Part shown: piece after piece, positions 1 to 64,000 of the stretch | Layout: every line of letters begins with the position of its first letter | Position numbering within the stretch: position 1 is the stretch's first letter | Source: Syntrophales bacterium | Lineage (GTDB): Bacteria; Desulfobacterota; Syntrophia; Syntrophales; PHBD01 | Direction: 5' to 3' | Assembly (NCBI GenBank): GCA_963668175.1 | Contig: OY764159.1 | Location: 3,424,001-3,488,000 of the forward strand | Length of the DNA: 64,000 nt | Notes under the pieces: generated by a model | Databases searched by the model: none | What the model was told of the DNA's origin: nothing | Seen by the model: the letters and a program-made list of their open reading frames with translations, nothing else | Program-made: the position numbers and the translations under genes

Positions 1-807
1 TGCATAAGCGGCAAGACTCTTGCCCTTGAATATCCTCTTTTTGTTATTGGAGATTACACCGACTTTCATCAGGTCCATGACTGGATCCGTAAAGACGAGC
101 GAATGAATCCCCAACTCCCGCTTTGGAGAGAGATGTTTTACGAGTGCCTCATAAATCGGACCGAGGAAGAATGCGAGGCAACTCCCGTCCTCAATGACGG
201 ACGCGACATTCTCGGCCACCTTGTCAAAAACCTCGTCAACGGGCCAGCGCGGCACATAAAGAGGGGGGACCGTCGCCGTGACCAGGTGATGAAAATCGTT
301 CACGTGGATAAGCGTGTCTCCGTACGTATACGGCGTCTCCTCGCTTATCTCCCCAACAATGAGAGATGCCTTCTCAATCGCATATTTCGCCACATCGGCG
401 GACGCCCCAAGGCTGCAATAACCCTTGCCGTCCGGAGGCGTAATCCGGACAAAGGCGGCATCTATTTTCAATGAATCCGTTTGAAATAAATAGGGGACCT
501 GAGACATCTTGCAGGGGATCCCGTCGATCCGTCCGGATCTAATAGCGGCATAACCCTTCGCCGCCGAAAAAAAAGTCTTCAGGCGGTATTTTTCCGCGTA
601 ACGCTCGTCGGGCGGAATTGCATCGCCCAGGCTCAGGAGCTGAATGATATCGAGATCCGCGAGATTCTTTTGATCGGAATCCATGAGGTGCTTGATCAAT
701 GTACGCGGCTCGGCAACCCCGGTGCCGACGAAAATACTCATCCCCGGTTTGATCTCAGCGAGCACGACCGCGGGAGGTACGATCTTCTTTGCCCATCCGT
801 TTATCAT
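1..807 (-). CDS. Acetyl-CoA hydrolase/transferase family (4-hydroxybutyrate CoA-transferase-like), runs off the window edge
   Basis: Not in the ORF track. Manual translation from ATG at 807: MINGWAKKIVPPAVVLAEIKPGMSIFVGTGVAEPRTL...ITPPDGKGYCSLGASAD...TPYTYGDTLIHV...LGIHSLVFTD; open to base 1. Confidence 0.85.
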   Translation of the reverse strand, partial: MINGWAKKIVPPAVVLAEIKPGMSIFVGTGVAEPRTLIKHLMDSDQKNLADLDIIQLLSLGDAIPPDERYAEKYRLKTFFSAAKGYAAIRSGRIDGIPCKMSQVPYLFQTDSLKIDAAFVRITPPDGKGYCSLGASADVAKYAIEKASLIVGEISEETPYTYGDTLIHVNDFHHLVTATVPPLYVPRWPVDEVFDKVAENVASVIEDGSCLAFFLGPIYEALVKHLSPKRELGIHSLVFTDPVMDLMKVGVISNNKKRIFKGKSLAAYA

Positions 808-990
808 GGGGATGAGTATTATCCATCTTATGGCAAGCAGTCAAGGAGGTCGTGTGGAATATTATGACAGCCGTTGTGAAGGAATAACCATATTCAGGAT
901 CGAAGGCTGGGAAGCCGGTGTCCCAGTCCGGCTTCCCGCCTTCGTCGGATATTTTAAGAGGTGCTTTGTTATGCCGCTGAAAGCGCCTGG

Positions 991-2373
991 CTATTTCCAG
1001 CCGGACAGCGGTTCCACGACGGGATCGGCAAAAGGCTCCGTGCGATGAATAATACCTGTGGAGTAATAAGTAGAAACGTCCTTTTCGGAAAATCCTAGTA
1101 ACCCGTTCATGATATTCGTGGTGTCCTCCCCAATCGCGGGTGCACCTCTGAAGATCTGCCCCGGTGTCAATGACATCTTGGGAACGGCGCCGCCGACGCG
1201 AATGGGCACGCCCGATTGCCGGTCCACAACGGGAACATGGGATTCCCTGAGTCGATAATGCTCCTCGCTGAGCATGTCGGAGGCATTCATAATCCTGCAA
1301 CAGCCGATCTGGGCATTGTTGAGTTCTTTTTCAACTTCCAGGCGGGTTCGGGTCGAGCAGTACTCCCTCATCTTGCGGTCCAATTCCAGGCCTTTCGGCG
1401 AACTGACAGCCGCAGCATCCTTGGAGCAATTGTCGTAGCAGAATTCCTCGGGATCCAGTTTTAGGAATTTCGGCACCCTCTCATAAATGATCGGCCCGAG
1501 GGCCCCGATAAAGACATAGCCATCCTTACATTGGAAGGTGTCATAGGGTTGGAAAGTAGGTGCCTTATTGCCGGAATGGCCGCTCACTTTACCCTCTCCC
1601 GATACCCACGGCATCTGGAAACCCTGCGTGGCATGGACAGCCTCGTATTGACTGCAATCGATTACCTGTCCCCTCCCCGTCTTCTGTGCTTCCCATAAAC
1701 CCATCATGACTGCGGCCCAGCCATGGAGAGCCGTGAGGTAATCGGCTGTATATACCTTTGCACGCTGGGGCGGACCTGCCGGATCGCCCGTCACCGCTAT
1801 CATTCCACCGAAAGCCTGACCAAGGGCATCATACCCCGGTCGGCCCAGCATTTCCTCGGACCCATATTGACCATAAGTACTGACTCGCAAGATGACTAAT
1901 TTGGGATTGACTGCCAACGCCAATTCGGGAGTTATGCCGGATCTCTCGAGCGTGCCGGGTGCAGAGGACTCCATCCACACATCGGATATTTTCCAAAGGG
2001 CCATCAGGAGCTCCAGCCCCTTTGGGTCCTTGAAATTGAGGCCGAAAGACAACCTGTTTACGGCCTCATTGGCCCAGTCGCAGCCGTGGGGTCTTTTGCC
2101 TCTCGTCAGATGAGGCCCCGTTTTGCGATGGATATCACCGCCGGGTCGCTCGACGTGTATGACTTCCGCCCCAAATGAAGCCAATTTGGTCCCCGCAAAA
2201 GGCTGGGCAATGACGATACCGGAACTGACGACCCGGATGCCCTGTAAGGGGCCGAATTTAGGTATGAGCATGGGTGTCTCAGGCCTCTTTATGTTCTTGA
2301 TCCAGTCCGGGATAGTCTGTTTTATCTCTTCGATCTGATCCTCATACTTAACGAGACGTTTGTCGTGATTCAT
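991..2373 (-). CDS. Family III CoA-transferase (CaiB/BaiF)
   Basis: GPLQGIRVV..IAQPFAG..FGAEVIHVERPGGD, catalytic RPGYD motif, PYDTFQCKDG, GAPAIGEDT. Confidence 0.93.
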   Translation of the reverse strand: MNHDKRLVKYEDQIEEIKQTIPDWIKNIKRPETPMLIPKFGPLQGIRVVSSGIVIAQPFAGTKLASFGAEVIHVERPGGDIHRKTGPHLTRGKRPHGCDWANEAVNRLSFGLNFKDPKGLELLMALWKISDVWMESSAPGTLERSGITPELALAVNPKLVILRVSTYGQYGSEEMLGRPGYDALGQAFGGMIAVTGDPAGPPQRAKVYTADYLTALHGWAAVMMGLWEAQKTGRGQVIDCSQYEAVHATQGFQMPWVSGEGKVSGHSGNKAPTFQPYDTFQCKDGYVFIGALGPIIYERVPKFLKLDPEEFCYDNCSKDAAAVSSPKGLELDRKMREYCSTRTRLEVEKELNNAQIGCCRIMNASDMLSEEHYRLRESHVPVVDRQSGVPIRVGGAVPKMSLTPGQIFRGAPAIGEDTTNIMNGLLGFSEKDVSTYYSTGIIHRTEPFADPVVEPLSGWK

Positions 2374-2487
2374 TACTGTTATCCTCCTTTTAAAAGTAAG
2401 TTTTGTCCCCTGTTTTTAATTGCCAATAGTTCGTCTATCTAAAATGTTCTCACCTCCTTATTTTGAACTTTGGGTCGGCATGCTGAA

Positions 2488-2597
2488 TCGCGGGGCAATA
2501 AAAAAAGGGACGGCAGTAGAGTGGTGGCTCCACCAAACCGTCCCTTAATTATTCTTGCGTCCCTTACAGATTGGCCAATCTGCTCAGGAACCCCGCT
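2488..2597 (-). promoter_or_regulatory. Structured leader with intrinsic terminator (candidate attenuator) upstream of the CaiB gene
   Basis: Palindrome CAGATTGGCCAATCTG (2567-2582). Stem AAGGGACGG/CCGTCCCTT (2505-2513/2538-2546) followed by a U-run on the minus strand. GCGGGG/CCCCGC (2490-2495/2591-2596) encloses both. Confidence 0.55.
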
Positions 2598-2599
2598 AT

Positions 2600-3343
2600 T
2601 TATCCTTCTGTTACACCCTGTATAAATTCCATGACATTCCGTCCCAGTACCTTTTGATTGTAGCCGCCTTCCATAACCGCAAAACAGCCTGCTCTATTTT
2701 TCTTACTTGCCTTTTTGATTAATTTTCCGATCTCCCCGTAATGCTCCGTGGAAAGAACTCCACCCCAGTCGTCCTTATGGCTGTCAAATCCCGCCGAGAT
2801 GCCGATAATATCGAAATGATATGAAAGCGCTTCTTTCAGCACGCCAAGATAGGAATCGGGATCTCGTTCGCTCGGATTGTATATTGTCGTGTAACCTTTT
2901 GTTCCAAGAATATTTATCGTTCCATCACCGTCGTGATGATCGATATCCAGTACAAAAGCTCTCCTGATTTTTCTTTGCTCCTTGAGTTTCGCGATCGCTA
3001 TGGCGATGTTGTTAAAATAACAATAACCCCAGGAGAAGTCGGATGATGCATGGTGGCCTGGTGGTCTCACAAGTGCGAAACACGGCTCTTCCAAACCGAC
3101 GTTTGCAGCCTGAATAGAAGCCCCTGCTGCCAACGCGGCGATATCGTAATGCCCCATCCGAGAGACGTTTTGTATATGTTCAGCCGTATGGCAGGCCGCG
3201 ATATCGCTGTATTCTGCGGATTCTGCTTCAATAAATTCCACCTTGTCTCTGATAGCTTCCAGGACACAATCCATGCGGCGCTCTTCGGCAGCGGGTTCAA
3301 GGCTGTACGATTTCCTGAAGTCCCGATGAAATATTACCTTCAT
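2600..3343 (-). CDS. Histone deacetylase superfamily protein
   Basis: RPPGHHA, GYCYFNNIAIA, LDIDHHDGDGT, SAGFD, MEGGY motifs. Confidence 0.93.
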   Translation of the reverse strand: MKVIFHRDFRKSYSLEPAAEERRMDCVLEAIRDKVEFIEAESAEYSDIAACHTAEHIQNVSRMGHYDIAALAAGASIQAANVGLEEPCFALVRPPGHHASSDFSWGYCYFNNIAIAIAKLKEQRKIRRAFVLDIDHHDGDGTINILGTKGYTTIYNPSERDPDSYLGVLKEALSYHFDIIGISAGFDSHKDDWGGVLSTEHYGEIGKLIKKASKKNRAGCFAVMEGGYNQKVLGRNVMEFIQGVTEG

Positions 3344-3714
3344 AGATCTCCTGCAAATCTCACTTTCGTATTTCGATTTGTCGTTAGGTAATAAGGGTTT
3401 ATTGATCGTTAATCAATATTAAAAGATATTTACATTTATTTGTTAATACGGATTAATATTAATATTTAAGAATGTTATAATTTTAGATATAAGATAAGTA
3501 TAATTATTTAGAATATAGATATAAATGCGGTCACTTACAGAATCGGCAATTGGGTGGACTACGTGGAATCTCAACAGGTAAGAAATTATCCAGCATGAAA
3601 CTGTCGTCCGAACATCAGGTCGGCACGGCTGGGTTAGCTATGCCCGAAACAGGAAAGGTGCATTGATAAATCTCAATTGAAGATTGAACAGTTCTTACGG
3701 GGGCGTTGAAGAGT

Positions 3715-4526
3715 GCGCAGCGATTCGGGAACCGAGGTGCAGGGGCTCGCCCCGGAACCGCGGTGAAGGAATGGCGAAGAACTCGCTTCCCGGATACGCT
3801 TCAGACCGCAGAGATCCACCCTGATTGCCCTTACCCTCTACCACTTGGATTACGGGCCCGGGCTGACCAACGTCATGCGAGCAGTGCGAGGCTGACGGGC
3901 GTCATGACGGACAATGCAACAAGACCGTGACAAAAGAGACGCCGGGTCTTGAAACGCCCCGTCTTGAGACCCAGAGGCACTTCAGGAGAAGGGCGAGCTG
4001 CAGCGAACCGGGGTAAAGCCCGGTAGAGACTGCGAGCCATTATTGCTTCAGCAAGAATTCGATGACGCAGTTGAGACGCAGGAGCTTGTGACGAAGGAGC
4101 AATGCGGCTTCGACTTTGCACCGAAGTGACCCGCAGGCCTCCACCAGAGGCCAGTCTTCGGCGCGGCCTGCTATCCTGGGATTCGACCCGCCTAGCCTGG
4201 CTGCGCAGGGGTGAAGCGTACCCGCGGTCCCCACCGAAGGGCAGCGAGCCCCGGAGCAATGACCCAGTGCGTCGCCTTCAGGCGTATGAGCTGGAGAAGC
4301 GCCGGGCGGGCGGGAAGCCCTGCAGGGGATGATCCCGGCCTCTGAGTTAGTCCAGCGAGAATCGAAGGTTCGAGCATGGCCGTGCTCAGAGGATCAGAAG
4401 GGCCGATAGGCCGGTGAACCTCTTGCAAAGAAGAGGGAGACGGCCGGTTCAGGTCATACTTCAGGTCGGATATGAGTCGGATTGAAGCTGAATCCATGTC
4501 TGACCTGAGTGAAAGGGAAACTTAGG
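3715..4526 (+). ncRNA. Candidate large structured non-coding RNA or mobile-element remnant
   Basis: GC-rich, no credible ORF, many stems with G-U pairs favouring the + strand (3944-3972, 4371-4388, 4461-4508, 4504-4526). Confidence 0.3.
4350..4405 (+). repeat. ~56-bp direct repeat, copy 1 (copy 2 at 8765-8820)
   Basis: GTCCAGyGAGAATyGrAsGTTCGAGCATGGCCGTGCTCAGAGGATCmGmAGGGCCG is shared between the two sites. Confidence 0.85.
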
Positions 4527-4649
4527 CAAATAAATAACATCCTGAAAGGTTTTATTGAGAATATTACATTTCTATGCGAGATTATGACTTGTAATGATTC
4601 ACGATAATTAACGCAATCAGTGGTTTAATACAGGTGTTATGATTATTGT

Positions 4650-7424
4650 TTGCTGCCGCAAGGACAGCAAAAAGGAACATTCTTGAAGCCTTCAAGCCAC
4701 TCTGAGGAACAGCCTTGGACGCCCGACCGCTGGAGCCGGCTGGCCTGGTTGCCGATCCCCGTGCTATTGGCTGCGATCATTGCCGCGTGGATGACGGGGC
4801 TGCGCGAGACCTATGAATCTCACCTGCTGCTCCTCTTCTTGAGTTTTACATTCTACACGTTGGTCTCGTTGGGCACCCTCTATATTATCGGACGTAGTTT
4901 CCTTGGGTTGGGCTCACCGGGACTTTTGTTCCTGGAGTGCGGGGTGATCCTATGGAGCCTGGCCGGCACGATTGGAGACTTTGTCTCCCATGGTGACGCG
5001 AATATCAACGTTACCATCTTCAATGCCAGCATTTTGCTCGCAGGGCTATGCCATCTGGCGGGCACTATCCTTTCACTCAGGCCTAGGCAAGTTATCCGTG
5101 CAAAGACTCTGTGGCTGGTGGTAGGGTGGGCGGTCTCCCTGGTTGCGCTGTGGCTGGTCTCCCAAGCGGCACTGATGGGGTGGCTGCCAGTCTTTTTCAT
5201 CCCCGGCCAGGGAGGCACACCAGTACGTTACATCGTGTTAACTGCGGCCATCGCCATGTTCGTGCTTTCCGCCGGCCTGCTGAAGGCTAACCAGCGCACG
5301 GCACTCCTCCCATTCACCTCATGGTACGCTCTTGCCCTCCTGATGCTTGCGGTGGGGCTGTTCGGCGTGATGATCCAACTGTCCCTGGGCAGCGTCGTGA
5401 ATTGGCTCTCCCGGACTGCGCAGTGGCTGGGCGGGGTCTATCTGCTTTTAGCCGCCTTTTTTTCGCTTCGTACATCCCGGCTCCCGCTTCTTCCACTGCA
5501 GAGCGAGTCCAAGCCTGCGTACTACCGGGACGCCGTGGCTATGGCCATCGTGATCGCCGCGGCTGCCATCCGCCTGACCTTCCTTCCGGCACTGGGAACG
5601 CATGCCCCTTTTGTGACATTCTACCCTGCCGTGATCTTCGCCTCCATATATGGCGGCCTGCGCGCGGGCCTTCTGGCAACAGCCCTATCGGCGCTATTCG
5701 TCTGCTACTTCTGGATGGACCCGGCGGGCCCGCTCTCCATCAGGCAGACTCCCGACTGGCTGGCGATGGCTGTCTTCCTGTTGACCGGCGCGATGATCGC
5801 CGGCGTCTCGGATGCCATGAACCGCGCCCAAGCCCGCGCCTTTGCGGCGGAAAAGCAGGCCCTGCTCGCCGGCGAACGCGCCGCGGCGGCGGAGGCTCTG
5901 CAGGCAAGCCGCGCCAAGCTGGAGGCGGCCCTGGCCAGCATGACGGATGCCGTCTCCATCTATGATGTGGAGGGGCGCATGATCGAATTCAACGACGCCT
6001 TTACGGCTTTCTACCGCTTCAGGAGCCGGGATGATTGTGCCCGGACACTGGCCGAGCATCCGGACATTATTGAAGTATGCATGGCCGACGGGACATTGGA
6101 GCCGCAGGATCAACGGGCGGTTCTCAGGGCACTGCGAGGCGAGACGGCAACGAACGCTGAGTACACCCTGCGCCGTAAGGACACAGGCGAAACCTGGGTC
6201 GGGAGCTGCAGCTTCTCCCCCATTCGCGGCCAGGACGGCGCGATCGCCGGAGCGGTTATGGCTTGCCGCGACATAACCGAGCGTAAGAGGATCGCTAAGG
6301 AGCTCCAGCGACAGCGTGAATGGCTGCGCGTTACACTGGGAAGTATCGGTGACGCCATCATCGCCACCGACACGGAAGGCAAGGTCACGTTTCTGAATAC
6401 CGTCGCCGAGGCCCTGACCGGTTGGCCGCTCCCGGAGGCTAAGGCACGGCCCGTGACGGAGGTATTCAACATCGTCAATGAACACACCCGACAAACCGTC
6501 GAGAGCCCTGTCGCCAGGGTCCTTAAGGAAGGCATGATCGTCGGCCTCGCCAACCATACCATCCTGATAAGAAGAGACGGAACCGAAGTCCCCATCGACG
6601 ACAGCGGCGCTCCCATCCGGGACGCAGGCGGTAATACCCTGGGCGTTGTCCTTGTCTTCCGCGATATAACTGAACGCAAACGGGTGGAAAAGGCCATTCA
6701 GGAACATGCGGCCCAGCTGGAAGATGCCAACAAGGAACTGGAGAGCTTCAGCTACACCATCTCCCACGATCTGCGCTCGCCGCTCCGTGCCATTGACGGA
6801 TATTCGCGGATCATCCTTAAGAACCATGGGGAGGAGTTTAATGAAGCTACGTTAAGGAATTTCAATGCAATCAGGGCGAACGCCCAGAGGATGGGCCAGC
6901 TCATCGACGACCTTTTGAACTTCTCGCGGTTGAGCAGGGCAAACCTTTCGCTTACGGAACTGGACATGGAGAACCTTTTTCAGGAAGCATGGAAAGAGGT
7001 GTTGGATCATAGCGGCGATCGCCGGGGGGACTGGCGGTTTACGGACATTCCCCGAGGTCTGGGCGACCGGGCGCTTATCAAACAGGTGGTCGGGAACCTC
7101 CTGGCCAACGCCCTCAAGTTCTCTTCGGTGCGCCCTGAAGTGGTCATCGAAACGGGTGGCTACCGGAACTGCAACGAGTGTGTCTACTATGTGAAGGACA
7201 ACGGGGTCGGTTTTGACATGCAGTACCACGACAAGATCTTCGGCGTTTTCCAGCGGCTGCACACGGAGGAGGAATTTGAAGGCACCGGAGTGGGCCTCGC
7301 CATCGTCCAGCGGATCGTCCACCGCCACGGTGGTCGAGTTTGGGCGGAAGGAAAGGAAGGAGAAGGAGCGACTTTTTATTTTACCCTGCCGTTATCAGAC
7401 AGCCAGGACGTTGAACTCACATGA
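4650..7424 (+). CDS. Membrane sensor histidine kinase (multi-TM region, DUF4118-like, 2 PAS, HisKA, HATPase)
   Basis: Hydrophobic N-terminal half; PAS/PAC (RDITERKR); H-box SYTISHDLRSPL; DNGVGF and GTGVGL boxes. Confidence 0.93.
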   Translation: MLPQGQQKGTFLKPSSHSEEQPWTPDRWSRLAWLPIPVLLAAIIAAWMTGLRETYESHLLLLFLSFTFYTLVSLGTLYIIGRSFLGLGSPGLLFLECGVILWSLAGTIGDFVSHGDANINVTIFNASILLAGLCHLAGTILSLRPRQVIRAKTLWLVVGWAVSLVALWLVSQAALMGWLPVFFIPGQGGTPVRYIVLTAAIAMFVLSAGLLKANQRTALLPFTSWYALALLMLAVGLFGVMIQLSLGSVVNWLSRTAQWLGGVYLLLAAFFSLRTSRLPLLPLQSESKPAYYRDAVAMAIVIAAAAIRLTFLPALGTHAPFVTFYPAVIFASIYGGLRAGLLATALSALFVCYFWMDPAGPLSIRQTPDWLAMAVFLLTGAMIAGVSDAMNRAQARAFAAEKQALLAGERAAAAEALQASRAKLEAALASMTDAVSIYDVEGRMIEFNDAFTAFYRFRSRDDCARTLAEHPDIIEVCMADGTLEPQDQRAVLRALRGETATNAEYTLRRKDTGETWVGSCSFSPIRGQDGAIAGAVMACRDITERKRIAKELQRQREWLRVTLGSIGDAIIATDTEGKVTFLNTVAEALTGWPLPEAKARPVTEVFNIVNEHTRQTVESPVARVLKEGMIVGLANHTILIRRDGTEVPIDDSGAPIRDAGGNTLGVVLVFRDITERKRVEKAIQEHAAQLEDANKELESFSYTISHDLRSPLRAIDGYSRIILKNHGEEFNEATLRNFNAIRANAQRMGQLIDDLLNFSRLSRANLSLTELDMENLFQEAWKEVLDHSGDRRGDWRFTDIPRGLGDRALIKQVVGNLLANALKFSSVRPEVVIETGGYRNCNECVYYVKDNGVGFDMQYHDKIFGVFQRLHTEEEFEGTGVGLAIVQRIVHRHGGRVWAEGKEGEGATFYFTLPLSDSQDVELT

Positions 7425-7745
7425 CCGCCGATGAAACAGTGTGGGCCTTACGCGAAGCGTTATATGTTATGTTGTATCTTGAGTTCCCTGTTTCTTCCGA
7501 CAGAAAGGATTTTATATAACTAAGATATGCTTTCCTTTGCCCAGTATGACATCGGATCAGGCAGGGGCTGACCGATGGCATAGAGGGCTTTCATCAAGGC
7601 CTCAAAGTTCTCGCTTCCACTCTTGCCCTTGTCGGTCTGCAGCAGTAACACCCGTGCGAGTTTTCCGTCCCACCCTAATCATTGGGAATGAGCTTATCCC
7701 CGGAGGACTTTCATGAGAAGGCGGCCGTCGCCGAGGGCACCTCGA

Positions 7746-8438
7746 CTATTCAGGTCTGGCTTTCCTGCCGGCTTTCTTCACCTCCCGATCGCTTTCTTCC
7801 TTCTCTTCCGTTTTCGTCACGGCATTGGACGGCACGTAGGCTTTCAGGAGCCGGAAACCGGCATCGGCCTGCTTCCTGGAGAAGGAAAGATTGGCAGTAA
7901 CGAACGCATCGCGAAGTTCCCCACAAGCGTCAATCAAGGTTTCCAAAGCCTGCATTCGGTCTCCCCGGGCGGTAATGAATTCTTGATACGCCTTGATCAT
8001 ATTCTGCAGGCAATCATGACAATCGCGATAAAGATCCTGTGCATCCTTTCTCCAGCTATCAAAGAAAGACTTCATTTCCGCCGTGACCCGGGATGGATAT
8101 CCTTTCGGATAGAAATCCTCGATTTTGAGCTGCGGCCAATTCTTGAACACATTCTCGGCGAAGGACGTTTCATCGAACGTCGACGTACCAGTCTTTTGAT
8201 AAGGTTTGAAGAATGCTTCCAGGATTTCCTGTCCGCCGTTCCCGAAGCCCTTCTGCCAAGTCTTCGCGATATCATCATAGTTGCCGTATATGACTTTATG
8301 GGCTGTATCCGAGATCCATTGCATAGTATTTCTGTAAAGGGCGAAACCGTCCACTGTATTACCGATGCCTTCACTCGTTAAATAGGTGAACGGCCATAAT
8401 ACCTGAGATGTGTTCGACTGTGCTTCTTTTTCATTCAT
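7746..8438 (-). CDS. Hypothetical helical protein
   Basis: Likely start MNEKEAQ at 8438 after AAAGGA; charged C-terminal tail; no motif recognised. Confidence 0.6.
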   Translation of the reverse strand: MNEKEAQSNTSQVLWPFTYLTSEGIGNTVDGFALYRNTMQWISDTAHKVIYGNYDDIAKTWQKGFGNGGQEILEAFFKPYQKTGTSTFDETSFAENVFKNWPQLKIEDFYPKGYPSRVTAEMKSFFDSWRKDAQDLYRDCHDCLQNMIKAYQEFITARGDRMQALETLIDACGELRDAFVTANLSFSRKQADAGFRLLKAYVPSNAVTKTEEKEESDREVKKAGRKARPE

Positions 8439-8764
8439 TGCGGATCGTCCTTTCATTCCTGAAATGTTTGGGATTGGAAGCGATAATATCCGGCCTCTTC
8501 CTGCACCAGTTTCCAACTGCCGCCGGACAAGTAATATGATCAATCTGGAGAAAAAGCAGACCGTGTCCCGGCGGTTCTTTTCTTTAAATATTATTACAAT
8601 AAAGACGGAAAACAATGGTTACAAATTGATGAAAGAATGGGAGGTGAAAGCACCATATACAAATTTGATACAGCAGGAAAAGAAAGATCCCTTTGAATTT
8701 CTAATAGGCAAAAGCGTGTGAGCAAATTGGCGGCTGCGCTCTCGACGTCCTGCCTGCTGAGCCC

Positions 8765-8820
8765 GTCCAGTGAGAATTGGACGTTCGAGCATGGCCGTGC
8801 TCAGAGGATCCGCAGGGCCG
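8765..8820 (+). repeat. ~56-bp direct repeat, copy 2
   Basis: Matches 4350-4405 and contains the GAGCATGGCCGTGCTC hairpin. Confidence 0.85.
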
Positions 8821-8851
8821 GTGATGCATGTCTTAATAATATGGGTCTTCG

Positions 8852-11296
8852 TTAGCTTGCAGGTATTGAAGGCAGTGAAAAAAAGAACTTTGCCCCTTCG
8901 TTTTCCTTACCTTCCGCCCAAACACGACCACCGTGGCGGTGGACGATCCGCTGAACTATTGCCAAACCTACACCCGTGCCCTCAAAATCATCCATACCAT
9001 GAAGACGCTGGAAGACACAGAATAATTTGTCATAGAATTGCATGTCAAAACCGACGCCGTTGTCTTTTACAGAATATATGATTTCATCGTCGTTCTGGCA
9101 TCCACTCACATGAATTTGAGCATCGTCACGAAGCGACGAGAATTTAACAGCATTTGACAGGAGATTACAGATCACCTGTTTGATAAGCGCCCTGTCTCCC
9201 CAACCAGGGGGAATCTCGCTGATCTGGAAATCGGGGCGGCTGCCATCGCAATCGGCCGCCACTTCTTCCCATGCTTCCCTGATGAGTTCATCCATGTCGA
9301 GTTGCATCATGGAAAGGCGTGCCCTGCCTAACCGGGAGAAGGACAATAAGTCGTCAATAAGTTGGCCCATCATTAGGGTGCTGCTTTTGATAACATTGAA
9401 TCTCTTTACAACCTCTTCGTCGAATGCGTCGGCATGTTTTCTGAGGATCATGTGAACATATCCATTAATAGTTCTCAGAGGGGCGCGTAGATCATGAGAA
9501 ACAGAGTAAGTGAAGGCTTCCAGGTCGTTGTTGGCGGCTTCCAGATGATCAGACTTCTCGCGCAATTTCTCTTCCATCTGTTTGCGTTCGGAAATGTCTC
9601 GCGCCACATGGATCGCGCCTATAAGCTCTGACTTCTCATCAAGCAACGGCGTCGTGCTCACCAGGAAATCCCCCCCGAGGATGGGCTCATGCACTTCAGC
9701 GATATGTTCTTGACCATCTTGGCAAGTCATGGCATGCGGGCAAAACGCAGGTGGGTAAGGCAAACCGTGCACCGCTTCGTGACATTTGACACCGATGCAC
9801 TTTTCGGGTGCCAGTCCGAGCCGAGTCGCCATCGCCTGATTAACCCGGACAACGCGGTGCTCTTTGTCCAGAATCGCAATGAGGTCGGGGATCGATTTAA
9901 AGGTCCGTTCCCATTCCTCTTTGGCTCTCAGTGTAGCCTCCTCAGCGCGGAACTTGGATAGGGCTATGGCCAGATAGCCCGACATTCTCTCCCACAAGGA
10001 AATAGCATGTGGCGTGAAGACACCGCGAGACCGGTCATTTAATTGCAGGAGTCCCAGCCGTTCCCTGCCCTGACAGAGCGGGAACAGCGCAACAGATTCA
10101 TATCCCTCACCATTACATCGATTGCGTGTACGGCTTTGTCGATCAGCTTCCGATGTGCTGGCGAGCAGTTCGGTTGTGCTGTTTGTCCAGAAACTTCCTC
10201 CTTGTGTGAAGAAGGGCTTTGCGTCATCAAACCGGCCGCAGATGACATTTCCGCACATACATTCAATTACCGGACTGCCCTCGCTGTCGCGGACAAGAGC
10301 GCCTGCGGCATCCTTTTGGCAGAGCTCGTTCTCCAGCAGGACAAACTCCTGGGGAAAACCCCGCACTTCGTAATACGGATAGTCTTCGCCTTCCCGCAAC
10401 CGGATGCCTACCGCCTCGCATCCGGACTTTCTTTGGAAGAAGTCGACGGCCGACTGGATCAAGTCCGCAAAGCCCGTACTTTGGTTAATCAGATGGAGGA
10501 ATTCAACCGTCATTTCATTTTCCCGATCGAGTCTGTCACGCTCCTCGATATTGCGAAAGACTAGAATCACCCCGAGCACGTTTCCCTGATCGTCCTTGAT
10601 CGGGGCGGCGCTGTCGTCGATCGGTATTTCCTTCCCATTACGGGCGATCAGCAAAGTATGGTTTGCCAACCCGACAACGGAACCCAGCAGCAAGACTTTG
10701 ACTACGGGATTCTCCGCGGGCCGGCGCGTGTCCCGGTTAATAATGTTAAAGAAATCAACTAATTTTCGGCCCTGAACTTCCTTCAACGTCCAGCCCGTTA
10801 GATCTTCCGCGACAGCATTCATGAACGTGATCGTCCCATCTTGATCGGTGGTAATCACGGCGTCTCCGATGCTCTTGAGGGTTGTGGAGAACCATTTTTC
10901 ACTTTCTTTGATCTTTCTTTCCATTTTGTGTTTATACAGGGCCATATCGATACTGATATGAAGGTCCCGTTCTTTGAATGGTTTAACAAGGTAGCCGTAA
11001 GGCTCGGTAACCCTGGCGCGGGTCAGCGTCTCCTCGTCCGCAAAAGCGGTGATATAGATAATTGGAATTTCGTAATCGGCGCGTAGCCGCTCGGCAGCCG
11101 TTATTCCATCGATTTCTCCCGGAAGCATGATATCCATCAATACAAGATCAGGTCGCACTTCTTTAGCTCTTGCAATCGCTTCTTCAGCGGATGATGCGAC
11201 TGCAGGATAAGGGTATCCCAGAGCAACCAGTCTGTGCTGCATGTCCAGGGCTTGAATACCCTCGTCTTCAACTATAAGAATTCTGGCTTCAGGCAT
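8852..11296 (-). CDS. Hybrid sensor kinase REC-PAS-GAF-PAS-HisKA-HATPase
   Basis: ILIVEDE...VLMDIMLPG receiver; Cys-rich GAF (IECMCGNVICGR); H-box SVSHDLRAPL. Confidence 0.93.
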   Translation of the reverse strand: MPEARILIVEDEGIQALDMQHRLVALGYPYPAVASSAEEAIARAKEVRPDLVLMDIMLPGEIDGITAAERLRADYEIPIIYITAFADEETLTRARVTEPYGYLVKPFKERDLHISIDMALYKHKMERKIKESEKWFSTTLKSIGDAVITTDQDGTITFMNAVAEDLTGWTLKEVQGRKLVDFFNIINRDTRRPAENPVVKVLLLGSVVGLANHTLLIARNGKEIPIDDSAAPIKDDQGNVLGVILVFRNIEERDRLDRENEMTVEFLHLINQSTGFADLIQSAVDFFQRKSGCEAVGIRLREGEDYPYYEVRGFPQEFVLLENELCQKDAAGALVRDSEGSPVIECMCGNVICGRFDDAKPFFTQGGSFWTNSTTELLASTSEADRQSRTRNRCNGEGYESVALFPLCQGRERLGLLQLNDRSRGVFTPHAISLWERMSGYLAIALSKFRAEEATLRAKEEWERTFKSIPDLIAILDKEHRVVRVNQAMATRLGLAPEKCIGVKCHEAVHGLPYPPAFCPHAMTCQDGQEHIAEVHEPILGGDFLVSTTPLLDEKSELIGAIHVARDISERKQMEEKLREKSDHLEAANNDLEAFTYSVSHDLRAPLRTINGYVHMILRKHADAFDEEVVKRFNVIKSSTLMMGQLIDDLLSFSRLGRARLSMMQLDMDELIREAWEEVAADCDGSRPDFQISEIPPGWGDRALIKQVICNLLSNAVKFSSLRDDAQIHVSGCQNDDEIIYSVKDNGVGFDMQFYDKLFCVFQRLHGMDDFEGTGVGLAIVQRIVHRHGGRVWAEGKENEGAKFFFSLPSIPAS

Positions 11297-11313
11297 TGCT
11301 TCTGACTCCTTCT

Positions 11314-14300
11314 TTATCTATTCACGAAAGAAATGACGAAACTAGTGCCGGCACGAGTTTCCATGCGGAGCGACCCCCGAAGTTGCTTTATCAGCGCACC
11401 TACTAATTTGAGCCCTAGCGAATCGCATCTTTCCACGGCAAAGTCTTCATCTAGACCCACGCCGTTATCGCTAACGGCCAAAACGAAGTTATTTCCCGTA
11501 TCCGGGCGCAGGTCAATGCAGATTTCACCCGATCCATGGACTTGTCTCCATGAATCTGTAAAGGCATGCTTCAAAGAATTGGAGACGAGCTCATTAATGA
11601 TAAGAGCACAGGGGATCACGGTATCGATGTCGAGGTCGACATTCTCGACAGTGATCTTCATTTTGACGTTTCCTTCCGTCACACCATACGAAAGAAAAAG
11701 GTTGGCTGTCAGGCTGTGAATGTACTCGGCAAGATCGATCTTTGCCAACGACTCGGACTGATAGAGTTTCTCATGGATGAGTGACATTGAGTATATACGA
11801 TTCTGACTTTCACGGAACAGATCGGCGGCAGGTCCGTCCTGAATATACGACGTCTGCAGGTTGAGCAGGCTACTGATAATTTGAAGATTGTTCTTGACCC
11901 TGTGATGAATTTCCCTCAGCAGGACTTCTTTTTCCTTCAGCGACCTTCTGATCTGCTCTTCGGCCTTAGTCATTTCTAAGACAAGCCCCGCATTCTCCAG
12001 CGAAATAGCCGCCTGAGCCATCAAGAGTTCCGTCATCTGTGTCTTCTCCCGGGTAAAGGCGGCCTCGAAGAGACGGTTTTCCAGATACAAGATGCCGATC
12101 ATGCGGGACTGTTTGACAATTGGCAGACAGAGGACGGACCGCAGCTGCATTTCCTGAACTTCCGGATTGTCTTTAAACAGTTCCTCCCGGCAGGCATCGG
12201 CAAGTACTACCCTCTCCCCGGTTCGTTGCACATAGCGAACGATGGCCCCGCATATTTCAGGAGCTTCATCAAGGTTCCTGTCTACGGTTACCGTCTGTTT
12301 CTTTGTGACGTGGCTTTCCGACCTGACGAGCAGATTACCAACGTCTTCAATCAGCAGGTAGCCATGCTGGGCGCCCGAACTCTCGATGACGACGTTCATA
12401 ATCTTCTTCAGCAGGGCTTCCTGCTCGATTTCTGCGGAGATAGCAAGCGATGATTTCATCAGATAATCGACATCGAGGTCAGGAAGAGTGAAGGACTTAA
12501 CGGCAGCACCCAACTCTGTAAGCGAACCCTTATCTTCCTTGAAATAGCCCGGGTATTTTTCCGTTACGATTATTTCTTTTCGTCGGGCGCGGCATTTCCT
12601 GTACAGGCGCGCCGCCTCTTTGAAATACAAGCCTTCCGAATTCCGGCCAGTGTTCAGAAGAAGTTCTGCGAGGCATTCATGAAGATGCCCCTCCAAAAAA
12701 ACATAATTCTGCCGGCGGGCGGCGTCGATGGCATCGAGGTAGAGACTTCGAGCTTCCCGGAAATCGGCCGTCACTCTGGCCAGCTCCGCGTAAAGCAAGG
12801 CCAGATAGGGCTTCAGCAGCGGACCCAACGCCGCCCACGTTTCAATCTTATTGATAAGCGGATCGATCTCCGCATGCAGGTCGGCCCTGTTCCGGCCATC
12901 AGAATTCTTTTCGTGGAGCTTAATTGCATTTAGTACCCGAAAGACATGCCACTGCCTCTTTAAGACATTATCGGTCAGGCCGGACAGATATCTCTTGACG
13001 GCGGCGAGGCATTCTCCGGCCTCTTCATATTCTCCGCAATAATAATGAGCGAGTGCCCTGTGGACGAAGTAGCTTCCCGCGGAGGCAATGTGATTGCTCT
13101 GGTCCCAGGTCTGAATCTTCAGCGCCATATCTATTGGCGTATATTCCCCTTTCATGGGTTCGATCCAGCCCGCCTGCATCGCTTCGGCCAGCCCAACTGA
13201 GAAGGAGAGATGGTATCTCTGCGAGAACTGCAGGCATTCCGCCGCATAGTCTTCGATCAGGGAAAAGTCCGCCCCCTGCACCTGCAGATTCCACATCAGG
13301 GGACCATAGGAAAGGCCCGCGTTATAGAGATCACCGCAGTTCTTACCGCACTGGATCGCCTTGAGACTATAGTCGGCAATATCGCGGGGGTGGCTTCGCG
13401 AATGCATGTTGCACCACACGATTCCGTTCATGCCGCGAGTAGCTCCGAAAGTATTTGGATATTTCGCCGACAGATCGCGAGCCAAGTCTTCGTAGCGGAA
13501 TGCAGGCGGGAAATTCCCTTCTTCTCCAAGCTGAAGCCCCATGATACTGAACGAATAGATGACCGATTCGTCCATGCCGCCGGCCAGGCAATGCTGTGTC
13601 GACTGGGCAGCGGAAAGATAGAGCTGCGGCACAAGTCCGGACATGTATAAATCGGGGATAAGCTCACTGTAGAAGGCAAGTTCTATCTTACTTCGCCTGT
13701 CCGTGGTGAAGGGCATATTTAGTATCGTGTCCCAGATGTCGATGTCTTTCGCCGAAACATCAGTCATCAGCGCCAGCCTTCTTTCGTCCGCTTCCCTGGA
13801 ATCGTCTGGAATAGCCTTGCCGAAATAGGCCAGCCCCCGGTTGGCGGTTTCAATGGCCTTGATGAAGTTGCCGATGGAGGACAGTGACGTGGTCTGTTCC
13901 GCGAGGCATTCCGCCTTGTCCATATCGGACCTGGCGTGATCGAGCAGCTGGTTGAGCAGATTCTCTGAATTCCCATAGTGGCCGCACATCAGCTCCGTCT
14001 TTGCCGCCTTCTGGTACGTCCTGAAGGTACTTTCGTAATACGAATCCTCCCAACAGTCATCCGGCAGTAGGTTTCTAGCGAGCCTGAAGTACTCGTTTGC
14101 GGCCTCAGTCGCCAGGGAATCCAGGGCCTTAATGCCCGCGTGGTAATTGATGTCCGAAAGGAAATAGGCATACACTTTATCGGGACGTTCTTCCCGTCCG
14201 AGATTGAGGTGCGAAACGATCGTGAAAAGATTATCCACTTTCTCTATTTTCGCACCTTCAGAAATCGACGCAAGGAGGTGGTCGCCCACCTGACGGTGAA

Positions 14301-16359
14301 TCAAGCGGCGACGCTCCTCCGGGATAGCCGACAAGGCGGCTTCCTGTATCTTGTCGTGAATGAATTGCAGCTGATTCTTGCTTTCGATAAGAAGACCCTG
14401 ACCAAGGGCAGGTTTCAGCAGCTCAAAGGTTTCGAGCAGGGTTATCCCCCGGACCGCCGCCAACTCGGACGGAGAGAAGGTATTTCCCATGCAGGCGCAA
14501 TACTCAAGCATCGTTATCAGTTCCGGGGGCAATTTACTTATTTTTGAGCTGAAAAGGGCAACCACGGAAGTCGGCATGCGGGATCCCCGGATCCTGTCCA
14601 GATCCCACCGCCAATGCCACTGATCGTCCAAGTAGAGCAATTCTTCATTATGAAGATACGACAAGCTCTCGCTGACGAAAAGCGGATTTCCCTCAGTAAG
14701 CAAACTCAAAAAATCGGATAGTGCTTTAGTATGTGGTTGTGGAGAATCAAGAATGTACGAGACCATTTCGTGGCAATGTTCGGGCCGCAGCGGTCCCAGT
14801 CTGATTTCCTTCAACGGATGTCCATTCTCCCCGACCGTCCGGATAAGTTTTGTCAGGGGATGGCTGGCATCCACTTCGTTATGCCGATACGCGCCCAACA
14901 GCAGCAGATACGGATGGTTACGATAATTGGCAAAGATATTCATAAGAAAATCGAAAGAAGCTACATCACACCACTGGAGGTCGTCGATGAATAGGGTCAG
15001 TGGATTCTCCTCGGTTGCCAATGCACGGAGGAAACGGTCGAAGAGGTCGTGAAACCTATTGAGGGATTCCACAGGAGGAAGAGATCTCACCTCAGGCTGG
15101 ACGCCGATCAAGATCTCTAGTTCCGGAACGACGTCGGTCAGGACTTTTCCGTTTTCTCCTACCGCGTCCGCTATCCGTCTCCTCCACGCCGTCACCCGTT
15201 CGTTGCTTTCCGTCAGAAATGTCCGCATTAAGTTTCTGAGCGCCTGGATAAGGGAGCTGTAAGGAATGTTTTTCTGATAGACATCGAATTTCCCCGACGT
15301 AAAATATCCCCTGTGCTTCACGATGGGCTTCTGCAACTCCTGGATCAGACGAGTCTTCCCAATACCGGACAATCCGGAGATGAAGAGAGATCGAAATTCT
15401 CCCCGAGCTGCATGTTCGTATTCTTCGAGAATCATCTCCGCTTCTCTGTCACGACCAACCATTTTTGAGATGAAGGTGACGCGACGGGTGAAAGAACGCC
15501 CGCCCAGTGGAAATTCACTTATCGTTCCCTGTTCTTTGTACTCGTCCCTGCATCGAATCAAATCCGCTCGGAGGCCGCCGCTGTTTTGGTAACGTTTTTC
15601 CGGTTCCTTGAGCATCAATTTAGCGATGATCCGGCTCAAAACGGTGGGAATACTGATATTCTTTTCGTGCGCCGACACTGCCTCCTCGGCCAGGTGGGAA
15701 TGTATCAATTCGAGGGGATCATCGGATGAGAAAGGGACAAATCCCGTCAGCATTTCATAGAAAACGATCCCCAGCGAATAGAGATCGGAAGAAAAGACAA
15801 CCCGGTGACTGATGCGTCCAGTCTGTTCCGGCGACGTATAAGCCAGGGTTTCCCGGACAAAGGAACGGTCGTAAATGAAGTGGCTGACATCCCTCACATC
15901 GATCATGCTTACAAAATCGATCAGCCGGATATCGAGAGTTGCCTCGTTAATCAGGATATTATGAGGTTTTATACCACCATGTATAATGCCCGCATCGTGC
16001 ACCTTTTCGAGCGCGGAAGCCAGGCTGATCGCGATGGAGAAAAAATGCTGTAGTGAAAATCCTGAACTTGCCGCCATCAACTTGTCAAGGGTGACACCGG
16101 CAAAATAGTCTTGGGTTATGAAGCAGGTCTCATCCCGGTCGCTGAAAGAAATGGGTGTAATCAGGAGGGGGTCGTCCAAAACCCGCAGATGTTCTATCTT
16201 CTGTCTGAATTGAGCCTTCTTATATTCGGGAAGACTGTTTCCCTTCAAAGCTTTAAGGACTAGTCGACGCTCCGGATCCCTTTTGTGGCGGGCCTTGAAA
16301 ACAGTTATAAGTGGTGTTTTAGCAAGAATTTCTGTCAATTCATAATTAGAGAGTAGCAT
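11314..16359 (-). CDS. Ser/Thr kinase-like + AAA ATPase + GAF + HisKA_2 histidine kinase
   Basis: YTSPEQTGR, SDLYSLG; Walker A GLSGIGKT; Walker B FIDDLQW; GAF (GILYLEN); EIHHRVKNNLQ. Confidence 0.92.
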   Translation of the reverse strand: MLLSNYELTEILAKTPLITVFKARHKRDPERRLVLKALKGNSLPEYKKAQFRQKIEHLRVLDDPLLITPISFSDRDETCFITQDYFAGVTLDKLMAASSGFSLQHFFSIAISLASALEKVHDAGIIHGGIKPHNILINEATLDIRLIDFVSMIDVRDVSHFIYDRSFVRETLAYTSPEQTGRISHRVVFSSDLYSLGIVFYEMLTGFVPFSSDDPLELIHSHLAEEAVSAHEKNISIPTVLSRIIAKLMLKEPEKRYQNSGGLRADLIRCRDEYKEQGTISEFPLGGRSFTRRVTFISKMVGRDREAEMILEEYEHAARGEFRSLFISGLSGIGKTRLIQELQKPIVKHRGYFTSGKFDVYQKNIPYSSLIQALRNLMRTFLTESNERVTAWRRRIADAVGENGKVLTDVVPELEILIGVQPEVRSLPPVESLNRFHDLFDRFLRALATEENPLTLFIDDLQWCDVASFDFLMNIFANYRNHPYLLLLGAYRHNEVDASHPLTKLIRTVGENGHPLKEIRLGPLRPEHCHEMVSYILDSPQPHTKALSDFLSLLTEGNPLFVSESLSYLHNEELLYLDDQWHWRWDLDRIRGSRMPTSVVALFSSKISKLPPELITMLEYCACMGNTFSPSELAAVRGITLLETFELLKPALGQGLLIESKNQLQFIHDKIQEAALSAIPEERRRLIHRQVGDHLLASISEGAKIEKVDNLFTIVSHLNLGREERPDKVYAYFLSDINYHAGIKALDSLATEAANEYFRLARNLLPDDCWEDSYYESTFRTYQKAAKTELMCGHYGNSENLLNQLLDHARSDMDKAECLAEQTTSLSSIGNFIKAIETANRGLAYFGKAIPDDSREADERRLALMTDVSAKDIDIWDTILNMPFTTDRRSKIELAFYSELIPDLYMSGLVPQLYLSAAQSTQHCLAGGMDESVIYSFSIMGLQLGEEGNFPPAFRYEDLARDLSAKYPNTFGATRGMNGIVWCNMHSRSHPRDIADYSLKAIQCGKNCGDLYNAGLSYGPLMWNLQVQGADFSLIEDYAAECLQFSQRYHLSFSVGLAEAMQAGWIEPMKGEYTPIDMALKIQTWDQSNHIASAGSYFVHRALAHYYCGEYEEAGECLAAVKRYLSGLTDNVLKRQWHVFRVLNAIKLHEKNSDGRNRADLHAEIDPLINKIETWAALGPLLKPYLALLYAELARVTADFREARSLYLDAIDAARRQNYVFLEGHLHECLAELLLNTGRNSEGLYFKEAARLYRKCRARRKEIIVTEKYPGYFKEDKGSLTELGAAVKSFTLPDLDVDYLMKSSLAISAEIEQEALLKKIMNVVIESSGAQHGYLLIEDVGNLLVRSESHVTKKQTVTVDRNLDEAPEICGAIVRYVQRTGERVVLADACREELFKDNPEVQEMQLRSVLCLPIVKQSRMIGILYLENRLFEAAFTREKTQMTELLMAQAAISLENAGLVLEMTKAEEQIRRSLKEKEVLLREIHHRVKNNLQIISSLLNLQTSYIQDGPAADLFRESQNRIYSMSLIHEKLYQSESLAKIDLAEYIHSLTANLFLSYGVTEGNVKMKITVENVDLDIDTVIPCALIINELVSNSLKHAFTDSWRQVHGSGEICIDLRPDTGNNFVLAVSDNGVGLDEDFAVERCDSLGLKLVGALIKQLRGSLRMETRAGTSFVISFVNR

Positions 16360-16790
16360 TTCAATTCCGGCTCATAATGTGTGAGAATTTGATAAAAAAG
16401 TATAAGTTCGCGAATGATAGAAAAGCAAGCATAATAGTGAAGTCGGTAAAATAGGATGTCGAATAAATAGATTAAGATATCCATTAGATAAGACGTATAC
16501 TGGGGGTTTATTCCTCACATATATTTTATTCCTTAGTGAAAATATCTTGTTTGCAGTGGCTGCTACTTAAACCGTAGAAGCATTCAGAATAAGGTCGTTA
16601 TCATGATATTTTGGGGATTACACTATTGAAAACACCCCTCACCCTCCCATGCGGTTAATATTTTTAGCCCGCACTAGGTCAGGAATAGTATTCAGGGCCC
16701 TCCTTTGTTTACAGCTGAATCGCTATTATGAACTTGAATTTTGAACGATTGTCTGTATCATTAAGAAACACCTTCACTCTCGAGGATTAA

Positions 16791-16924
16791 ATGACCCCGG
16801 AATCACTTGTCGAAATTCTAAAGAAACTTTTAAAGACCGACAGGGATATCAGCTTCTTGCTGAAATTAGATGAGAAATCAAGTCTCTTGTAGCTTGCGTA
16901 AGGGATAGAATAGATAACACTTGA
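16791..16924 (+). pseudogene. Small frameshifted ORF (MTPESLVEILKKLLKTDRDISFLLKLDEK / SLVACVRDRIDNT)
   Basis: RBS GAGGA before the ATG; the amphipathic peptide continues in another frame past ~16880. Confidence 0.35.
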
Positions 16925-16943
16925 AAATCATAGAGATAAGAGG

Positions 16944-17228
16944 ATGTTGCTCGTGAAAAAATCCGATCTTATAGCAATGTTAGCAGAAAGAAAGAACCTT
17001 ACAGAGGAAATAGCAGCTGACGCTGTTAATCTGATCTTTAAAGAGTTTACTGATGCCTTGAAGAATGGGGGGAGGATTGAACTCAGAGGGTTTGGATCTT
17101 TTACTGTGAAAGATTTCAAAGCTTATATCGGACGAAACCCGAAGTCAGGAAAGAAAATCCAAGTGAAACCCAAAAAATCCGCAGTCTTCAAAGTAGGAAA
17201 GCAACTTAAGGAAAGAGTGGATAATTGA
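16944..17228 (+). CDS. ihfB: Integration host factor beta / HU family DNA-binding protein
   Basis: KSDLI...GRIELRGFGSF...GRNPKSG...FKVGKQLKERVD. Confidence 0.88.
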   Translation: MLLVKKSDLIAMLAERKNLTEEIAADAVNLIFKEFTDALKNGGRIELRGFGSFTVKDFKAYIGRNPKSGKKIQVKPKKSAVFKVGKQLKERVDN

Positions 17229-17704
17229 TCGTTCTTATTGTTCTATCATAATTACCATGTCTAGCTTAACTGTTTGAATCAAGTCTTCATATCTCCACGC
17301 GACTATCCAGGATCGAGACCCTTTAACGACGTGGGATCCCTATACTCTCATGCCTGAACCTCCGGAATCCAACAAGACGGCATGGATCATCCGAGCCTAA
17401 GAGCTGGGAGTGGCCGGGCTGCGGGACGGTTCTGCGACGGGATGGCACTGACCGATCAGCACGATCAGTGAGCCGGAGGTTCGCGCAGGGTATGTCCGGA
17501 GGATTTGGATGGCTGCGATTAGGGAGGTCCTCAGGTTAGATTCAGTATTCAGGGGGCGGAAAAAGATCCCTGTCATGCTCAAAGTATTTGCTTTTTTCCT
17601 CGTTATAACGATAATGATTATAAAAGAGACTCGCCCATCTCTGGCGCATCCGTTTTTTCTTGACAGGGGCATTAAGCATAGGATAGATACTCGCCCTCCA
17701 AAAA

Positions 17705-18283
17705 GTGCGAATTATTATGATCCCCTATCAGAAGGAAAAGATCGAAAACGCAATCTGTTTCTTTGCGCAAGAACACAAGAAACATTCTCGTAATCTATTA
17801 CACCAGACATTCTTATATAAATACCTCGCCTTATTCGATTTCGGCTATTTAAAAGAATATGGGAAAGCCCCCCTTGGTTTGAAATACCTGGCGATGCAGC
17901 GAGGGCCTGTACCAACGGAAATTTATAACCATCGAGATGACCCACGTTGGTCCGATCTATTTTCCTTTCAAAAAGATCCCGACGGTCACTATATGATCAA
18001 TTCCAAACTGAAGCCCGATCTGAGTTATTTCAGCAAACGGGAACTTAAATTTATGAATCGATTAATAGAAATCTATGCCAGAAACTACGTGACATCAAAA
18101 CTGATGAGCGATGTCAGCCATCAAGAAATTCTGGCTTGGAAACGGACATGGACACAAAAACCCAATAGCATCATAGACTATTCCCTCGAATTCAAGGGCA
18201 ATGTCTTTGCGAAATCGGACGACGAACTGACTTTTTCTGAGGAAGTATATCTTATTCAGCAAGGCATTGAACATTGCATCTAA
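17705..18283 (+). CDS. Panacea (SocA/DUF4065) domain antitoxin
   Basis: EKIENAICFF...LYKYLALFDF...YLAMQRGPVP...LMSDVSHQEILAW; likely start 17717. Confidence 0.8.
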   Translation: MRIIMIPYQKEKIENAICFFAQEHKKHSRNLLHQTFLYKYLALFDFGYLKEYGKAPLGLKYLAMQRGPVPTEIYNHRDDPRWSDLFSFQKDPDGHYMINSKLKPDLSYFSKRELKFMNRLIEIYARNYVTSKLMSDVSHQEILAWKRTWTQKPNSIIDYSLEFKGNVFAKSDDELTFSEEVYLIQQGIEHCI

Positions 18284-18729
18284 CCGTCGGTGACGTGATC
18301 AGATGGGACGGCTTCAAATACCCGAGGGATGGCGATATTAAAGCCAGATGGTTTATATACTTGGGACGGTCATCGTTATTGTCCTCACCCATTTTCTCAT
18401 ATCTTTGCACCACCACAACACAACTTCAGCATTTCGGACAGGGCAATTCCCGGGCGAATCACGTTTTTAGAAGATTCACCTGCCAACAACACCCTGTTTT
18501 TGATCAAGATTGTATCCTTGATTTTACGGAAGAGCTTTATGATATCCCAACTGAAAAGCTTGATGAATGCCAACGCCTTATCGAAATCAAAGGCAGATTA
18601 GGTGAAGAGGACATGAGAAATGCATATAATCAATTTCTCAAAGTCGGCACGGTGTCTCCGCGTGTCATGCTGGATATCCATGAAAGCTTTAACCTTGCCG
18701 GAATCACTGGTCTAAAGAAGCCCAAATAA
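18274..18729 (+). CDS. Putative toxin partner of the Panacea antitoxin (possibly PemK/MazF-like fold)
   Basis: Overlaps the antitoxin stop; GDVIRW...KARWFIYLG...LCTTTT pattern resembles PemK beta-barrel toxins. Confidence 0.55.
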   Translation: MHLTVGDVIRWDGFKYPRDGDIKARWFIYLGRSSLLSSPIFSYLCTTTTQLQHFGQGNSRANHVFRRFTCQQHPVFDQDCILDFTEELYDIPTEKLDECQRLIEIKGRLGEEDMRNAYNQFLKVGTVSPRVMLDIHESFNLAGITGLKKPK

Positions 18730-18751
18730 CCCTCCTTTGCCGACAATTGAT

Positions 18752-19966
18752 TCATTGGAGCAGGTATTTGGCGGCCTTCTGCCTTATCTGCTTGAGCGCC
18801 TTGGAAATCGGGCTGTGATTGGCATACCCCAGCAACTTCCCAATTTCAGCCATCTTCGTAATCCCATTCCTCAGACAGATGACCACCCGCCGCTCCTTGG
18901 GGTCAAGGATCGAAATGAAGTCCTCCCACAGCAGATTCTCATGGAGCTCGCTCCATCTCCCGTGAACCGGTACCGTATCGTCCAGCTCGACGAACGACAC
19001 CTTCACCTTCGATCGCTTGCTGTATAGCTTCCTCTCGAAGTCTTCCTTCTCGTTAGACCAGAGGCTCGAAAAATCATCTTCAACCCTGTTGGACTTTATG
19101 GCATCGATGATAGATCTCAGCTTGCCGTCGCGATCAGCCAAGGCGAGCATTTCGTTGGCCACCTCCCAGGCTCCTTCTTCGCCTTCCCACAGAGTGCCAC
19201 CACAACGCGGGGTGTTGGCTTTGACGGACTTCGGGTATTTTCTTCTGAGTTTCTCTAAATCCTTCACATCTTTTTCATTTTCTGGATCCGTCCGGCTGAA
19301 CGCTTTCATTCTTTGCTCAGCTGCCGAATATATGAAAGGGAGCCAGTAATCCAGGTTATGTGATAACGTTACAAGGGGATCATCTTTTGAAAAAGCTCGT
19401 CTTTTAGATGACGAATTTAACAGCGGCCAAATGTAACACGAAAATGCTTTTGACAGCCGGTCCTCGAAATTGGATTTGAGAAAAGGATCCCTTAAATGCT
19501 GATGCATTCCAGGTGGCCATAACGCAGATTTAAAAAGTGGAAGGTTGAATCGGTTCAAGATTTCTTGCGGAAGCAAATGGTACAATGGAACATATGCTTC
19601 ATATCGTGGCATTCCCGTATCGGGGAGAAGATAAATATTCTTATTTCTATATTTCTCAACCCAGGATGACCCTGCAGGAATCTTACATTGAAAGAAATCA
19701 GGCCTCAGATGGCCTGCTTCCCATAACATATTCCATTGGCTAATAAAGACTTCCTTCTCAATTGTCGTATCATGGGTTTCTTTTTCAAAATCTATTGGTA
19801 TATATACGAATTCGGGCTGTTTTTTCTTTGCCGGACACGGAACGAATCTAAAAAAGTGTGCGGCAGACAAATGCCACACACTCGGGAATATCTCAGGATC
19901 AAGCTTATCCCCCTTAGCAATTTCCTCCTGAGCAAACCTGAGGGTATCGACGTCGTACTCCTTCAT
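18752..19966 (-). CDS. Hypothetical protein with C-terminal sigma-70 region 4-like HTH
   Basis: LDPKERRVVICLRNGITKMAEIGKLLGYANHSPISKALKQIRQK; RBS GGAGGTG. Confidence 0.7.
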   Translation of the reverse strand: MKEYDVDTLRFAQEEIAKGDKLDPEIFPSVWHLSAAHFFRFVPCPAKKKQPEFVYIPIDFEKETHDTTIEKEVFISQWNMLWEAGHLRPDFFQCKIPAGSSWVEKYRNKNIYLLPDTGMPRYEAYVPLYHLLPQEILNRFNLPLFKSALWPPGMHQHLRDPFLKSNFEDRLSKAFSCYIWPLLNSSSKRRAFSKDDPLVTLSHNLDYWLPFIYSAAEQRMKAFSRTDPENEKDVKDLEKLRRKYPKSVKANTPRCGGTLWEGEEGAWEVANEMLALADRDGKLRSIIDAIKSNRVEDDFSSLWSNEKEDFERKLYSKRSKVKVSFVELDDTVPVHGRWSELHENLLWEDFISILDPKERRVVICLRNGITKMAEIGKLLGYANHSPISKALKQIRQKAAKYLLQ

Positions 19967-20148
19967 AGTGGCTATTTATCACCTCCACTGTTTTCTATAT
20001 ATACGACAATTCCCCTGCATTTTGTTCCAAGAATTTTAATTCTAAATTCATTCCTCTTGATAACTTTCGCCAAATATGCAAGAAAACAGCGGATTAACGA
20101 TATTCGTCTCGATAACGAAAAATCAACTCAACCATTCGAGGGTGATTT

Positions 20149-22887
20149 ATGCCTCTGTCCTGGAATGAGATCAAAGATCGCGCTCTGAAGTTTTCTCACG
20201 AATGGGAACACGAATCCTCAGAAAAAAGTGAAGCCCAGACCTTCTGGAACGAATTTTTCGAGGTCTTTGGTATCCACCGGCGGCGAGTGGCAACTTTCGA
20301 GAAGCCGATCAAGAAATCCGATGGCGCCGGCGGGTTCGTGGATCTGCTATGGAAGGGGATCCTTGTCGCGGAACATAAGTCTCGCGGGAAGGATTTAACC
20401 CGTGCATATAAGCAAGCTACAGACTATTTCCCCGGCATCAAGGAAAATGATTTACCTCGATATATCCTCGTTTCCGATTTTGCCCGTTTTCGCCTTTATG
20501 ACCTTGAGGAAAACAAGCAGCACGAATTCCCGCTCAGAGATTTATATAAGAACGTCCGACGTTTCGGCTTTATCGCAGGTTATCAAACCACGTCCTACAA
20601 GGAACAGGATCCGGTAAATATCGATGCTGCGGAACGGATGGGCAAGCTTCACGACAAGCTGAAAGAGTGCGGATATTGTGGTCACGAACTTGAAGTGTAC
20701 TTGGTTCGTCTGTTGTTCTGCCTTTTCGCCGAAGACACCAGCATATTCGAGCGTCGTCAGTTTCAGGATCTCATTGAACAGCGAACCGCTGAAGATGGGC
20801 AAGACCTTGCCCACTGGCTGGCTGACCTGTTTCAGATACTCGATACCCCGCCTGATAAACGCCTCAAGAAGACTGACGAGCAATTATCGGCTTTTCCTTA
20901 TGTGAACGGCAGTCTGTTTGTGGAACGCCTGTCAATCGCAGCTTTCGATAGTTGTATGCGCCAGCTTCTGCTGGACTGCTGTGTTCTTGATTGGAGCAGG
21001 ATTTCACCGGCCATATTTGGCAGCCTGTTCCAATCCGTTATGGATGAGGGGAAACGACGGAACTTAGGTGCGCATTATACAACAGAGAAGAACATTCTTA
21101 AGCTCATCGGACCTCTATTTCTTGATGAGTTACGAGCCGAATTTGAACGTCTGAAAACCCAGCCTCGGCGCCTCGCTGAGTTTCATCACCGAATTGCTGA
21201 ACTGAAATTTATGGACCCAGCATGTGGCTGTGGGAACTTCCTCGTAATCGCATACAGGGAACTGCGTGAGCTGGAACTTGATATTCTCCGGATTCTGGCT
21301 AAGGGAAAAGATACGCGATCTCTGGAAGTGTCGATGTTTGAGATTTTGTGCGATGTCGACCAGTTCTATGGGATCGAAATAGAGGAATTTCCTGTTCAGA
21401 TAGCTCGCACGGCCTTGTGGCTGATGGACCATCAGATGAACATGAAAGTCTCGGAAGAATTCGGGACGTACTTTGTAAGGTTGCCCCTTCGCAAATCAGC
21501 GACCATCGTGCACGGCAATGCATTGCGCATAGACTGGCGCGAGATCGTTAGGCCGGAAGATCTCAACTATATCCTTGGCAATCCGCCCTTCGGCGGGAAA
21601 CAGTATCAAACAGAAGAACAGAAAGCAGATATGGCATCTGTTTTGAAGGATGTTCCGGGCGCAGGGGTACTGGATTTTGTTTCACCATGGTACCGAAAAG
21701 CGGCGGACTATATGAAGAAAAATCCAGCGATGAAGACTGCCTTTGTTTCCACCAATTCAATTACACAGGGTGAACAAGTCGCTGTATTATGGGCAGATTT
21801 ACTCGGACGAAACGTCAAAATTCATTTTGCACATCGTACCTTTCAGTGGTCAAGTGAAGCACGCGGCAGAGCTGCCGTGCATTGTGTTATCATCGGGTTT
21901 GCCCTGTATGATATTCCGGAAAAACGCCTTTTTGATTATGAGACTTTAAAGGCGGAACCTCATGAAATAAAAGTAAAAAACATTAATCCTTATCTTGTAG
22001 ATACAACGGACATATTGGTTGGAAAACGCCGCAAAACCCTTCAGCCTGTACCACAATTAGTTTTTGGCAGCATGCCGAATGACGGAGGTAATTTGCTCCT
22101 CACCAAAGAAGAGCGATCTAATATGATTAAGAATGCGCCAGCTGTTGCGCTTTATATTAAACGATTCATGGGTAGTGAAGAATTCATCAATGAGCAAGAA
22201 CGATACTGCCTTTGGTTAAAAGGAATCTCTCCAGCCGTCCTGAAGAATTTGCCAGAAGTACTGGAACGAGTCGAGAACGTCAGGAAATGCCGTTTATCGA
22301 GTCGCCGATCAACAACAAACGCGCTTGCTAATATTCCAATGCTTTTTGGAGAGATCAGGCAACCAGAGACTGATTATTTAGCAATTCCGGAAGTATCATC
22401 AGAGCGCCGGCGTTATATTCCAATAGGATTCGTGAGTAAAGATGTTATAGCCAGCAATAAAATTTATACTATGAGAGATTCAACACTATACCACTTCGGT
22501 GTTTTATCATCGGCAATGCACATGGCTTGGACACGAGCCGTATGTGGGAGATTAAAGAGTGATTACCAATATTCCTCAGGAATCGTTTATAATAACTTCC
22601 CATGGCCCGAGTCAGTCTCTGACAGACAAAAGAAGACTATCGAAGTTGCGGCGCAACTTGTCCTTGCCACGCGGGCAAAATATCCGGATTCGTCTCTAGC
22701 CGACCTTTATGATCCCCTAGCTACACCAATTGATTTAACCAAGGCTCATAACAAGCTTGATGACGCCGTAGATGAAGCCTATACGAAGCGGAGGTTTGCC
22801 GGAGACAGGGAGCGAGTGGCGTTTTTACTCGATCTCTACCAACAGACCACAAGCTCTCTGCTTTCCATGAAGCTAAAGCGCCGGTAA
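20149..22887 (+). CDS. MmeI-like Type IIL restriction-modification enzyme (N6-adenine MTase with endonuclease and TRD)
   Basis: EAQTFWNEFF, VDLLWKG..AEHKS nuclease, LGAHYT, DPACGCGNF, GNPPF, GRLKSDYQYS. Confidence 0.93.
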   Translation: MPLSWNEIKDRALKFSHEWEHESSEKSEAQTFWNEFFEVFGIHRRRVATFEKPIKKSDGAGGFVDLLWKGILVAEHKSRGKDLTRAYKQATDYFPGIKENDLPRYILVSDFARFRLYDLEENKQHEFPLRDLYKNVRRFGFIAGYQTTSYKEQDPVNIDAAERMGKLHDKLKECGYCGHELEVYLVRLLFCLFAEDTSIFERRQFQDLIEQRTAEDGQDLAHWLADLFQILDTPPDKRLKKTDEQLSAFPYVNGSLFVERLSIAAFDSCMRQLLLDCCVLDWSRISPAIFGSLFQSVMDEGKRRNLGAHYTTEKNILKLIGPLFLDELRAEFERLKTQPRRLAEFHHRIAELKFMDPACGCGNFLVIAYRELRELELDILRILAKGKDTRSLEVSMFEILCDVDQFYGIEIEEFPVQIARTALWLMDHQMNMKVSEEFGTYFVRLPLRKSATIVHGNALRIDWREIVRPEDLNYILGNPPFGGKQYQTEEQKADMASVLKDVPGAGVLDFVSPWYRKAADYMKKNPAMKTAFVSTNSITQGEQVAVLWADLLGRNVKIHFAHRTFQWSSEARGRAAVHCVIIGFALYDIPEKRLFDYETLKAEPHEIKVKNINPYLVDTTDILVGKRRKTLQPVPQLVFGSMPNDGGNLLLTKEERSNMIKNAPAVALYIKRFMGSEEFINEQERYCLWLKGISPAVLKNLPEVLERVENVRKCRLSSRRSTTNALANIPMLFGEIRQPETDYLAIPEVSSERRRYIPIGFVSKDVIASNKIYTMRDSTLYHFGVLSSAMHMAWTRAVCGRLKSDYQYSSGIVYNNFPWPESVSDRQKKTIEVAAQLVLATRAKYPDSSLADLYDPLATPIDLTKAHNKLDDAVDEAYTKRRFAGDRERVAFLLDLYQQTTSSLLSMKLKRR

Positions 22888-23010
22888 TTTTTAAAATACC
22901 TGAAAATTTCTTGACTTTTTCTGAGCCAGCCTATAATCCTCACACATTCGTAATATTATCTCTATCAACATCCGGACCCTTGAAAGGGGAACTATGGCGT
23001 TGATTCAAAA

Positions 23011-23053
23011 GACCCCGTAATCGAAAGAAAGTGGGGTTTTGTGTTTTAGGCCG
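23011..23053 (+). repeat. Terminator-like hairpin repeat, copy 1
   Basis: GACCCCGTAATCGAAAGAA is identical to 23841-23859, followed by GGGGT and a T-rich tail. Confidence 0.8.
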
Positions 23054-23097
23054 AGCTGAAATGTTGAACAAAAAGCGGGGGCATAAAAGGGGAGGAT

Positions 23098-23841
23098 ATG
23101 GCTCTTCAAAAATGTCACGAATGCGGAAAAGACGTAAGTTCAGAAGCGGCAACCTGTCCAAACTGCGGCGTCAAAGTTGTTAAGAAAGGCTATAATAAGT
23201 CTGTTGGGTGCATCATTGTTATCGCTGCAATGGTCGTCGTTTCCATGATGATCGGAGTGGTCAGTCAATGCTCTGAAGAAAGAAACCGGGCCGCCGTCAA
23301 TCAGGACTCTGTGAAAAAAGCCACCGAAGCACGGGAAAAACGGAAGGCCGAGTTTCTCGCCAATACTGAGAAATATTACCAGGATCTCGTCGCCGCTCAA
23401 GAAAGCAAGAATTATCCTAAAGCCAATAACGTCTTATCATTATTCAGAATGTACAAAAAAACCGACTTTAAGGACATTGTGGACCGGGGAAAAATCATAG
23501 ATGCCGAAATGGGGAAAGTTGCGGCGGAGCAAGAGAGGATAAAAGAAGAAAAGGCCAAGAATGCGGCCATTGTCCTTAAAGCGAACATGCAATCGCAACG
23601 CGAACAGATGGCAGATAGAATGGAAACCAATCTTCTCAGCCAAGGCATGGACGTTAGAATCAAGCTCAGCGGCCCGGGAAAAACGGTCATGAAAATGACC
23701 TACGTTCTCATGTCGAGGCCCCTAGTATATAAGCTGACGAACGAATCCGACTTCCTCGACAATCTTAAGAAGGCAGGATTCAAAAAGGTTATTTTTCACG
23801 ACGGCTATAATTATTCTTGGACTTACGATCTGAAAAAATAG
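23098..23841 (+). CDS. Zinc-ribbon, single-TM, coiled-coil hypothetical protein
   Basis: MALQKCHECGKDVSSEAATCPNCG, then a TM helix; RBS GGAGG. Confidence 0.85.
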   Translation: MALQKCHECGKDVSSEAATCPNCGVKVVKKGYNKSVGCIIVIAAMVVVSMMIGVVSQCSEERNRAAVNQDSVKKATEAREKRKAEFLANTEKYYQDLVAAQESKNYPKANNVLSLFRMYKKTDFKDIVDRGKIIDAEMGKVAAEQERIKEEKAKNAAIVLKANMQSQREQMADRMETNLLSQGMDVRIKLSGPGKTVMKMTYVLMSRPLVYKLTNESDFLDNLKKAGFKKVIFHDGYNYSWTYDLKK

Positions 23842-23883
23842 ACCCCGTAATCGAAAGAATGCGGGGTCTTGCGTTTTTGGCCG
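23841..23883 (+). repeat. Terminator-like hairpin repeat, copy 2
   Basis: GACCCCGTAATCGAAAGAATGCGGGGTC then TTGCGTTTTT. Confidence 0.8.
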
Positions 23884-23935
23884 TGTTAAATCTTAGGACT
23901 TATAAAAAAAAGGGGGGCCATGAAAAAGTTTTTCT

Positions 23936-24817
23936 TTGCAGTTGTCTTCTCAATTCATGTTGACTACAGATATGAGTACAACTCTCATGAATGCGAGTGA
24001 TCCTTGCGAGGAGAATCACCGCGCGCGATCAAGCTTCGTACGGGGACTTGTGCAACGTTCCGGTGGCCCCGCCGTCGCATCCTCCGTATTCGCCACGAAG
24101 ATCCCAAAGAGGATTATACAGTTTTGGGATGATCTGGATCGACTGCCTGGAGATGTGGGTGAGTGCATTGAGACATGGAGGAAGATAGAAGAACAGGGTG
24201 TTGAGAGAATACTTTTCGACAAACGCCAGGCAAGAGATTTTATTTGGCGAAGACTCGGTGCACGATACAAACGGGCCTATGACAAGTGCTATCATCCGGC
24301 AATGCAGTCAGACTACTTTCGACTCTGTTATATTCTCGTGGAGGGTGGTTGCTACATAGACGCTGACGATATTTACAATGGTTCTCAAATCCAACACCTA
24401 TTCAGCGATGGTCGATTAAAAATTCAACCTCTATGCTATGACATGGCGACGAATATGATGGTGCCAACATCACTTTTTACTAAACCAGGAGCAAACGCCG
24501 TGAGTTGGATTTTCTATTTTAACAACAATCCGCTAATTGCTGGCGACGGGCACCCCCTAATTGAGCGCGCACTTACTCAAGCCACCTTATCCCTTGAGGA
24601 GGATATGACTAACGGCTTGCCAGAAATCCAATCGACAACTGGTCCCGGAAATCTTACCAAATCGATATTTGACGCTGTGACTGAGAGCGTCGAGATCGAA
24701 CAAACCCTGCTTGTGCTGTGCGATTGGGAAAACGTTGCGGAAAGCAGGTGGGATCTCAGCTATAGGAACGACCCAAGGAACTGGAGACTTTCAAACTGCC
24801 GAGGTTATCAAGAATGA
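23936..24817 (+). CDS. DXD glycosyltransferase (GT32/OCH1-like), start uncertain
   Basis: IPKRIIQFWD, QSDYFRLCYILVEGGCYIDAD, HPLI, TGPGNLT. Confidence 0.85.
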   Translation: MQLSSQFMLTTDMSTTLMNASDPCEENHRARSSFVRGLVQRSGGPAVASSVFATKIPKRIIQFWDDLDRLPGDVGECIETWRKIEEQGVERILFDKRQARDFIWRRLGARYKRAYDKCYHPAMQSDYFRLCYILVEGGCYIDADDIYNGSQIQHLFSDGRLKIQPLCYDMATNMMVPTSLFTKPGANAVSWIFYFNNNPLIAGDGHPLIERALTQATLSLEEDMTNGLPEIQSTTGPGNLTKSIFDAVTESVEIEQTLLVLCDWENVAESRWDLSYRNDPRNWRLSNCRGYQE

Positions 24818-24845
24818 TATGCCAGGAACATGTGGAGGGGGATGA

Positions 24846-27032
24846 ATGAATCTCACCTCCCCCTGGAACGCACCTTCGAAGTTCTTGTTTCGCCTTGCGA
24901 TGAAATGTCGGAGGTTGCTACCGAGAAAAAAATGTCAAGCATTTGGACTCTTGAATAAACAAGAGCGTCCGAGGATAGGGCGCATTTACGTCATCAATCT
25001 GGATCGCCAACCAGTTCGATGGGCCGAGATGGAACAGGAACTCAGACGCGTGTTGGATTGGTCTGGAGTTGAACTTTGGAATCTTACTGAGCGATATCCT
25101 GCTGTCGATGCTAATCACTTCTTACAAGAACCGCTAAAAGATGCCGACATTGATCCAATTTATACACTCGGAGATCAGCTCTACGTAGAGCCCCAACCAC
25201 TAGCGCTACCCACTCGGATAGAACTCAATTCTCCGATCCAAATGAGTCGACCTGAGATTGCAATTGCTCGCTCACACATCGACGTCTGGCGACAGGTCGC
25301 GGAGAGTAATCATGAGTACGTACTCATTCTTGAAGACGACGTGTGGTTTCGATCCGGGTTTGCCCAACATATGAACCAAGCATGGGCCGAAATAGAAACC
25401 GAAGGCAATAAGAAAGGCATTTTCGACATTCTCTATCTGTCCTATGAAGAGGTGAAGCACGGTGCCCCGAAGACCTTCCTTTCAAGCAATGTGTTCCGCC
25501 CAGTACGTGGGCTCTGGTTTCTGTCTGGATACGTTGTATCGCGCGAAGGTGCTGCGAAGCTTCTTCGACTCCTTCCTTGTCGAGGACCTGTGGATCTGTG
25601 GATAAATCACCAGTTCGGATTTCTGGATGTACGGGCGATTAGACGGCCTATCATCAACCAGCGACGCGATATTAGCTCCACTAACTCATATTCAATACTT
25701 CCCACGCTCACGAAAATCGGCGCTATCACCAGTGAAGGTGCATCCTTGTTTCATGTTCGCCCGAGTGAACGCCCTGTGTTTGCATTTGGGCCTATAGGTT
25801 CTGGCCTTTCATCACTGGCAATGGCTCTGTCCATGCTCGGATACAGATGCTGCAGCGATCTCCAAGCGCTCCCAGGTCCTGAACTTGAAATGCTCCTTGC
25901 AGGAGGCGGTGATCGAGTTTTTGACGCATATGTGAACATCAAGTCTTTGGCGGATGAAGCCCGTGCCCTTATAGAGCATTATCCTCAGGCAAAATTCATT
26001 ATCACCGCTAGCAAAACTGGAATTGCAGGTGATAATGATTTAAGAATTCTAGATGATATCAATGGAGCTGATATTGCCTTTCTTCATGTAGAAGCATCCA
26101 ACAAATGGCAGGTCGTTTGCGAACACCTCAGATGCGCACCGCCCGCTTGTTCCTTCCCTGAGTTAGCCGACCTTGGACAAAGACAGCTCCTCTGCGGAAC
26201 CATTGAAGCGGACTCAGTCCTGAGCTGCGAGACTCCTAAACGTGATATGTCGCCATGGGTTGTTGAGCCACGTCAGTGGTGGCAAGGCATTCATTCAACC
26301 CCGATAGAAAGGGGATCATCGATCGTCAAAACTCCCGTTAGAGTCAGCGACTGTCTGGAAATTCTCGACGCAAGACGTTGGTTTCCACGAGACGATACCT
26401 TCTCCGGCAACCTGGCGTTGTTTCGTCCCTCAAATATTGAGTTCCGGTCTGGTCTCGGGGCTGCGCTCAGTATCAAAAGGGAATCCCTGGGTGTTCGAGA
26501 ATATAGCGCTGCATCGTTAACCAGTCATGACCGATACTTATTCGGACGATTTGAGGCAATCATTAAGGCGTCGAACGTGCCTGGTGTGGTTACCGGATTT
26601 TTTCTCCATCGCGATTCACCGAGGCAGGAAATTGATATCGAAATTGCGGGAAATAGAACGGATCGTCTCTTGGTCAATGTCTTTTACAATCCTGGCGGCG
26701 AGGGCGCGAAGTTTGACTACGGATATAGAGGTGCAGCAAGTTATATCAACCTTGGTTTTGACGCATCAGAATCCGACCATCGGTTCGCAATTGAATGGAA
26801 GCCGAGCGAGATTCTATGGTTCGTTGACAATCGCCTAGTTCATAGGCGCGCTGAGTGGGAACCCACGCCGATTCCTCACCTCCCGATGGCCCTCCATGTA
26901 AACGCTTGGCCATCTCGCTCCAAAGAGCTTGCCGGTCGTCTAACCAACCGACGACTCCCAACCGCAACTTTCATAAGATCAATTGCACTGAAAGCAAACT
27001 TAGTTGACGGCAATGGCGTAGCTGTATCTTAA
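24846..27032 (+). CDS. GT25 glycosyltransferase - sulfotransferase-like P-loop domain - GH16 glycoside hydrolase fusion
   Basis: IYVINLDR..AVDA..EIAIARSH..ILEDD (GT25); VFAFGPIGSGLSSLAMALSMLGY; GH16 GRFEA..GVVTGFF..EIDIE..WFVDN. Confidence 0.85.
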   Translation: MNLTSPWNAPSKFLFRLAMKCRRLLPRKKCQAFGLLNKQERPRIGRIYVINLDRQPVRWAEMEQELRRVLDWSGVELWNLTERYPAVDANHFLQEPLKDADIDPIYTLGDQLYVEPQPLALPTRIELNSPIQMSRPEIAIARSHIDVWRQVAESNHEYVLILEDDVWFRSGFAQHMNQAWAEIETEGNKKGIFDILYLSYEEVKHGAPKTFLSSNVFRPVRGLWFLSGYVVSREGAAKLLRLLPCRGPVDLWINHQFGFLDVRAIRRPIINQRRDISSTNSYSILPTLTKIGAITSEGASLFHVRPSERPVFAFGPIGSGLSSLAMALSMLGYRCCSDLQALPGPELEMLLAGGGDRVFDAYVNIKSLADEARALIEHYPQAKFIITASKTGIAGDNDLRILDDINGADIAFLHVEASNKWQVVCEHLRCAPPACSFPELADLGQRQLLCGTIEADSVLSCETPKRDMSPWVVEPRQWWQGIHSTPIERGSSIVKTPVRVSDCLEILDARRWFPRDDTFSGNLALFRPSNIEFRSGLGAALSIKRESLGVREYSAASLTSHDRYLFGRFEAIIKASNVPGVVTGFFLHRDSPRQEIDIEIAGNRTDRLLVNVFYNPGGEGAKFDYGYRGAASYINLGFDASESDHRFAIEWKPSEILWFVDNRLVHRRAEWEPTPIPHLPMALHVNAWPSRSKELAGRLTNRRLPTATFIRSIALKANLVDGNGVAVS

Positions 27033-27131
27033 CATCGTGCTCGCTGGAATCTGCTAGATTACGCTGATCGCTTTGCATATAGTTTTTGTGACATAAACTA
27101 TGAAAACCACCAACTGGAGGTCACTAGCATC

Positions 27132-28796
27132 ATGAATATTCTGTCCTATAACCCCGGTCATGATGGTGCGATTGCTTGTCTGGGAGACGCGCAATTGGTG
27201 GTTTCGATTGAATCGGAGAAGAACTCGAATTACCGATACTCCCCTGTATCAAGTCATGACGTGTTCAACGTTCTTGGCGAACTTGACGAAATGCCCGACG
27301 TTATTTGTACCGGCGGTTGGTGGCCACGCGAAGAGCACTTACTCGGGTCGCATGCTCATGTCGGGTACCGTGGTGTGATGAGGAGCGACATCATAATAGA
27401 CAAACGGCGCCTATTAGGAAGACCAGTCCACTATTTCTCTTCTTCTCACGAGCGGTCGCACATACTTTGTGCTTTCGGCATGTCAAGTCTACCGAAAGGC
27501 ACTCCATGCTACGCGTTGGTATGGGAAGGCGCGATCGGCGCTTTCTACGAGATTGATTCTGAGCTGAACATAATGATGCTTGCCGATGTCCTGAATGAAC
27601 CGGGGAATCGCTTTACCTCGATCTACGGCTTGGCCGACCCAACCTTTCCGAAGAATGCGCCCTTTTCTCGCTTCTCAGATGCTGGGAAGCTCATGGCCTT
27701 GGCTTCGTTTTCAAATCGCAGCACCCCTTCAGCAGAAGAGGAAAAGCTGATGGACTTTCTATTGGGCTCCCCACATGTCCAATTGAGTTTGTACGAAGAT
27801 CTTGAGCATTCACGATACTACAACGTGGGGGTGGATGATCCAGAATTTCGCAACTTCGCAGGTATTTTTAGCGACAAGATATTTGATATCTTCTATCAAT
27901 TCGCGAAGGTGAATGTGAAGAAAGGCTTGCCATTACTCATCGCAGGCGGATGTGGTCTAAATTGCGACTGGAATAGTAAGTGGAAGGACTCGGGCCTTTT
28001 TCCCGAAGTCTTCGTGCCACCTGTTGCAAATGATTCAGGTTCTGCGATCGGGACAGCGATTGACGCCCAGTTCCACTATACTGGGGACCCAAAAATTGAT
28101 TGGAATGTATATTCAGGCCTTTGCTTCGACACGACTGGATCTTTCGATATGGCGCGGTATGATCTCTACGAGGCTGATGATGAAATGATTGCCGACATGT
28201 TGGCCAATGATCTCATCCTGGGATGGGTGAGCGGCAAATATGAAATCGGTCCGCGGGCTTTGGGCAACCGTTCAATTCTTGCCGCACCGTTCCGAGAGAG
28301 CACGAGAACGTGGTTGAACGAAATCAAGCAACGCGAGCAATTCCGTCCGATTGCTCCTGTTTGCTTGGAAGAAGAGGCTGCGCAGTGGTTTGGCTGCGAC
28401 CACACGAGTCCGCATATGCTTTATACGTATAGTGCAAAAACGGATGCGCTAGCGGCTGTTACTCACGTGAATAAGACTGCCCGCATTCAGACGGTGTCAT
28501 CTGCATCCAACCGAAGCTTGTACAACCTGCTCATCGCATTCAAGGCGCGTACTGGTTACGGTGTCTTGTGCAATACCTCGCTGAATTTCAAAGGTAGAGG
28601 ATTTATTAACAAGATAGATGATCTTTCAACATATGTCATAAAGCATAATTTGGATGGCTTTGTGGTTGAAGGGCGAAGCTATATTTTGAAGTCGTCGAGG
28701 AGTTATCAGGCATACTTGAAGATTCGGTCGAGTAGCGCGCTGAATAGACAAGTGGCAGGGTATCGCATGTTTCCATTGGCAATGAACAAACTTTAA
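27132..28796 (+). CDS. O-carbamoyltransferase (NodU/CmcH/TobZ family)
   Basis: GHDGA, HERSH, GKLMALA, AGGCGLN, NDSGSAIG, EIGPRALGNRSILA, KQREQFRPIAP, TARIQTV, NTSLN. Confidence 0.93.
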   Translation: MNILSYNPGHDGAIACLGDAQLVVSIESEKNSNYRYSPVSSHDVFNVLGELDEMPDVICTGGWWPREEHLLGSHAHVGYRGVMRSDIIIDKRRLLGRPVHYFSSSHERSHILCAFGMSSLPKGTPCYALVWEGAIGAFYEIDSELNIMMLADVLNEPGNRFTSIYGLADPTFPKNAPFSRFSDAGKLMALASFSNRSTPSAEEEKLMDFLLGSPHVQLSLYEDLEHSRYYNVGVDDPEFRNFAGIFSDKIFDIFYQFAKVNVKKGLPLLIAGGCGLNCDWNSKWKDSGLFPEVFVPPVANDSGSAIGTAIDAQFHYTGDPKIDWNVYSGLCFDTTGSFDMARYDLYEADDEMIADMLANDLILGWVSGKYEIGPRALGNRSILAAPFRESTRTWLNEIKQREQFRPIAPVCLEEEAAQWFGCDHTSPHMLYTYSAKTDALAAVTHVNKTARIQTVSSASNRSLYNLLIAFKARTGYGVLCNTSLNFKGRGFINKIDDLSTYVIKHNLDGFVVEGRSYILKSSRSYQAYLKIRSSSALNRQVAGYRMFPLAMNKL

Positions 28797-28827
28797 ACAC
28801 GTTGATTCTCTTTAGTTGAAAGTGTTA

Positions 28828-29229
28828 TCATTGCATATGGTATTTCCGAACAACACCCGTAACGACTCCCGCCAGCTTCATCTCCGTTCTTGGGCTGATG
28901 GCGGGGTACTTCGGGTTGGCGGCCTCCAGGACGATGTTCCGGCCGCGGCGGGTGAAATATTTCATGGTCCAATCCCCGTCGACCTGGGCGACGACGATGT
29001 CACCATTCTTTGGGGTTCTCCCCTTTTCGCAGATCACCAAATCCCCTTCCAGGATGCCGGCGCCGATCATCGAGTCGCCGGTCACTTCCAGGAGGAACGA
29101 CTGGCCGGGCCGCACGCATAGGAATTGATCGATCGAGATGATGTCCCGCAGCGCCTCCTCTTCCGGCGATGGGAACCCGGCGGTAACGCTTCCAACGACA
29201 GGTACTTCAGGCGTACGTTCTCTTTCCAT
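28828..29229 (-). CDS. UmuD/LexA-family S24 autopeptidase without DNA-binding domain
   Basis: AGFPSP cleavage site, GDSM (Ser), TMKY (Lys). Confidence 0.88.
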   Translation of the reverse strand: MERERTPEVPVVGSVTAGFPSPEEEALRDIISIDQFLCVRPGQSFLLEVTGDSMIGAGILEGDLVICEKGRTPKNGDIVVAQVDGDWTMKYFTRRGRNIVLEAANPKYPAISPRTEMKLAGVVTGVVRKYHMQ

Positions 29230-29241
29230 GCCCGAAGCTTA

Positions 29242-29257
29242 TAGTACGATCGTACTA
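29242..29257. promoter_or_regulatory. Perfect 16-bp palindrome in the spacer of the umuD-like promoter
   Basis: TAGTACGATCGTACTA; the minus strand reads TTGACT-17-TAAGCT around it. Confidence 0.65.
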
Positions 29258-29284
29258 AAGTCAAGGGGGTTTGTTCCCTGAACA

Positions 29285-29749
29285 TTATTTCAGTATTCTT
29301 TGGTCGAATGCGTAGGTTACGGGATCGCCATATTTCAATTTGCTGAAATCGGGATGAAGGGGATTGATGATATAGTTGAATTCCGTATCAACGATTACGC
29401 TCGGCACTACCAACACCAGTGAGGCTTTTCTTATTGCCCACATCGTGCCCAGCATCTGGGTTGATGCTGGAACTGGATCTAATTTCCAATCGAGCGGCAG
29501 ATCTTTTTCAGATATTTGAACACACAAGCTGTCGTCAAACGAAACAGGGATGTAGACGTAAAGATCGAGTACCGCAACCGCCTCAATATGAACAAGCATT
29601 TCGAGGGCGGCCAGGGACTTGCTCCCGGCCGTGTAAATCAGTGGTGTCCCTTTTTTATTCCAGCGACCACCGTAGTTTTTCGCGCCTTCCCCATCGAAAG
29701 CTGTTGAAGCGTGTCGCGCCTTCGTCATCCTCCATGACGTAATCATCAT
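29285..29749 (-). CDS. RES domain toxin (NAD+ phosphorylase family)
   Basis: FDGEGA..GGRWN..LAALEMLVH..VPSV..NYIINPLHPDF. Confidence 0.93.
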   Translation of the reverse strand: MMITSWRMTKARHASTAFDGEGAKNYGGRWNKKGTPLIYTAGSKSLAALEMLVHIEAVAVLDLYVYIPVSFDDSLCVQISEKDLPLDWKLDPVPASTQMLGTMWAIRKASLVLVVPSVIVDTEFNYIINPLHPDFSKLKYGDPVTYAFDQRILK

Positions 29750-30303
29750 GAGAAGACACCATGCTCGATACGACCAAGGAGATCCTCGACTTCACGGGCA
29801 CCAATCTCAGTGTTCGCATACTCTAATGGAATCTCCCCCCCTAGAGCCTTCTTGGGTGTCTTAAGCCACTGCTGTGCCTGGTCTCTGCCCCCGAGCACTC
29901 TTGCAGCATTTTCAAAGAGGATACCTATCCTCAGTAAGCGATCGGATTCGTCTGCATGAAGACGTCCTTCTCTACGGCGCCGGGCGAGTGTCCGATCGGG
30001 AATACACAATACCCTGGCAAGCTCGGACAAGGTAATATTCATGTAATCGCTTAAGTATTTGAAATTCTTTAGGGGTAACCCCTCTTTCACTATTTTAATA
30101 AGCGTAGAACTGTTCCCCGCGGGCAGACCAAGAGAAGACCCTGTATGAGATTCCTTGCCGATAACTTTTTCAAAGATAAGCCAAGCATCTGCCATTCTTT
30201 GGTATCCTTCAGGCACGTCCGGTATTTCACCTTTACTCGCCATAACCACCATAAAATCTTTATTTATCTGAGTTTTATCTCCCTTTACCTTCCTTTCTCG
30301 CAT
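29746..30303 (-). CDS. Xre/MbcA/ParS antitoxin
   Basis: RTLARRRREGRLHADESDRLLR...WLKTPKKALGG..P..GAREVEDLLGRIEHGVFS. Confidence 0.93.
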   Translation of the reverse strand: MRERKVKGDKTQINKDFMVVMASKGEIPDVPEGYQRMADAWLIFEKVIGKESHTGSSLGLPAGNSSTLIKIVKEGLPLKNFKYLSDYMNITLSELARVLCIPDRTLARRRREGRLHADESDRLLRIGILFENAARVLGGRDQAQQWLKTPKKALGGEIPLEYANTEIGAREVEDLLGRIEHGVFS

Positions 30304-30324
30304 TGCTAATACCCTCCTCTCTGT

Positions 30325-30370
30325 ATGCCATTAGGTATAATAATTTATGCCATGTGGCATCCTTTGTCAA
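30325..30370 (-). promoter_or_regulatory. Xre-RES promoter with two ATGCCA-N2-TGGCAT-type operators
   Basis: ATGCCATGTGGCAT 30347-30360; ATGCCATTAGGTAT 30325-30338; TTGACA on the minus strand at 30365-30370. Confidence 0.6.
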
Positions 30371-30592
30371 GAGCTCTTTAACACGCAATGATGAAATATC
30401 AATTCCGAGGCAGGTTAATTGACATATAAGTTTGGCTAGGGCAGGCATTTATTCCCGAACGGGAACTATTTCGCCTGTTTTGCCCTTTACCATGGCTGAT
30501 ATTCCCGAACGGGAATAATATGTCATTTTCACTATTGTTGCCATTTTTACCAAATGGTGAAAATGCCTTTGGGAGTGAAAACTCGGCCGCGG

Positions 30593-31510
30593 TTACACTC
30601 CCAGATGGTCTCTCAACTTCTTCACCGCCTGCTGATGCTTTGCCTTGCTCATCCTGGCGATGTTCACGAGCTTCCATTTGACGGCCGGCATATTCTCGAT
30701 GCCTTCCATCTCCAGCAGCTCCCACTGAGGAGCCCCCTCTTTCACCGAGACGATGAACTTCTTCTCCGGGAGGGTCATTTCTCGGTTAATCAACGAAACA
30801 AGCTCCTCCCTGGCCCGCTCAAGGTTCTCTACAGAAACAGCCTCAGGGGTCATTCCGCTGAACTCCATTTCATAAACAGACTGGATATCCTTAAAGCTCG
30901 GATTCAGGAGTTCAACAATCGGCCGGTCATGGCTGATGAGATAGACGATGAAGGCTTTTCTCAGGGTCGGCGTAAACTCCCCGTCCCGCTGGAACACGAG
31001 GATGTCGAACAGATCTCTTGGATGCTGGCGATCGAGGGCTGCGCAGATCTTCCCTGCGTATAACTCATCCTCCGCGAGAGTCCTGCATTTTACCGATAAC
31101 GCAAAGGCCTCCCGTGCTTTTGCAGTCATCGCTCTGAATACAGGAGGATAAATAGTGCCCCGCAAAACCAGATTTGGTTCAATCTTCACGGACACTTCCT
31201 GGTATTGAACGAGCAACCCACTCACCAGACCCGTCCCCTTCGACCTTTTGGGCGTGATCCTGGTCCCGGGAATTCTGTCTTTAATTTTCTGGGTAATCCG
31301 GACGAGCGCTTCGCTGATTTCCTGATGGGACGGCTCCCGCTCCTTGATGGGAAGATACACAAGATCGATGTCTACGGAGATCCGTGGGAGATCCCTGATA
31401 AAGTAATTGATGGCCGTTCCACCCTTCAATGCGAAGACGGATTCTTCGTCAGCAAATGGCAGTATCCGTAGCACCAGCCTTGCTCGTTTAAAATCTATAC
31501 TTTCTTTCAT
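30593..31510 (-). CDS. abiEii: AbiEii nucleotidyltransferase toxin (type IV TA)
   Basis: ALKGGTAIN..PRISVDIDL..AGKICAALDRQHPRDLFD. Confidence 0.93.
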   Translation of the reverse strand: MKESIDFKRARLVLRILPFADEESVFALKGGTAINYFIRDLPRISVDIDLVYLPIKEREPSHQEISEALVRITQKIKDRIPGTRITPKRSKGTGLVSGLLVQYQEVSVKIEPNLVLRGTIYPPVFRAMTAKAREAFALSVKCRTLAEDELYAGKICAALDRQHPRDLFDILVFQRDGEFTPTLRKAFIVYLISHDRPIVELLNPSFKDIQSVYEMEFSGMTPEAVSVENLERAREELVSLINREMTLPEKKFIVSVKEGAPQWELLEMEGIENMPAVKWKLVNIARMSKAKHQQAVKKLRDHLGV

Positions 31511-32289
31511 CCCGGCATTACCTCACTTTCCGCGGGAACGGTTATCTTGTATTTTGCGTTATAGCGGCCCTTTTGTACGATTACATACTTTCCTCTTCCG
31601 AGATCGACTTTCTCCAAAGCAAGCTCTGACAACCAAGCATGTTCGCATCTATCAGCCATGTACAAAAACAGCCTCTTCACCTTGACCGAACGGCATAGTT
31701 CCAACAGGGTCTGCACGACGTCTGGCCTTAGGGAAACGAGGTTCTGCATGATCAGGTAGGCTTCTGAAAACCCGGCATGCTTTGGAACAAGGTGCAGCAT
31801 TTCCATCATGGCCCTCTCCGGCGCTGACATCCTGACCGAGAAGTCCTTCTCGTCATGTTCCACGAATCCCTGAGTCTCCGCCGGGAAAAGATTCGTGCGT
31901 GTTACAAGTATCTCAACACCGAGTTGTTCACTATTAAACCAGGAAGGTTTTTTCATAGCGTATGGACCATAGAGATACACGAGGACCTGTCTTACTCGAA
32001 GATAATGCGCATACCCCTGCAGTTCGAGGGCCGTCTTCCCGCCGGCGTGTATAGGCAACTTCAACTGGGTCTGCAAAGTATATAAGGCTCCCAGCCAATC
32101 GACTTTCTCTCCGTAGCGCTTATAAGCCCCACGACCGAAAGATTCCAGCCACTGGGCGAGCTTATATTTCACTAGGGTATCCGGCTTTAAACCTTGCGAA
32201 ACCAGATAGGATGCTGCACTAGGAGTTCCGGGAACCCACTCGGTTATAAGACGGTTTATTTTTGTTCGATCTTTAGGACTCATAGTCAT
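31507..32289 (-). CDS. abiEi: AbiEi antitoxin
   Basis: HAGGKTALELQG..SAPERAMME..CRSVKVKRLFLY; overlaps abiEii. Confidence 0.92.
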   Translation of the reverse strand: MTMSPKDRTKINRLITEWVPGTPSAASYLVSQGLKPDTLVKYKLAQWLESFGRGAYKRYGEKVDWLGALYTLQTQLKLPIHAGGKTALELQGYAHYLRVRQVLVYLYGPYAMKKPSWFNSEQLGVEILVTRTNLFPAETQGFVEHDEKDFSVRMSAPERAMMEMLHLVPKHAGFSEAYLIMQNLVSLRPDVVQTLLELCRSVKVKRLFLYMADRCEHAWLSELALEKVDLGRGKYVIVQKGRYNAKYKITVPAESEVMPG

Positions 32290-33057
32290 AATAATAGCAT
32301 AATCTTTAACTCATGTCAATTCAATAGTTATGTATTATTTTGTTTTTATGACTATTTGTCATATTGCTATCTTATTTCTTAACTTTTCCTTCCCCCACCT
32401 GCTCCAGCACTTCCATCTCTTACATCTCCCGCTCCATCTCCATCTCCGTCTCCATCTCCAGCAGCTCCACCATCTTCATCACCACACCAACAACGACGAT
32501 AATAATCATGGTGGCTGTCATCAATCACAAACAGAAGAGCTTCACGAGGAGGAGCAGAAGAACGAGGCGGTCTTCATAATAAAAAGTCAATTTTGAGGCT
32601 GGTTAATTGACATAACTGCTTCGCCAGGTCAATTTGTGCTCCTGAAATTAATCGTTTCATTAATTGAATCAAAAGGAAGATTTGCAGTATTCGCGAATAG
32701 CGAATGCAATAATTTCCATAAGTTTGAAATCCATGAAATTAGTGTAAGATATTATAAAATTTCAATGCAATGCAAAGTCGACTGATTATTCCATCTAACA
32801 AAGCCATGTGAAAAGCGTTATCCTTAATCACACACTACATCATTCATTCATTCAGTCACCCACTCAATCAACCTTTCAATCATCCTTAAAGACAACCTCT
32901 TGACCAGTCAACCGCATTCGCTTCTTTGAGAGGAATAATATTGGATGACCTACCCCACGAAAGCGGATCTAGCTGTTAAGTTAAGATTCGAGCATAATGA
33001 GCCAGAAACGGTTAACCGGGTTCTTTGCACGTTCCTTAATAGTTTGTGCTGTGTATT

Positions 33058-33687
33058 CTAAATCTGAGTAGTAATTCTTCGGCTTTCGAGGAATTTGACG
33101 AGAGTGCCCCTGTGGACGTCAAACATGCGGGCCATTGCGCTTTTTGAAATCTTCTTTGCCATCAGTTTTCGGATTTCATCCTCCCGGCCGTCCAGTCGGC
33201 TTTTTGATAAAGCACCTTTCGGCCTGCCCAATTTCTTACCTCCTTGTTTCACAGCAGCCAGGGCCGCCTTTGTCCTGGAACTAATCATATCCCGCTCCAA
33301 CTCGGCCAGTAGAGAGAACACCGTCACCATGACCTTTGAGGTCATGTCGTGGTTGCCCTGGACATCGAGGTTCTGTTTGATGGCCACGAGGCGGATCTTC
33401 CGTTCAACCAGGGCGTTGACCAGGCCGATCACCTCCGGAATGCTCCGGCCAATCCGGGACAGTTCCGAGACGATAAGCAGATCGCCCGGTGCGAGTTTGC
33501 CCATCAGCTCATCGATGCGCCGCTCCTTCGTCGTTTTGCGAGAGGAGATCTCGATCGAGATGAACTCGTCGACATTGATCCGGTGCCGGTTGGCGTAGTC
33601 CAGGATCTCCAGGCGCTGCTTGTTGACGTCCTGCTCATCCGTCGAAACGCGGATATAGGCAATGGTTCGGGGTTGGGAGGTCATCAT
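33058..33687 (-). CDS. Serine recombinase (resolvase/invertase)
   Basis: AYIRVSTDEQ catalytic Ser, ELSRIGRS, AELER, LGRP, C-terminal HTH. Confidence 0.93.
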   Translation of the reverse strand: MMTSQPRTIAYIRVSTDEQDVNKQRLEILDYANRHRINVDEFISIEISSRKTTKERRIDELMGKLAPGDLLIVSELSRIGRSIPEVIGLVNALVERKIRLVAIKQNLDVQGNHDMTSKVMVTVFSLLAELERDMISSRTKAALAAVKQGGKKLGRPKGALSKSRLDGREDEIRKLMAKKISKSAMARMFDVHRGTLVKFLESRRITTQI

Positions 33688-33869
33688 TTTTGATTCTTTC
33701 TCTTTTTGCGATGCCAAATCAATTTCGCAAACCGGGGATCTTGTTGAGCGGCCAGTGCGAAAACGTAGTTGAGTGTGTCGACCTCCTCCTGAGGGATAGT
33801 GGGATCGTGAAACCAATAGCCTCGAACTTTATCTAAATGTACGACCTTCTCGTCTTTCTTGTCGCTCAT
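33684..33869 (-). CDS. Small hypothetical protein coupled to the resolvase
   Basis: RBS GGAGG, MSDKKDEK...; its stop overlaps the resolvase ATG. Confidence 0.55.
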   Translation of the reverse strand: MSDKKDEKVVHLDKVRGYWFHDPTIPQEEVDTLNYVFALAAQQDPRFAKLIWHRKKRKNQK

Positions 33870-33888
33870 TGGTGGATCAACCTCCATT

Positions 33889-34067
33889 GTCATCTAAGGG
33901 GATGACAGAAACGGCCCCAGGCTGTCATCGAAAGGGATGACTAGCTAAATCCTGATACAGAAGCGTAAACCAATAAAATCAACACGGTTGAGGAAATCAG
34001 GATAGACGACTTGTCATCGAAGGGGATGACAGAATCGGCCCCTCAGGCTATCATCGAAGGGGATGAC
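33889..34067. repeat. Four 18-bp palindromes RTCATC-N6-GATGAC arranged as a duplicated pair
   Basis: 33889-33906, 33924-33941, 34013-34030, 34050-34067. Confidence 0.9.
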
Positions 34068-34316
34068 AACCCTGTTATCTCGTGAATCTATCATACCGTG
34101 CAATTTGCTCATCTGTCAACATAAATGCCTAAAAACTAATTATAGTGATGAATTTTTGATAACTTTATTACTTATATTCAGTGATATAATTTTTACTATG
34201 CTATACGTTCCTTTTATTGATACATGCCTTCATGAATATAATAGTTGACGGATATCGAAAAATATGTATGATTAGTGTCGCGTTACACGATACATTTTTG
34301 TCAAGGAGTTTGTAAC

Positions 34317-37300
34317 ATGACGATTCCGTCCGAACAATATGACCATCCAGGGACCTATGTCCGAAAGAATATCATTCCCTCAGGCATGTCTGTTAAAGAT
34401 GCCGCCATACGGCTCGGTGTCGGCCGGCCTGCGCTATCGAACTTTCTCAACGGGAAATCCTCCCTATCACCCGACATGGCGGTTAGGCTGGAAAAGGCGT
34501 TCGGTGCCGACCGGAAGAAGCTACTCGACATGCAGGCTGCCTATGAACAACAGGAGAGGCGCGGCAGTGAACAGGAGGTCGCCGTGCGCGCCTTCGTCCC
34601 CTGCTTTCTTACCATCAAAGCCAAGCATATCGAGGAGTGGGCCGGCAGCAATATTGAAGCGCGTACCCACCTTCCCGTCTTACTGCGGAGGCTGGTACAT
34701 TCTACCGGCCACGATCTTCGTCAGGTCGACTTCCCAGGTTATGACAACGCGCAACGGAAGGGGTCAGATGGTTTCGTCGAAGCGGGCGCCGCTACACCAT
34801 GGATTCCTAAGGGAAAATCCCGTTGGGAGTTTGGAGTGGACAAAAATCCAAGTGTTAAAGCTGATAAAGATTATATAGCGCGGCTCACATCTGTTAATGC
34901 CGATGAAAGAGCAAAAAGCGCATTCATCTTCGTAACACCTCGCAATTGGCCCGGTAAGACTATTTGGGAGAAAAAAAAGAACGCGACCAGGGACTGGAAG
35001 GTTGTCAGAGCACTTGACGCAAGCGATCTCGAGCAGTGGCTGGAACAGTCGGTGCCGGCACAGGTCTGGTTCGCTGAACAAATAGCTATGCCTATCAGTG
35101 GCTATGAGACGCTGGAGCAGGCATGGCGACGCTGGACCGATGTTAGCGATCCCAATATGACTCCGGAGATATTTGCGCCATCGATTGCCGCTTACCGGGG
35201 GATGTTTAAATCATGGCTTGAGAAAAAGAGCGAAAGATTCTTTGTTGTCGCTGCCGATTCAAGGGATGAGGCGCTAGCTTTTCTGGCGTGTTTGTTTAAT
35301 GATGACGAACTCCGTAAATTCAAAGACCTCACTGCGGTCTTTACATCTTCGGCAACTTTAAAGACGCTTATCGCATCATCTGTGCCTTTCATTCCGATTG
35401 TCCATTCTTTAGACGCTGAACGTGAATTGGTCGATGCCCATCGCCGGCTTCATTGTATAGTTTTTCGTCCTCGAAATGCAGTTGATACAGAGGCTGATAT
35501 AGCTCTCGACCTGCTCGGATACGAAGACTTTAAGAAGTCACTTACGGCAATGGGAATAAGGGAAGAAGAAGTCAGTATGCTTGCAAGGGAGTCGGCTCAT
35601 TCACCTACGATCCTGCGCCGCCGTCTTTCTATAAATCCGGCGATCAGAATTCCGGCTTGGGCTGGTGATGACGAAATGTCAAAGGCTCTTGTACCAATAG
35701 TACTGATCGGTGCTTGGCATACCGAGTCGAAAGCGGATCGCGAAATCGTTTCATCGCTGGGCGATCGAGAGTACGAAACTATCGAAGACGATATCGCGCG
35801 TCTGCTCCGTTACGACGATAGCCCGGTGTGGTCTACAGGAAGTTACCGTGGTGTTATCTCTAAAATCGATGCGATATTTGCGATTGCAAGGATGATCACG
35901 CGGCCAAACCTCGACCGATTCTTTATTGCCGCTGAATGCGTCCTTGCGGAGTCCGACCCGGCGCTTGAACTGCCGGGAAAGGACAGGTGGGCCGCGGCAT
36001 TGTATGGTAAGACACGAGACCACTCCGGTGCTTTGAGAAACAGTGTCTGCGAGACGCTTGTCATCCTTTCGGTTCACGGAAACATCTTATTCCAGGACCG
36101 TATTGGCATCGACGTCGAAAGCTGTGTGGCGGCTCTGATCCGCAAGCTCTTAACGCCGCTGACGCTCGAAAAATTACTCTCCCAAGATAGCGATCTGCCT
36201 CGTTACGCTGAAGCAGCCCCCGATGTATTTCTCCGGATCATCGAAGCAGATCTTCAGAACGACGATCCAATCGTTCTCGGCCTTCTTAGCCCTGTCGACA
36301 GAAACTCATTATGGGATTCGCCGTCACGGACGGGTCTTCTTTGGGCGCTAGAGTGTCTTGCATGGAAACCACAGAACCTCCTTCGCGTATCGCTGATCTT
36401 AGCTCAACTCTCGCGGCGGAAAATCGACGACAATTTGATGAATAAACCGGATGCAAGCCTTCAGGAAATCTTCAGTTCATGGCTGCCGCAGACCGCAGCT
36501 TCAGTAGAAGAAAGGATCAAGGCGTTGGAAACTCTCATCAGGCGTTATCCGGATGTCGGATGGGAGATTTGCACAGCACAGATCAAGCCAGGTCCCCAGA
36601 TGGGCCACTATAGCTACCGGCCCCGCTGGCGCGGTGACGCCACTGGTGCCGGGCACGGTGCCACGCGCAAAGATATATACACGTTTTGCAGAAAGGTTTT
36701 GGATTTACTGATCGATTGGAGTTCTCATGATGAAAATACCCTTGGCGATCTCGTCCAGTCTCTCCAAGGCATGCCCGAGAAAGACCAGTCTAGGGTCTGG
36801 GATCTTATCAGTAAATGGTCCCCGAAAGCTAGTGAAGAGGCGAAGGCTACGCTTAGAGAGCGGATCCGAAAATTCGCTTTTACGCGACGCGGCCGTCAAC
36901 GAAAGCTTGGGGAAGCAACCCGTGACCGTGCACATGAAGCGTATGATAGCCTTAAACCTAACGACCCAGTAATCCGACACGGTTGGCTTTTCGCGAATCA
37001 GTGGATACAGGAATCGCCCGACGAAATCGAAGAGGAGGGGTTCGACTTTCGGAAACGCGATGAGAGGATCAACAGGCTACGTCGCGAAGCGATCACAGAG
37101 ATATGGACCGAATACGGTTTTGAAGGTGTCCAGAAATTACTTGCCGGCAGCGGTGCCGCTGGTACTGTCGGCCAATACGCAGCATCATTATTTACTGATA
37201 TGAAATCACAGGTTGATTTCATTTACCGTTGTCTTTCCCTTGATGGGGCTATCCGAAGTAAGGCTGATTGGTGCCTCCAAGGATTCCTTTGGTCGATCGT

Positions 37301-38387
37301 GGACGACTCACGCATCGAATTGCTGCAAGCTGCGCTTAAAGGACTGTCTGCTGAGGATTGTAAGCGGCTATTTATATGTACGCCTTTCCAAGAATCCACC
37401 TGGCGCCTTCTGGGCGATTATGATGAAGAGATCCGCAACGGCTACTGGCAGGACGTGTCTCCTTTCTTAGGCAAATTCACGCCCGCCGAGCTTACTACAG
37501 TGATTGACCGTTTTCTGGAAGCGAGGCGACCGCGCGCAGCATTCTTTGCCGTCCATATGGATTTCAGGGATATTGAAACATCGCGCCTCAAGAGGCTGCT
37601 GCTCGACGTTGCGACTGTCAATGTTGAGCCAGCAGATCATTTCAAGTTAGACAGCTACCACATTTCCGAAGCATTGGACTCACTTCATGGACGTGTGGGT
37701 GTAACCCATGAAGAAATGGCTCAACTTGAGTTTCTGTATATCGATGCCCTACGCAGCAGCAAGCATGGAATCCCGAATCTCGAAAGACAGATCGCGCAAA
37801 CTCCGTCGTTATTTGTCCAGGCCTTGGCGTTCGCCTACAAACGGAGTGACAATAGAGAAGACCCACAGGAGTGGAGGATTGAGAATCCCGAACAAAGGAG
37901 GGCGATGGCTTCGGCTGCTTATCACCTCCTTGACCAGATGGAGAAGATTCCCGGTACGGATGAAAACGGAAGAATTAAAGGAACGGATCTCACTGCGTGG
38001 ATTGCTGAGGTTAGGCGTCTATGCCATGAGTTCGCCCGCGTTGAAATTGGTGATCAGTGTCTCGGGCAACTACTAGCTAAGGCCCCCATGGATGAAAATG
38101 GCATATGGCCGTGCGAGGCAGTTTGCGAGGCGATGGAGGGAATGGCATCCGCTGAAATCGGCAAGGGATTCCATATCGGTGTAAAGAATTCTCGCGGAGT
38201 TCACTCGCGGGGCGAGGGGGGAGAACAGGAGCGCGAGCTCGCCGCGAAATACCGGGCTTGGGCCGAGCGCCTGCACTTTAACTATCCCTTTGTTGGGGGA
38301 GTCCTTGAGGATATCGCCAAGTCCTATGACCGTGAAGCCATATGGCAGGATTCCGAAACCAAGATCGAGAAGAGGTTGAACTATTGA
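34317..38387 (+). CDS. HigA-type HTH fused to a large (~1250 aa) region (degenerate nuclease/NTPase-like and helical repeats)
   Basis: HPGTYV..LGVGRPALSNFLNGKSSLSPDMAVRLEKAFG; KGSDGFV..RWEFG; RBS AAGGAG before ATG 34317. Confidence 0.85.
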   Translation: MTIPSEQYDHPGTYVRKNIIPSGMSVKDAAIRLGVGRPALSNFLNGKSSLSPDMAVRLEKAFGADRKKLLDMQAAYEQQERRGSEQEVAVRAFVPCFLTIKAKHIEEWAGSNIEARTHLPVLLRRLVHSTGHDLRQVDFPGYDNAQRKGSDGFVEAGAATPWIPKGKSRWEFGVDKNPSVKADKDYIARLTSVNADERAKSAFIFVTPRNWPGKTIWEKKKNATRDWKVVRALDASDLEQWLEQSVPAQVWFAEQIAMPISGYETLEQAWRRWTDVSDPNMTPEIFAPSIAAYRGMFKSWLEKKSERFFVVAADSRDEALAFLACLFNDDELRKFKDLTAVFTSSATLKTLIASSVPFIPIVHSLDAERELVDAHRRLHCIVFRPRNAVDTEADIALDLLGYEDFKKSLTAMGIREEEVSMLARESAHSPTILRRRLSINPAIRIPAWAGDDEMSKALVPIVLIGAWHTESKADREIVSSLGDREYETIEDDIARLLRYDDSPVWSTGSYRGVISKIDAIFAIARMITRPNLDRFFIAAECVLAESDPALELPGKDRWAAALYGKTRDHSGALRNSVCETLVILSVHGNILFQDRIGIDVESCVAALIRKLLTPLTLEKLLSQDSDLPRYAEAAPDVFLRIIEADLQNDDPIVLGLLSPVDRNSLWDSPSRTGLLWALECLAWKPQNLLRVSLILAQLSRRKIDDNLMNKPDASLQEIFSSWLPQTAASVEERIKALETLIRRYPDVGWEICTAQIKPGPQMGHYSYRPRWRGDATGAGHGATRKDIYTFCRKVLDLLIDWSSHDENTLGDLVQSLQGMPEKDQSRVWDLISKWSPKASEEAKATLRERIRKFAFTRRGRQRKLGEATRDRAHEAYDSLKPNDPVIRHGWLFANQWIQESPDEIEEEGFDFRKRDERINRLRREAITEIWTEYGFEGVQKLLAGSGAAGTVGQYAASLFTDMKSQVDFIYRCLSLDGAIRSKADWCLQGFLWSIVDDSRIELLQAALKGLSAEDCKRLFICTPFQESTWRLLGDYDEEIRNGYWQDVSPFLGKFTPAELTTVIDRFLEARRPRAAFFAVHMDFRDIETSRLKRLLLDVATVNVEPADHFKLDSYHISEALDSLHGRVGVTHEEMAQLEFLYIDALRSSKHGIPNLERQIAQTPSLFVQALAFAYKRSDNREDPQEWRIENPEQRRAMASAAYHLLDQMEKIPGTDENGRIKGTDLTAWIAEVRRLCHEFARVEIGDQCLGQLLAKAPMDENGIWPCEAVCEAMEGMASAEIGKGFHIGVKNSRGVHSRGEGGEQERELAAKYRAWAERLHFNYPFVGGVLEDIAKSYDREAIWQDSETKIEKRLNY

Positions 38388-38420
38388 AAGGAACTAGGTG
38401 CATCTCAACAGCCAATAAAC

Positions 38421-39797
38421 CTATTTCCAGTTGAGCTCAGGCCAAACCTGCCGCAAAACCTTTTCACTTTCTTGATTTGAGCAAAACTCGCAGTCCTGAA
38501 GTCTTCCATGTTTTCGCCGCAGCAGTTTATGTGGCGGCCGCCACGGATCGAGAGCAAGATAATTTTCGTTCATATTTCTCTGATCAATATCAAACCGAAT
38601 TAGTTCAAGCGCCAGTAACGCGCCAGCTAAATTCGAGATGAACGCAAATGGAGCTAATGATTGCTTGCCAGCGGCCGTTATTAATTCTCCGACTCCACAT
38701 AAAGATTTAAACAAAGTGTCAAAAGAGGTTCCAAGAAGAGCATCTTCGATCAGATTAGGATGGATTGCTGCAAGCTTATGCGCGATTGTCTTATCAATAA
38801 ATCCTTTTTGTACATCATCTAAAGAAATTCCCAAAGCTTCCGCTAAATGGCGCTCACGCTGATTTTCCTGCGGAATATGGGCGTAAATACAGGATAAACA
38901 TGCATTTAAATTTGGCTGACGATGGGAATGTATAATAATCTCAGAAATGTCTGTTGTTGACGCATCCAGGACCTCTACTGGAAGTTCATTTTGTATTGAT
39001 CTACGAGCACGACGACTATCAACCGTCGTAATTACCCTTCTCACTCTCTGGTCAGGTCTCGTTTTCCTGAAGTCGATAAAATTTCCCACATAGGCTTTCA
39101 CTTCCAATTCTCGGAATTTGGCTCTTGATGCTAGAATTTCAGCTTTATAATTGTGGTCCACATCTTCTGGCGAGAAGAAAAAACATCTGTTCAGGTTTCC
39201 CGAGCTTACTCTTTTGGGATCAACGACGAAAAGTCGGCCTTTTAGGGGTAAATGCTGAGCCGCCCATATGAAGCCGTTTGCTACACCTCCCGCCCCAACA
39301 AGCACTGCGTCGTCGATGGTAATATATTTTGAGAGGTTTTCCATTGGAAGGCCAACATTTTCAAAAATAAATATGAAAGGGTCTGGACTATTCGCGAATC
39401 TATCACCTCCGATAGTACGGGCGAGAACATAACCTGCCGCGAAGCAGGATGAAATCTTGCGCGTCAGATCGGGTACTGTCGCAACTTCAATGGAGTTAAG
39501 AGACGTTGCCGTATGAACTCTCATCTCTTTTTCCGTGACGGTCATCATTAACTTCAAAGATGCGTCCGTCAAGGGTTTGCAGCCAATTGCAAGCTCAATG
39601 TCACATTCTTCTCCCTCCGATACTATTTGTATGGTCCGCCTTAATAATTCAGAAATATCCGTTTTAAATGCAGCCGCTGACTCTCCAGTGCCTGCGGATA
39701 CTGCAGCTCTGAAATCAAGTCGCCTAGCAGCTTCGTCCTCGGAAATACCGGCAAGGCTCATCAATGTCCTTATGTTCTCAGTTTGGGCATCCATCAC
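38421..39797 (-). CDS. E1-like ThiF adenylyltransferase (BubD/BilD-like)
   Basis: LVGAGGV, SNLNR-like SGNLNRC, TVDSRRAR, CLSC and CEFC Zn pairs, candidate catalytic SLCG. Confidence 0.88.
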   Translation of the reverse strand: MMDAQTENIRTLMSLAGISEDEAARRLDFRAAVSAGTGESAAAFKTDISELLRRTIQIVSEGEECDIELAIGCKPLTDASLKLMMTVTEKEMRVHTATSLNSIEVATVPDLTRKISSCFAAGYVLARTIGGDRFANSPDPFIFIFENVGLPMENLSKYITIDDAVLVGAGGVANGFIWAAQHLPLKGRLFVVDPKRVSSGNLNRCFFFSPEDVDHNYKAEILASRAKFRELEVKAYVGNFIDFRKTRPDQRVRRVITTVDSRRARRSIQNELPVEVLDASTTDISEIIIHSHRQPNLNACLSCIYAHIPQENQRERHLAEALGISLDDVQKGFIDKTIAHKLAAIHPNLIEDALLGTSFDTLFKSLCGVGELITAAGKQSLAPFAFISNLAGALLALELIRFDIDQRNMNENYLALDPWRPPHKLLRRKHGRLQDCEFCSNQESEKVLRQVWPELNWK

Positions 39798-40255
39798 GGT
39801 TCAATTCTTACTACTGATAGAAAATTAACGGCCATCCACTTATCTTCCGCAGATAACTGAAACGTTGCGACTTTTTTTTCAAAATTTTTTTCGTCTATAC
39901 GGCTAGCAAAATAAGGTACAACAATTGAAATGGCCCCAGCATGCCGCAATATTGCCCATCTGTCGTCGGCAATAGAGTGGAAGGCTTTTCTGGGATGAGA
40001 ATGAACCTGCGCAACAATTCTCGTTCGCGTTTTCCGAAGATACCCCATGAGCTCACGCATTGAAGCCGGAGGAATCCTAAAATAATCAATGTCAACTTCC
40101 TGTTGAGGTTTATAAACTTCCAATACACGAAATACTTTGTTCTCCTCAATTCCCAGCCATAGCACAACTGTTTCGCAATAGACTTTCCCGCCTTCTCGCA
40201 GAATGCTTAATGTCTCGCTTACGACCTTCCGGTGACAAATCACGTCGTTTCTCAC
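39794..40255 (-). CDS. JAB/Mov34 metallopeptidase (BubC/BilC-like)
   Basis: CETVVLWLG, QVHSHPRKAFHSIADD (HxHx7Sx2D); GTG start overlaps the E2 stop. Confidence 0.9.
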   Translation of the reverse strand: MRNDVICHRKVVSETLSILREGGKVYCETVVLWLGIEENKVFRVLEVYKPQQEVDIDYFRIPPASMRELMGYLRKTRTRIVAQVHSHPRKAFHSIADDRWAILRHAGAISIVVPYFASRIDEKNFEKKVATFQLSAEDKWMAVNFLSVVRIEP

Positions 40256-40680
40256 GAATCTACAGATCTCCTCCATGCGCGACTGAGCTGATCCAATAAA
40301 CCGGGCAGATTCATGCCATCCTGTTTCCGATATGTTTCCCAAGGATCATTCAAATGGCCGGGATGGTTATGATACTCACGGATTCCCCGCATACAAATGA
40401 ATGGCCTTTGCACTAGGGGATGTAAATCCGGGTGAAATATATTACCAGGCAAACTTTGAGCGGGCTTGGCACCATCGGGTTCGAGTAATTCCGCCGAAGG
40501 AGGCTGCTCATCCCAATCATCACATGTAAATCGAACACGCAACGGTCGACTTCCCAGAAACGTAACGTCAATAATTGGGAACTCACATGTGTGAAGTTCC
40601 CAGTTGCGATTGGCTATTAACCTCGGGGAAATAAGAACGGCGTCGCGATCAAAGTTCGCCCTTGCTAATACTTCATGCAC
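40252..40680 (-). CDS. Prokaryotic E2-like protein (BubB/BilB-like)
   Basis: DDWDEQPPS, HP...RPFICMRGIREYHNHPGH; GTG start overlaps the Ubl stop. Confidence 0.8.
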   Translation of the reverse strand: MHEVLARANFDRDAVLISPRLIANRNWELHTCEFPIIDVTFLGSRPLRVRFTCDDWDEQPPSAELLEPDGAKPAQSLPGNIFHPDLHPLVQRPFICMRGIREYHNHPGHLNDPWETYRKQDGMNLPGLLDQLSRAWRRSVDS

Positions 40681-40966
40681 CGCCGCCACCTTCTTTTTTA
40701 TGCCACTCGATTTCAATTATTCCATGAAGATGATTGGCGTGAAAAGTCTTATGCGGGTCAATCGGCCGGTTTTCAACAAATGCTTCCCAGTCTGTTGTAT
40801 TGGTGAGGTGTAAATGCGCGGCTGCCGCCTCTAAAATCTTACCGACAACCTCCTCACTATACGATCGCTTATAATCGTCATCGTCTGGATATGTCCCACT
40901 AGGTGTAATTACGGCAACAGCAATTGGATGATTTTCTCCATGTTTATCATGATGATCGTGTTCCAT
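40673..40966 (-). CDS. Ubiquitin-like protein (BubA/BilA-like)
   Basis: 97 aa, beta-grasp-like pattern, C-terminus KKEGGGGA; RBS AAGGAGG. Confidence 0.8.
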   Translation of the reverse strand: MEHDHHDKHGENHPIAVAVITPSGTYPDDDDYKRSYSEEVVGKILEAAAAHLHLTNTTDWEAFVENRPIDPHKTFHANHLHGIIEIEWHKKEGGGGA

Positions 40967-41096
40967 TCGGGACCTCCTTAATCCTTCATGGTTGTTATGG
41001 TCACCTGCGGCTTGCTATTCTGTTAAGCCACAGCTTCAATCTGTTTCTACTTGCCTTTGCCGGTGAGGGTTGGAAATTCGGACATCGAGGAAATTT

Positions 41097-42020
41097 CTAT
41101 GGAACAAATAAATGGCGTCGTACTAGCCCACGGTATATGCCTAAAGTAAGAGCATCAAAACCATTGAAAAAACTTTCCATATGAAAAAGGTGTCGCTCAC
41201 CGTCACGCCCGGTAAAAATAACATCATCTTCTCCAAGGGGGCCACCACGTGCCCTTGACGCGTATCGCTGTATAGCAGTAAATACTTGGTTCTCCGTGAC
41301 ATCGCCAAAGCGATCACGAAAAGCAGGAGACTCAATGAAGTGACGACACGGTCTCGATGGATCGAAGTCAACTGCCAGATTTCTTGGGTGACCAGAAATG
41401 ACCCCAAATATGGGTTGATCCTTATGTGCTTCTTCAACAAGTCGCCAAAGAGTCATTGTGATAGTATTTCCGAACGTTTTGGCGAGGGTACGTGCTGTTT
41501 TTAAAGTTAAGGGAAGGTCTTGAGCCTCTTGGACAAAACGATCTCTCAAAAACAAGAGTTGTCCTGATCCAAAATTCGCCTCGGCTTCTAACTTCTCATG
41601 ACACGAGTGTCGTAATGTCTCTCCATCATCGCCATAGAAATAAGGACCGTGATGTGGGGTGATGCTGTGAATGATTTCATGGCTTTCCGCGTGGCGCTTT
41701 TTGAGATCGTGGATGCTATCGTCGATTAGAATGCGTTTGCGATCAGGAAGCCAAAGCGCTCTTAGTCCTGCCTTTTGGATTACATCGATAATGAGTGTCG
41801 GCCGCAACGCGAGTTGCTTAGCCCCCACTTTGATCCTACTAACGTACTCTCGAAGAGGGGCAGTTTGTACTGTGCTGTAAAATTGCCGGTCGAGCTCCAG
41901 CAGCTCTCGAACATCGCGAAGATCAAGTGGAGGCTCTGGATTCCCAAGTCCCCGGAGAACCTTGTCCACTTGATCCTTGATATCTTGAGCCGCATAGGGA
42001 TCGACCGGCAGATTCTTCAT
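41097..42020 (-). CDS. ImmA/IrrE (CapP-like) zinc metallopeptidase
   Basis: SHEIIH (HExxH), LEAEAN, HTH-like and GAF-like C-terminal parts. Confidence 0.85.
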   Translation of the reverse strand: MKNLPVDPYAAQDIKDQVDKVLRGLGNPEPPLDLRDVRELLELDRQFYSTVQTAPLREYVSRIKVGAKQLALRPTLIIDVIQKAGLRALWLPDRKRILIDDSIHDLKKRHAESHEIIHSITPHHGPYFYGDDGETLRHSCHEKLEAEANFGSGQLLFLRDRFVQEAQDLPLTLKTARTLAKTFGNTITMTLWRLVEEAHKDQPIFGVISGHPRNLAVDFDPSRPCRHFIESPAFRDRFGDVTENQVFTAIQRYASRARGGPLGEDDVIFTGRDGERHLFHMESFFNGFDALTLGIYRGLVRRHLFVP

Positions 42021-42559
42021 TGATCTGTATGCTCCCTCAGAAATCTCACAAACTGATTGAGAAGATTCTGCTCTTCCCGAGAGAGCTTGGAAATGTTTTG
42101 CGAACTCGCAGCAAAGCGTACGACTTCTTCTCGCACTTCTTCACTCACTTGCACAGCACCAGAAAGAACCACTAAAATCCTTGATGGCAACTTGAAATAC
42201 TGTTCTAACTGAAAAATCGTGCGCGGATTTGGGTCAAATGTTGGATCAAGCTCAATCTGTCGAAGTTCACCAACGTCAATTCGCGCTTCGGAGGCAAGTT
42301 GCTCAGGGGAGAGTCGCTCTCTACGTCGGAGCATCTGAATCAGCGTTCCAAGTCCCCGGTGCATGTCAGGTAGGTCATCGGTCTTTTCAACACTATCGAG
42401 TGCTCTCTTGACAACATCTCGACTTTCGTCTGCAAGAGAATCAAAGTCCTTGCTCGCGCCCTCAAGAGCCTCCCGGAGTTCCTGTTCAGATGCCTCGTGG
42501 ATAACATCTCTCAGTGCGCGATTTATCCTTACCTTTCTAATCCCTCCTGTTGATCTCAT
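42017..42559 (-). CDS. Xre-family HTH regulator with N-terminal helical extension
   Basis: LGTLIQMLRRRERLSPEQLASEARIDVGELRQIE. Confidence 0.85.
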   Translation of the reverse strand: MRSTGGIRKVRINRALRDVIHEASEQELREALEGASKDFDSLADESRDVVKRALDSVEKTDDLPDMHRGLGTLIQMLRRRERLSPEQLASEARIDVGELRQIELDPTFDPNPRTIFQLEQYFKLPSRILVVLSGAVQVSEEVREEVVRFAASSQNISKLSREEQNLLNQFVRFLREHTDQ

Positions 42560-42576
42560 TAAATAACCTCCCTTTC

Positions 42577-43116
42577 TTATAAATGTCGCACGTAATGGCG
42601 TCTAATTCTTTTCATGATAGTCTCATACTGTACTTTTCCTATGCCGAGTTCTTGTTGGATCTCGGACGCCGAAAAGCCCTCGCTTTTTAAAACTAGGAGG
42701 TCGCGAGCCATTTGATCTTCTTTAAATAAGTCTAGTATATTGTTTAGTTCTTCGTATGCTGATTGTCTTTCCAGAGGGTCAAACAATGGGCCTGCTATGT
42801 CAACTTCACGATCTTCAATCGATTCTGTACTGTGAGAAATGCTTGATTCAATTATATGTCCGGAATCGCTTTCCATTACCCTGTCCAAGTGTTTGATGAT
42901 AGATACGCTTTTGTTCCATCTCCTCCGACCGTCAAGTGTCTTCGTTATCGCTTCGTGTAGTAAATCATTGGGTTCGATAACCGAACCTTTCACGCGAGTG
43001 CGGCAAAAACTGCGTGCGATAAGGTTTAATTTAACATAATCCATCGGTCCGAGGGTCTCCATGGCCACTCGGGCTTCTTCACGTGTAGCGTACTGTTTAG
43101 CAATGTCAATTATCAT
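42577..43116 (-). CDS. ECF-type sigma-70 family factor
   Basis: Region 2 DLLHEAITKTLDGRRRW; region 4 EGFSASEIQQELGI...KRIRR; RBS AGGAGGTG. Confidence 0.75.
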   Translation of the reverse strand: MIIDIAKQYATREEARVAMETLGPMDYVKLNLIARSFCRTRVKGSVIEPNDLLHEAITKTLDGRRRWNKSVSIIKHLDRVMESDSGHIIESSISHSTESIEDREVDIAGPLFDPLERQSAYEELNNILDLFKEDQMARDLLVLKSEGFSASEIQQELGIGKVQYETIMKRIRRHYVRHL

Positions 43117-43326
43117 TTTCGCACACCTCCTACTACCTATTGCCCACAGCAAGGCGCATCACGGACATCGCAAGAGAATTTCTTTGATTTTTTAAACTCT
43201 CTATAAAGGTCAGTCCGCAGTTTATACAAAAATGTTTAAATTTACGAATTTGCTGATATTTAGAAGAAAGGATTTTAACATAATCTAGTACTCAATAGGG
43301 AATAATTCCAGCCTGCGATGAATTTT

Positions 43327-43520
43327 GTTACCATATCGGTTACCATTTTTTCTGAAAACTAAGGATATTTCAAAAGATTGACAGGGAGGGGACTTTTGGT
43401 AACAACAATTTATAACGTAATATATTTAGATCGTTATCAATCCAAAGCGCATTAAAGAAACCTATGAATAATGATGAGTATGGGACTCAAAATCCCCCCT
43501 TCCTTGGGTAAATGTCGGTT
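43327..43520 (+). mobile_element. att-site scar: arm-type repeats plus degenerate 3' half of tRNA-Leu(CAA)
   Basis: GTTACCAT at 43327 and 43339, inverted at 43397; anticodon arm GGGACTCAAAATCCC 43482-43496 followed by a decayed variable arm and TGTCGGTT. Confidence 0.55.
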
Positions 43521-43729
43521 TCAGCTTATGAGAAAAACCAGGAATCCCGCTTCTTCCTAGCCTATAAATAGTACCTTACGCCACATTCTCATACTTATGA
43601 ATCATTATACTATACATCGAACATCTTGTCAAGGTAAGCAAACAATTACAGATAGTTAGTTGACTTCAGTAGACCTATAATGTAATGCCTTTTTTCATTG
43701 TTCTCAATTTATCAAAAGGAGAGGGTATA

Positions 43730-44377
43730 ATGACAAAAGGTTACAGAGTAGTGAACTGGAGAAATGATCAGCGGCAAATTGTAGCATCAGAACTGATTCC
43801 TCAAGGGACGATCATCATGAAAGAAGATCCACTAGTTTGGGTGAAGACCATAAATCAAAGATACGATAATCATCCGTGGGATCTAACTGATTTATTGCTC
43901 AGCGATCGTTCAAAGTTTAATATTCTGATGAGCTGGAAATTACTGAATACTACGTTCGTACCGTGGGATAATTATGATGAAAGAATTTGTAAAAGGCTTG
44001 CAAATAATTTCCGTCTCGATAATCAAACTATCAGACATTTATATGAATTAATCTGCATTAATAATCTAAGTTGCTTTAGCAAAAAATACGAAGATATTAT
44101 AGGTTATGGCATTTTTCATAACCTAAGTTTCATAAATCATGACTGTACTCCCAATTCTTCAATATCAGCTGGTAACCCGACAAGGGGGGAAATGATGCTC
44201 ACGAGTGTGAAAGAAATAGAACAGGGTGAAAGCATCACGTTCACTTATCTATCCGATTTTGAGACAAAATTAAATATAAATTACAGAAGGAAAAGCATCG
44301 AATCACAATTCGGATTCATTTGCGAATGTAACCGTTGTTCGGCCGAGACCTCTTCTGATCGCGCACATCATTTTTAA
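43730..44377 (+). CDS. SET domain lysine methyltransferase (SMYD-like, with post-SET Cys motif)
   Basis: SFINHDCTPN, EIEQGESITFTY, FGFICECNRC. Confidence 0.88.
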   Translation: MTKGYRVVNWRNDQRQIVASELIPQGTIIMKEDPLVWVKTINQRYDNHPWDLTDLLLSDRSKFNILMSWKLLNTTFVPWDNYDERICKRLANNFRLDNQTIRHLYELICINNLSCFSKKYEDIIGYGIFHNLSFINHDCTPNSSISAGNPTRGEMMLTSVKEIEQGESITFTYLSDFETKLNINYRRKSIESQFGFICECNRCSAETSSDRAHHF

Positions 44378-44514
44378 TCAGTAGGTTGCCGGCTCAATTT
44401 CAACAGGGCTCACTAGATCAAGGGGCTGCGAATGTGACGCCTTCGGGCTTTTTGACAGAATCGTTGTGTTTTCTCATAATCATCTCGTTATCAATCAAAA
44501 TGATAATGAACATT

Positions 44515-44928
44515 ATCATCTAAGGAGATGACGAACATCATCGAAAGGGATGACAAAGTCTAAGAAAAAGCCTTCTGTCATCAAAAGGAATGACGAGCGG
44601 CAATTGAAAATTTATCTTCGCCGTCAGTGAATCCTACGTACAGCCGGATGATACTCTTTAACGTCCTTATCTTCGAGTTTGCGCAAGAAAATATCCGTTT
44701 CTGGTATGAAGAATAAGGTTAAAAAATGCGCTGCATATAAACCAGTTTAATCATCGAGGCGAAAAGAATTGGGGGGTTCGGTGCCGCATCATCTGATCGT
44801 TTCATATTCACACTCCTGCCACGCTACAGGGCAACTAAAAACCTCATGCCTCCGCTATGCTATGGTCTTCCGGACTTTTCTTTCAACCGTTATCAGAAGT
44901 GATAACGCTTGTCATCAATTGGGATGAC
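44515..44928. repeat. Second cluster of RTCATC-N6-(G/A)ATGAC palindromes
   Basis: 44515-44532, 44537-44554, 44577-44594, 44911-44928. Confidence 0.85.
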
Positions 44929-45556
44929 ATTCCCGATGCATCGCTACCAAAACACCGTCCACAATTGGCCTTTATTGACCGGTCTCAGGTCGCGGCAAAG
45001 CGCGCCACGACTCGATCGCTTCGTATAAGGGCCACCCTACGACGATACCCGGCAGGCTGAAGCCCTGTCCCTCTGTACACTAACCCGATAGCCAAGACAC
45101 TACCTGGGGCGGCGGGATCTTTGCTGTTTCAGATGATTACAGATGAACAACAAAGACCTGGAATAAGGGGGCTGCACAGCAGCTCCTTTAGAGCCGCGCC
45201 CCCTGCCCCTTGAGGGGCAGAGTTGGCGCGGCGAGCAGTCGCCTCCGTCCTGCTAAAAGCATTAGCGGCTTACGCCGCTGTAGCCGGCACAAGGCCGGCC
45301 ATGATCTATTGTTAAGGGTGAAGGGATATTATTCATCGGAAGCCGTTAATCAGTCTGTGTGAAATAAAATATACACCCGTGGCCGGAGGCGCAGCCGAAG
45401 GCGAGGGGAACCCCCGGAGATCGGGGGTAGGGGGCTGTGAGGTTTTAATCTTTTATCTCTATATTTTTTAGTTAAAGGCAGGCGCGTCACCTGTAAATAT
45501 GTGTAAACAATGCATGGACGTCCAACTGGCTGATATCGTGAGTTTGTAGCTTTACT

Positions 45557-45632
45557 GCATGTCCTTTTTCGGACTTCGCTATGTCCATTTTCGGAGCTCA
45601 TTATGTCCGTTTTCGGAGGTCACTGTGTCCAT
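45557..45632 (+). repeat. Iterons of a plasmid origin (22-bp period)
   Basis: ATGTCC.TTTTCGGA at 45559, 45581 and 45603, partial GTGTCC at 45625; adjacent AT-rich tracts; directly upstream of rep. Confidence 0.85.
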
Positions 45633-45645
45633 GATAAATTAATAA

Positions 45646-45703
45646 TGGCATATAAATGCCAATGCAGAAAAACTATTGACATAGTAAAAAAAAGTGATAG
45701 AAT
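45646..45703 (+). promoter_or_regulatory. rep promoter with upstream palindrome
   Basis: TGGCAT-ATAA-ATGCCA 45646-45661; TTGACA 45676 - 16 bp - TAGAAT 45698. Confidence 0.55.
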
Positions 45704-45725
45704 CAAGAAATAAAAGGTGATTATT

Positions 45726-46721
45726 ATGGTTGACTCTGAAATCATTAAAAAAGCAGGCCTGCCACAGGCGATAAATAAACACTCAGCTGCGATCCATATA
45801 TCTGGCAACGAGCTAACATTGCTGCAGAGAAAGGCCTTCAATATATTGCTGGCTAATGCCTATAATGAGTTGGAAACTAAGGAGAAGCATACTATTAGAA
45901 TTTGGGACATACTTAGTTGCACAGGATGGCACGATGCAGAAACGCTCAAGAAGGCTCTTGTTGCTCTCAGCACTACAGCCGTCCAATGGAACATCTTGCG
46001 TAAGGATGACGACCGGGAAAAGGGCACGAGTGAGTGGGGAGTGGCAACTTTGCTCGCCGAAGCAGTTATTACGGACGACACCGTTTTAACTTATGCATAC
46101 TCGCCGACCATGCGTAAAAAATTATTCAATCCAACCATATACGCACGAATCAATTTGGCGATGCAGAAAAAATTTGCCTCCAAATATTCTCTGGCTTTAT
46201 ACGAACTGGCGGTGGATTACTTCATTCGGGCTCGCGGGAAAGGCAGAACCGGATGGATCGTCCTGGATGATTTTAAAAGGATTCTTGGCTGCGAATACGA
46301 AAAGAAGTATAGAAGTTATGGCGAACTAAACAGGCATATCATTCAAAAAGCGATAAATGAGATAAATGACAAATCGGATCTTCAGGTCACATACGAAACG
46401 AAGCTGGCCCGTGGGAAAGGCCGGAAAGTCATTGCTGTGAAATTTGGAATTAGTCGGAATGAATACAAAACAGCTTATTTTGACAAGATGTACGGGCCGA
46501 AACACAAGGAACCAGATCTCGAAACCCAGCTGGCCAAGCGCCTCCGAGACGAATTCTTGCTTAGCGAGAACCAGGTGGTTTATGCGCTAGAGATGCATTC
46601 TGCCCGCATCATGGACATACTTGATGAGGTCAAAAAAAATAATGATGCCGGTTTGGTCGAAAACATCGGCAGTTACACGTGGGATAAGATCAAGAATAAT
46701 TACATTCCGCCCGCTCGATAA
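45726..46721 (+). CDS. Rep_3 (RepB-type) plasmid replication initiator
   Basis: LTLLQRKAFNILL, SKYSLALYE, FKRILG..Y..LNRHIIQKAINEINDKSDL..KGRKVIAVKF. Confidence 0.9.
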   Translation: MVDSEIIKKAGLPQAINKHSAAIHISGNELTLLQRKAFNILLANAYNELETKEKHTIRIWDILSCTGWHDAETLKKALVALSTTAVQWNILRKDDDREKGTSEWGVATLLAEAVITDDTVLTYAYSPTMRKKLFNPTIYARINLAMQKKFASKYSLALYELAVDYFIRARGKGRTGWIVLDDFKRILGCEYEKKYRSYGELNRHIIQKAINEINDKSDLQVTYETKLARGKGRKVIAVKFGISRNEYKTAYFDKMYGPKHKEPDLETQLAKRLRDEFLLSENQVVYALEMHSARIMDILDEVKKNNDAGLVENIGSYTWDKIKNNYIPPAR

Positions 46722-46799
46722 ATCAAAGATATCCTTGTTTCCTAGACAATAGACGTAAAAAAACCGTCAGCCGGGAATTCATACGCTATTGACATGTGG

Positions 46800-47189
46800 T
46801 CATTTCTCGTCGGCAAATCCAACATCATGTCGGCTCTTAAAATGGCGCACATTACTCTTAATCAGGTGTGTTTCACCACTTCTCCTTGGTTCGATGCATG
46901 CGAGGTCATAAAGAAATTCGCCATTATTTAAATTTTCCATCAGTCGTTTTATATCTTCGACTTTCCATGCAGTACAACGTGGTGATAACTTTACTGGTCT
47001 GGGGTACCTGCCAGACTTGACACCTGCCCACCAATTAGATCGAGAAATTGGGATGATAGGGGGAATTGGTGGGTCCGATTTCGGATCTCCTAGGATTTGC
47101 CATATGCGCAAATAGCCTGTTTGAGGTAAATAATTACTCCCATTATTCTCACTGATGTTACTGGATCCGATTTCCATTCCTGTACTCAT
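46800..47189 (-). CDS. AlpA family regulator / recombination directionality factor
   Basis: YLRIWQILG...PISRSNWWAGVKSGRYPRPVKLSPRCTAWKVEDI; start uncertain. Confidence 0.88.
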   Translation of the reverse strand: MSTGMEIGSSNISENNGSNYLPQTGYLRIWQILGDPKSDPPIPPIIPISRSNWWAGVKSGRYPRPVKLSPRCTAWKVEDIKRLMENLNNGEFLYDLACIEPRRSGETHLIKSNVRHFKSRHDVGFADEK

Positions 47190-47472
47190 TTTTCCGTCTA
47201 GCTGTTTCATAATCTTCGGTCTCCCGTTAAAATTCCCGTTTGCGCATGAGCAATAGTCGTTTATCCACTTTTCTATTCCTGTTACCATAGTGAGCGACAC
47301 AACTGGACGATCAATTTTGAATAGTCTTAACTAATCTTGGGTACAGGCTTTGGGGCGTCGAGTCAGTTGATGGAATTAAGCACCCCTATTTCTTGCGGTA
47401 GAAATGCGGTAGTTGTAAAATCAGACAGTTACGATATGATTTATAAATTTTATCAATATTTTCAACACTAAA

Positions 47473-47499
47473 ACGCGGGTTCGACTCCCGCCGCCCCCA
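47473..47499 (+). mobile_element. tmRNA (ssrA) 3'-end duplication, att scar 1
   Basis: ACGCGGGTTCGACTCCCGCCGCCCCCA is a T-arm plus acceptor strand with no 5' part. Confidence 0.75.
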
Positions 47500-47530
47500 G
47501 AATGTTAATCGATAAAGTCCAACGAAGTGC

Positions 47531-47560
47531 AAAACCCGCTAAAAACAGCGGGTTTTTTGT
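47531..47560 (+). terminator. Intrinsic terminator
   Basis: AAAACCCGCT-AAAAAC-AGCGGGTTTTTT. Confidence 0.75.
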
Positions 47561-47616
47561 TGGGTTGCTCGATCTTTTCCGTTGACAATTGTATACGTCT
47601 GCGATATACATGATCC

Positions 47617-47931
47617 ATGGATACCGGGGACATCATATCTCGATGCACCGGCTTCGACTGGGATGACGGGAACCTGCTTAAAAATTGGGAGAAGCACGGT
47701 GTATCGGCATCGGAATGCGAGCAGGTATTTTTCAATTTACCGCTCGTCGCAAGTCCCGATGTCGGGCATTCCGGGCAAGAGGCACGGTATTATACGTTAG
47801 GAAAAAGCGACGCCGGCAAATACCTTTTTATCGTTTTCACGGTAAGGAACAACCTGATACGGGTCATCTCCGCGAGAGGCATGAGTCGCCGGGAGAAGGA
47901 GGCTTATAAACACCATGAAAAGAATACCTAA
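47617..47931 (+). CDS. brnT: BrnT family toxin
   Basis: GFDWDDGN..KNWEKHGV...HS..EARY..LG...IRVISAR. Confidence 0.92.
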   Translation: MDTGDIISRCTGFDWDDGNLLKNWEKHGVSASECEQVFFNLPLVASPDVGHSGQEARYYTLGKSDAGKYLFIVFTVRNNLIRVISARGMSRREKEAYKHHEKNT

Positions 47932-48178
47932 ATTCAAGACGGAAGAGGAAGAACGCGAATTTTGGGCCAATGCCGATTCGTCCGAATATATTGACTGGTC
48001 GAAGGCAAAAGGGGTTCTGCTTCCCAATCTCAAGCCTTCGGTGAGAACGATTTCCCTGCGCCTGCCCAAAATCATGCTGGAAGAGCTGAAGCTGATCGCC
48101 AACAAGAGAGACGTTCCCTATCAATCGCTCATCAAGATTTTCTTATCCGAGCGCATTGCGAAAGAGATAAAGGCCTGA
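47915..48178 (+). CDS. brnA: BrnA/CopG-family antitoxin
   Basis: IPKFKTEEEEREFW...TISLRLP...DVPYQSLIK. Confidence 0.9.
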   Translation: MKRIPKFKTEEEEREFWANADSSEYIDWSKAKGVLLPNLKPSVRTISLRLPKIMLEELKLIANKRDVPYQSLIKIFLSERIAKEIKA

Positions 48179-48200
48179 TCCATTGCCCGGCCGGGCTGCC

Positions 48201-48229
48201 GGACGCGGGCTTGATCCCGCCGCCTCCAC
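48201..48229 (+). mobile_element. Degenerate tmRNA 3'-end duplication, att scar 2
   Basis: GGACGCGGGCTTGATCCCGCCGCCTCCAC, followed by a hairpin at ~48279-48312. Confidence 0.7.
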
Positions 48230-48446
48230 TATAATGCAAATAATATCTATTAGTTACAAGAAACTAAGTATTACCAACCCCTTGCCGGATTACTCTTTTA
48301 ACGGCAGGGGATTTTTTATTTTCCGGAATACTGGCAAAATCATTTGTCAAGCTTGTCTCATCTTATTGCATCAATGCTTTTTTCCTCGGGATATCCAAAG
48401 ATGCCCAATCGCCGGGGGCGCGCTCATATTTCCGGATCCGCTTTAA

Positions 48447-48478
48447 AATAAAGGCGGGGGTCGGCCCCGCCTTCTTTT
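48447..48478. terminator. Terminator downstream of abfD
   Basis: AAGGCGGGG/CCCCGCCTT stem with A/T flanks. Confidence 0.7.
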
Positions 48479-48561
48479 CCAAATCACGCCTTCTTTTCCA
48501 CATACCGTCTTGATTCCCGCGAATCCATTCCGCGGCGCTTTCTTATAATCGTTCGGGCGGC

Positions 48562-50013
48562 CTATTCCTTGATGCCCGCGATCTTCTTCGCCAGGGCCTT
48601 CTTGCGTTCCAGGTTGCCCTGGCGGGCGATCATGATCCGCTGCGCCTGCGGAGAACCCGCGCCGTGCATCGATTCCGTGCGATAGCCGACGGCTGCGGTC
48701 CCCAGGGTGATGTTCTCGATGAGGCGCAAGATCCGCATGCGGTGTTCCGCGGGAACCGAGGGAATGCCCTGCAGGTATCTCTTGACGTATTTTCCCGCCA
48801 CGGGGTGCTTCAGGTCTTTTTCGGAAGGCATGGTCACCATGAGGCCGCCGGCGATGTCCTCCGCGAGACGGGCGATCTCGTAAGGGTAGCGCGTCACGTT
48901 CTGCTTGCAGACGTTGGCGAGGAGGAGGTCGATGAGGTAGTTTCCCGAGGCCGTCTTGTACCCTTGCGCCGAACAGGCGATCCCGCAGGAATAAAGGGTT
49001 TCGTTCAGGTGCATCATCTCGATGAGCTTGTCCTTCACGTGGGACGCCTTGTTCGCGCCGTTGTAGTCGGCCGCCAGCGCCGCCGCGCCGATCAATACGT
49101 CGCCGACGCCCACCTTGCAGCCGCCGTAGCTCTGGCGGTGGTAGCCCGCGAACCGCTCCACCAGGGCGCCGCTGAATTCGTATTCGCCGCACATGAAGAC
49201 GTTCTCCCACGGCACGAAGAGATCGTCGAAGATCATCATGGCCTCGTGCCCGCCGAACTCCTTGTTGCCCATGTCGAACTCGCCGCCCTCCAGTTTGCGC
49301 GTATCGCAGGACTGGCGGCCGTAAATGTAGACGATGCCCTCGGCATCGGCCGGCGCGACGAACGAAAGGGCATAATCGGCGTCTTCCTTCGTCATGGTGA
49401 GGGTGGGCATGACGAGAATCCAGTGGGAGTTGACGGCGCCCGTCTGGTGGGCCTTGCATCCCCGCACGACGATGCCGTCCTTGCGCTTCTCCACGACGCG
49501 GCAGAACAGATCCGGGTCGGATTGCCTGGCGGGATTGAGCCCGCGGTCGCCCTTGACGTCCGTCATGGCGCCGTCCACGGTCCAGTCCTCCTCCTGCATC
49601 CTGAGGAGAAAGTTACGGAAGCGCGTATGGTATTCCGTGCCGAGTTTCCTGTCCATCTCGAAAGTCGTCGAGTCCACGGCGTTGATCGCGTCCATGCCCA
49701 CGCAGCGCTGGAAGCAGGCGGCAGTTTTCTGGCCCATGAGGCGCTGCATCTTGACCTTCCTGATCAGGTCGTCGGTGTTCTGGTGGAGATGGCAGAAGCG
49801 GTTGATTTTCTTCCCCGTGAGCGACGACGTCGCCGTCATCAGGTCCTCATGTTCCGGGTCCTGCGCCAGGGCGTAAGTCATCTTGACGGAATTCATGGAG
49901 GGCCGGATGATGGGATGATCCACGACGCTTGAGACCTCCTCCCCCATCAGGTATACTTTGAAATGCATCCGGCGCAGACTCTCTTCGTATTGCTCGGGTG
50001 TCTTGAGCGGCAT
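48562..50013 (-). CDS. abfD: 4-hydroxybutyryl-CoA dehydratase / vinylacetyl-CoA isomerase
   Basis: ACFQRCVGMD, MTDVKGDR, KAHQTG, YHRQSYGGCK, TESMHGAGSPQAQR. Confidence 0.9.
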   Translation of the reverse strand: MPLKTPEQYEESLRRMHFKVYLMGEEVSSVVDHPIIRPSMNSVKMTYALAQDPEHEDLMTATSSLTGKKINRFCHLHQNTDDLIRKVKMQRLMGQKTAACFQRCVGMDAINAVDSTTFEMDRKLGTEYHTRFRNFLLRMQEEDWTVDGAMTDVKGDRGLNPARQSDPDLFCRVVEKRKDGIVVRGCKAHQTGAVNSHWILVMPTLTMTKEDADYALSFVAPADAEGIVYIYGRQSCDTRKLEGGEFDMGNKEFGGHEAMMIFDDLFVPWENVFMCGEYEFSGALVERFAGYHRQSYGGCKVGVGDVLIGAAALAADYNGANKASHVKDKLIEMMHLNETLYSCGIACSAQGYKTASGNYLIDLLLANVCKQNVTRYPYEIARLAEDIAGGLMVTMPSEKDLKHPVAGKYVKRYLQGIPSVPAEHRMRILRLIENITLGTAAVGYRTESMHGAGSPQAQRIMIARQGNLERKKALAKKIAGIKE

Positions 50014-50078
50014 ACATAACCTCCTCTGACTTGCTTGCTCTTTGGTTTATAGGGAGTTCTAAAGCTTACGTCAACGAA

Positions 50079-50957
50079 TCAAGAACTCTCCGCCTGCCTC
50101 TTGAGACGCTTCCAGTGCCGGTCCGTATATTCCTGTATCCACGCAATGTCTTCCTTCTTAAGGAAATCGAAACGGCCCTGGAGTTTCAGGTAATCTTCCA
50201 CGGGCACCCGGACCGGCTCCTCGTTCAGGATATAGCGTTCCCCGTCCTCCACTTCATAGAGGGGAAACAGACGGGCCTGAACGGCCAGCCGGGCGATGCG
50301 GATGGTAAGCTCGGAAGAAAAACGCCACCCGACCGGGCACGGAGAGACAATATGGACAAACTTGAATCCTCTCGTCTCCCTGGCCTTCCTGACCTTGCGG
50401 ACCAGGTCGTCCATATAGGCGATGGAGGCCGTGGCAATGTAAGGTACGCGGTGCGCGGCCATGATTTGCATCATGTCCTTCTTGGGCTGATTCTTCAAAC
50501 TGAGCGGAGGCGTTGTCGTCGTCCAGGCGCCCCACGGGGTCGCCGAAGAACGCTGAATACCCGTGTTCATATAGGCTTCGTTGTCGTAGCAGATATAAAT
50601 AATGTCCTCGTTCCTCTCGGCCGCTCCGGAAAGCGCTTGGATGCCTATGTCGAAGCCTCCCCCGTCCCCCGAAATGGCCAGGACCGTCGTTTCCGTATCC
50701 CCCTTCATATCCAGCGTCGCCCTTACGCCTGAGGCGGCCGCCCCGGTGGAGGCAAAGGCCGTATTGTAGGTCGGCAGCTTAAGGGGAGAGGCCGGCAGGA
50801 CCCCCGAGATGGTCCCGAAGCAACCGGCTGTCGTCACCACAATCGTTCGTTCTCCCAGGGCCTGAAAGACATTGCGCAGGACAACGGGCATGCCGCAGCC
50901 CGGGCAGCACCCGTGGCCGGAGTAAAGGTATTCCTTGCTGAATTCTTTGGCTTTCAT
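50079..50957 (-). CDS. 2-oxoacid:acceptor oxidoreductase beta subunit (TPP-binding)
   Basis: GHGCCPGCG, GDGG, YDNEAYMNTGIQRS, SPCP. Confidence 0.92.
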   Translation of the reverse strand: MKAKEFSKEYLYSGHGCCPGCGMPVVLRNVFQALGERTIVVTTAGCFGTISGVLPASPLKLPTYNTAFASTGAAASGVRATLDMKGDTETTVLAISGDGGGFDIGIQALSGAAERNEDIIYICYDNEAYMNTGIQRSSATPWGAWTTTTPPLSLKNQPKKDMMQIMAAHRVPYIATASIAYMDDLVRKVRKARETRGFKFVHIVSPCPVGWRFSSELTIRIARLAVQARLFPLYEVEDGERYILNEEPVRVPVEDYLKLQGRFDFLKKEDIAWIQEYTDRHWKRLKRQAESS

Positions 50958-52108
50958 TCCTGCACCCCCATCCAGACGGGTCCGCCCTCGGGGCTCCTGC
51001 GATTCATCGTATGCCCGATCATGTCCCCGATCAATGCCGGGCTGACGTCCCGCCCGCCTATTCCGGCGATAAACTCGAACAGTTTCGGTTTCCTGCTCCT
51101 GTTGTAAAAGGCGGCCTTGAGCTCCTGCGCAACGATCCCTCCCGATCCCGACGAATTGTCCCTGTCGAGAACGGCAATCTTCTTCGCCCCGGACAGCGCC
51201 TCGACCAGCTCCGCCGACGGGAAGGGCCTGAACATGCGCAGACGGCAAAGGCCCACCTTATGCCCCTGCCTCCCGTAATCCTCGATGACTTCCCGGGCGG
51301 TCCCGGCGGCCGTTCCCATCATGACGAGGATGACGTCCGCGTCGCTGCAACCAACCTGTTCTATGATCCCGTATCCCCGTCCGAATTGAGCCTTGAATTC
51401 CCTGTCCGCCTGCACGGCCACATGCTTCGCTTCGTCCATGGCTTTCTGGGCGTTGTACCTCAGATAGACGAACGTGGACGGATCGGAAATCATGTTGAAG
51501 CAGTGCGGATCGTTCGTATCGAGCGTGTACCTGGCGCTGCCCGTGGGCAGGAAACGATCCACGGCCGTCTGATCCGGTACGTCGACGGGCTCGGACGTGT
51601 GCGTAAGGACGAACCCGTCCAGCAAGACCATAACGGGCAGGAGGACGGCCTCGGCGATCCGGTAAGCCTGGATGACCGTGTCCAGGGCCTCCTGGGCGCT
51701 CTCGCAGTATATCTGCATCCATCCCGTGTCCCTCTGGGAAAGGCTGTCGCCGTGGTCGCACCAGATGTTCCAGGGGGAGCCCAGCGCGCGGTTGGCATTG
51801 ACCATGACGACCGGCAGACGGGTCCCCGCAGCCCAATGCAGCATTTCGTGCATGTAGGCCAGCCCGTGGGAGGACGAGGCCGTAAAGACCCGCGCCCCGG
51901 CAACCGAAGCGGCGGCCACACAGGCCATGGCGGAATGTTCCGATTCGACGCGGACGAATTTCGCCCGGCACCGCCCGTCGGCGCACATTTCGGATAATTC
52001 TTCAATGATGGTCGTCTGCGGCGTAATCGGATAGGCCGCTATGACTTCGGGCCGTGCAAGCGCGACCCCATGGGAAACGGCGGCATTGCCGGTCATCATC
52101 TTCTTCAT
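50954..52108 (-). CDS. 2-oxoacid:acceptor oxidoreductase alpha subunit
   Basis: AAYPITPQT, ESEHSA, NRALG, FRPFP. Confidence 0.93.
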   Translation of the reverse strand: MKKMMTGNAAVSHGVALARPEVIAAYPITPQTTIIEELSEMCADGRCRAKFVRVESEHSAMACVAAASVAGARVFTASSSHGLAYMHEMLHWAAGTRLPVVMVNANRALGSPWNIWCDHGDSLSQRDTGWMQIYCESAQEALDTVIQAYRIAEAVLLPVMVLLDGFVLTHTSEPVDVPDQTAVDRFLPTGSARYTLDTNDPHCFNMISDPSTFVYLRYNAQKAMDEAKHVAVQADREFKAQFGRGYGIIEQVGCSDADVILVMMGTAAGTAREVIEDYGRQGHKVGLCRLRMFRPFPSAELVEALSGAKKIAVLDRDNSSGSGGIVAQELKAAFYNRSRKPKLFEFIAGIGGRDVSPALIGDMIGHTMNRRSPEGGPVWMGVQE

Positions 52109-53865
52109 TTTCCAACCTCCACAGAGATTGCGCCGCGAGGACACTCCTCCACGCACAGGCAACATCCCTTGCAGTAATCGTAGTTTATTTCATACCCCTG
52201 TTTATCCGGCCTTGCCGAGACGGCCAGGTCCGGACAGTAGATCAGGCAATTGTGGCAGAGGTTGCATACCCCGCAGTTGAAGCATCGCTTCGCCTCGCGG
52301 AGAGCATCTTCCCGGGAGAGGCCGAGATTGACTTCGGCAAAATCTTCGCAGCGGCCGGACAGCGGCAGCTTCCCTTTCGGCGTCCGTTTCTCGCGTTTGA
52401 AATAGGCCAGGTTCAGGTCGGACGGCGCAATCACGTCCTGCGCCTGCCCATCCCGACTTCTATAGCGCGACATGGACAGCGCGCCTTTATTCCCGACGCG
52501 CGCGGCATCCAGCGCATCGGCGGCGTCGTTTCCCGTCAGGTAGGCGTCGATCGCCATCGCCGCCCTCTTGCCGGAACCGATGGCGAAAGCGACCGTGCGC
52601 GGCTGGGCCGTCATGTCCCCGCCTCCAAAAACGCCTTTCAGGGCCGTGCTCCCCGTGCCGTCCACGGACAGGAACCGGGAATCCCTTTGCAGGCCGGCTG
52701 GCAGGAAGGACATGTCCGGAACCTCTCCGATCGCCGAAATGACCGTATCGATTTTGAGAGAAAAGTTCGATCCGTTCAAGGGCAGCGGCACCCTGCGGCC
52801 GTCCTTGCCGGGATCGCCCAGGATGTTCCCGATGCATTCGATGGCCGACACCTTCCCGCGTTCCGTCACAATCCTCACCGGGGAAGTCAAAAACAGCGTC
52901 GTGACGTTCTCATCCCCGGCGTCGGCCACTTCTTCCGCCCAGGCAGGCATCTCTTCTTTCGTGCGCCGATAGACGACCCATACCTTCGCCCCAAGGCGCA
53001 CGGCCGTACGGGCCGCATCCATGGCCGTATTCCCGCCGCCGATGACGGCCACGCGTTCGCCGATATCCGCCTTTTCTCCGGAATGAACCTTCTTCAGAAA
53101 TGCCAGGCCCGACATGACCCCCGCCGCCTCCTCGCCGGGGATATTCAAAGGCAGACTTTCCCAAGCGCCCGTGGCGGCGAAGACGGCGGCGTATTTTTTC
53201 AAGTCTTCCCATGCCAGATCGCGTCCCACCCGAACCTCCGTCATGACTTCCACGCCCAGCGAGACGATGCGTTCGATCTCCCGGTCCAGAACATCCCTGG
53301 GAAGGCGATAACCCGGGATACCGTACCGCAAAACGCCGCCGAGCTTCTTTTCCGCTTCGAACAGGGTGATCCCATACCCCATGCGGGCCAGATGATAGGC
53401 GCAGGAGAGTCCCGCAGGACCGGAGCCGATAACGGCGACCCTTTCATGCCTCTTTTGCACAGGCGCGTCGGGTTTTCTTCCCGACACGCACGCCGCATCG
53501 CCGATAAAGCGCTCCAGGGCATTGATCGATACCGGTTCATCCAATGCGTTCCGGCTGCACGCGGCCTCGCACGGATGAAAACAGACCCGGCCGCAGACGC
53601 CCGGCAGCGGATTTTCCTCCATAATCTTATCCCAGGCCCCCGGATAGTCTTCCTCTCCGGCAAGGACCATCACGGATTCCACGTCTTCACCGGCCGGACA
53701 TGCCTCGCTGCACGGCGCGATCTTGTTCTGATACTTCGGGGTCAGGAAGCGCCAGGTTCCGGTTTTGGACGCCAGCGTCCCCTCCGTCGAGACACACACA
53801 TAGGGCAGAGGCGGCTTCGGCGAAGCGACGGACGGTTTTGCCTTACGAACTTTCTTCTTTTCCAT
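52105..53865 (-). CDS. Delta subunit-like ferredoxin fused with a GltD/NfnB-like FAD/NAD(P) oxidoreductase
   Basis: KTGTWR; PCSEACPAG; CGRVCFHPCEAAC; IGSGPAG; IGGGNTAMDAAR; YRRT; C-terminal 2x CxxCxxCxxxCP. Confidence 0.9.
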   Translation of the reverse strand: MEKKKVRKAKPSVASPKPPLPYVCVSTEGTLASKTGTWRFLTPKYQNKIAPCSEACPAGEDVESVMVLAGEEDYPGAWDKIMEENPLPGVCGRVCFHPCEAACSRNALDEPVSINALERFIGDAACVSGRKPDAPVQKRHERVAVIGSGPAGLSCAYHLARMGYGITLFEAEKKLGGVLRYGIPGYRLPRDVLDREIERIVSLGVEVMTEVRVGRDLAWEDLKKYAAVFAATGAWESLPLNIPGEEAAGVMSGLAFLKKVHSGEKADIGERVAVIGGGNTAMDAARTAVRLGAKVWVVYRRTKEEMPAWAEEVADAGDENVTTLFLTSPVRIVTERGKVSAIECIGNILGDPGKDGRRVPLPLNGSNFSLKIDTVISAIGEVPDMSFLPAGLQRDSRFLSVDGTGSTALKGVFGGGDMTAQPRTVAFAIGSGKRAAMAIDAYLTGNDAADALDAARVGNKGALSMSRYRSRDGQAQDVIAPSDLNLAYFKREKRTPKGKLPLSGRCEDFAEVNLGLSREDALREAKRCFNCGVCNLCHNCLIYCPDLAVSARPDKQGYEINYDYCKGCCLCVEECPRGAISVEVGK

Positions 53866-53922
53866 TCTTGACTCCCGCTTTATGAGACATGATGACAAAT
53901 GCACCTGTCTGTTGAACAGCCC

Positions 53923-54477
53923 TCAGGCCGATGCCCGCTCGTATGCCGACCTTGCCGCGGTGACATTCTCTTCGGTTTTCGACGGAACCGATTCCCTGAT
54001 TCCCTCGACCACGGCCTCGATACCCACGAGACGGGTGATCCTGGAGAATGCGCCGAGAATGACGGTATTGACCACGGGCGCGGTTACGGGCCCCAGAGCG
54101 TGTTGCTGAGCGATATGGCCGGCATCCACGGTGGCCACCCTGAAAGCCCCGAGACTTGCAAAGCAGGACGACGATTTCGGCGTATTGATGATGATCCAGC
54201 CTTGCGCTTTCAGCCCCGCCGTCACATCCACGACATCGAGAACGGATTCGTCCAGGACGACGACAAGGTCCGGTTCATAGACCTGCGACCGGCGCGTGAT
54301 CGTTTTTTCGTCAAACCGGACAAAAGCGGCGACCGGCGCCCCGCGCCGTTCGGCCCCGAATGCCGGAAAAGACTGGGCGGATTTGCCTTCCTTAAAGAGG
54401 GCGGAGGCGAGAATTTTTGAAGCGATCACGGCTCCCTGCCCTCCCCTCCCGTGAAATCGGATTTCGACCATGGTCAT
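53923..54477 (-). CDS. 2-oxoacid:acceptor oxidoreductase gamma subunit
   Basis: EIRFHGRGGQG, FGAERRGAPV, NTVILGA. Confidence 0.93.
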   Translation of the reverse strand: MTMVEIRFHGRGGQGAVIASKILASALFKEGKSAQSFPAFGAERRGAPVAAFVRFDEKTITRRSQVYEPDLVVVLDESVLDVVDVTAGLKAQGWIIINTPKSSSCFASLGAFRVATVDAGHIAQQHALGPVTAPVVNTVILGAFSRITRLVGIEAVVEGIRESVPSKTEENVTAARSAYERASA

Positions 54478-54662
54478 TCCCCTTCTTATCGTCCGACGAT
54501 AGATCCCTATGTCGATTTCAGCAGGGATGCATGCCTGCGCATTTCCGTCACCGACAGGCCGCCCTCTGCGAAGCCGCCTGATTCGACCGCAGACATCTCC
54601 CCTTTCGCCAGGGCAGACGATCCCCGCGATTTGTATCTTCGAACCGGACGATGACATTCAAC

Positions 54663-54704
54663 AACCGGCCCCTCGACACTCCGGATATTTTTGAGGGGCC
54701 GGTT
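54663..54704. terminator. Hairpin after the transporter operon
   Basis: AACCGGCCCCTC/GAGGGGCCGGTT. Confidence 0.6.
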
Positions 54705-54724
54705 TGTTTACAAACAGGTCCCCG

Positions 54725-55606
54725 TCAATAAGGCGGTTCCCCCTGGATGGAGCCGACCAAATCCATGGCCTTCTTGACCTGATCCCGGGTTCCCCTGATA
54801 ACGATCCAGGATGCGCCCTCCGCGCCGCTGATACCGCCCGCACTGGACTGGAAGGCCGTTGCTCCCGTGAGGATGTTGACAGCCTCGAGTTCCGTCACGA
54901 TCTCGCCCGTGACGAGCCACATGGAGGGAATCGTGTAGCCGGGGAAGAACGCCTTCGATTTGCCGGCAGGGGCGGGAAGCGTCTCCATGGGCTCGCGCAT
55001 CTTCAGGGTCGTCTCCACCAAGTCCCCTGCAACCAGCTTCTCCAGGCCGACCGGAATGACGAGGTGAACCTTCCGTGCGATGACGTAGGGTATGGTGATC
55101 CCCGTCGTCCCGCCTGCCGGGTCGAGGATATTGATCGCCGCCGTCTTGTTTTTGTAATCCAGGGCATTCGCCCCCTTGATGACGACGTCTCCCGCTTTCA
55201 GTTTCTTCGCCGCGTCGGGCAGCGGGATATCGACGACTTTGCCTTTTTCCAGAATCAGGTGGTTGATCGGTTTAACCGCGGGCAGGTTCTTGGCCCCTCT
55301 CTCGGGTTCGATTCTTCCCGTCACGAATGCCGCGTGGTCGGCTTTCTTCCCGGTGAGCTCCTCCGCCACGTAGGCGTCGGTCGTCCCCTTGATGACGATG
55401 ACCATGCCGTTTGCCAGGGCATTCTTGACGATCGGCATCTGCGCCACCGCCTTGCCGATCAGCCTCTTGGATTCGGACACCGTCAGGATCGCTCCGCTTT
55501 GGACTACTTTAGCCGGCTCCGCCGCGGATAATATCCCCGCGAAAAGCCACGAACCGGCGATGACCGTCGCCGTAAAAACGACTGCCGCCCTCAAACCTCT
55601 TTTCAT
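54725..55606 (-). CDS. Exported hypothetical protein (CoA-transferase/NagB-like fold suspected)
   Basis: Signal peptide; LTVSESKRLIGKAV, KGANALD, PVGLEK, GGISGAEG. Confidence 0.7.
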   Translation of the reverse strand: MKRGLRAAVVFTATVIAGSWLFAGILSAAEPAKVVQSGAILTVSESKRLIGKAVAQMPIVKNALANGMVIVIKGTTDAYVAEELTGKKADHAAFVTGRIEPERGAKNLPAVKPINHLILEKGKVVDIPLPDAAKKLKAGDVVIKGANALDYKNKTAAINILDPAGGTTGITIPYVIARKVHLVIPVGLEKLVAGDLVETTLKMREPMETLPAPAGKSKAFFPGYTIPSMWLVTGEIVTELEAVNILTGATAFQSSAGGISGAEGASWIVIRGTRDQVKKAMDLVGSIQGEPPY

Positions 55607-55712
55607 GATGTATTCCTCCTTTCACCGTGTTGATTCACTTTGTATCGTTATTCCGCACCAGTGTCGCCAAAGCCGCAGGAACCGCCTCGTCCGACCTGGA
55701 TGTACCGCACAT

Positions 55713-56477
55713 TCAGAGGCGTTCGCGCTCGGTACGGCGGCGCTGACGAGCCTCCTTGATATGGGCGTGGCCGCCCAGATAGTGTTCTTTGATCTCTTCG
55801 CTCTCCAGGAGATCGGCCGCCGTATCGGTCAGCATCATCCTGCCCGTTTCCAGAACAAAGCCGCGGTTGGCGATCAGGAGCGCCATCCGGGCGTTCTGTT
55901 CCACCAGCAGGATCGTCGTACCCGACTTGTTGATTTCCTGGATGACCTTGAACACCTCCTGCACCAGAACCGGCGCAAGACCGAGCGACGGTTCGTCCAA
56001 AAGCAGGATCTTCGCTCTGGACATCAGTCCCCGCCCGATGGCCAGCATCTGCTGCTGGCCGCCGGACAACTGCCAGCCGGGCCGATCCTTGAACTCCCCC
56101 AACTGGGGGAAAATACCGAAGACATGGTCGAGATCGTTGCGCATGTCCTTCTGCGATACGCGCCCCCGGGCCGTCGAACCCAGCATGAGGTTGTCCAGGA
56201 CGGTGAGTCCGGGGAAGATGTGCCGCCCCTCCGGAACGCAGGCGATCCCTGTCTTCGCGATCTCTTCCGCCTCCATTCCCGTGATATCCCGGCCCAGGAA
56301 TGCGATCTTGCCCTTCGACGGTTTCAGGATGCCCATGATCGTCATAATGGTCGTGCTTTTGCCGGCGCCGTTCGCTCCCAGCAGGGCCACGATCTCCCCT
56401 TGCTGAACGTCCAGCGAGATGCCCTTCAACGCCTGAATGGCCCCGTACCAGGTTTCGATTCCCTGAATCTTAAGCAT
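55713..56477 (-). CDS. livF: Branched-chain amino acid-type ABC ATPase
   Basis: GANGAGKST, LSGGQQQMLAIGR, LLDEPSLGLAP, VEQN. Confidence 0.92.
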   Translation of the reverse strand: MLKIQGIETWYGAIQALKGISLDVQQGEIVALLGANGAGKSTTIMTIMGILKPSKGKIAFLGRDITGMEAEEIAKTGIACVPEGRHIFPGLTVLDNLMLGSTARGRVSQKDMRNDLDHVFGIFPQLGEFKDRPGWQLSGGQQQMLAIGRGLMSRAKILLLDEPSLGLAPVLVQEVFKVIQEINKSGTTILLVEQNARMALLIANRGFVLETGRMMLTDTAADLLESEEIKEHYLGGHAHIKEARQRRRTERERL

Positions 56478-58305
56478 TCCCCACCTCCGTTCCCAGATAG
56501 GCGTCGATCACCTCGGCGTTCTTCTCGACTTCCTCGGCGGAACCTTCCGCAATTTTTCTGCCGAAGTTCAGAACTGTAATATGGTCGGAAACATTCATGA
56601 CCAGGCTCATGTCGTGTTCGACCAGCAAAATGGTGACGCCCTGCCTGCATATTTGGAACAGAAGCTCCACCAGCGCCTCGGTTTCAGCGGCATTCAAACC
56701 GGCCGCCGGCTCGTCCAGGAGGAGAAGCCTGGGGTCCGATGCCAGGGCGCGCGCCAGTTCCAGCAGACGCTGCTGGCCGTACGGCAGGCTGCTGGACTTG
56801 GTGAACTCTTTGCCCCTGAGGCCGACGAAGCTCAGCAACTTCAGCGCCTTTGCCCGCATCCGGGCCTCTTCGGCCCTCTGGGAGGGCGGTTGAAAAATAC
56901 TGGCCATGACGCCGGCCTTGGATTGACAATGCTGGCCGATGAGGAGATTATCCAGCACCGTGAGATCCCCAAAAAGGCGGATATTCTGGAACGTCCTCGC
57001 TATGCCCAGGGAGGTGATGACATGCGGCTTCAGTCCGCCGATGACTTTCCCCTCCAGGGTGATTTCTCCGGCTGTCGGGACATAGAGGCCGCTGAGCACA
57101 TTGAGGGTCGTCGTCTTTCCGGAGCCGTTGGGCCCGATGAGAGCCTGAATCTCGCCCCGCCGGACCTGCATGTCCACGCCGTCCACCGCCTTGAGCCCTC
57201 CGAAATGCTTTGCCAGCGCCCTGATCGTCAGCAGCACTTCGCCCGATCCCGAACATTCTTCGATTTTGAATGAATGGGATACCGCTTCGGCATTGCCTGA
57301 CGGAGGCGCTTCCGCCGCAGGCTGCCGTGCCGGCGACGAATCGGAATTCCACCAGGCGCTCAACCGCAGACTGATCGGCATGCTCTTCACCAGGCCGGCA
57401 ATGCCGCTGGGCATGAAGATCATGATGACCACGATGCCGGCGGCGTAGACCATCATGTAAGAGTCTTTCAGAAACCGCAGCGTCTCCGGCAACAGCGTCA
57501 GCAGCGTGGCGCCCACGATGGAACCGATGGGGGACCCGTTCCCGCCCAGAACGGTCATGACCAGTATGATCACGGATTGCTCGAAGGAAAAGGTATCCGG
57601 ACTGATATAGTGCGAGCCGCTGTGGGCGAACAGCCAGCCTCCGAACCCCCCGTAACCCGCCGATAGCGAGAAGGCCACGATCTTGTAATAGGTCGTATCC
57701 ACCCCGGCCGTCCCCGCGGCCATCTCGTTCTCCCGGATGGCCAGCAGGGCCCGGCCCACACGGGAGTTTTTGAGGCGGAGGGCTCCCCAGGTGAACAGGA
57801 TCAATGCCGCGGCCGCCAGATAGAAGAATTCTTCCGGGTCCTTCAGCTCAAGGGGGCCGAGCCACGGCGAGGGGATCTTGGTGATCCCGTCGGCGCCGTT
57901 GGTGAGCCAGATCTCATTGACCAGGATAAGCTGAAGAATGATCCCGAATCCGATCGTCGCCATGGCCAGGTAATGGCCGGACAGTTTGAGGGTGGGAATG
58001 CCGAGCAGGATCCCGAAGAAGGCCGCTACGAAGAAAGCGGCGAACATCCCCGCCCATACCGGCAGACCGAGCTTGGTGGTCAGGATGGCCGACGTGTAGG
58101 CCCCCACTCCCCAGAATGCCGCCTGGGCCAGCGACAACTGCCCGGTGTATCCCAGGACGATGTTCAATCCCAAACAGGCGATCGAAAAGCTGATGGACAG
58201 GTTGATCAGATTCAGCCAGTAGTTGCTCTCCAACACCCGGGGGAGAAGCAGGACGGCGCCGATCAAAACGACGGGAACGATCAGTCTCTTTATATTGGTA
58301 TTCAT
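56470..58305 (-). CDS. LivM permease fused to LivG ATPase
   Basis: GQLSLAQAAF, AIRENE; GPNGSGKTT, RTFQN, LPYGQQR, DEPAAG, VEHD. Confidence 0.92.
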   Translation of the reverse strand: MNTNIKRLIVPVVLIGAVLLLPRVLESNYWLNLINLSISFSIACLGLNIVLGYTGQLSLAQAAFWGVGAYTSAILTTKLGLPVWAGMFAAFFVAAFFGILLGIPTLKLSGHYLAMATIGFGIILQLILVNEIWLTNGADGITKIPSPWLGPLELKDPEEFFYLAAAALILFTWGALRLKNSRVGRALLAIRENEMAAGTAGVDTTYYKIVAFSLSAGYGGFGGWLFAHSGSHYISPDTFSFEQSVIILVMTVLGGNGSPIGSIVGATLLTLLPETLRFLKDSYMMVYAAGIVVIMIFMPSGIAGLVKSMPISLRLSAWWNSDSSPARQPAAEAPPSGNAEAVSHSFKIEECSGSGEVLLTIRALAKHFGGLKAVDGVDMQVRRGEIQALIGPNGSGKTTTLNVLSGLYVPTAGEITLEGKVIGGLKPHVITSLGIARTFQNIRLFGDLTVLDNLLIGQHCQSKAGVMASIFQPPSQRAEEARMRAKALKLLSFVGLRGKEFTKSSSLPYGQQRLLELARALASDPRLLLLDEPAAGLNAAETEALVELLFQICRQGVTILLVEHDMSLVMNVSDHITVLNFGRKIAEGSAEEVEKNAEVIDAYLGTEVGNA

Positions 58306-58315
58306 AGGCGCCTCA

Positions 58316-59197
58316 CTATGCCTTCTCGGCGATCTTCTCGCCGAAAAACCCCTGCGGACGCAGAAGCAGAACGAGAATCAGAATCATGAAGGCAAAGGCG
58401 TCGCGATAGGCCGTGGAGATATAGTACGAGCCGAATACTTCGATCACGCCCAGAAATACGCCGCCTAGGATGGCTCCGGGAATGCTCCCGAATCCACCCA
58501 CAATGGCCGAGCAGAACGCCTTGAGCCCGATCATCGCCCCCATATCCTTGGTCACGAAAAAAATGGGCCCGACCAGGATTCCGGCCGCCGCTCCCAGGAT
58601 CGAACTGTAGGCGAAGGTAATGACGATCATCCTCGCCACCTTGATGCCCAGGAGCCTTGCCATGTCCTTGTCCTGCGCCGTCGCCAGCATCTTTTTACCC
58701 AGAAGGGTCCTTTCGAAGATGAAGTACTGGAAGCCGAGGAGAACCAGGGTGCAGATGACGATTACAATGTACTGGGGGTCCAGGAGCACACCGAGTATGT
58801 TCACCGCATCCGCGGAGGTCGGCCGCGGCATGGACAACGGTTCGGCGCCGAAAATGAGCTGCGCCCCGTTTTTCAGGAAGATACCGACGCCGATGGTGCT
58901 GATCACAACCGGCAGGAAACTGCGGTTACGCAACGGATAGTACGCGACCCGCTGGAAGACGATGCCGAAGGCAATCATGAAGGAGACCGTGATCACGCAC
59001 GCCAGAACGAAGGGAACCTCCAGGCCGGCCAGCAGCCATACGGCTATAAAAGCCGGAACCATCGCAAATTCCCCCTGTGCAAAATTGACAACATTGACCG
59101 CATTGAAAATCAGGACAAATCCGAGGGCAACCAGGGCATATATCGATCCCATGGCCAGGCCTGCGGCTATCATTTGCAGATTTGTGGACCAATCCAT
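58316..59197 (-). CDS. livH: Branched-chain amino acid-type ABC permease
   Basis: GSIYALVALG, NFAQGE, GGFGSIPGA, RPQG. Confidence 0.92.
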   Translation of the reverse strand: MDWSTNLQMIAAGLAMGSIYALVALGFVLIFNAVNVVNFAQGEFAMVPAFIAVWLLAGLEVPFVLACVITVSFMIAFGIVFQRVAYYPLRNRSFLPVVISTIGVGIFLKNGAQLIFGAEPLSMPRPTSADAVNILGVLLDPQYIVIVICTLVLLGFQYFIFERTLLGKKMLATAQDKDMARLLGIKVARMIVITFAYSSILGAAAGILVGPIFFVTKDMGAMIGLKAFCSAIVGGFGSIPGAILGGVFLGVIEVFGSYYISTAYRDAFAFMILILVLLLRPQGFFGEKIAEKA

Positions 59198-59287
59198 TAG
59201 AAACCTTCCTTCGAGGCATCCGGTGCCGGCATCCCCCCATACCGGAAGACCGAATGCCTCTTGTGTATATCCGGGAGACGGGAGGTG

Positions 59288-60430
59288 TTATTTCTTACCC
59301 ACGTTGACGATTTTCAGGAGTTTCGGTTTCCCCTTCTCGATCTGAACAATGCTCACTTCGCTCAGGCCGTCGCCGTTGGGGGTGAAGGAAAAGGTTCCCT
59401 GGACGCCCTTGTATCCCTGGGTGGCAAGAATGGCTTGACGGATCTTGCCCCGATCTTCGCCGGCTTTCTTCATGGCATTGGCCAGGATCTTCAGACCGTC
59501 GTAAGTCCACACGTTGAGCGTGTCGTACTCCTCGCCGTACTCCTTCTTGTAAGCCGCGGCATAACGCTTGTTTTCCGCGGTCTGTCCCGGAACAAAATCG
59601 ACTACGGCCCAGATTCCCTCGGCCGCCTCCTTGGCGAGGTTCAGGCTGTCTTTCGATGCCGCGCTGGGCGAGCCGAGAAACTTGAAGGGGGAACCGAGCT
59701 GGCGAACCTGCCGCTGGAGCAGAGCTGTGGCTTCCTGGTGACCGTAGAAGACCAGGATTTGCGCTCCGGCATTCTTCATGGCCAGGAGTTCGGCGGTAAA
59801 ATCCTTCGCCGCGGTCGCAGTCTTCTCTCTTCTTACGATCGTCAGGCCTGCTTCCTTGGCGCCTTTCTCTACAAGGTCGGCGCCGCCCGTGCCCATTGCA
59901 TCCGCATCGTGCAGGAGCCCTATTTTCGTAAACTTGGTGTCTTCCTTGATGTATTTAACCATGGCTCCGGCGGCGATCGAGTCGTCGGGCCGCACCCGGA
60001 ACAGCCAGGGGTTCCCCTGTTTCGTGATGTTGACGTTGGTGGCGCCGATGATCGTGGGAATGCCGTAGTTTTTGATGGCGTCCGCCGTGGCAAGAACCTG
60101 AGTGCTGTACAGGCAGCCGACCAGGGCCACTACTTTCTCCTGTTCCACGGCCTTCTGCAGTGCCGCCAGCGCTCCGGGGTTGGTGGACTGGTTGTCTATG
60201 ATCCTAAGATCGATCTTCTTTCCGTTTATTCCGCCGGCGGCATTGATCTCCTTGACGGCCAGCTTTATGGCCTTTACCTGGAGAGATCCCGCTGCGGCAT
60301 GGACACCTGTTATGGGGGGAGTAAACCCGATACGGATCGTTTGATCCGCCATCGCTATGCCGCTTCCGAATATCGCCACAATCATGACAGATAAGAAAAT
60401 AACCGATAACACACGCATCCTGTTTATCAT
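59288..60430 (-). CDS. ABC substrate-binding protein (LivK/LivJ family)
   Basis: Signal peptide; EINAAGGINGKK; FRVRPDD; YDG. Confidence 0.92.
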   Translation of the reverse strand: MINRMRVLSVIFLSVMIVAIFGSGIAMADQTIRIGFTPPITGVHAAAGSLQVKAIKLAVKEINAAGGINGKKIDLRIIDNQSTNPGALAALQKAVEQEKVVALVGCLYSTQVLATADAIKNYGIPTIIGATNVNITKQGNPWLFRVRPDDSIAAGAMVKYIKEDTKFTKIGLLHDADAMGTGGADLVEKGAKEAGLTIVRREKTATAAKDFTAELLAMKNAGAQILVFYGHQEATALLQRQVRQLGSPFKFLGSPSAASKDSLNLAKEAAEGIWAVVDFVPGQTAENKRYAAAYKKEYGEEYDTLNVWTYDGLKILANAMKKAGEDRGKIRQAILATQGYKGVQGTFSFTPNGDGLSEVSIVQIEKGKPKLLKIVNVGKK

Positions 60431-60598
60431 GTCTTCCTCCCTCTTTCTGTTCGATAAGGTTCGATAAAGACTCGTTCCGGGGCAAACCGATCCGACTATT
60501 CAGCCGTGTTGTCTTCAGGCAATTGGAACGGACGATCACCCCCTTTCAGTCGTTTCACCTTTATCCATGATCACTGCACCTCTCGGCGCTGTTTCACT

Positions 60599-61405
60599 TT
60601 ACGGCTCTTTAAATGAACCGGATATTCTCCGGGATGTTTCCGATACCAGCTTCGCAAAGAGGTCGCCCGTATTTGCGGTAACCCGGTTTTTCGGAGACGA
60701 GATACTGATAGCCGCCACGCACTCTCCCCTGGAGTTCAGTATGGGCGCGGCAACGCAGTAAACTCCCGCCAGGGCTTCCTCATTATCGACCGCCACCTTC
60801 CTGATCCTGACCTTCTCGATTTCCGCAATCAAATCGTCAACGGTCGCAATCGTATTTTGAGCGTATTTCTTCAGGGAGGTACTCAAGCCGTATATCTGCC
60901 GGATGTCTTCATTGCTGAAATAGGACAGCAATATCTTGCCCGTCGCGCAGCAGTAGCCTGGAAACCTCGCACCGGCCGTCGTCGATATGCGAAGCATCGC
61001 GTCCGATTCCAGCCGGTAGATGTAGCGGATGCCGTTATATTCCCACACGGCTGCGTTCACGGTTTCTCCGCACGTTTCGTAGAGCTCCGTCATAAAGGGA
61101 GCCATGGTTATGCGAAGGAATCTTTCCCTCCTGGAGTCCATGCCGATCTCCAGTGTCCGCACGCCAAGGCCGTACATTCTTGTCTTGATATTCTGCTGGA
61201 TGAATTTTCGAGCTACCAGGGTGCTCAGGACACGATGGACCGTACCTTTCATCATGCCGAGTTTCTGGCATATCTCCGTGATAGAGAGATCCCTGCCCTG
61301 GTCGATCAGAAGTTCCAGGATTAAAAGCGCTTTATCGAGAGAGGTGACGCGGTATTTGCTTTCGGAATGCGACGGAGTCTCGGAAGTTACGGGCGTGTGC
61401 TTCAT
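60599..61405 (-). CDS. IclR family transcriptional regulator
   Basis: SLDKALLILE, GTVHRVL, GETVN, ATGKILL, CVAAPI; RBS GGAGG before 61405. Confidence 0.93.
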   Translation of the reverse strand: MKHTPVTSETPSHSESKYRVTSLDKALLILELLIDQGRDLSITEICQKLGMMKGTVHRVLSTLVARKFIQQNIKTRMYGLGVRTLEIGMDSRRERFLRITMAPFMTELYETCGETVNAAVWEYNGIRYIYRLESDAMLRISTTAGARFPGYCCATGKILLSYFSNEDIRQIYGLSTSLKKYAQNTIATVDDLIAEIEKVRIRKVAVDNEEALAGVYCVAAPILNSRGECVAAISISSPKNRVTANTGDLFAKLVSETSRRISGSFKEP

Positions 61406-61452
61406 CAATAAAGCCTCCATGCGGTGAAAATTCTGTCTGACGGGAATAAAAT

Positions 61453-61524
61453 TTTTATCACGCGGAAAAACAATGTCAAGGAAATGTTCCACATGTTTAA
61501 AATTAAGTTCTAATATACGGAACA
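61453..61524. promoter_or_regulatory. Possible IclR-type operators between the divergent iclR and luxR genes
   Basis: Three imperfect TTCC-N7-GGAA-like sites (TTTATCACGCGGAAA, TTCCACATGTTTAAA, TTCTAATATACGGAA). Confidence 0.35.
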
Positions 61525-61790
61525 GCAGGCCATCGACCGATGCAAAAGGCCCATTCGTATTTTCGCTCAACGGCCCTTGAATAGACGTCCGGAAGAACCT
61601 TGTTAACGATCGGCCGTTATCCATTGAGCCAATTCACCATTTGCCGCAGAATATCTTCACGGGAGATTGGGCGTATTATACTGACTTTATATATGATATA
61701 AACAACGCAGCAGACTGCGGCAGGCTCAGAGCCGGAATGCGAAGCGGATTTACAGGGCCGATATACAGCGACAGGAACCGAGGAGTCGTC

Positions 61791-63089
61791 ATGAAGAAAA
61801 TCCCCAGGCGCGAAGCAGCACATCATAAAAGCGACGGAGACTATCCCGAAGCCGAAAGCCGGCGATGGAAGCAGTTCCGGCAGATGCTGGAGCAGGACGA
61901 GGATGTGTACAAAAAAATATGGGAGAGCTCCCTCTCGGGACTCTATCTGTCGCAGGACGGTATCTTTCAGGCCGTAAGCCCCCTGATCACGTCGTTTACA
62001 GGTTATCGTGTGGAGGAGTTGATCGGAAAAAAAGCGGACAGCATTATTTACCCGGAAGACATAGAGGGCGTGAGAAAAAACGTCCGCGAAACCCTTTCCG
62101 GAAAAAGAATGTCTCCCTATGAATTCCGAATTGTTACGAAACAGGGAAAGATCTGTTGGGTTCTGGAAACGATCACCGCCACGCTGTTCAAAGGCAGGCC
62201 CGCCATCCTGGGCAACTTTATGGATATATCCGAGAGGAAAGCGGTCGAAAACCTGCTGAAGGAATCGGAAACCCTGTATCGCGCCATCTTCGAAACGACG
62301 GGCGCCGCAACCGTTATTATCGAAGACGACATGACCGTCACTTTGATCAACTCCGAATTTGAAAGGATGACGGGATACAGGAAAGAAGACTGGGAAGGGA
62401 AGAAGAAATGGCCCGAGTATATCGCCCCCAAAGACATTCCCAGAATGATCAAGTCGCACAAGTTGAGGAGGATCGACCCGAAGGCCCCGCCGAGAACATT
62501 CGAACACGATCTGGTCGACAGTCGGGGCAGAATCCGGCACATGGTGGTGGTGGTCGATCTGATTCCGGGAACAAAGCGTAGCGTTTCGTCTTTTTTCGAC
62601 GTCACTGCATGGAAAGAGGCGGAACGGGGATTGAAAAAGAGAGAACAGGAATTAAGGGCCCAGTCCCGCAATCTAAAGGAACTGAACACGGCCTTGAGGG
62701 TTCTCCTCAAGCAAAGGGAGAACGACCGCGCGGAATTCGAGGACGTTATCCTTTCGAATGTCAAGGAACTCGTCCTCCCTTATGTCGAAAAGATTCAAAA
62801 GAGTAATACGAATACGGAAACCGCCGCTTACATCGACATCGTTGCATCCAATTTGAAGGACATCATTTCTCCCTTCTCTCACAGAATTTCCGCGAAGCAT
62901 TCAAATCTCACTCAGAGGGAAATTCTGATCGCCAGCTTCATCAAGGAAGGCAAAACCAGCAAGGAAATCGCCGACATCCTTAATATATCCAAGAGTGCCA
63001 TCGATATCCACCGCTTCCGCCTGAGAAAAAAACTCGGGTTGAATAATAAGAAAGTCGACCTGAGGACCCATCTCATCAACTTTTCCTGA
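61791..63089 (+). CDS. PAS-PAS-LuxR transcriptional regulator
   Basis: Two PAS/PAC domains; ELNTALRVLL; LTQREI..GKTSKEIA..HRFRLRKKLG. Confidence 0.92.
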   Translation: MKKIPRREAAHHKSDGDYPEAESRRWKQFRQMLEQDEDVYKKIWESSLSGLYLSQDGIFQAVSPLITSFTGYRVEELIGKKADSIIYPEDIEGVRKNVRETLSGKRMSPYEFRIVTKQGKICWVLETITATLFKGRPAILGNFMDISERKAVENLLKESETLYRAIFETTGAATVIIEDDMTVTLINSEFERMTGYRKEDWEGKKKWPEYIAPKDIPRMIKSHKLRRIDPKAPPRTFEHDLVDSRGRIRHMVVVVDLIPGTKRSVSSFFDVTAWKEAERGLKKREQELRAQSRNLKELNTALRVLLKQRENDRAEFEDVILSNVKELVLPYVEKIQKSNTNTETAAYIDIVASNLKDIISPFSHRISAKHSNLTQREILIASFIKEGKTSKEIADILNISKSAIDIHRFRLRKKLGLNNKKVDLRTHLINFS

Positions 63090-63405
63090 CTGCTATATTA
63101 CCAATTTTGTAATATATATTTAAAACATATTCAATATTGATCTCATGCCGGGACGGGCCTATGATGGTACCCGAAAATGCGAATTCAGACCGTTATGGCA
63201 TGAAGGGCCGGACCACATGGAGCGATCTGAACGTGCACGCCGGCAGTGATGTCCGGGCGGGCATGTTACATAAGGAAAGCGTTGTCAGGGGCTCTCTTAA
63301 TCAGCGTTACGGGAGAGCCGATAGGCGGCGGAAGATGGGGGCTCCCTTCCGGGGGTGCCGCCATACTGCCGAACCGATTTATTCATCAGAGAGGAGGAAA
63401 GGGAA

Positions 63406-64000
63406 TTGGAACGTAAGCGTAGAAAGGTAACCGTGTTCTTTTTGGCTTTGGCTTTTACCGTCGCGCTGGCCGGCGCAGGATTGCGCGATGCCGCCGCGGC
63501 CGTGACCATTCGGTTGGGTTTTATCGTCTCGCCGACCCATTCGTATGTCGTAGCAGCCAAATCCTTTAAACAGGAGGTCGAGTCCAAGACGAAGGACGCC
63601 GTCAAAGTGACTATTCACGGCGGCGGCGTCATGGGCGGCGAGCGTCAGATGATCGAAGCCGTCATTCGCGGAGATCTCGATATGGGCTGGAGTTCCGACA
63701 TAGGACTGGCCGCAATCTATCCGGAACTGGGATTCGTGAATCTGCCCTACTTGTTCAAGAACTACGCCGAGGCCGACGCAAAATACCGCCACGGCTGGAT
63801 CGGCCAGAAGATCATCAGTTTCATGGATGCCAAAGGCGTCAAGGTCCTGGGTATCGGTGAGAACGATTTCCGCGGCCTGACGAATTCAAAACGTCCCATC
63901 ACGAAGGGCGAAGATTTCAAGGGATTGAAACTCCGGGTTCCGGAAGTGCCCATGTACATCGATTTCTATAAGGCCCTGGGAGTCCTTCCCACGCCGATGG
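63406..64000 (+). CDS. dctP: TRAP transporter solute-binding protein DctP, runs off the window edge
   Basis: Manual translation from TTG 63406: signal peptide, MGGERQMIE, NLPYLF, GENDFR, DFKGLKLRVP. Confidence 0.88.
   Translation, partial: MERKRRKVTVFFLALAFTVALAGAGLRDAAAAVTIRLGFIVSPTHSYVVAAKSFKQEVESKTKDAVKVTIHGGGVMGGERQMIEAVIRGDLDMGWSSDIGLAAIYPELGFVNLPYLFKNYAEADAKYRHGWIGQKIISFMDAKGVKVLGIGENDFRGLTNSKRPITKGEDFKGLKLRVPEVPMYIDFYKALGVLPTPM

Follow-up and report, generated by a model that had tools for sequence, protein, structure and literature searches.

A mobile cassette of a GT32 glycosyltransferase, a GT25-GH16 fusion protein and a carbamoyltransferase, with a candidate role in cytoplasmic glycan chemistry

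What might two glycosyltransferase activities, a glycoside hydrolase and a carbamoyltransferase accomplish when their genes travel together? The question is raised by three genes in a 64,000-nt stretch of contig OY764159.1 from a Syntrophales bacterium (hereafter the window, to which all coordinates refer; Table 1). The enzyme families are well known; the combination of a soluble GT32 enzyme, a GT25/former sulfotransferase/GH16 fusion and a roaming carbamoyltransferase is without described function, and no published function for this fixed trio was found in the literature searched.

Table 1. Positions of the cassette, its genes, and their domains and motifs in the window
Feature	Position	Strand	Basis
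Cassette, by nucleotide similarity to other genomes	23976..28723	+	blastn boundaries
GT32-type DXD glycosyltransferase, 276 aa	23987..24817	+	PF04488; start codon set by homologues
DXD motif YIDADD (context GGCYIDADD)	24353-24370		
Fusion ORF GT25 / sulfotransferase-like / GH16, 728 aa	24846-27032	+	Pfam
Basic amphipathic N-terminal segment, aa 1-45	24846..24980	+	computed pI 11.7, net charge +9.5
GT25 domain, aa 47-250	24984..25595	+	PF01755, 55.7 bits vs cut-off 24
GT25 acidic motif L-E-D-D	25329-25340		
Decayed sulfotransferase-like middle domain, aa ~300-480	25743..26285	+	PF17784, sub-threshold
Degenerate P-loop GPIGSGLSS	25788-25814		
GH16 domain, lichenase/XTH type, aa ~500-715	26343..26990	+	PF00722
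GH16 catalytic E-I-D-I-E, aa 595-599	26628-26642		
NodU/TobZ-type O-carbamoyltransferase, 554 aa	27132..28796	+	PF02543 + PF16861
Carbamoyltransferase H-E-R-S-H	27447-27461		
Carbamoyltransferase N-D-S-G-S	28029-28043		

The three genes and their products

The original prediction, made from the sequence alone, had described three co-oriented genes for a DXD-type GT32 enzyme, a GT25-GH16 fusion and a carbamoyltransferase. This trio is confirmed: all three reading frames lie on the + strand, and these domain calls score above the Pfam cut-offs. The first frame is open from a TTG at 23936, which was rejected as the start because homologues and DNA similarity favour the ATG at 23987. No transmembrane helix had been noticed in the products, and indeed Kyte-Doolittle hydropathy never exceeds 1.42 over any 19 residues of the three proteins. 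All three are acidic, the exceptions being two parts of the fusion, its N-terminal tail and GH16, and the catalytic motifs of GT32, GT25, GH16 and the carbamoyltransferase are all intact, the sulfotransferase-like domain being degenerate. Other cassette copies carry an upstream leader of ~118 nt, which in leader alignments is missing from the window copy. At the opposite end, DNA similarity to other copies stops at ~28717-28723, inside the carbamoyltransferase gene, the last ~25 codons of which are peculiar to the window copy.

The GT32 protein scores 31 bits with PF04488 (Gly_transf_sug; cut-off 23), residues Asp-125, Asp-127 and Asp-128 (D125/D127/D128) are invariant in 30/30 sequences, and the partner gene of distant cassettes belongs to the same Pfam family. 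The best PDB matches of its profile are non-significant (E 0.06-0.13) and include Och1 and two protein-glycosylating toxins; given the toxins, a macromolecular acceptor is conceivable.

The fusion protein opens with the basic amphipathic segment, which may bind membrane or a polyanion; in divergent members the N terminus is likewise basic and aromatic-rich, with a barely conserved sequence. Residues E163/D164/D165 of the GT25 acidic motif are invariant in 43/43 sequences, and the nearest solved GT25 relative, found with the family profile at 7e-16, is procollagen galactosyltransferase 1 (PDB 9u7j/9evj). The sulfotransferase-like P-loop that had been noted in the middle of the chain stands as to ancestry but not as to function of the loop, which is degenerate: in I-G-S-G-L-S-S the PAPS-binding Lys/Thr are gone, and the domain has ~50 residues fewer than its intact relatives. 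PF17784 matches aa 311-387 of the window fusion at 18.7 bits, under the cut-off of 22.8, and two relatives (P0230 and P0243) at 1.7e-24 and 1.2e-27 (87.3 and 97.6 bits). Both retain K-T-G-T-T-S and TTRD..W..S, and we take K-x-G-T-T-S to be the loop for the PAPS 5'-phosphate, with the R-D-x-x-x-W-x-x-S segment downstream. The fusion family profile also finds solved sulfotransferases at 4e-6 to 5e-5. The central domain is thus a decayed sulfotransferase, whose PAPS loop is still intact in divergent relatives. Among 1.84 billion representatives the middle domain has 132 matches; in those of ~690-800 aa it occupies the same position, and GT25 and GH16 accompany it in 19/19 of the near-full-length matches scanned.

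The GH16 domain matches PF00722 over aa 547-694 at 99.5 bits (cut-off 22), and its family profile finds lichenases at 1e-31 and XTH/EG16/Crf1 at ~1e-16. Its catalytic motif is intact, as had been claimed, with E595/D597/E599 invariant in 43/43 sequences. At deep divergence GH16 is the most conserved domain of the fusion, and all 19 near-full-length members scanned have it; the domain appears to be central to the fusion and not an optional part. Lichenase-like character and strong conservation would suit a pathway that salvages or degrades imported beta-glucan oligosaccharides inside the cell, in which catabolism would be the work of GH16 and the transferases would be incidental, and two loci (L006, L031) adjoin glycoside-hydrolase or SusCD genes. 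This explanation is very improbable: the cassette has no conserved companion among sugar transporters, kinases or regulators, the obligatory GT25 fusion and the linkage to GT32 and a carbamoyltransferase make no catabolic sense, and the recent spread runs over phyla of differing diets.

The carbamoyltransferase matches PF16861 at 8.5e-54 (182.1 bits) and PF02543 at 1e-21 (78.2 bits), both above the curated scores. Residues H106, H110 and D301-S302-G303, all in the N domain, are invariant in 21/21 carbamoyltransferase sequences; HxxxH is presumably the metal site, and for it and for D-S-G we assume the role played in TobZ. The solved relatives GdmN, NovN and TobZ match at 1e-40 to 1e-32, and antibiotic tailoring is the job of every solved relative.

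Conservation and spread of the cassette

The gene set recurs elsewhere at 34 genome loci, with carriers in 34 species genomes of at least 10 phyla (55-88% identity), so its co-occurrence is not due to chance. Carriers include Bacteroidota, Chloroflexota, Planctomycetota, Nitrospirota, Acidobacteriota, Bacillota, Pseudomonadota and others, and both diderm and monoderm hosts are represented, Clostridia, Chloroflexota and Thermoleophilia also carrying the cassette. GT32 adjoins the fusion wherever upstream sequence is available (32/32 loci), and in 30/34 loci the fusion is directly followed by carbamoyltransferase sequence. One natural single chain of 1043 aa (P0257) even unites GT32, GT25 and GH16. 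At 35-37% fusion identity the trio is still kept, in the order CarbT-GT32-fusion, and in a further arrangement the carbamoyltransferase is in divergent orientation. The original prediction had treated the trio as one module, and a linkage that outlasts three gene orders supports a conserved functional unit. As for the carbamoyltransferase, its place in the unit holds by position, but the gene is dispensable, being missing or fragmentary in two-gene forms of the cassette; it accompanies the other two as an accessory, in three arrangements, and is at times lost.

As a unit the trio is self-contained and mobile. Each flanking family is common to at most 3 of 35 loci, and cassette GC keeps close to 0.5 in all kinds of host (0.44-0.54 in 32/35 loci, against flanks of 0.31-0.68). 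Relative to the 15 closest copies dS is 0.30-0.79 (unsaturated) and dN/dS 0.17-0.26, and phyla are interleaved in the cassette tree; these comparisons show that the cassette has moved between phyla recently and has been kept by purifying selection. Given recent copies in many phyla, the cassette must be useful with universal substrates only. It is rare (1/200 other genomes of the same order and 4/400 of the same phylum, ~1% prevalence), and broken copies are frequent. Nine plasmids carry it, as do 5 of 5426 complete E. coli genomes, in the one inspected of which it resides on an ICE.

Could the cassette be cargo that helps conjugative elements to establish themselves or to counter defence, protecting incoming element DNA or disarming a host system early after transfer? 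The E. coli two-gene form stands directly after an ArdC-family gene on the ICE, on a Klebsiella IncFII plasmid psiB/psiA and a ParB-like gene lie ~5 kb away from a two-gene form, and 4 of the 9 plasmid hosts are conjugative. These two are the only such contexts seen, the majority of copies being on chromosomes without transfer genes close by, and the enzymes have no evident tie to DNA, which makes such a role hardly likely.

Genomic surroundings and the candidate product

In the window the neighbours of the trio are MmeI, Panacea, RES-Xre, AbiE and BrnT/A, in agreement with the MmeI enzyme and toxin-antitoxin systems reported earlier. The original prediction had further held that this is no LPS/EPS locus, without flippase, polymerase or nucleotide-sugar gene nearby. 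None of these was present among the window ORFs scanned, and an O-antigen/EPS-type cluster occurs in 0/31 neighbourhoods examined, where only LpxD (L009) and LptE (L007) were seen. An LPS-core cluster around GT25 is absent from the window and from the flanks of the 31 loci; the label 'LPS biosynthesis protein' for the GT25 domain was rejected on this ground and on that of the monoderm hosts. No conserved transporter stands beside the cassette across the 34 genome loci and the window. An ABC exporter directly 3' of the fusion is seen in the intact-sulfotransferase lineage, as a single case (L043).

These surroundings bear on whether the cassette is a plug-in editor of envelope glycans. Peripheral-membrane enzymes would then act at the cytoplasmic face on a universal lipid-linked intermediate (for instance undecaprenyl-PP-sugar or lipid A-core), which GH16 would trim, the two transferases would rebuild and a carbamoyl group would cap; a host flippase would export the altered unit and surface receptors would change, much as they do when mobile elements convert a serotype. 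The absence of a cassette transporter suits such host-dependent export, LOS/LPS is the substrate of characterised bacterial GT25 enzymes (Pfam family description), and there are weak Caps_synth matches, a basic amphipathic N terminus kept in character family-wide, and carriage by prophage, ICE and plasmids. The lack of surface-polysaccharide clusters speaks against this explanation, as does the occurrence of the cassette in monoderm as well as diderm lineages. Moreover, we know of no precedent for a cytoplasmic GH16 enzyme that works on lipid-linked glycans, and we consider the explanation unlikely.

Among 278 ORFs within 8 kb of the 31 loci, named defence systems are found at 9 loci, candidate families only at 5 and generic genes only at 4, with none at 13; these are raw counts, with no matched random-gene baseline. 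The association with defence is moderate (9/31 for named systems, 14/31 with candidate families): the defence-island setting originally described is upheld in that defence or mobile genes are frequent neighbours, with 13 loci showing no match. Nor is the trio a known defence system by PADLOC, the PADLOC-DB models giving 0 families for each of GT32, the fusion and the carbamoyltransferase.

An anti-phage or anti-MGE function could consist of a carbamoylated sugar mark on invader or host protein or on 5hmC-type DNA, removed or processed by GH16, or else of an inhibitory carbamoylated oligosaccharide that acts as a chemical defence. The antibiotic-tailoring relatives of the carbamoyltransferase speak for such a function. 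Beyond the counts above, defence genes lie directly upstream and co-oriented in L005, L021, L023, L030, L033 and L034, and in L030 a single PADLOC system encloses the cassette, with its methyltransferase on one side and its helicase on the other. Gabija adjoins L044/45, Shedu is close to the Aliarcobacter copy, and the patchy distribution and frequent broken copies point in the same direction. One P2-like prophage (L057) has the cassette after its portal gene, at the cos-proximal gpA-gpQ defence hotspot described in PMC9122126; this is one locus, at the edge of the predicted viral region. Carbamoyl and sugar addition are each used to mark phage DNA, as described in two sources on 5hmC carbamoylation in DNA and RNA by a PF02543/PF16861 clade (PMC8670742) and on 5hmC glycosylation by phage GT-A enzymes (bioRxiv 10.1101/2023.12.21.572611). 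On the other hand, nothing in the cassette is recognisable as a sensor, nuclease or other effector, none of its enzymes generates 5hmC, its proteins are largely acidic, several loci are flanked by housekeeping genes, and any mobile-element cargo shows such an association with defence. With PADLOC models and 13 of the loci also against it, this function, though plausible, seems unlikely to us. Doubtful, too, is a conflict system of a new, glycan-based class, in which two transferases of opposite stereochemistry, the fused GH16 and a carbamoyl cap would either tag a macromolecule of invader or host or yield a small carbamoylated oligosaccharide that blocks phage or plasmid propagation; if it were true, the system would be compact, usable in any bacterial phylum and spread via prophage hotspots, ICEs and defence islands.

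Our preferred, tentative reading, with a probability of about 0.45, is that the trio forms a mobile module which, starting from common activated precursors, would make a short glycan and then process and decorate it. It would act in the cytoplasm, probably at the inner face of the membrane, with which we infer that it associates. By family chemistry the GT25 domain would be inverting and form beta-linkages, and the separate GT32 would be retaining and form alpha-linkages, both adding hexose units from nucleotide sugars. The retaining lichenase/XTH-type GH16 domain may cleave or transglycosylate a beta-linkage in this same glycan so as to set its length, release it or transfer it en bloc, in the manner of GT+GH glucan synthases. 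The NodU/TobZ-type enzyme would carbamoylate, and so cap, one of the sugar hydroxyls by way of carbamoyl-AMP, and the central domain may be left over from a time when the glycan was also sulfated. GH16 would thus be a processing step and no antagonistic 'eraser'; the reversible writer/eraser switch that had been proposed is not directly supported, and glycan-processing synthases equally show GT+GH fusion. Characterised GT25 and GT32 enzymes put single sugars on pre-existing acceptors, and a free-glycan product would therefore require a primer or iterative transglycosylation. Secretion is the rule for characterised lichenase-type GH16 enzymes.

Plasmids, ICEs, prophages and defence islands all carry the cassette as an accessory, and the trait that its product serves is therefore most likely one of conflict or of the envelope and not part of core metabolism. 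Plain biosynthesis does not explain the named or candidate defence genes within 8 kb of 14/31 loci, nor the defence-hotspot position in the P2-like prophage. If the trait is conflict-related, glycan chemistry would join the known defence repertoire; if a decorated oligosaccharide is made, the cassette would be of biotechnological interest as a pathway both minimal and portable, and would exemplify the loss of a sulfate decoration while the gene for another, carbamoyl, is carried as an accessory. The natural E. coli carriers, together with enterobacterial plasmids, are directly testable models.

Comparison with known systems

Among cyclic and branched beta-glucan synthases, NdvB combines GT2 with GH17, and Cgs combines GT84 with glycoside-hydrolase-like domains. 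Like these, the cassette has a glycosyltransferase and a retaining GH-type domain in one chain, which would work at the cytoplasmic face with the GH domain processing the nascent product, and one fusion relative (L043) adjoins an ABC exporter. It differs from them in its GT25/GH16 pairing, without a processive GT2/GT84 domain, TM segment or conserved exporter, and in having a separate GT32 and a carbamoyltransferase in the unit. With the Nod-factor enzymes NodU/NolO (carbamoylation) and NodH (sulfation) it would share the cytoplasmic decoration of an oligosaccharide, sulfate being ancestral only, and its carbamoyltransferase has the two-domain architecture of NodU; unlike the Nod system, it has no NodC-type backbone synthase or NodIJ exporter. 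NodU proper was rejected as an identity for the enzyme (246 bits against a cut-off of 1000 for the NCBIfam equivalog NF041651), and residues ~36-235 of the N-domain are unalignable with the solved relatives.

The bacterial GT25 LOS transferases LgtB, Lic2A and LpsA share the Pfam family and the acidic motif with the cassette domain, the closest solved relative of which is ColGalT1, whereas the cassette GT25 is always fused to sulfotransferase-like and GH16 domains and lies outside LPS loci. The GH16 domain falls with the lichenase/XTH/CRH branch (Bacillus 1,3-1,4-beta-glucanases, PDB 1gbg; 1e-31), having ExDxE without an extra residue, but it has no signal peptide, is C-terminal to transferase domains and has conserved loops of its own, such as NVFYNPGxEG. 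Lichenase BglS itself was rejected, at 99.7 bits against a cut-off of 300 (NCBIfam equivalog NF047856).

Phage 5hmC carbamoyltransferases have the same Pfam pair as the cassette enzyme (PMC8670742). The phage carbamoyltransferases found are ~26-31% identical to it, the cassette differs from the phage system in having no hydroxymethylase or TET partner, and homologues of the fusion and of GT32 were not found in 50,697 phage records. Serotype conversion of the gtrABC type is the work of surface-glycan modules on prophages and other mobile elements, made up of membrane proteins and a flippase. The cassette differs in that its proteins are all predicted to be soluble and a glycoside hydrolase belongs to the unit, and it resembles gtrABC as a small mobile gene set with glycosyltransferases that is carried on prophages and islands.

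The three genes and their enzyme domains

Pfam recovered the three co-oriented genes in the order and with the domains that the original prediction had described (table). Both homologues and DNA similarity begin at the ATG at 23987, so that the GT32-type protein has 276 aa. The nearest NCBIfam models, lichenase BglS for the GH16 part (99.7 against an equivalog cut-off of 300) and NodU for the third protein (246 against 1000), are matched far below equivalence, and PHROGs returned generic matches only, to a glucosyltransferase and a Nol-like carbamoyltransferase. The maximum Kyte-Doolittle value over 19 residues is at most 1.42 in all three proteins, compared with 2.81 in the neighbouring Zn-ribbon protein, in agreement with the predicted lack of transmembrane helices; the window ORFs scanned include no flippase, polymerase or nucleotide-sugar gene, again as predicted. 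A promoter and terminator scan of 22800-29400 gave counts no higher than shuffles (8 versus 8.2; 9 versus 6.1). The cassette is present once in its own genome.

Across 43 fusion sequences (34-86% identity) the acidic GT25 motif E163-D164-D165, the GH16 catalytic residues E595, D597 and E599 and many GH16 loop residues are invariant, and over deep divergence GH16 is the best-conserved domain of the fusion. D125, D127 and D128 of the GT32 are kept in 30 of 30 sequences, as are H106, H110 and D301-S302-G303 of the carbamoyltransferase in 21 of 21. Against the PDB, the family profile matched lichenases (1e-31), XTH/EG16/Crf1 (~1e-16) and laminarinases (~1e-10) with its GH16 part, and procollagen galactosyltransferase 1 (7e-16) and a mimivirus glycosyltransferase (3e-8) with its glycosyltransferase part. 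The GT32 profile gave non-significant matches only (YeGT 0.061, PaTox glycosyltransferase 0.11, Och1 0.13). The carbamoyltransferase can be aligned to GdmN, NovN and TobZ from residue ~236 on, residues ~36-235 being unalignable. Complex prediction for fusion aa 40-715 with the GT32 reached no verdict (score 0.01) and weighs neither for nor against an interaction.

The middle domain of the fusion, for which a sulfotransferase-like P-loop had been proposed, retains the ancestry without the loop. It matches SgdX2 and sulfotransferases in the PDB (4e-6 to 5e-5), and two divergent relatives, P0230 and P0243, score 1.7e-24 and 1.2e-27 against the sulfotransferase model and have kept the K-T-G-T-T-S loop as well as the TTRD..W..S segment. 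At the same place the window protein reads I-G-S-G-L-S-S and is ~50 residues shorter; in the Rhizobium and Aliarcobacter copies the G-S-G is also gone. The degenerate loop and the shortening relative to these intact relatives indicate that the domain is a decayed sulfotransferase, presumably kept as a spacer or scaffold, and that the ancestral decoration is likely to be sulfation. Just 132 matches to the domain were found among 1.84 billion representatives; in those of ~690-800 aa its place is constant (about aa 285-480), and all 19 near-full-length matches scanned also carry GT25 and GH16. An ESM Atlas search with the domain gave no usable match. Its conserved cysteines were considered as metal-cluster ligands and rejected, being lost in distant members. 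Judged from sequence, then, the trio comprises soluble proteins in which four catalytic centres are intact and a fifth has decayed.

The fusion opens with a strongly basic stretch of 45 residues (pI 11.7, +9.5), and this basic, aromatic-rich N-terminus is retained in distant members. The GH16 domain is also basic (pI 9.3), the GT32, GT25, middle domain and carbamoyltransferase acidic. We infer that the N-terminus is an interfacial membrane-binding or polyanion-binding segment.

Coordinates of cassette genes, domains and nearby features (positions without prefix are in the window; L-numbers denote other loci carrying the cassette or its relatives)
Feature	Position	Strand	Assignment
ORF1, GT32-type DXD glycosyltransferase	23936-24817	+	PF04488, 31 bits (cut-off 23)
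ORF2, fusion	24846-27032	+	
ORF2, GT25 domain	aa 47-250		PF01755, 55.7 bits
ORF2, sulfotransferase, between GT25 and GH16			PF17784, sub-threshold, 18.7 bits (cut-off 22.8)
ORF2, GH16 domain	aa 547-694		PF00722, 99.5 bits
ORF3, carbamoyltransferase	27132-28796	+	PF02543 and PF16861
Low-GC stretch	~16400-48500		
404-aa ORF	18752-19966	-	no family match
MmeI-type enzyme	20149-22887		
54-nt direct repeat, two copies	23007-23060, 23837-23890		
Zn-ribbon/one-TM protein, 247 aa	23098-23841		
Resolvase	33058-33816		
1370-aa protein	34275-38387	+	N-terminal HigA-type HTH (TIGR02607, 4e-15)
E1/JAB operon	38421-42020	-	
SET-domain protein	43685-44377	+	
Rep3 initiator	45717-46721		
~118-nt leader	L001:7024-7141, L007:7024-7141		
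Cassette within a PADLOC-listed system	L030:124-18080		
Integrase remnant before the E. coli copy	L060:11317-11718		
Two-gene form with GFA-family gene	L039:5687-10948		
267-aa protein	L022:6324-7127, L025:2487-3290		
Sulfatase	L042:2845-4659		
ABC exporter	L043:705-2477		

Linkage, spread and variant arrangements

Of 8000 scored database candidates, at least 2888 match the fusion at E <= 1e-3; the top 120 are 72-87% identical to it and 650-760 aa long. At 55-88% identity it is encoded at 34 loci (contigs, one genome per species), whose record titles name delta-, beta- and gammaproteobacteria, Chloroflexota, Bacteroidota, Planctomycetota, Acidobacteriota, Omnitrophota, Verrucomicrobiota, Clostridia, Nitrospirota, Lentisphaerota, Spirochaetota and Thermoleophilia. 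The GT32 lies directly upstream in all 32 loci with upstream sequence. Carbamoyltransferase sequence follows the fusion in 30 of the 34 (truncated to 96 aa in two of these), is entirely missing from three and survives as a displaced fragment alone in one. No protein family flanks more than three of 35 loci, and in 32 of 35 the cassette has a GC content of 0.44-0.54, with flanks (>=1 kb) ranging from 0.31 to 0.68.

Between the window and its 15 closest copies the fusion gene has a dS of 0.30-0.79 (Bacteroidales 0.39, Scalindua 0.35, Chloroflexota 0.46) with dN/dS of 0.17-0.26; a second group of copies has a dS of 1.3-3.3. Fitting the phylum labels to the maximum-likelihood tree takes 15 changes (minimum 9, shuffled mean 17.9), and Clostridia/Acidobacteriota and Pseudomonadota/Nitrospirota form sister pairs at 100% support. 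Since the contigs of several loci are 0.17-8.5 Mb long, misbinning does not explain the spread, L011 and L012 excepted. These two are identical 28,293-bp contigs assigned to MAGs of two classes (Gallionella and Methylobacter), a warning that the host label of a cassette-bearing contig may in some cases be a binning artefact. The trio is one mobile cassette that has spread recently between phyla under purifying selection.

It is rare wherever we counted it: within the same order one genome out of 200 others, within the same phylum four out of 400 others, nine of 72,556 plasmids, four among 2.9 million virus-classified contigs (flanks fully annotated for one of the four) and, in a two-gene form of GT32 and fusion, five of 5426 complete E. 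coli genomes. The 50,697 GenBank phage records contain no fusion or GT32 match. The best phage-labelled carbamoyltransferase match (46%, in an unverified 7.4-kb record) neighbours nitroreductase and MFS transporter genes and is unrelated to the cassette.

Besides E. coli, the two-gene form occurs on a Klebsiella plasmid and at L018, L020, L022, L025 and L059. The order carbamoyltransferase-GT32-fusion is found in Rhizobium, Sphingobium and the metagenome loci L044/45, L047/48 and L049, with 35-44% identity to the window for the fusion, 41-44% for the GT32 and 66-68% for the carbamoyltransferase; at L058 the carbamoyltransferase is upstream and divergently oriented. Linkage kept through three arrangements argues for functional coupling of the trio, bearing out its predicted conservation as a unit, and the repeated loss of the carbamoyltransferase marks it as an accessory step, the GT32-fusion pairing being obligatory. 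A one-for-one replacement of sulfation by carbamoylation was rejected, as there are two-gene forms with neither an intact P-loop nor a carbamoyltransferase.

Nine other copies, though not the window, carry a ~118-nt leader upstream of the GT32, without an Rfam match. It contains a short reading frame that terminates over the start of the GT32 and is similar to the C-terminus of the carbamoyltransferase around L-D-G-F-V-V-E-G-R-S-Y (best z 6.9, others mapping there 1.0-3.8; the L003 leader and most L007 comparisons do not map to this region). The leader is likely to be left over from an older gene order, carbamoyltransferase-GT32-fusion. P0257 (1043 aa) holds the GT32 and the whole fusion in one chain, and P0256 is a deletion chimera; that the search found no fused form longer than 1274 aa is weak evidence. 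Broken copies are frequent (L001, L004, L015, L031-L034, pSWIT02, Aliarcobacter), some of them from long-read MAGs in which frameshifts may be sequencing errors. Directly upstream of two Nitrospirota two-gene forms we observed a 267-aa protein with the trypsin-like triad motifs CAHV, DIAII and GMSGGPV and no Pfam or PADLOC match.

Neighbourhoods and the surrounding island

Pfam flanks (the three nearest ORFs >=90 aa per side, 164 ORFs) include integrases (L001, L014, L022), IS110, ISL3 and Mutator transposases (L003, L017, L020, L016, L033), a resolvase (L011), Rep/primase genes (L023) and a group II intron (L025), together with restriction and other defence genes. Some flanks are housekeeping in kind: SusCD/GH (L006), LpxD/SurA (L009), a kinase-regulator with MiaB/MiaA (L029) and LeuRS/LptE (L007).

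The PADLOC examination of neighbourhoods suggested with the original prediction gave a divided result. Over 278 flanking ORFs (>=110 aa) at 31 loci, and counted without a matched control, named systems were found at nine loci, candidate families only at five (L013, L017, L018, L019, L034), generic or doubtful matches at four and none at 13; no model matched any of the trio proteins. The named systems are pAgo with its nuclease and a GmrSD-like protein (L005), AbiE (L007), SIR2-HerA (L011), BilC/D (L021), Wadjet JetC/D (L023), type I RM and GajA (L026), type IIG RM (L028), DUF499/DUF3780/DUF1156-MTase/PLD-helicase, SoFic, SAVED-HNH and E2 (L030), and QatABC with HmaB (L033). At L030 the cassette and the SoFic gene separate the DUF1156 methyltransferase of one listed system from its PLD-helicase, and the SAVED-HNH effector and E2 gene follow just downstream. 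Gabija lies beside L044/45, Shedu and RM genes near the Aliarcobacter copy, and genes of the DUF262/GmrSD type next to the cassette at L005, in Rhizobium and, following an IS21, in Citrobacter. The cassette of L057 belongs to a P2-like prophage (terminase 55% and portal 54% identical to P2-like phages) and comes after the portal gene, in the cos-proximal gpA-gpQ region described by Rousset et al. (PMC9122126) as a defence hotspot.

These neighbourhoods fit a conflict system, which would mark a macromolecule or make an inhibitory glycoside, and two reports (PMC8670742; bioRxiv 10.1101/2023.12.21.572611) offer a precedent in enzymes of this carbamoyltransferase family and GT-A enzymes capable of modifying 5hmC DNA. 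The cassette has, however, no hydroxymethylase, sensor or effector, and with the defence association uncontrolled we consider such a role unlikely. In the one E. coli carrier inspected, the two-gene form belongs to an ICE, where an ArdC-family gene and an integrase remnant immediately precede it, and that of the Klebsiella plasmid (L039) is ~5 kb from psiB/psiA; anti-defence or establishment cargo is nevertheless a reading to which we give very little credence. At L039 the pair and a GFA-family gene are flanked by two same-orientation ~200-aa tyrosine-recombinase genes, and the two-gene form may travel by way of the recombinase or integrase genes at L039 and L060.

In the window the low-GC stretch (0.41-0.51, lower than the 0.57-0.61 over 48-60 kb to its right) resembles a plasmid-like island that has become integrated, with no tRNA found at either edge. 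It contains HU, a Panacea pair, the MmeI-type enzyme, RES-Xre, AbiEi/Eii, the resolvase, an E1/JAB operon, the SET-domain protein, the Rep3 initiator and BrnT/A; the MmeI and toxin-antitoxin surroundings described from the sequence alone are therefore real. Neither the Zn-ribbon gene nor MmeI recurs beside other cassette copies, and both were rejected as parts of the unit. The 54-nt repeats flanking the Zn-ribbon gene, just upstream of the cassette, are 83% identical, and in each a T-rich tract follows a GC-rich hairpin; their 19-nt core occurs only at these two sites in the 4.57-Mb genome. The 404-aa ORF adjoins the MmeI gene. Beyond its HTH, the other ~1270 residues of the 1370-aa protein have no Pfam, NCBIfam or PADLOC match. 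The E1/JAB operon encodes an E1-like/ThiF protein, a JAB protein (PADLOC BilC, 8e-12), a CEHH metal-binding protein and a capP-like protein, and is suggestive of a Bil-like system of the ubiquitin type; operons related to it are also near the cassette at L021 (BilC/BilD) and on a Sphingobium plasmid (ThiF, multiubiquitin).

Proposed working of the cassette

No Wzx/Wzy-type or capsule-type cluster was found among the cassette loci examined, which upholds the view that this is not an LPS or EPS locus. An envelope-glycan plug-in would have a precedent in GT25 and would suit carriage on mobile elements, but the spread into monoderm phyla and the lack of polysaccharide loci make it improbable. A catabolic role is the least credible, on a par with anti-defence cargo. 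Beside the intact-sulfotransferase relative, in a single metagenome, a sulfatase gene lies upstream and an ABC exporter directly downstream, a hint that this lineage might export a sulfated glycan.

A literature text search for this enzyme combination yielded no paper that describes it, just CAZyme inventories and genome notes (supplements lay outside its scope). New here are the sulfotransferase ancestry of the middle domain, the three carbamoyltransferase arrangements with the leader relic, the single-chain form, the dS-based dating of the spread, the counted defence association, and the P2-hotspot and ArdC contexts.

Our main reading is that the cassette builds, processes and carbamoylates a glycan, to which we assign a probability of roughly 0.45. 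GT25 enzymes transfer hexoses in beta-linkage and GT32 enzymes in alpha-linkage, both from nucleotide sugars, and by this family chemistry the two transferases would add one beta- and one alpha-linked hexose. TobZ-type enzymes convert carbamoyl phosphate and ATP to carbamoyl-AMP and pass the carbamoyl group to a sugar hydroxyl, and the third protein would cap the product in this way. The acceptor must be something common to every bacterium, and the basic N-terminus of the fusion points to the membrane face or a polyanion. GH16 enzymes are retaining, and the branch concerned includes both hydrolases and transglycosylases; here the domain would act on a beta-linkage of that same product. The original prediction made it an eraser within a reversible switch. 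As GH16 is the most conserved part and never absent, we favour instead a processing step, in release, length control or en-bloc transfer, by analogy with synthases in which a transferase and a hydrolase-type domain are fused.

Follow-up and report, generated by a model that had tools for sequence, protein, structure and literature searches.

Genes of the locus and the Bil operon

Seven genes were found between positions 38421 and 43116 of the window, the whole 64-kb stretch of DNA that was analyzed, and all of them lie on the minus strand. In the direction of transcription, they encode a sigma-like protein (42577-43116, 179 aa, with an ATG preceded by AGGAGG), an HTH protein (42017-42559, 180 aa), an M78 peptidase (41097-42020, 307 aa), a ubiquitin-like protein (Ubl; bilA, 40673-40966, 97 aa), an E2 (bilB, 40252 to about 40680, 142 aa counted from GTG 40680), a JAB peptidase (bilC, 39794 to 40255 or 40276, 160 aa from ATG 40276, with GTG 40255 as an alternative start), and an E1 (bilD, 38421-39797, 458 aa). 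The frames are intact and have ribosome-binding sites and coupled starts. Since a family or PDB match was found for every ORF except the Ubl, which has 86 homologues, these are not chance ORFs, and the seven co-oriented genes of the original prediction are real. Start/stop overlaps had also been claimed for four junctions. HTH/peptidase (ATGA) and JAB/E1 (GTGA) do overlap by exactly 4 nt each, but the other two overlaps depend on the start chosen: E2 and JAB share 4 nt (GTGA) with GTG 40255 and 25 nt with ATG 40276. Ubl and E2 share 8 nt with GTG 40680, the E2 open frame extends back to TTG 40716, and an in-frame 4-nt overlap is absent at this junction.

Judged by sequence, the last four genes are a Type II BilABCD (CEHH/6C) ubiquitination-like operon, which presumably has an anti-phage function. 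The gene order is Ubl-E2-JAB-E1, and the best PDB matches of the E1, E2, and JAB are BilD, BilB, and BilC of Ensifer aridi. The original prediction had left the choice between Bil and Bub operons; Bil stands and Bub was ruled out, because Pfam found no DUF6527 (BubE), Prok-E2_E, or DUF6791 protein in the window and there is no peptidase-E1 or E2-E1 fusion, whereas a Cys-type CEHH E2 and a separate JAB are present.

The AF2 model of BilA (pLDDT 85) has a beta-grasp fold, and Foldseek returned 123 PDB matches for it at E ≤ 1e-3, including SUMO, ISG15, GABARAP, and E. aridi BilA (8tyx_A, E 3.3e-4). The protein ends in GGGGA, as had been read; across 47 aligned homologues, G93-G96 are invariant and A97 is nearly so. 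BilB matches Pfam Metal_CEHH (3e-9) and, best in the PDB, 8tyz_C (E2(BilB), 7.9e-9). The Cys expected in the E2 is present, in FICMRGIREYHNHPGH; it is the catalytic C96 (numbered from GTG 40680), and the C, E+6, H+8, and H+13 positions are all conserved. BilC is a JAB/JAMM deubiquitinase-like peptidase that matches PADLOC BilC (8.1e-12), Pfam Prok-JAB, and, best in the PDB, 8tyx_B (DUB(BilC), 1.5e-15), with motif residues E35, H92, H94, S101, and D104. BilD contains an E1-N domain, which is an inactive adenylation domain (Pfam 1.6e-9), and a ThiF adenylation domain (Pfam 2.7e-10); its best PDB match, 8tyz_A (E1(BilD), 1.9e-13), spans the adenylation domain only. The Zn pairs and candidate catalytic Cys attributed to the E1 were located as CxxC at residues 300 and 436 and as C367, which aligns with the catalytic C417 of E. 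aridi BilD.

The Ubl-E2(CEHH)-JAB-E1 architecture and BilC trimming at Gly-Ala are described in the available text of Chambers et al. (10.1101/2023.09.26.559546). By analogy with this biochemistry and from the family matches, BilC would remove the last residue of BilA, an Ala, so that Gly96 is exposed, and BilD would adenylate BilA and carry it on C367. The Ubl would then move to the CEHH-type E2 BilB and onward to target lysines.

The sigma factor, the HTH protein, and the peptidase

The first gene of the locus encodes a divergent ECF-like sigma with sigma2-like helices at residues 12-94, a disordered linker at 92-113, and sigma4-like helices at 114-178. It matches TIGR02937 (sigma70-ECF) at E 4.3e-5, with residues 46-186 aligned to model positions 14-160 of 165, but misses the curated cut-offs of both TIGR02937 and Pfam Sigma70_ECF. 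Its AF2 model (pLDDT 76) has two helical domains. Foldseek ranks ECF sigmas best for the model, starting at E 2.8e-3, with zero matches at E ≤ 1e-3. Among 76 homologues, a relative in locus L021 that is 30% identical passes Pfam Sigma70_r2. These results support a predicted ECF-sigma fold.

The HTH protein combines an anti-sigma-like N-terminal extension with a CapH-like Xre HTH and a C-terminal domain. Residues 70-126 are covered by Pfam HTH_19/HTH_3, PADLOC HTH_VI also matches, and F149, A150, and A151 are invariant or nearly so within a conserved RFAA stretch of the alignment. The peptidase that follows is a CapP/IrrE-like M78 zinc peptidase with HEIIH at residues 114-118. It matches PADLOC capP (1.5e-7), but its match to Pfam Peptidase_M78 is weak (0.014, compared to 1.2e-7 to 3e-4 for those orthologues, 68-75% identical, that gave a match). 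A PDB sequence match was not found, and the M78/CapP similarity is weak by sequence. The capP match, the HExxH motif, and the overlapping genes suggest an HTH and IrrE-like pair of the CapH/CapP kind, in line with the original prediction.

That prediction had also seen a possible anti-sigma, directed at the dedicated sigma, in the N-terminal extension of the HTH protein, and had proposed modeling the complex. With full-length, uncut chains, the model's own confidence in the complex was 0.82, 0.81, and 0.82, compared to 0.16 for the best control; of 157 solved complexes, 116 come up to the tool's mark, as do 2 of 215 mismatched pairs. At least 73% of contacts were common to the runs, and partner pLDDT was at least 80. 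Confident contacts were found only between residues 9-57 of the HTH protein (42389-42535, minus strand) and residues 16-82 and 127-177 of the sigma, which places the predicted sigma-binding module between sigma domains 2 and 4. Sigma/anti-sigma sandwiches are abundant among solved structures and, therefore, the pass may partly reflect likeness to such complexes. A second line of evidence comes from locus L017, where the gene after a related sigma (44% identity) encodes an 86-aa homologue of the extension alone (hhalign 95.3%, E 2.2e-8). Ten loci have both a sigma of at least 36% identity and sufficient sequence behind it; in every one of them the module is encoded by the following gene, nine times as an HTH fusion and once free-standing. 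Four independent computations, namely the sigma fold, the complex model with its controls, the stand-alone homologue, and the promoter-like motif described below, thus point to the predicted anti-sigma role.

Sigma, HTH protein, and peptidase are kept together in nine loci. In four loci (L001, L002, L005, and L007), the same trio precedes Bub-type operons, with identities of 50-64% for the sigma, 57-72% for the HTH protein, and 68-75% for the peptidase. The cassette is foreign to the window's phylum, in which 1 of 401 genomes, the window's own, has the sigma.

Promoter-like motifs and proposed control of the operon

The sigma gene and bilA are each preceded by a bipartite motif, ATGTCCG-N16-SGGCA. 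The predicted autoregulatory promoter of the sigma gene (43141-43167, minus strand) reads TGTCCG-N16-GGGCA after GA and an A/T-rich stretch, and its -10-like element ends 25 nt before the sigma ATG. The predicted sigma-dependent bil promoter (41058-41084, minus strand) reads TGTCCG-N16-CGGCA, starts 13 nt past the peptidase stop, and ends 92 nt before the bilA ATG; the region earlier proposed for a reporter assay, 40967-41096, contains it. Because the genome is GC-rich, exact matches to the short pattern are frequent (34, compared to 9 for a reversed control) and only a longer matrix is specific. Built from 20 sites that all come from other organisms, with the window sites left out, the matrix ranks the bil site first (31.8 bits) and the sigma site second (26.5) on both strands of the 4.57-Mb genome; the third site scores 18.5. 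Two copies of the motif per locus are present in the window and in six other loci (L001, L002, L004, L005, L006, and L007), always facing the downstream gene and with a fixed 16-nt spacer, and the motif varies together with the sigma gene.

We consider it probable that the Type II BilABCD conjugation system is under a three-gene controller that works by sigma release. The ECF-like sigma would recognize the motif before its own gene and bilA. In an unstressed cell, it would be held inactive by about 60 N-terminal residues of the HTH protein, which the model wraps between sigma domains 2 and 4 in the style of a class-I anti-sigma. The CapH-like Xre HTH and C-terminal domain would, by analogy, be the module recognized and cut by CapP-type peptidases. 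DNA damage or phage infection may activate the CapP-like M78 peptidase, by analogy via ssDNA. We infer that the peptidase cleaves the HTH protein, so that the sigma is freed or its inhibitor destabilized; the freed sigma would then drive both its own operon and the bil operon, which would make a positive feedback loop. If true, release of the sigma is what switches the system ON, either in place of relief of repression or on top of it.

Two further observations count against this reading. A perfect sigma-70 consensus (TTGACA-17-TATAAT, 12/12; 43604-43632, minus strand) faces the sigma gene from about 490 nt upstream. Basal transcription of the trio may start from it, although its membership in the system is uncertain, and it could make expression of the trio independent of the sigma. 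In addition, the CapP cut in E. coli CapH falls in the C-terminal dimerization domain, according to the available text of Lau et al. (10.1101/2022.04.27.489752). Such a site would be far from the sigma-binding extension, which makes the step from cut to freed sigma less secure.

Another explanation is classical CapH/CapP derepression only, in which the HTH protein represses from the bipartite motif as operator, the peptidase removes it on DNA damage, housekeeping sigma transcribes the operon, and the sigma-like gene is an accessory or passenger. CapH/CapP acts through such derepression in E. coli MS115-1 (Lau et al., available text), and 25 of 162 Type II Bil operons carry CapH/CapP (Chambers et al., available text). 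The HTH domain is retained and conserved, and an operator role is possible because the half-motifs are weakly dyad-like (TGTCCG vs. TGCCG, the complement of CGGCA). However, the motif is kept upstream of sigma homologues in L017 and L021, where no HTH or M78 gene lies within about 4 kb. It always faces a gene and has asymmetric flanks, with an A/T-rich stretch upstream and nnAG downstream. Distant trios have a second, inverted copy facing the opposite way (read by eye), which fits a divergent promoter pair. The 130-nt spacer between the peptidase gene and bilA contains no recognizable sigma-70-like promoter, and conservation of the trio in nine loci also argues against a passenger sigma. We regard derepression alone as unlikely.

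To the same degree improbable, in our judgment, is a dual-role HTH protein that acts as an anti-sigma through its extension and also represses by binding DNA, for example at the upstream sigma-70 promoter or the sigma-dependent promoters, so that cleavage lifts two blocks. Both modules are conserved within one chain, and the perfect consensus upstream of the sigma gene would offer a target. The HTH appears to be an optional addition, since distant trios dropped it yet kept a similarly placed N-terminal region. Against this, a search around the two predicted promoters and the upstream sigma-70 promoter gave no shared palindrome or operator candidate. Furthermore, CapP docks on the HTH domain of CapH in the model of a 2026 preprint (10.64898/2026.05.16.725639, available text), so that serving as a protease handle may be the sole reason why the HTH persists. 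A decaying controller on a horizontally acquired island remnant, with bil genes silent or expressed by read-through, is very unlikely: the cassette is foreign to the phylum, the island contains a resolvase, a Rep3 gene, and iterons, and the orthologous sigma gene of L002 is split by a transposase, but the window has seven intact frames with coupled starts, all of the catalytic residues, and the genome's two best-scoring motif sites.

Comparison with known systems

HTH and M78 (CapH/CapP) pairs adjoining Bil operons have already been published, and the sigma gene is the less ordinary part of the locus. Like CapH and CapP, and the related pairs IrrE/DdrO and ImmA/ImmR, the window pair consists of an Xre HTH with a C-terminal domain and an overlapping M78 HExxH peptidase, and it lies directly upstream of an immune operon in the same orientation. 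It differs in being preceded by a sigma gene and in a DNA motif that behaves like a sigma promoter, unlike a palindromic operator. The HTH is also internal, after a 65-aa extension predicted to bind sigma, whereas the HTH of E. coli CapH begins at residue 2 in the available description. Lau et al. mention 24 CBASS systems that carry capH and capP beside a predicted sigma70-family sigma factor. In the text searched, this is the sole mention of a sigma factor; the other "sigma" strings are reagent suppliers.

The closest described operon is the Type II Bil of E. aridi TW10 (Chambers et al., available text; PDB 8TYX, 8TYZ). The two have in common the gene order, the CEHH residues, and an E1 with E1-N, ThiF, and an aligned catalytic Cys, as well as a single beta-grasp Ubl of nearly equal length with one Ala after the reactive Gly. 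Type II Bil operons also resemble the window in their defense-island setting and in having a CapP-type peptidase and HTH protein upstream. However, the sequences are distant, and the window's Ubl does not match the solved one by sequence; in its subfamily, the GGGG that precedes the tail is invariant. The E1 (458 vs. 535 aa) and the E2 (about 142 vs. 204 aa) are both shorter in the window. In its regulator, the sigma comes as a third gene and CapH is extended, whereas the regulator columns in Supplementary Table 1 of Chambers et al. are CapP and CapH only, with no sigma. Bub (6E/DUF6527) operons are likewise Ubl conjugation operons and have CapH and CapP in front in 168 of 544 cases (Ye et al., 10.1101/2024.11.21.623953, available text), but differ in the components given above.

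ECF sigma/class-I anti-sigma pairs share with the window a small two-domain sigma encoded with its inhibitor and, as predicted here, inhibitor helices between sigma2 and sigma4, although the window sigma scores under the curated ECF HMM cut-offs. According to the available text on DdvS/DdvA of Myxococcus xanthus (PMC11506125), that system has an autoregulated promoter and controls an anti-phage locus, with release presumably by proteolysis, features that are predicted for the window as well. In contrast to these pairs, the inhibitor in the window is cytoplasmic, has no zinc motif, and is fused to an Xre HTH, and it is accompanied by a cytoplasmic M78 peptidase instead of membrane site-1/site-2 proteases.

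The bil operon and its genomic setting

The minus strand from 38421 to 43116 was filled by seven open reading frames in our ORF map. A controller trio, consisting of a sigma-like gene (42577-43116), an HTH protein gene (42017-42559) and an M78 peptidase gene (41097-42020), is followed by genes for a ubiquitin-like protein (Ubl, bilA, 40673-40966), an E2 (bilB, 40252 to about 40680), a JAB protein (bilC, 39794 to 40255 or 40276) and an E1 (bilD, 38421-39797). The sigma-like gene starts at ATG 43116, with AGGAGG 9 nt ahead of it, and is separated from the HTH gene by 17 nt. The original prediction placed four overlaps at start and stop codons in this array. This held for HTH/peptidase (ATGA, 4 nt) and for JAB/E1 (GTGA). 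With a JAB start at GTG 40255, behind a GGAGGAG, E2 and JAB share GTGA; a start at ATG 40276 would lengthen their overlap to 25 nt. The Ubl and E2 genes do overlap, by 8 nt given an E2 start at GTG 40680. An Rfam scan of 38000-45800 found no match at E ≤ 0.1.

The order Ubl, CEHH/E2, JAB DUB and multidomain E1, seen in the ORF map and the domain matches, is that of the CEHH/6C operons renamed Type II BilABCD (Chambers et al., 10.1101/2023.09.26.559546). The E2 matched Pfam Metal_CEHH at 3e-9, the next protein matched Prok-JAB and the last matched E1-N and ThiF; the Metal_CEHH, E1-N and ThiF matches lay above the cut-offs. PADLOC recognized BilC (8.1e-12) and, faintly, BilB. The best PDB sequence matches of the E1, E2 and JAB proteins were the Ensifer aridi E1(BilD) 8tyz_A (1.9e-13), E2(BilB) 8tyz_C (7.9e-9) and DUB(BilC) 8tyx_B (1.5e-15), respectively. 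Alignment with 8tyz_C showed that all four CEHH-motif residues (Cys, Glu+6, His+8, His+13) are kept; the Cys lies within FICMRGIREYHNHPGH, as had been claimed. Also correct were the earlier readings of the Ubl end as GGGGA and of the E1 cysteines, which form two CxxC pairs (residues 300 and 436) with one more Cys at 367. C367 aligns on the catalytic C417 of E. aridi BilD, and, to judge by its sequence, the E1 would share the Type II build, in which an inactive adenylation domain at the N-terminus is joined to an active ThiF domain and the catalytic Cys sits in a helical insertion. The JAB active-site set E...HxH...S...D is complete (E35, H92, H94, S101, D104).

The Ubl had no Pfam match and no meaningful PDB sequence match, and 86 homologues were found. 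An alignment of 47 of them showed that G93-G96 are invariant and A97 nearly so, and the AF2 model built from this alignment was a beta-grasp fold with a pLDDT of 85. Foldseek returned 123 PDB matches to the model at E ≤ 1e-3, with SUMO, ISG15 and GABARAP on top and the bacterial Ubl 8tyx_A at rank 22 (3.3e-4). Therefore, the objection foreseen with the original prediction, that this protein might not be beta-grasp, fails. BilC cuts off the residue following a conserved Gly, the E. aridi pair being Gly97-Ala98 (Chambers et al.); the window Ubl has Gly96-Ala97, so that a single Ala stands behind the Gly in both.

The original prediction named BilABCD/BubABCD systems, and the family and PDB matches bear out the first part of it. 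The Bub hallmarks (the DUF6527 serine protease BubE, Prok-E2_E, DUF6791, and a fused peptidase-E1 or E2-E1) were absent from the seven window proteins on comparison. A Bub assignment is thus ruled out by the lack of DUF6527, Prok-E2_E and DUF6791, and the operon is Bil only. Judged by sequence, bilA to bilD make up a Type II BilABCD operon, one that is new to this known family and distant within it. The family examples listed in the accessible part of Chambers et al. come mostly from plant-associated Rhizobiaceae, and the window operon extends this range by one distant member.

The window lies in a chromosome, at 3,424,001-3,488,000 of one 4.57-Mb contig, and the stretch is present in contigs of two DNA runs. 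A plasmid origin was rejected, since megablast against PLSDB gave no match for the 4.7-kb stretch and the window is chromosomal. A repeat upstream of the sigma gene was likewise dismissed: one run held a second contig 81% like 43322-43497, and blastn found no such copy in the genome.

Taken together, the neighbouring genes resemble a defence island carried by an integrated element. A cluster of defence and mobility genes upstream (17705-33816) comprises SocA/Panacea, a restriction-modification gene of the MmeI-like type IIL (20149-22887), the toxin-antitoxin pair RES-Xre (29285-30303), the AbiEi/AbiEii pair (30593-32289) and, at 33058-33816, a resolvase. Converging on the E1 gene is a plus-strand gene for a 1370-aa protein (34275-38387) with an N-terminal HigA-like HTH (TIGR02607, 4.2e-15), no further Pfam domain and a faint PADLOC match to PD-Lambda-4_A (0.0023); possibly this is a defence protein not yet characterised. 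Divergent from the sigma gene, in a low-GC patch of about 37%, is a plus-strand gene (43685-44377) for a 230-aa SET-domain protein (Pfam SET, 2.4e-11). A bacterial SET methyltransferase is unusual within a defence island. Inside the chromosome there is also a Rep3-family initiator gene (45717-46721, Rep3_N and Rep3_C) with three tandem 22-bp direct repeats, ATGTCC.TTTTCGGA..., just upstream (45559-45624). These iteron-like repeats and the Rep3 gene suggest an iteron plasmid, either integrated or remnant. Between the SET-domain and Rep3 genes, where genes are sparse, a palindromic repeat of 19 nt, TGTCATC..A.GG.ATGAC, was seen four times (44514-44928).

The sigma-like protein and the extended CapH-type protein

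Of 107 candidates from homology searches with the sigma-like protein, 76 were homologues at E ≤ 0.001. None of the 76 carried a precomputed Pfam domain, and five were called sigma-24 family by one source. TIGR02937 (sigma70-ECF) matched the protein end to end (E = 4.3e-5) at 23.2 bits against a cut-off of 42.9, and Pfam Sigma70_ECF scored 15.2 against 21.1. In the AF2 model (pLDDT 76), a disordered linker connects two helical domains. The best Foldseek rows of this model were almost all chains of ECF sigma factors or of ECF sigma/anti-sigma complexes, among them SigH, sigma-E, SigL, AlgU-MucA and SigW-RsiW, with a best E-value of 2.8e-3 and no row at E ≤ 1e-3. A profile search of PDB sequences found only SigH (E = 0.2-0.56). 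A relative with 30% identity, from one of the loci retrieved from other organisms (L021), passes Pfam Sigma70_r2. Taken together, the TIGR02937 match, the two-domain model, the ECF fold matches and this relative lead us to read the protein as a divergent group-IV sigma whose sequence scores lie under the curated thresholds.

The other two genes of the trio resemble CapH/CapP. In CapP itself, a central HTH-like domain and a GAF domain at the C-terminus make up the ssDNA groove. The 307-aa peptidase matched PADLOC capP (1.5e-7), has HEIIH at residue 114 and matched Pfam Peptidase_M78 weakly (0.014); PDB sequences gave no meaningful match. Its orthologues in other loci are 68-75% identical and, where Peptidase_M78 scores, do so at 1.2e-7 to 3e-4. 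Thus, a gene for an HExxH peptidase of the M78/IrrE type adjoins an HTH gene, with the 4-nt overlap, upstream of an immune operon, as is typical of CapH/CapP. The plain CapH layout, a repressor with an N-terminal Xre HTH and a short C-terminal oligomerisation domain, was not found. In E. coli CapH the HTH begins at residue 2 (Lau et al. 2022, 10.1101/2022.04.27.489752), whereas the Xre-type HTH of the 180-aa window protein was placed by Pfam at residues 70-126, behind some 65 additional residues. Both the HTH and the C-terminal segment are present. Among 1.84 billion representatives, 498 relatives were found at E ≤ 1e-3, and about 40 of these align from around residue 10 on and therefore have the extension in common. 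In an alignment of 43 full-length members, the extension is moderately conserved, the linker is variable, and the HTH is followed by a C-terminal segment in which RFAA (residues 148-151) is almost invariant. Since the HTH sits behind an extension predicted to bind sigma, we file the protein as a probable variant of CapH rather than a plain member.

The original prediction saw a possible anti-sigma in this extension and proposed modelling the complex. Structures were predicted for the sigma-like protein with the HTH protein, both full-length and uncut and with their alignments, in three runs with three controls. The complex scored 0.82, 0.81 and 0.82 and the best control 0.16; memory of solved structures may contribute to the complex score, since the sigma2/sigma4 sandwich is common among them. 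The tool's mark is one that 116 of 157 solved complexes attain, as do 2 of 215 mismatched pairs. The runs had at least 73% of their contacts in common, with a partner pLDDT of at least 80. The confident interface involves HTH-protein residues 9-57 only, together with residues 16-82 and 127-177 of sigma. In the models, the extension would sit between sigma2 and sigma4, which is the class-I anti-sigma geometry, and the prediction on both sigma domains supports binding.

Comparative data provide independent backing for the anti-sigma reading. In L017, a sigma gene whose product is 44% identical to the window's is followed by an 86-aa ORF homologous to the extension alone (hhalign 95.3%, E = 2.2e-8, 54 columns), and no HTH or M78 gene was found within about 4 kb. 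The gene after sigma was counted wherever sigma is at least 36% identical and the sequence continues for about 600 nt or more beyond it, which applies to ten loci. It encodes the extended HTH protein in nine of them (L001, L002, L004-L009 and L012) and the free-standing module in the tenth, L017. Seven loci of the same identity range (L010, L011, L013-L016 and L018) were left out because their contigs end early. These sequence comparisons support a role for the extension as an anti-sigma module. A more distant set of trios (L023, L025, L026, L028 and L033) combines a sigma, a 134-147-aa protein that has no HTH, and an M78 peptidase. The middle proteins matched the extension weakly by hhalign (26.5% for L025 and 7.3% for L023), which is suggestive only of homology.

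A motif upstream of the sigma gene and bilA

Comparison of the peptidase-Ubl spacers and the regions upstream of sigma across loci revealed a motif, (G)ATGTCCG-N16-(C/G)GGCA, with an A/T-rich patch ahead of it and nnAG after it. In the window, it occurs on the minus strand at 43141-43167, ending 25 nt ahead of the sigma ATG, and at 41058-41084, where it begins 13 nt past the peptidase stop and leaves 92 nt to the bilA ATG. The motif was found at both equivalent places in L001, L004, L005, L006 and L007. It was also found at both places in L002, from a Latescibacterota MAG, where a DDE transposase (7257-8789) splits the sigma gene into residues 6-57 (6977-7132) and residues 59-179 (9001-9363); the copy at 6857-6883 is retained ahead of the N-terminal fragment. 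Ten shorter or different contigs (L008-L011, L014, L015, L017 and L020-L022) have a single copy upstream of sigma.

The short exact pattern was discarded as evidence since it is too unspecific: it gave 34 genome matches against 9 for a reversed control and, with up to one mismatch, 4 matches in the window against 2.1 expected. Therefore, a matrix was used instead. Twenty-three sites were aligned. The 20 distinct sites outside the window were used to build a matrix of 50 columns, and both strands of the whole genome were scanned. The two window sites ranked first (31.8 bits) and second (26.5 bits) in the genome, followed by a third site at 18.5 bits; only 13 positions exceeded 15 bits. The iteron-like repeats near the Rep3 gene also start with ATGTCC, and one with ATGTCCG, like the -35-like half of the motif, which is probably a coincidence.

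The motif could be a promoter for the sigma or an operator for the HTH protein. Its two half-sites are weakly dyad-like, as an operator might be, and we searched for operators directly; no convincing common inverted repeat was found near the two motif sites or in the 570 nt upstream of the sigma gene. Several features point to a promoter. The motif stays upstream of sigma in L017 and L021, both of which are without HTH and M78 genes within about 4 kb. It always points to the downstream gene, its flanks are asymmetric, and its distance to the sigma start codon is nearly constant at 23-25 nt (window, L001, L004, L005 and L006). Furthermore, by eye, the five distant trios have two copies upstream of sigma: a forward copy, TGTCCG-N16-AGCAT, precedes the sigma gene, and its exact reverse complement, ATGCT-N16-CGGACA, lies about 25 nt further upstream. 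L012 also has two copies by eye, with a slightly different -10. The opposed copies in the distant trios suggest divergent sigma-dependent promoters and, with them, a regulated operon on the other strand. Retention without HTH and M78, fixed orientation, near-fixed distance and divergent pairs argue for a predicted autoregulatory promoter, common to the sigma gene and its target genes; the weak dyad likeness of the half-sites leaves the operator reading a small probability.

The 130-nt spacer ahead of bilA was searched for sigma-70-type promoters and none was found. A perfect sigma-70 consensus (TTGACA-17-TATAAT, 12/12) lies on the minus strand at 43604-43632, about 490 nt upstream of the sigma gene, and the interval holds only very short ORFs (on the minus strand, at most 30 aa). 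This consensus may serve as a basal promoter followed by a long leader, or it may drive a small RNA. As a separate observation, the predicted bilA leader contains an inverted repeat on the minus strand at 40990-41025, CTGTGGCTT-N11-AAGCCGCAG, which by eye could form a 9-bp stem.

A proposed switch and its relation to known regulators

As a cassette, the trio is mobile. Behind it lies a Type I-like Bub operon (Multi_ubiq Ubl, Prok-E2_E, JAB-ThiF and DUF6527) in L001, from an Acidobacteria MAG, and in L002. The operon behind it in L005 and L007 is of the Bub Type II (Multi_ubiq, DUF6791-ThiF and DUF6527); in L004 a ubiquitin-like protein and unknown genes follow, and in L012 unknown genes. The window's Bil proteins had no homologues in any other of the 41 fetched loci, and of the retrieved loci only the window joins the trio to a Bil operon. 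Among 401 sampled genomes of the window's phylum, the sigma turned up in one, the window's own.

We lean slightly towards the following account. CapH/CapP-type DNA-damage regulators would have been rewired by two changes, fusion of an anti-sigma module to CapH and addition of a private ECF-like sigma, so as to give a transcriptional ON switch that is gated by a protease and has positive feedback. The 180-aa window protein would be an intermediate that keeps the full CapH body, while related trios keep only the sigma-binding part, and the cassette would move between Bil (here) and Bub (elsewhere) with its own promoter pair.

The steps of such a switch can be outlined. Basal transcription from the perfect sigma-70 promoter (43632-43604), or leaky sigma activity, would supply sigma, inhibitor and peptidase, and the N-terminal module of the inhibitor is predicted to sequester sigma. 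CapP and IrrE are activated by ssDNA (Lau et al. 2022; CapP mechanism preprint, 10.64898/2026.05.16.725639) and, by analogy, DNA damage or infection might activate the window peptidase. CapP has been modelled docking on the HTH and C-terminal helix of CapH (10.64898/2026.05.16.725639), which gives a reason for the fusion to keep both parts. In the inhibitor, the peptidase would recognise the HTH and the C-terminal domain, which are CapH-like, and it would cut this protein. The freed sigma would then transcribe bilABCD and its own operon, as the motif sites suggest. The weakest step is how a C-terminal cut would free a sigma bound at the N-terminus; lost oligomer avidity, an exposed degron or a cut in the linker at 58-70 are options.

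In phage defence, it is an open question what keeps immune operons silent and what later turns them on. To our knowledge, three regulator families have been described so far (CapW/BrxR, CapH+CapP and CapK+CapS), each as removing a repressor. If our account is true, release of a sigma would be an activator logic with amplification built in and with insulation from host promoters. Such insulation could explain how the cassette functions once transferred across phyla as far apart as those represented by the window, L001 and L002. The locus supplies candidate parts, namely a promoter motif at two mapped sites, a predicted sigma-binding module of about 50 residues and a candidate protease substrate, and a compact orthogonal sigma/anti-sigma/protease set is a prospect for synthetic biology.

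Part of this arrangement is known already. The Bil family has been described, and CapH/CapP beside Bil and Bub operons have been published (Chambers et al.; 10.1101/2024.11.21.623953), adjoining 25 of 162 Type II BilABCD operons (Chambers et al.). In the literature, a sigma gene beside capH and capP is only mentioned: the accessible part of Lau et al. (2022) notes it in one sentence, for 24 CBASS systems, and leaves it unanalysed. The word "sigma" is absent from the CapP mechanism preprint, and the regulator columns of Supplementary Table 1 of Chambers et al. are CapP and CapH only. In the part of the CapK/CapS paper that is accessible, "sigma factor" is used only where CapK and CapS are described as anti-sigma-like, and no sigma gene beside capH/capP is mentioned. 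Our literature search for a switch of sigma, anti-sigma-HTH and M78 peptidase found no study beyond the remark of Lau et al. In Myxococcus, an ECF sigma with a membrane anti-sigma is known to control a CBASS-CRISPR island (PMC11506125).
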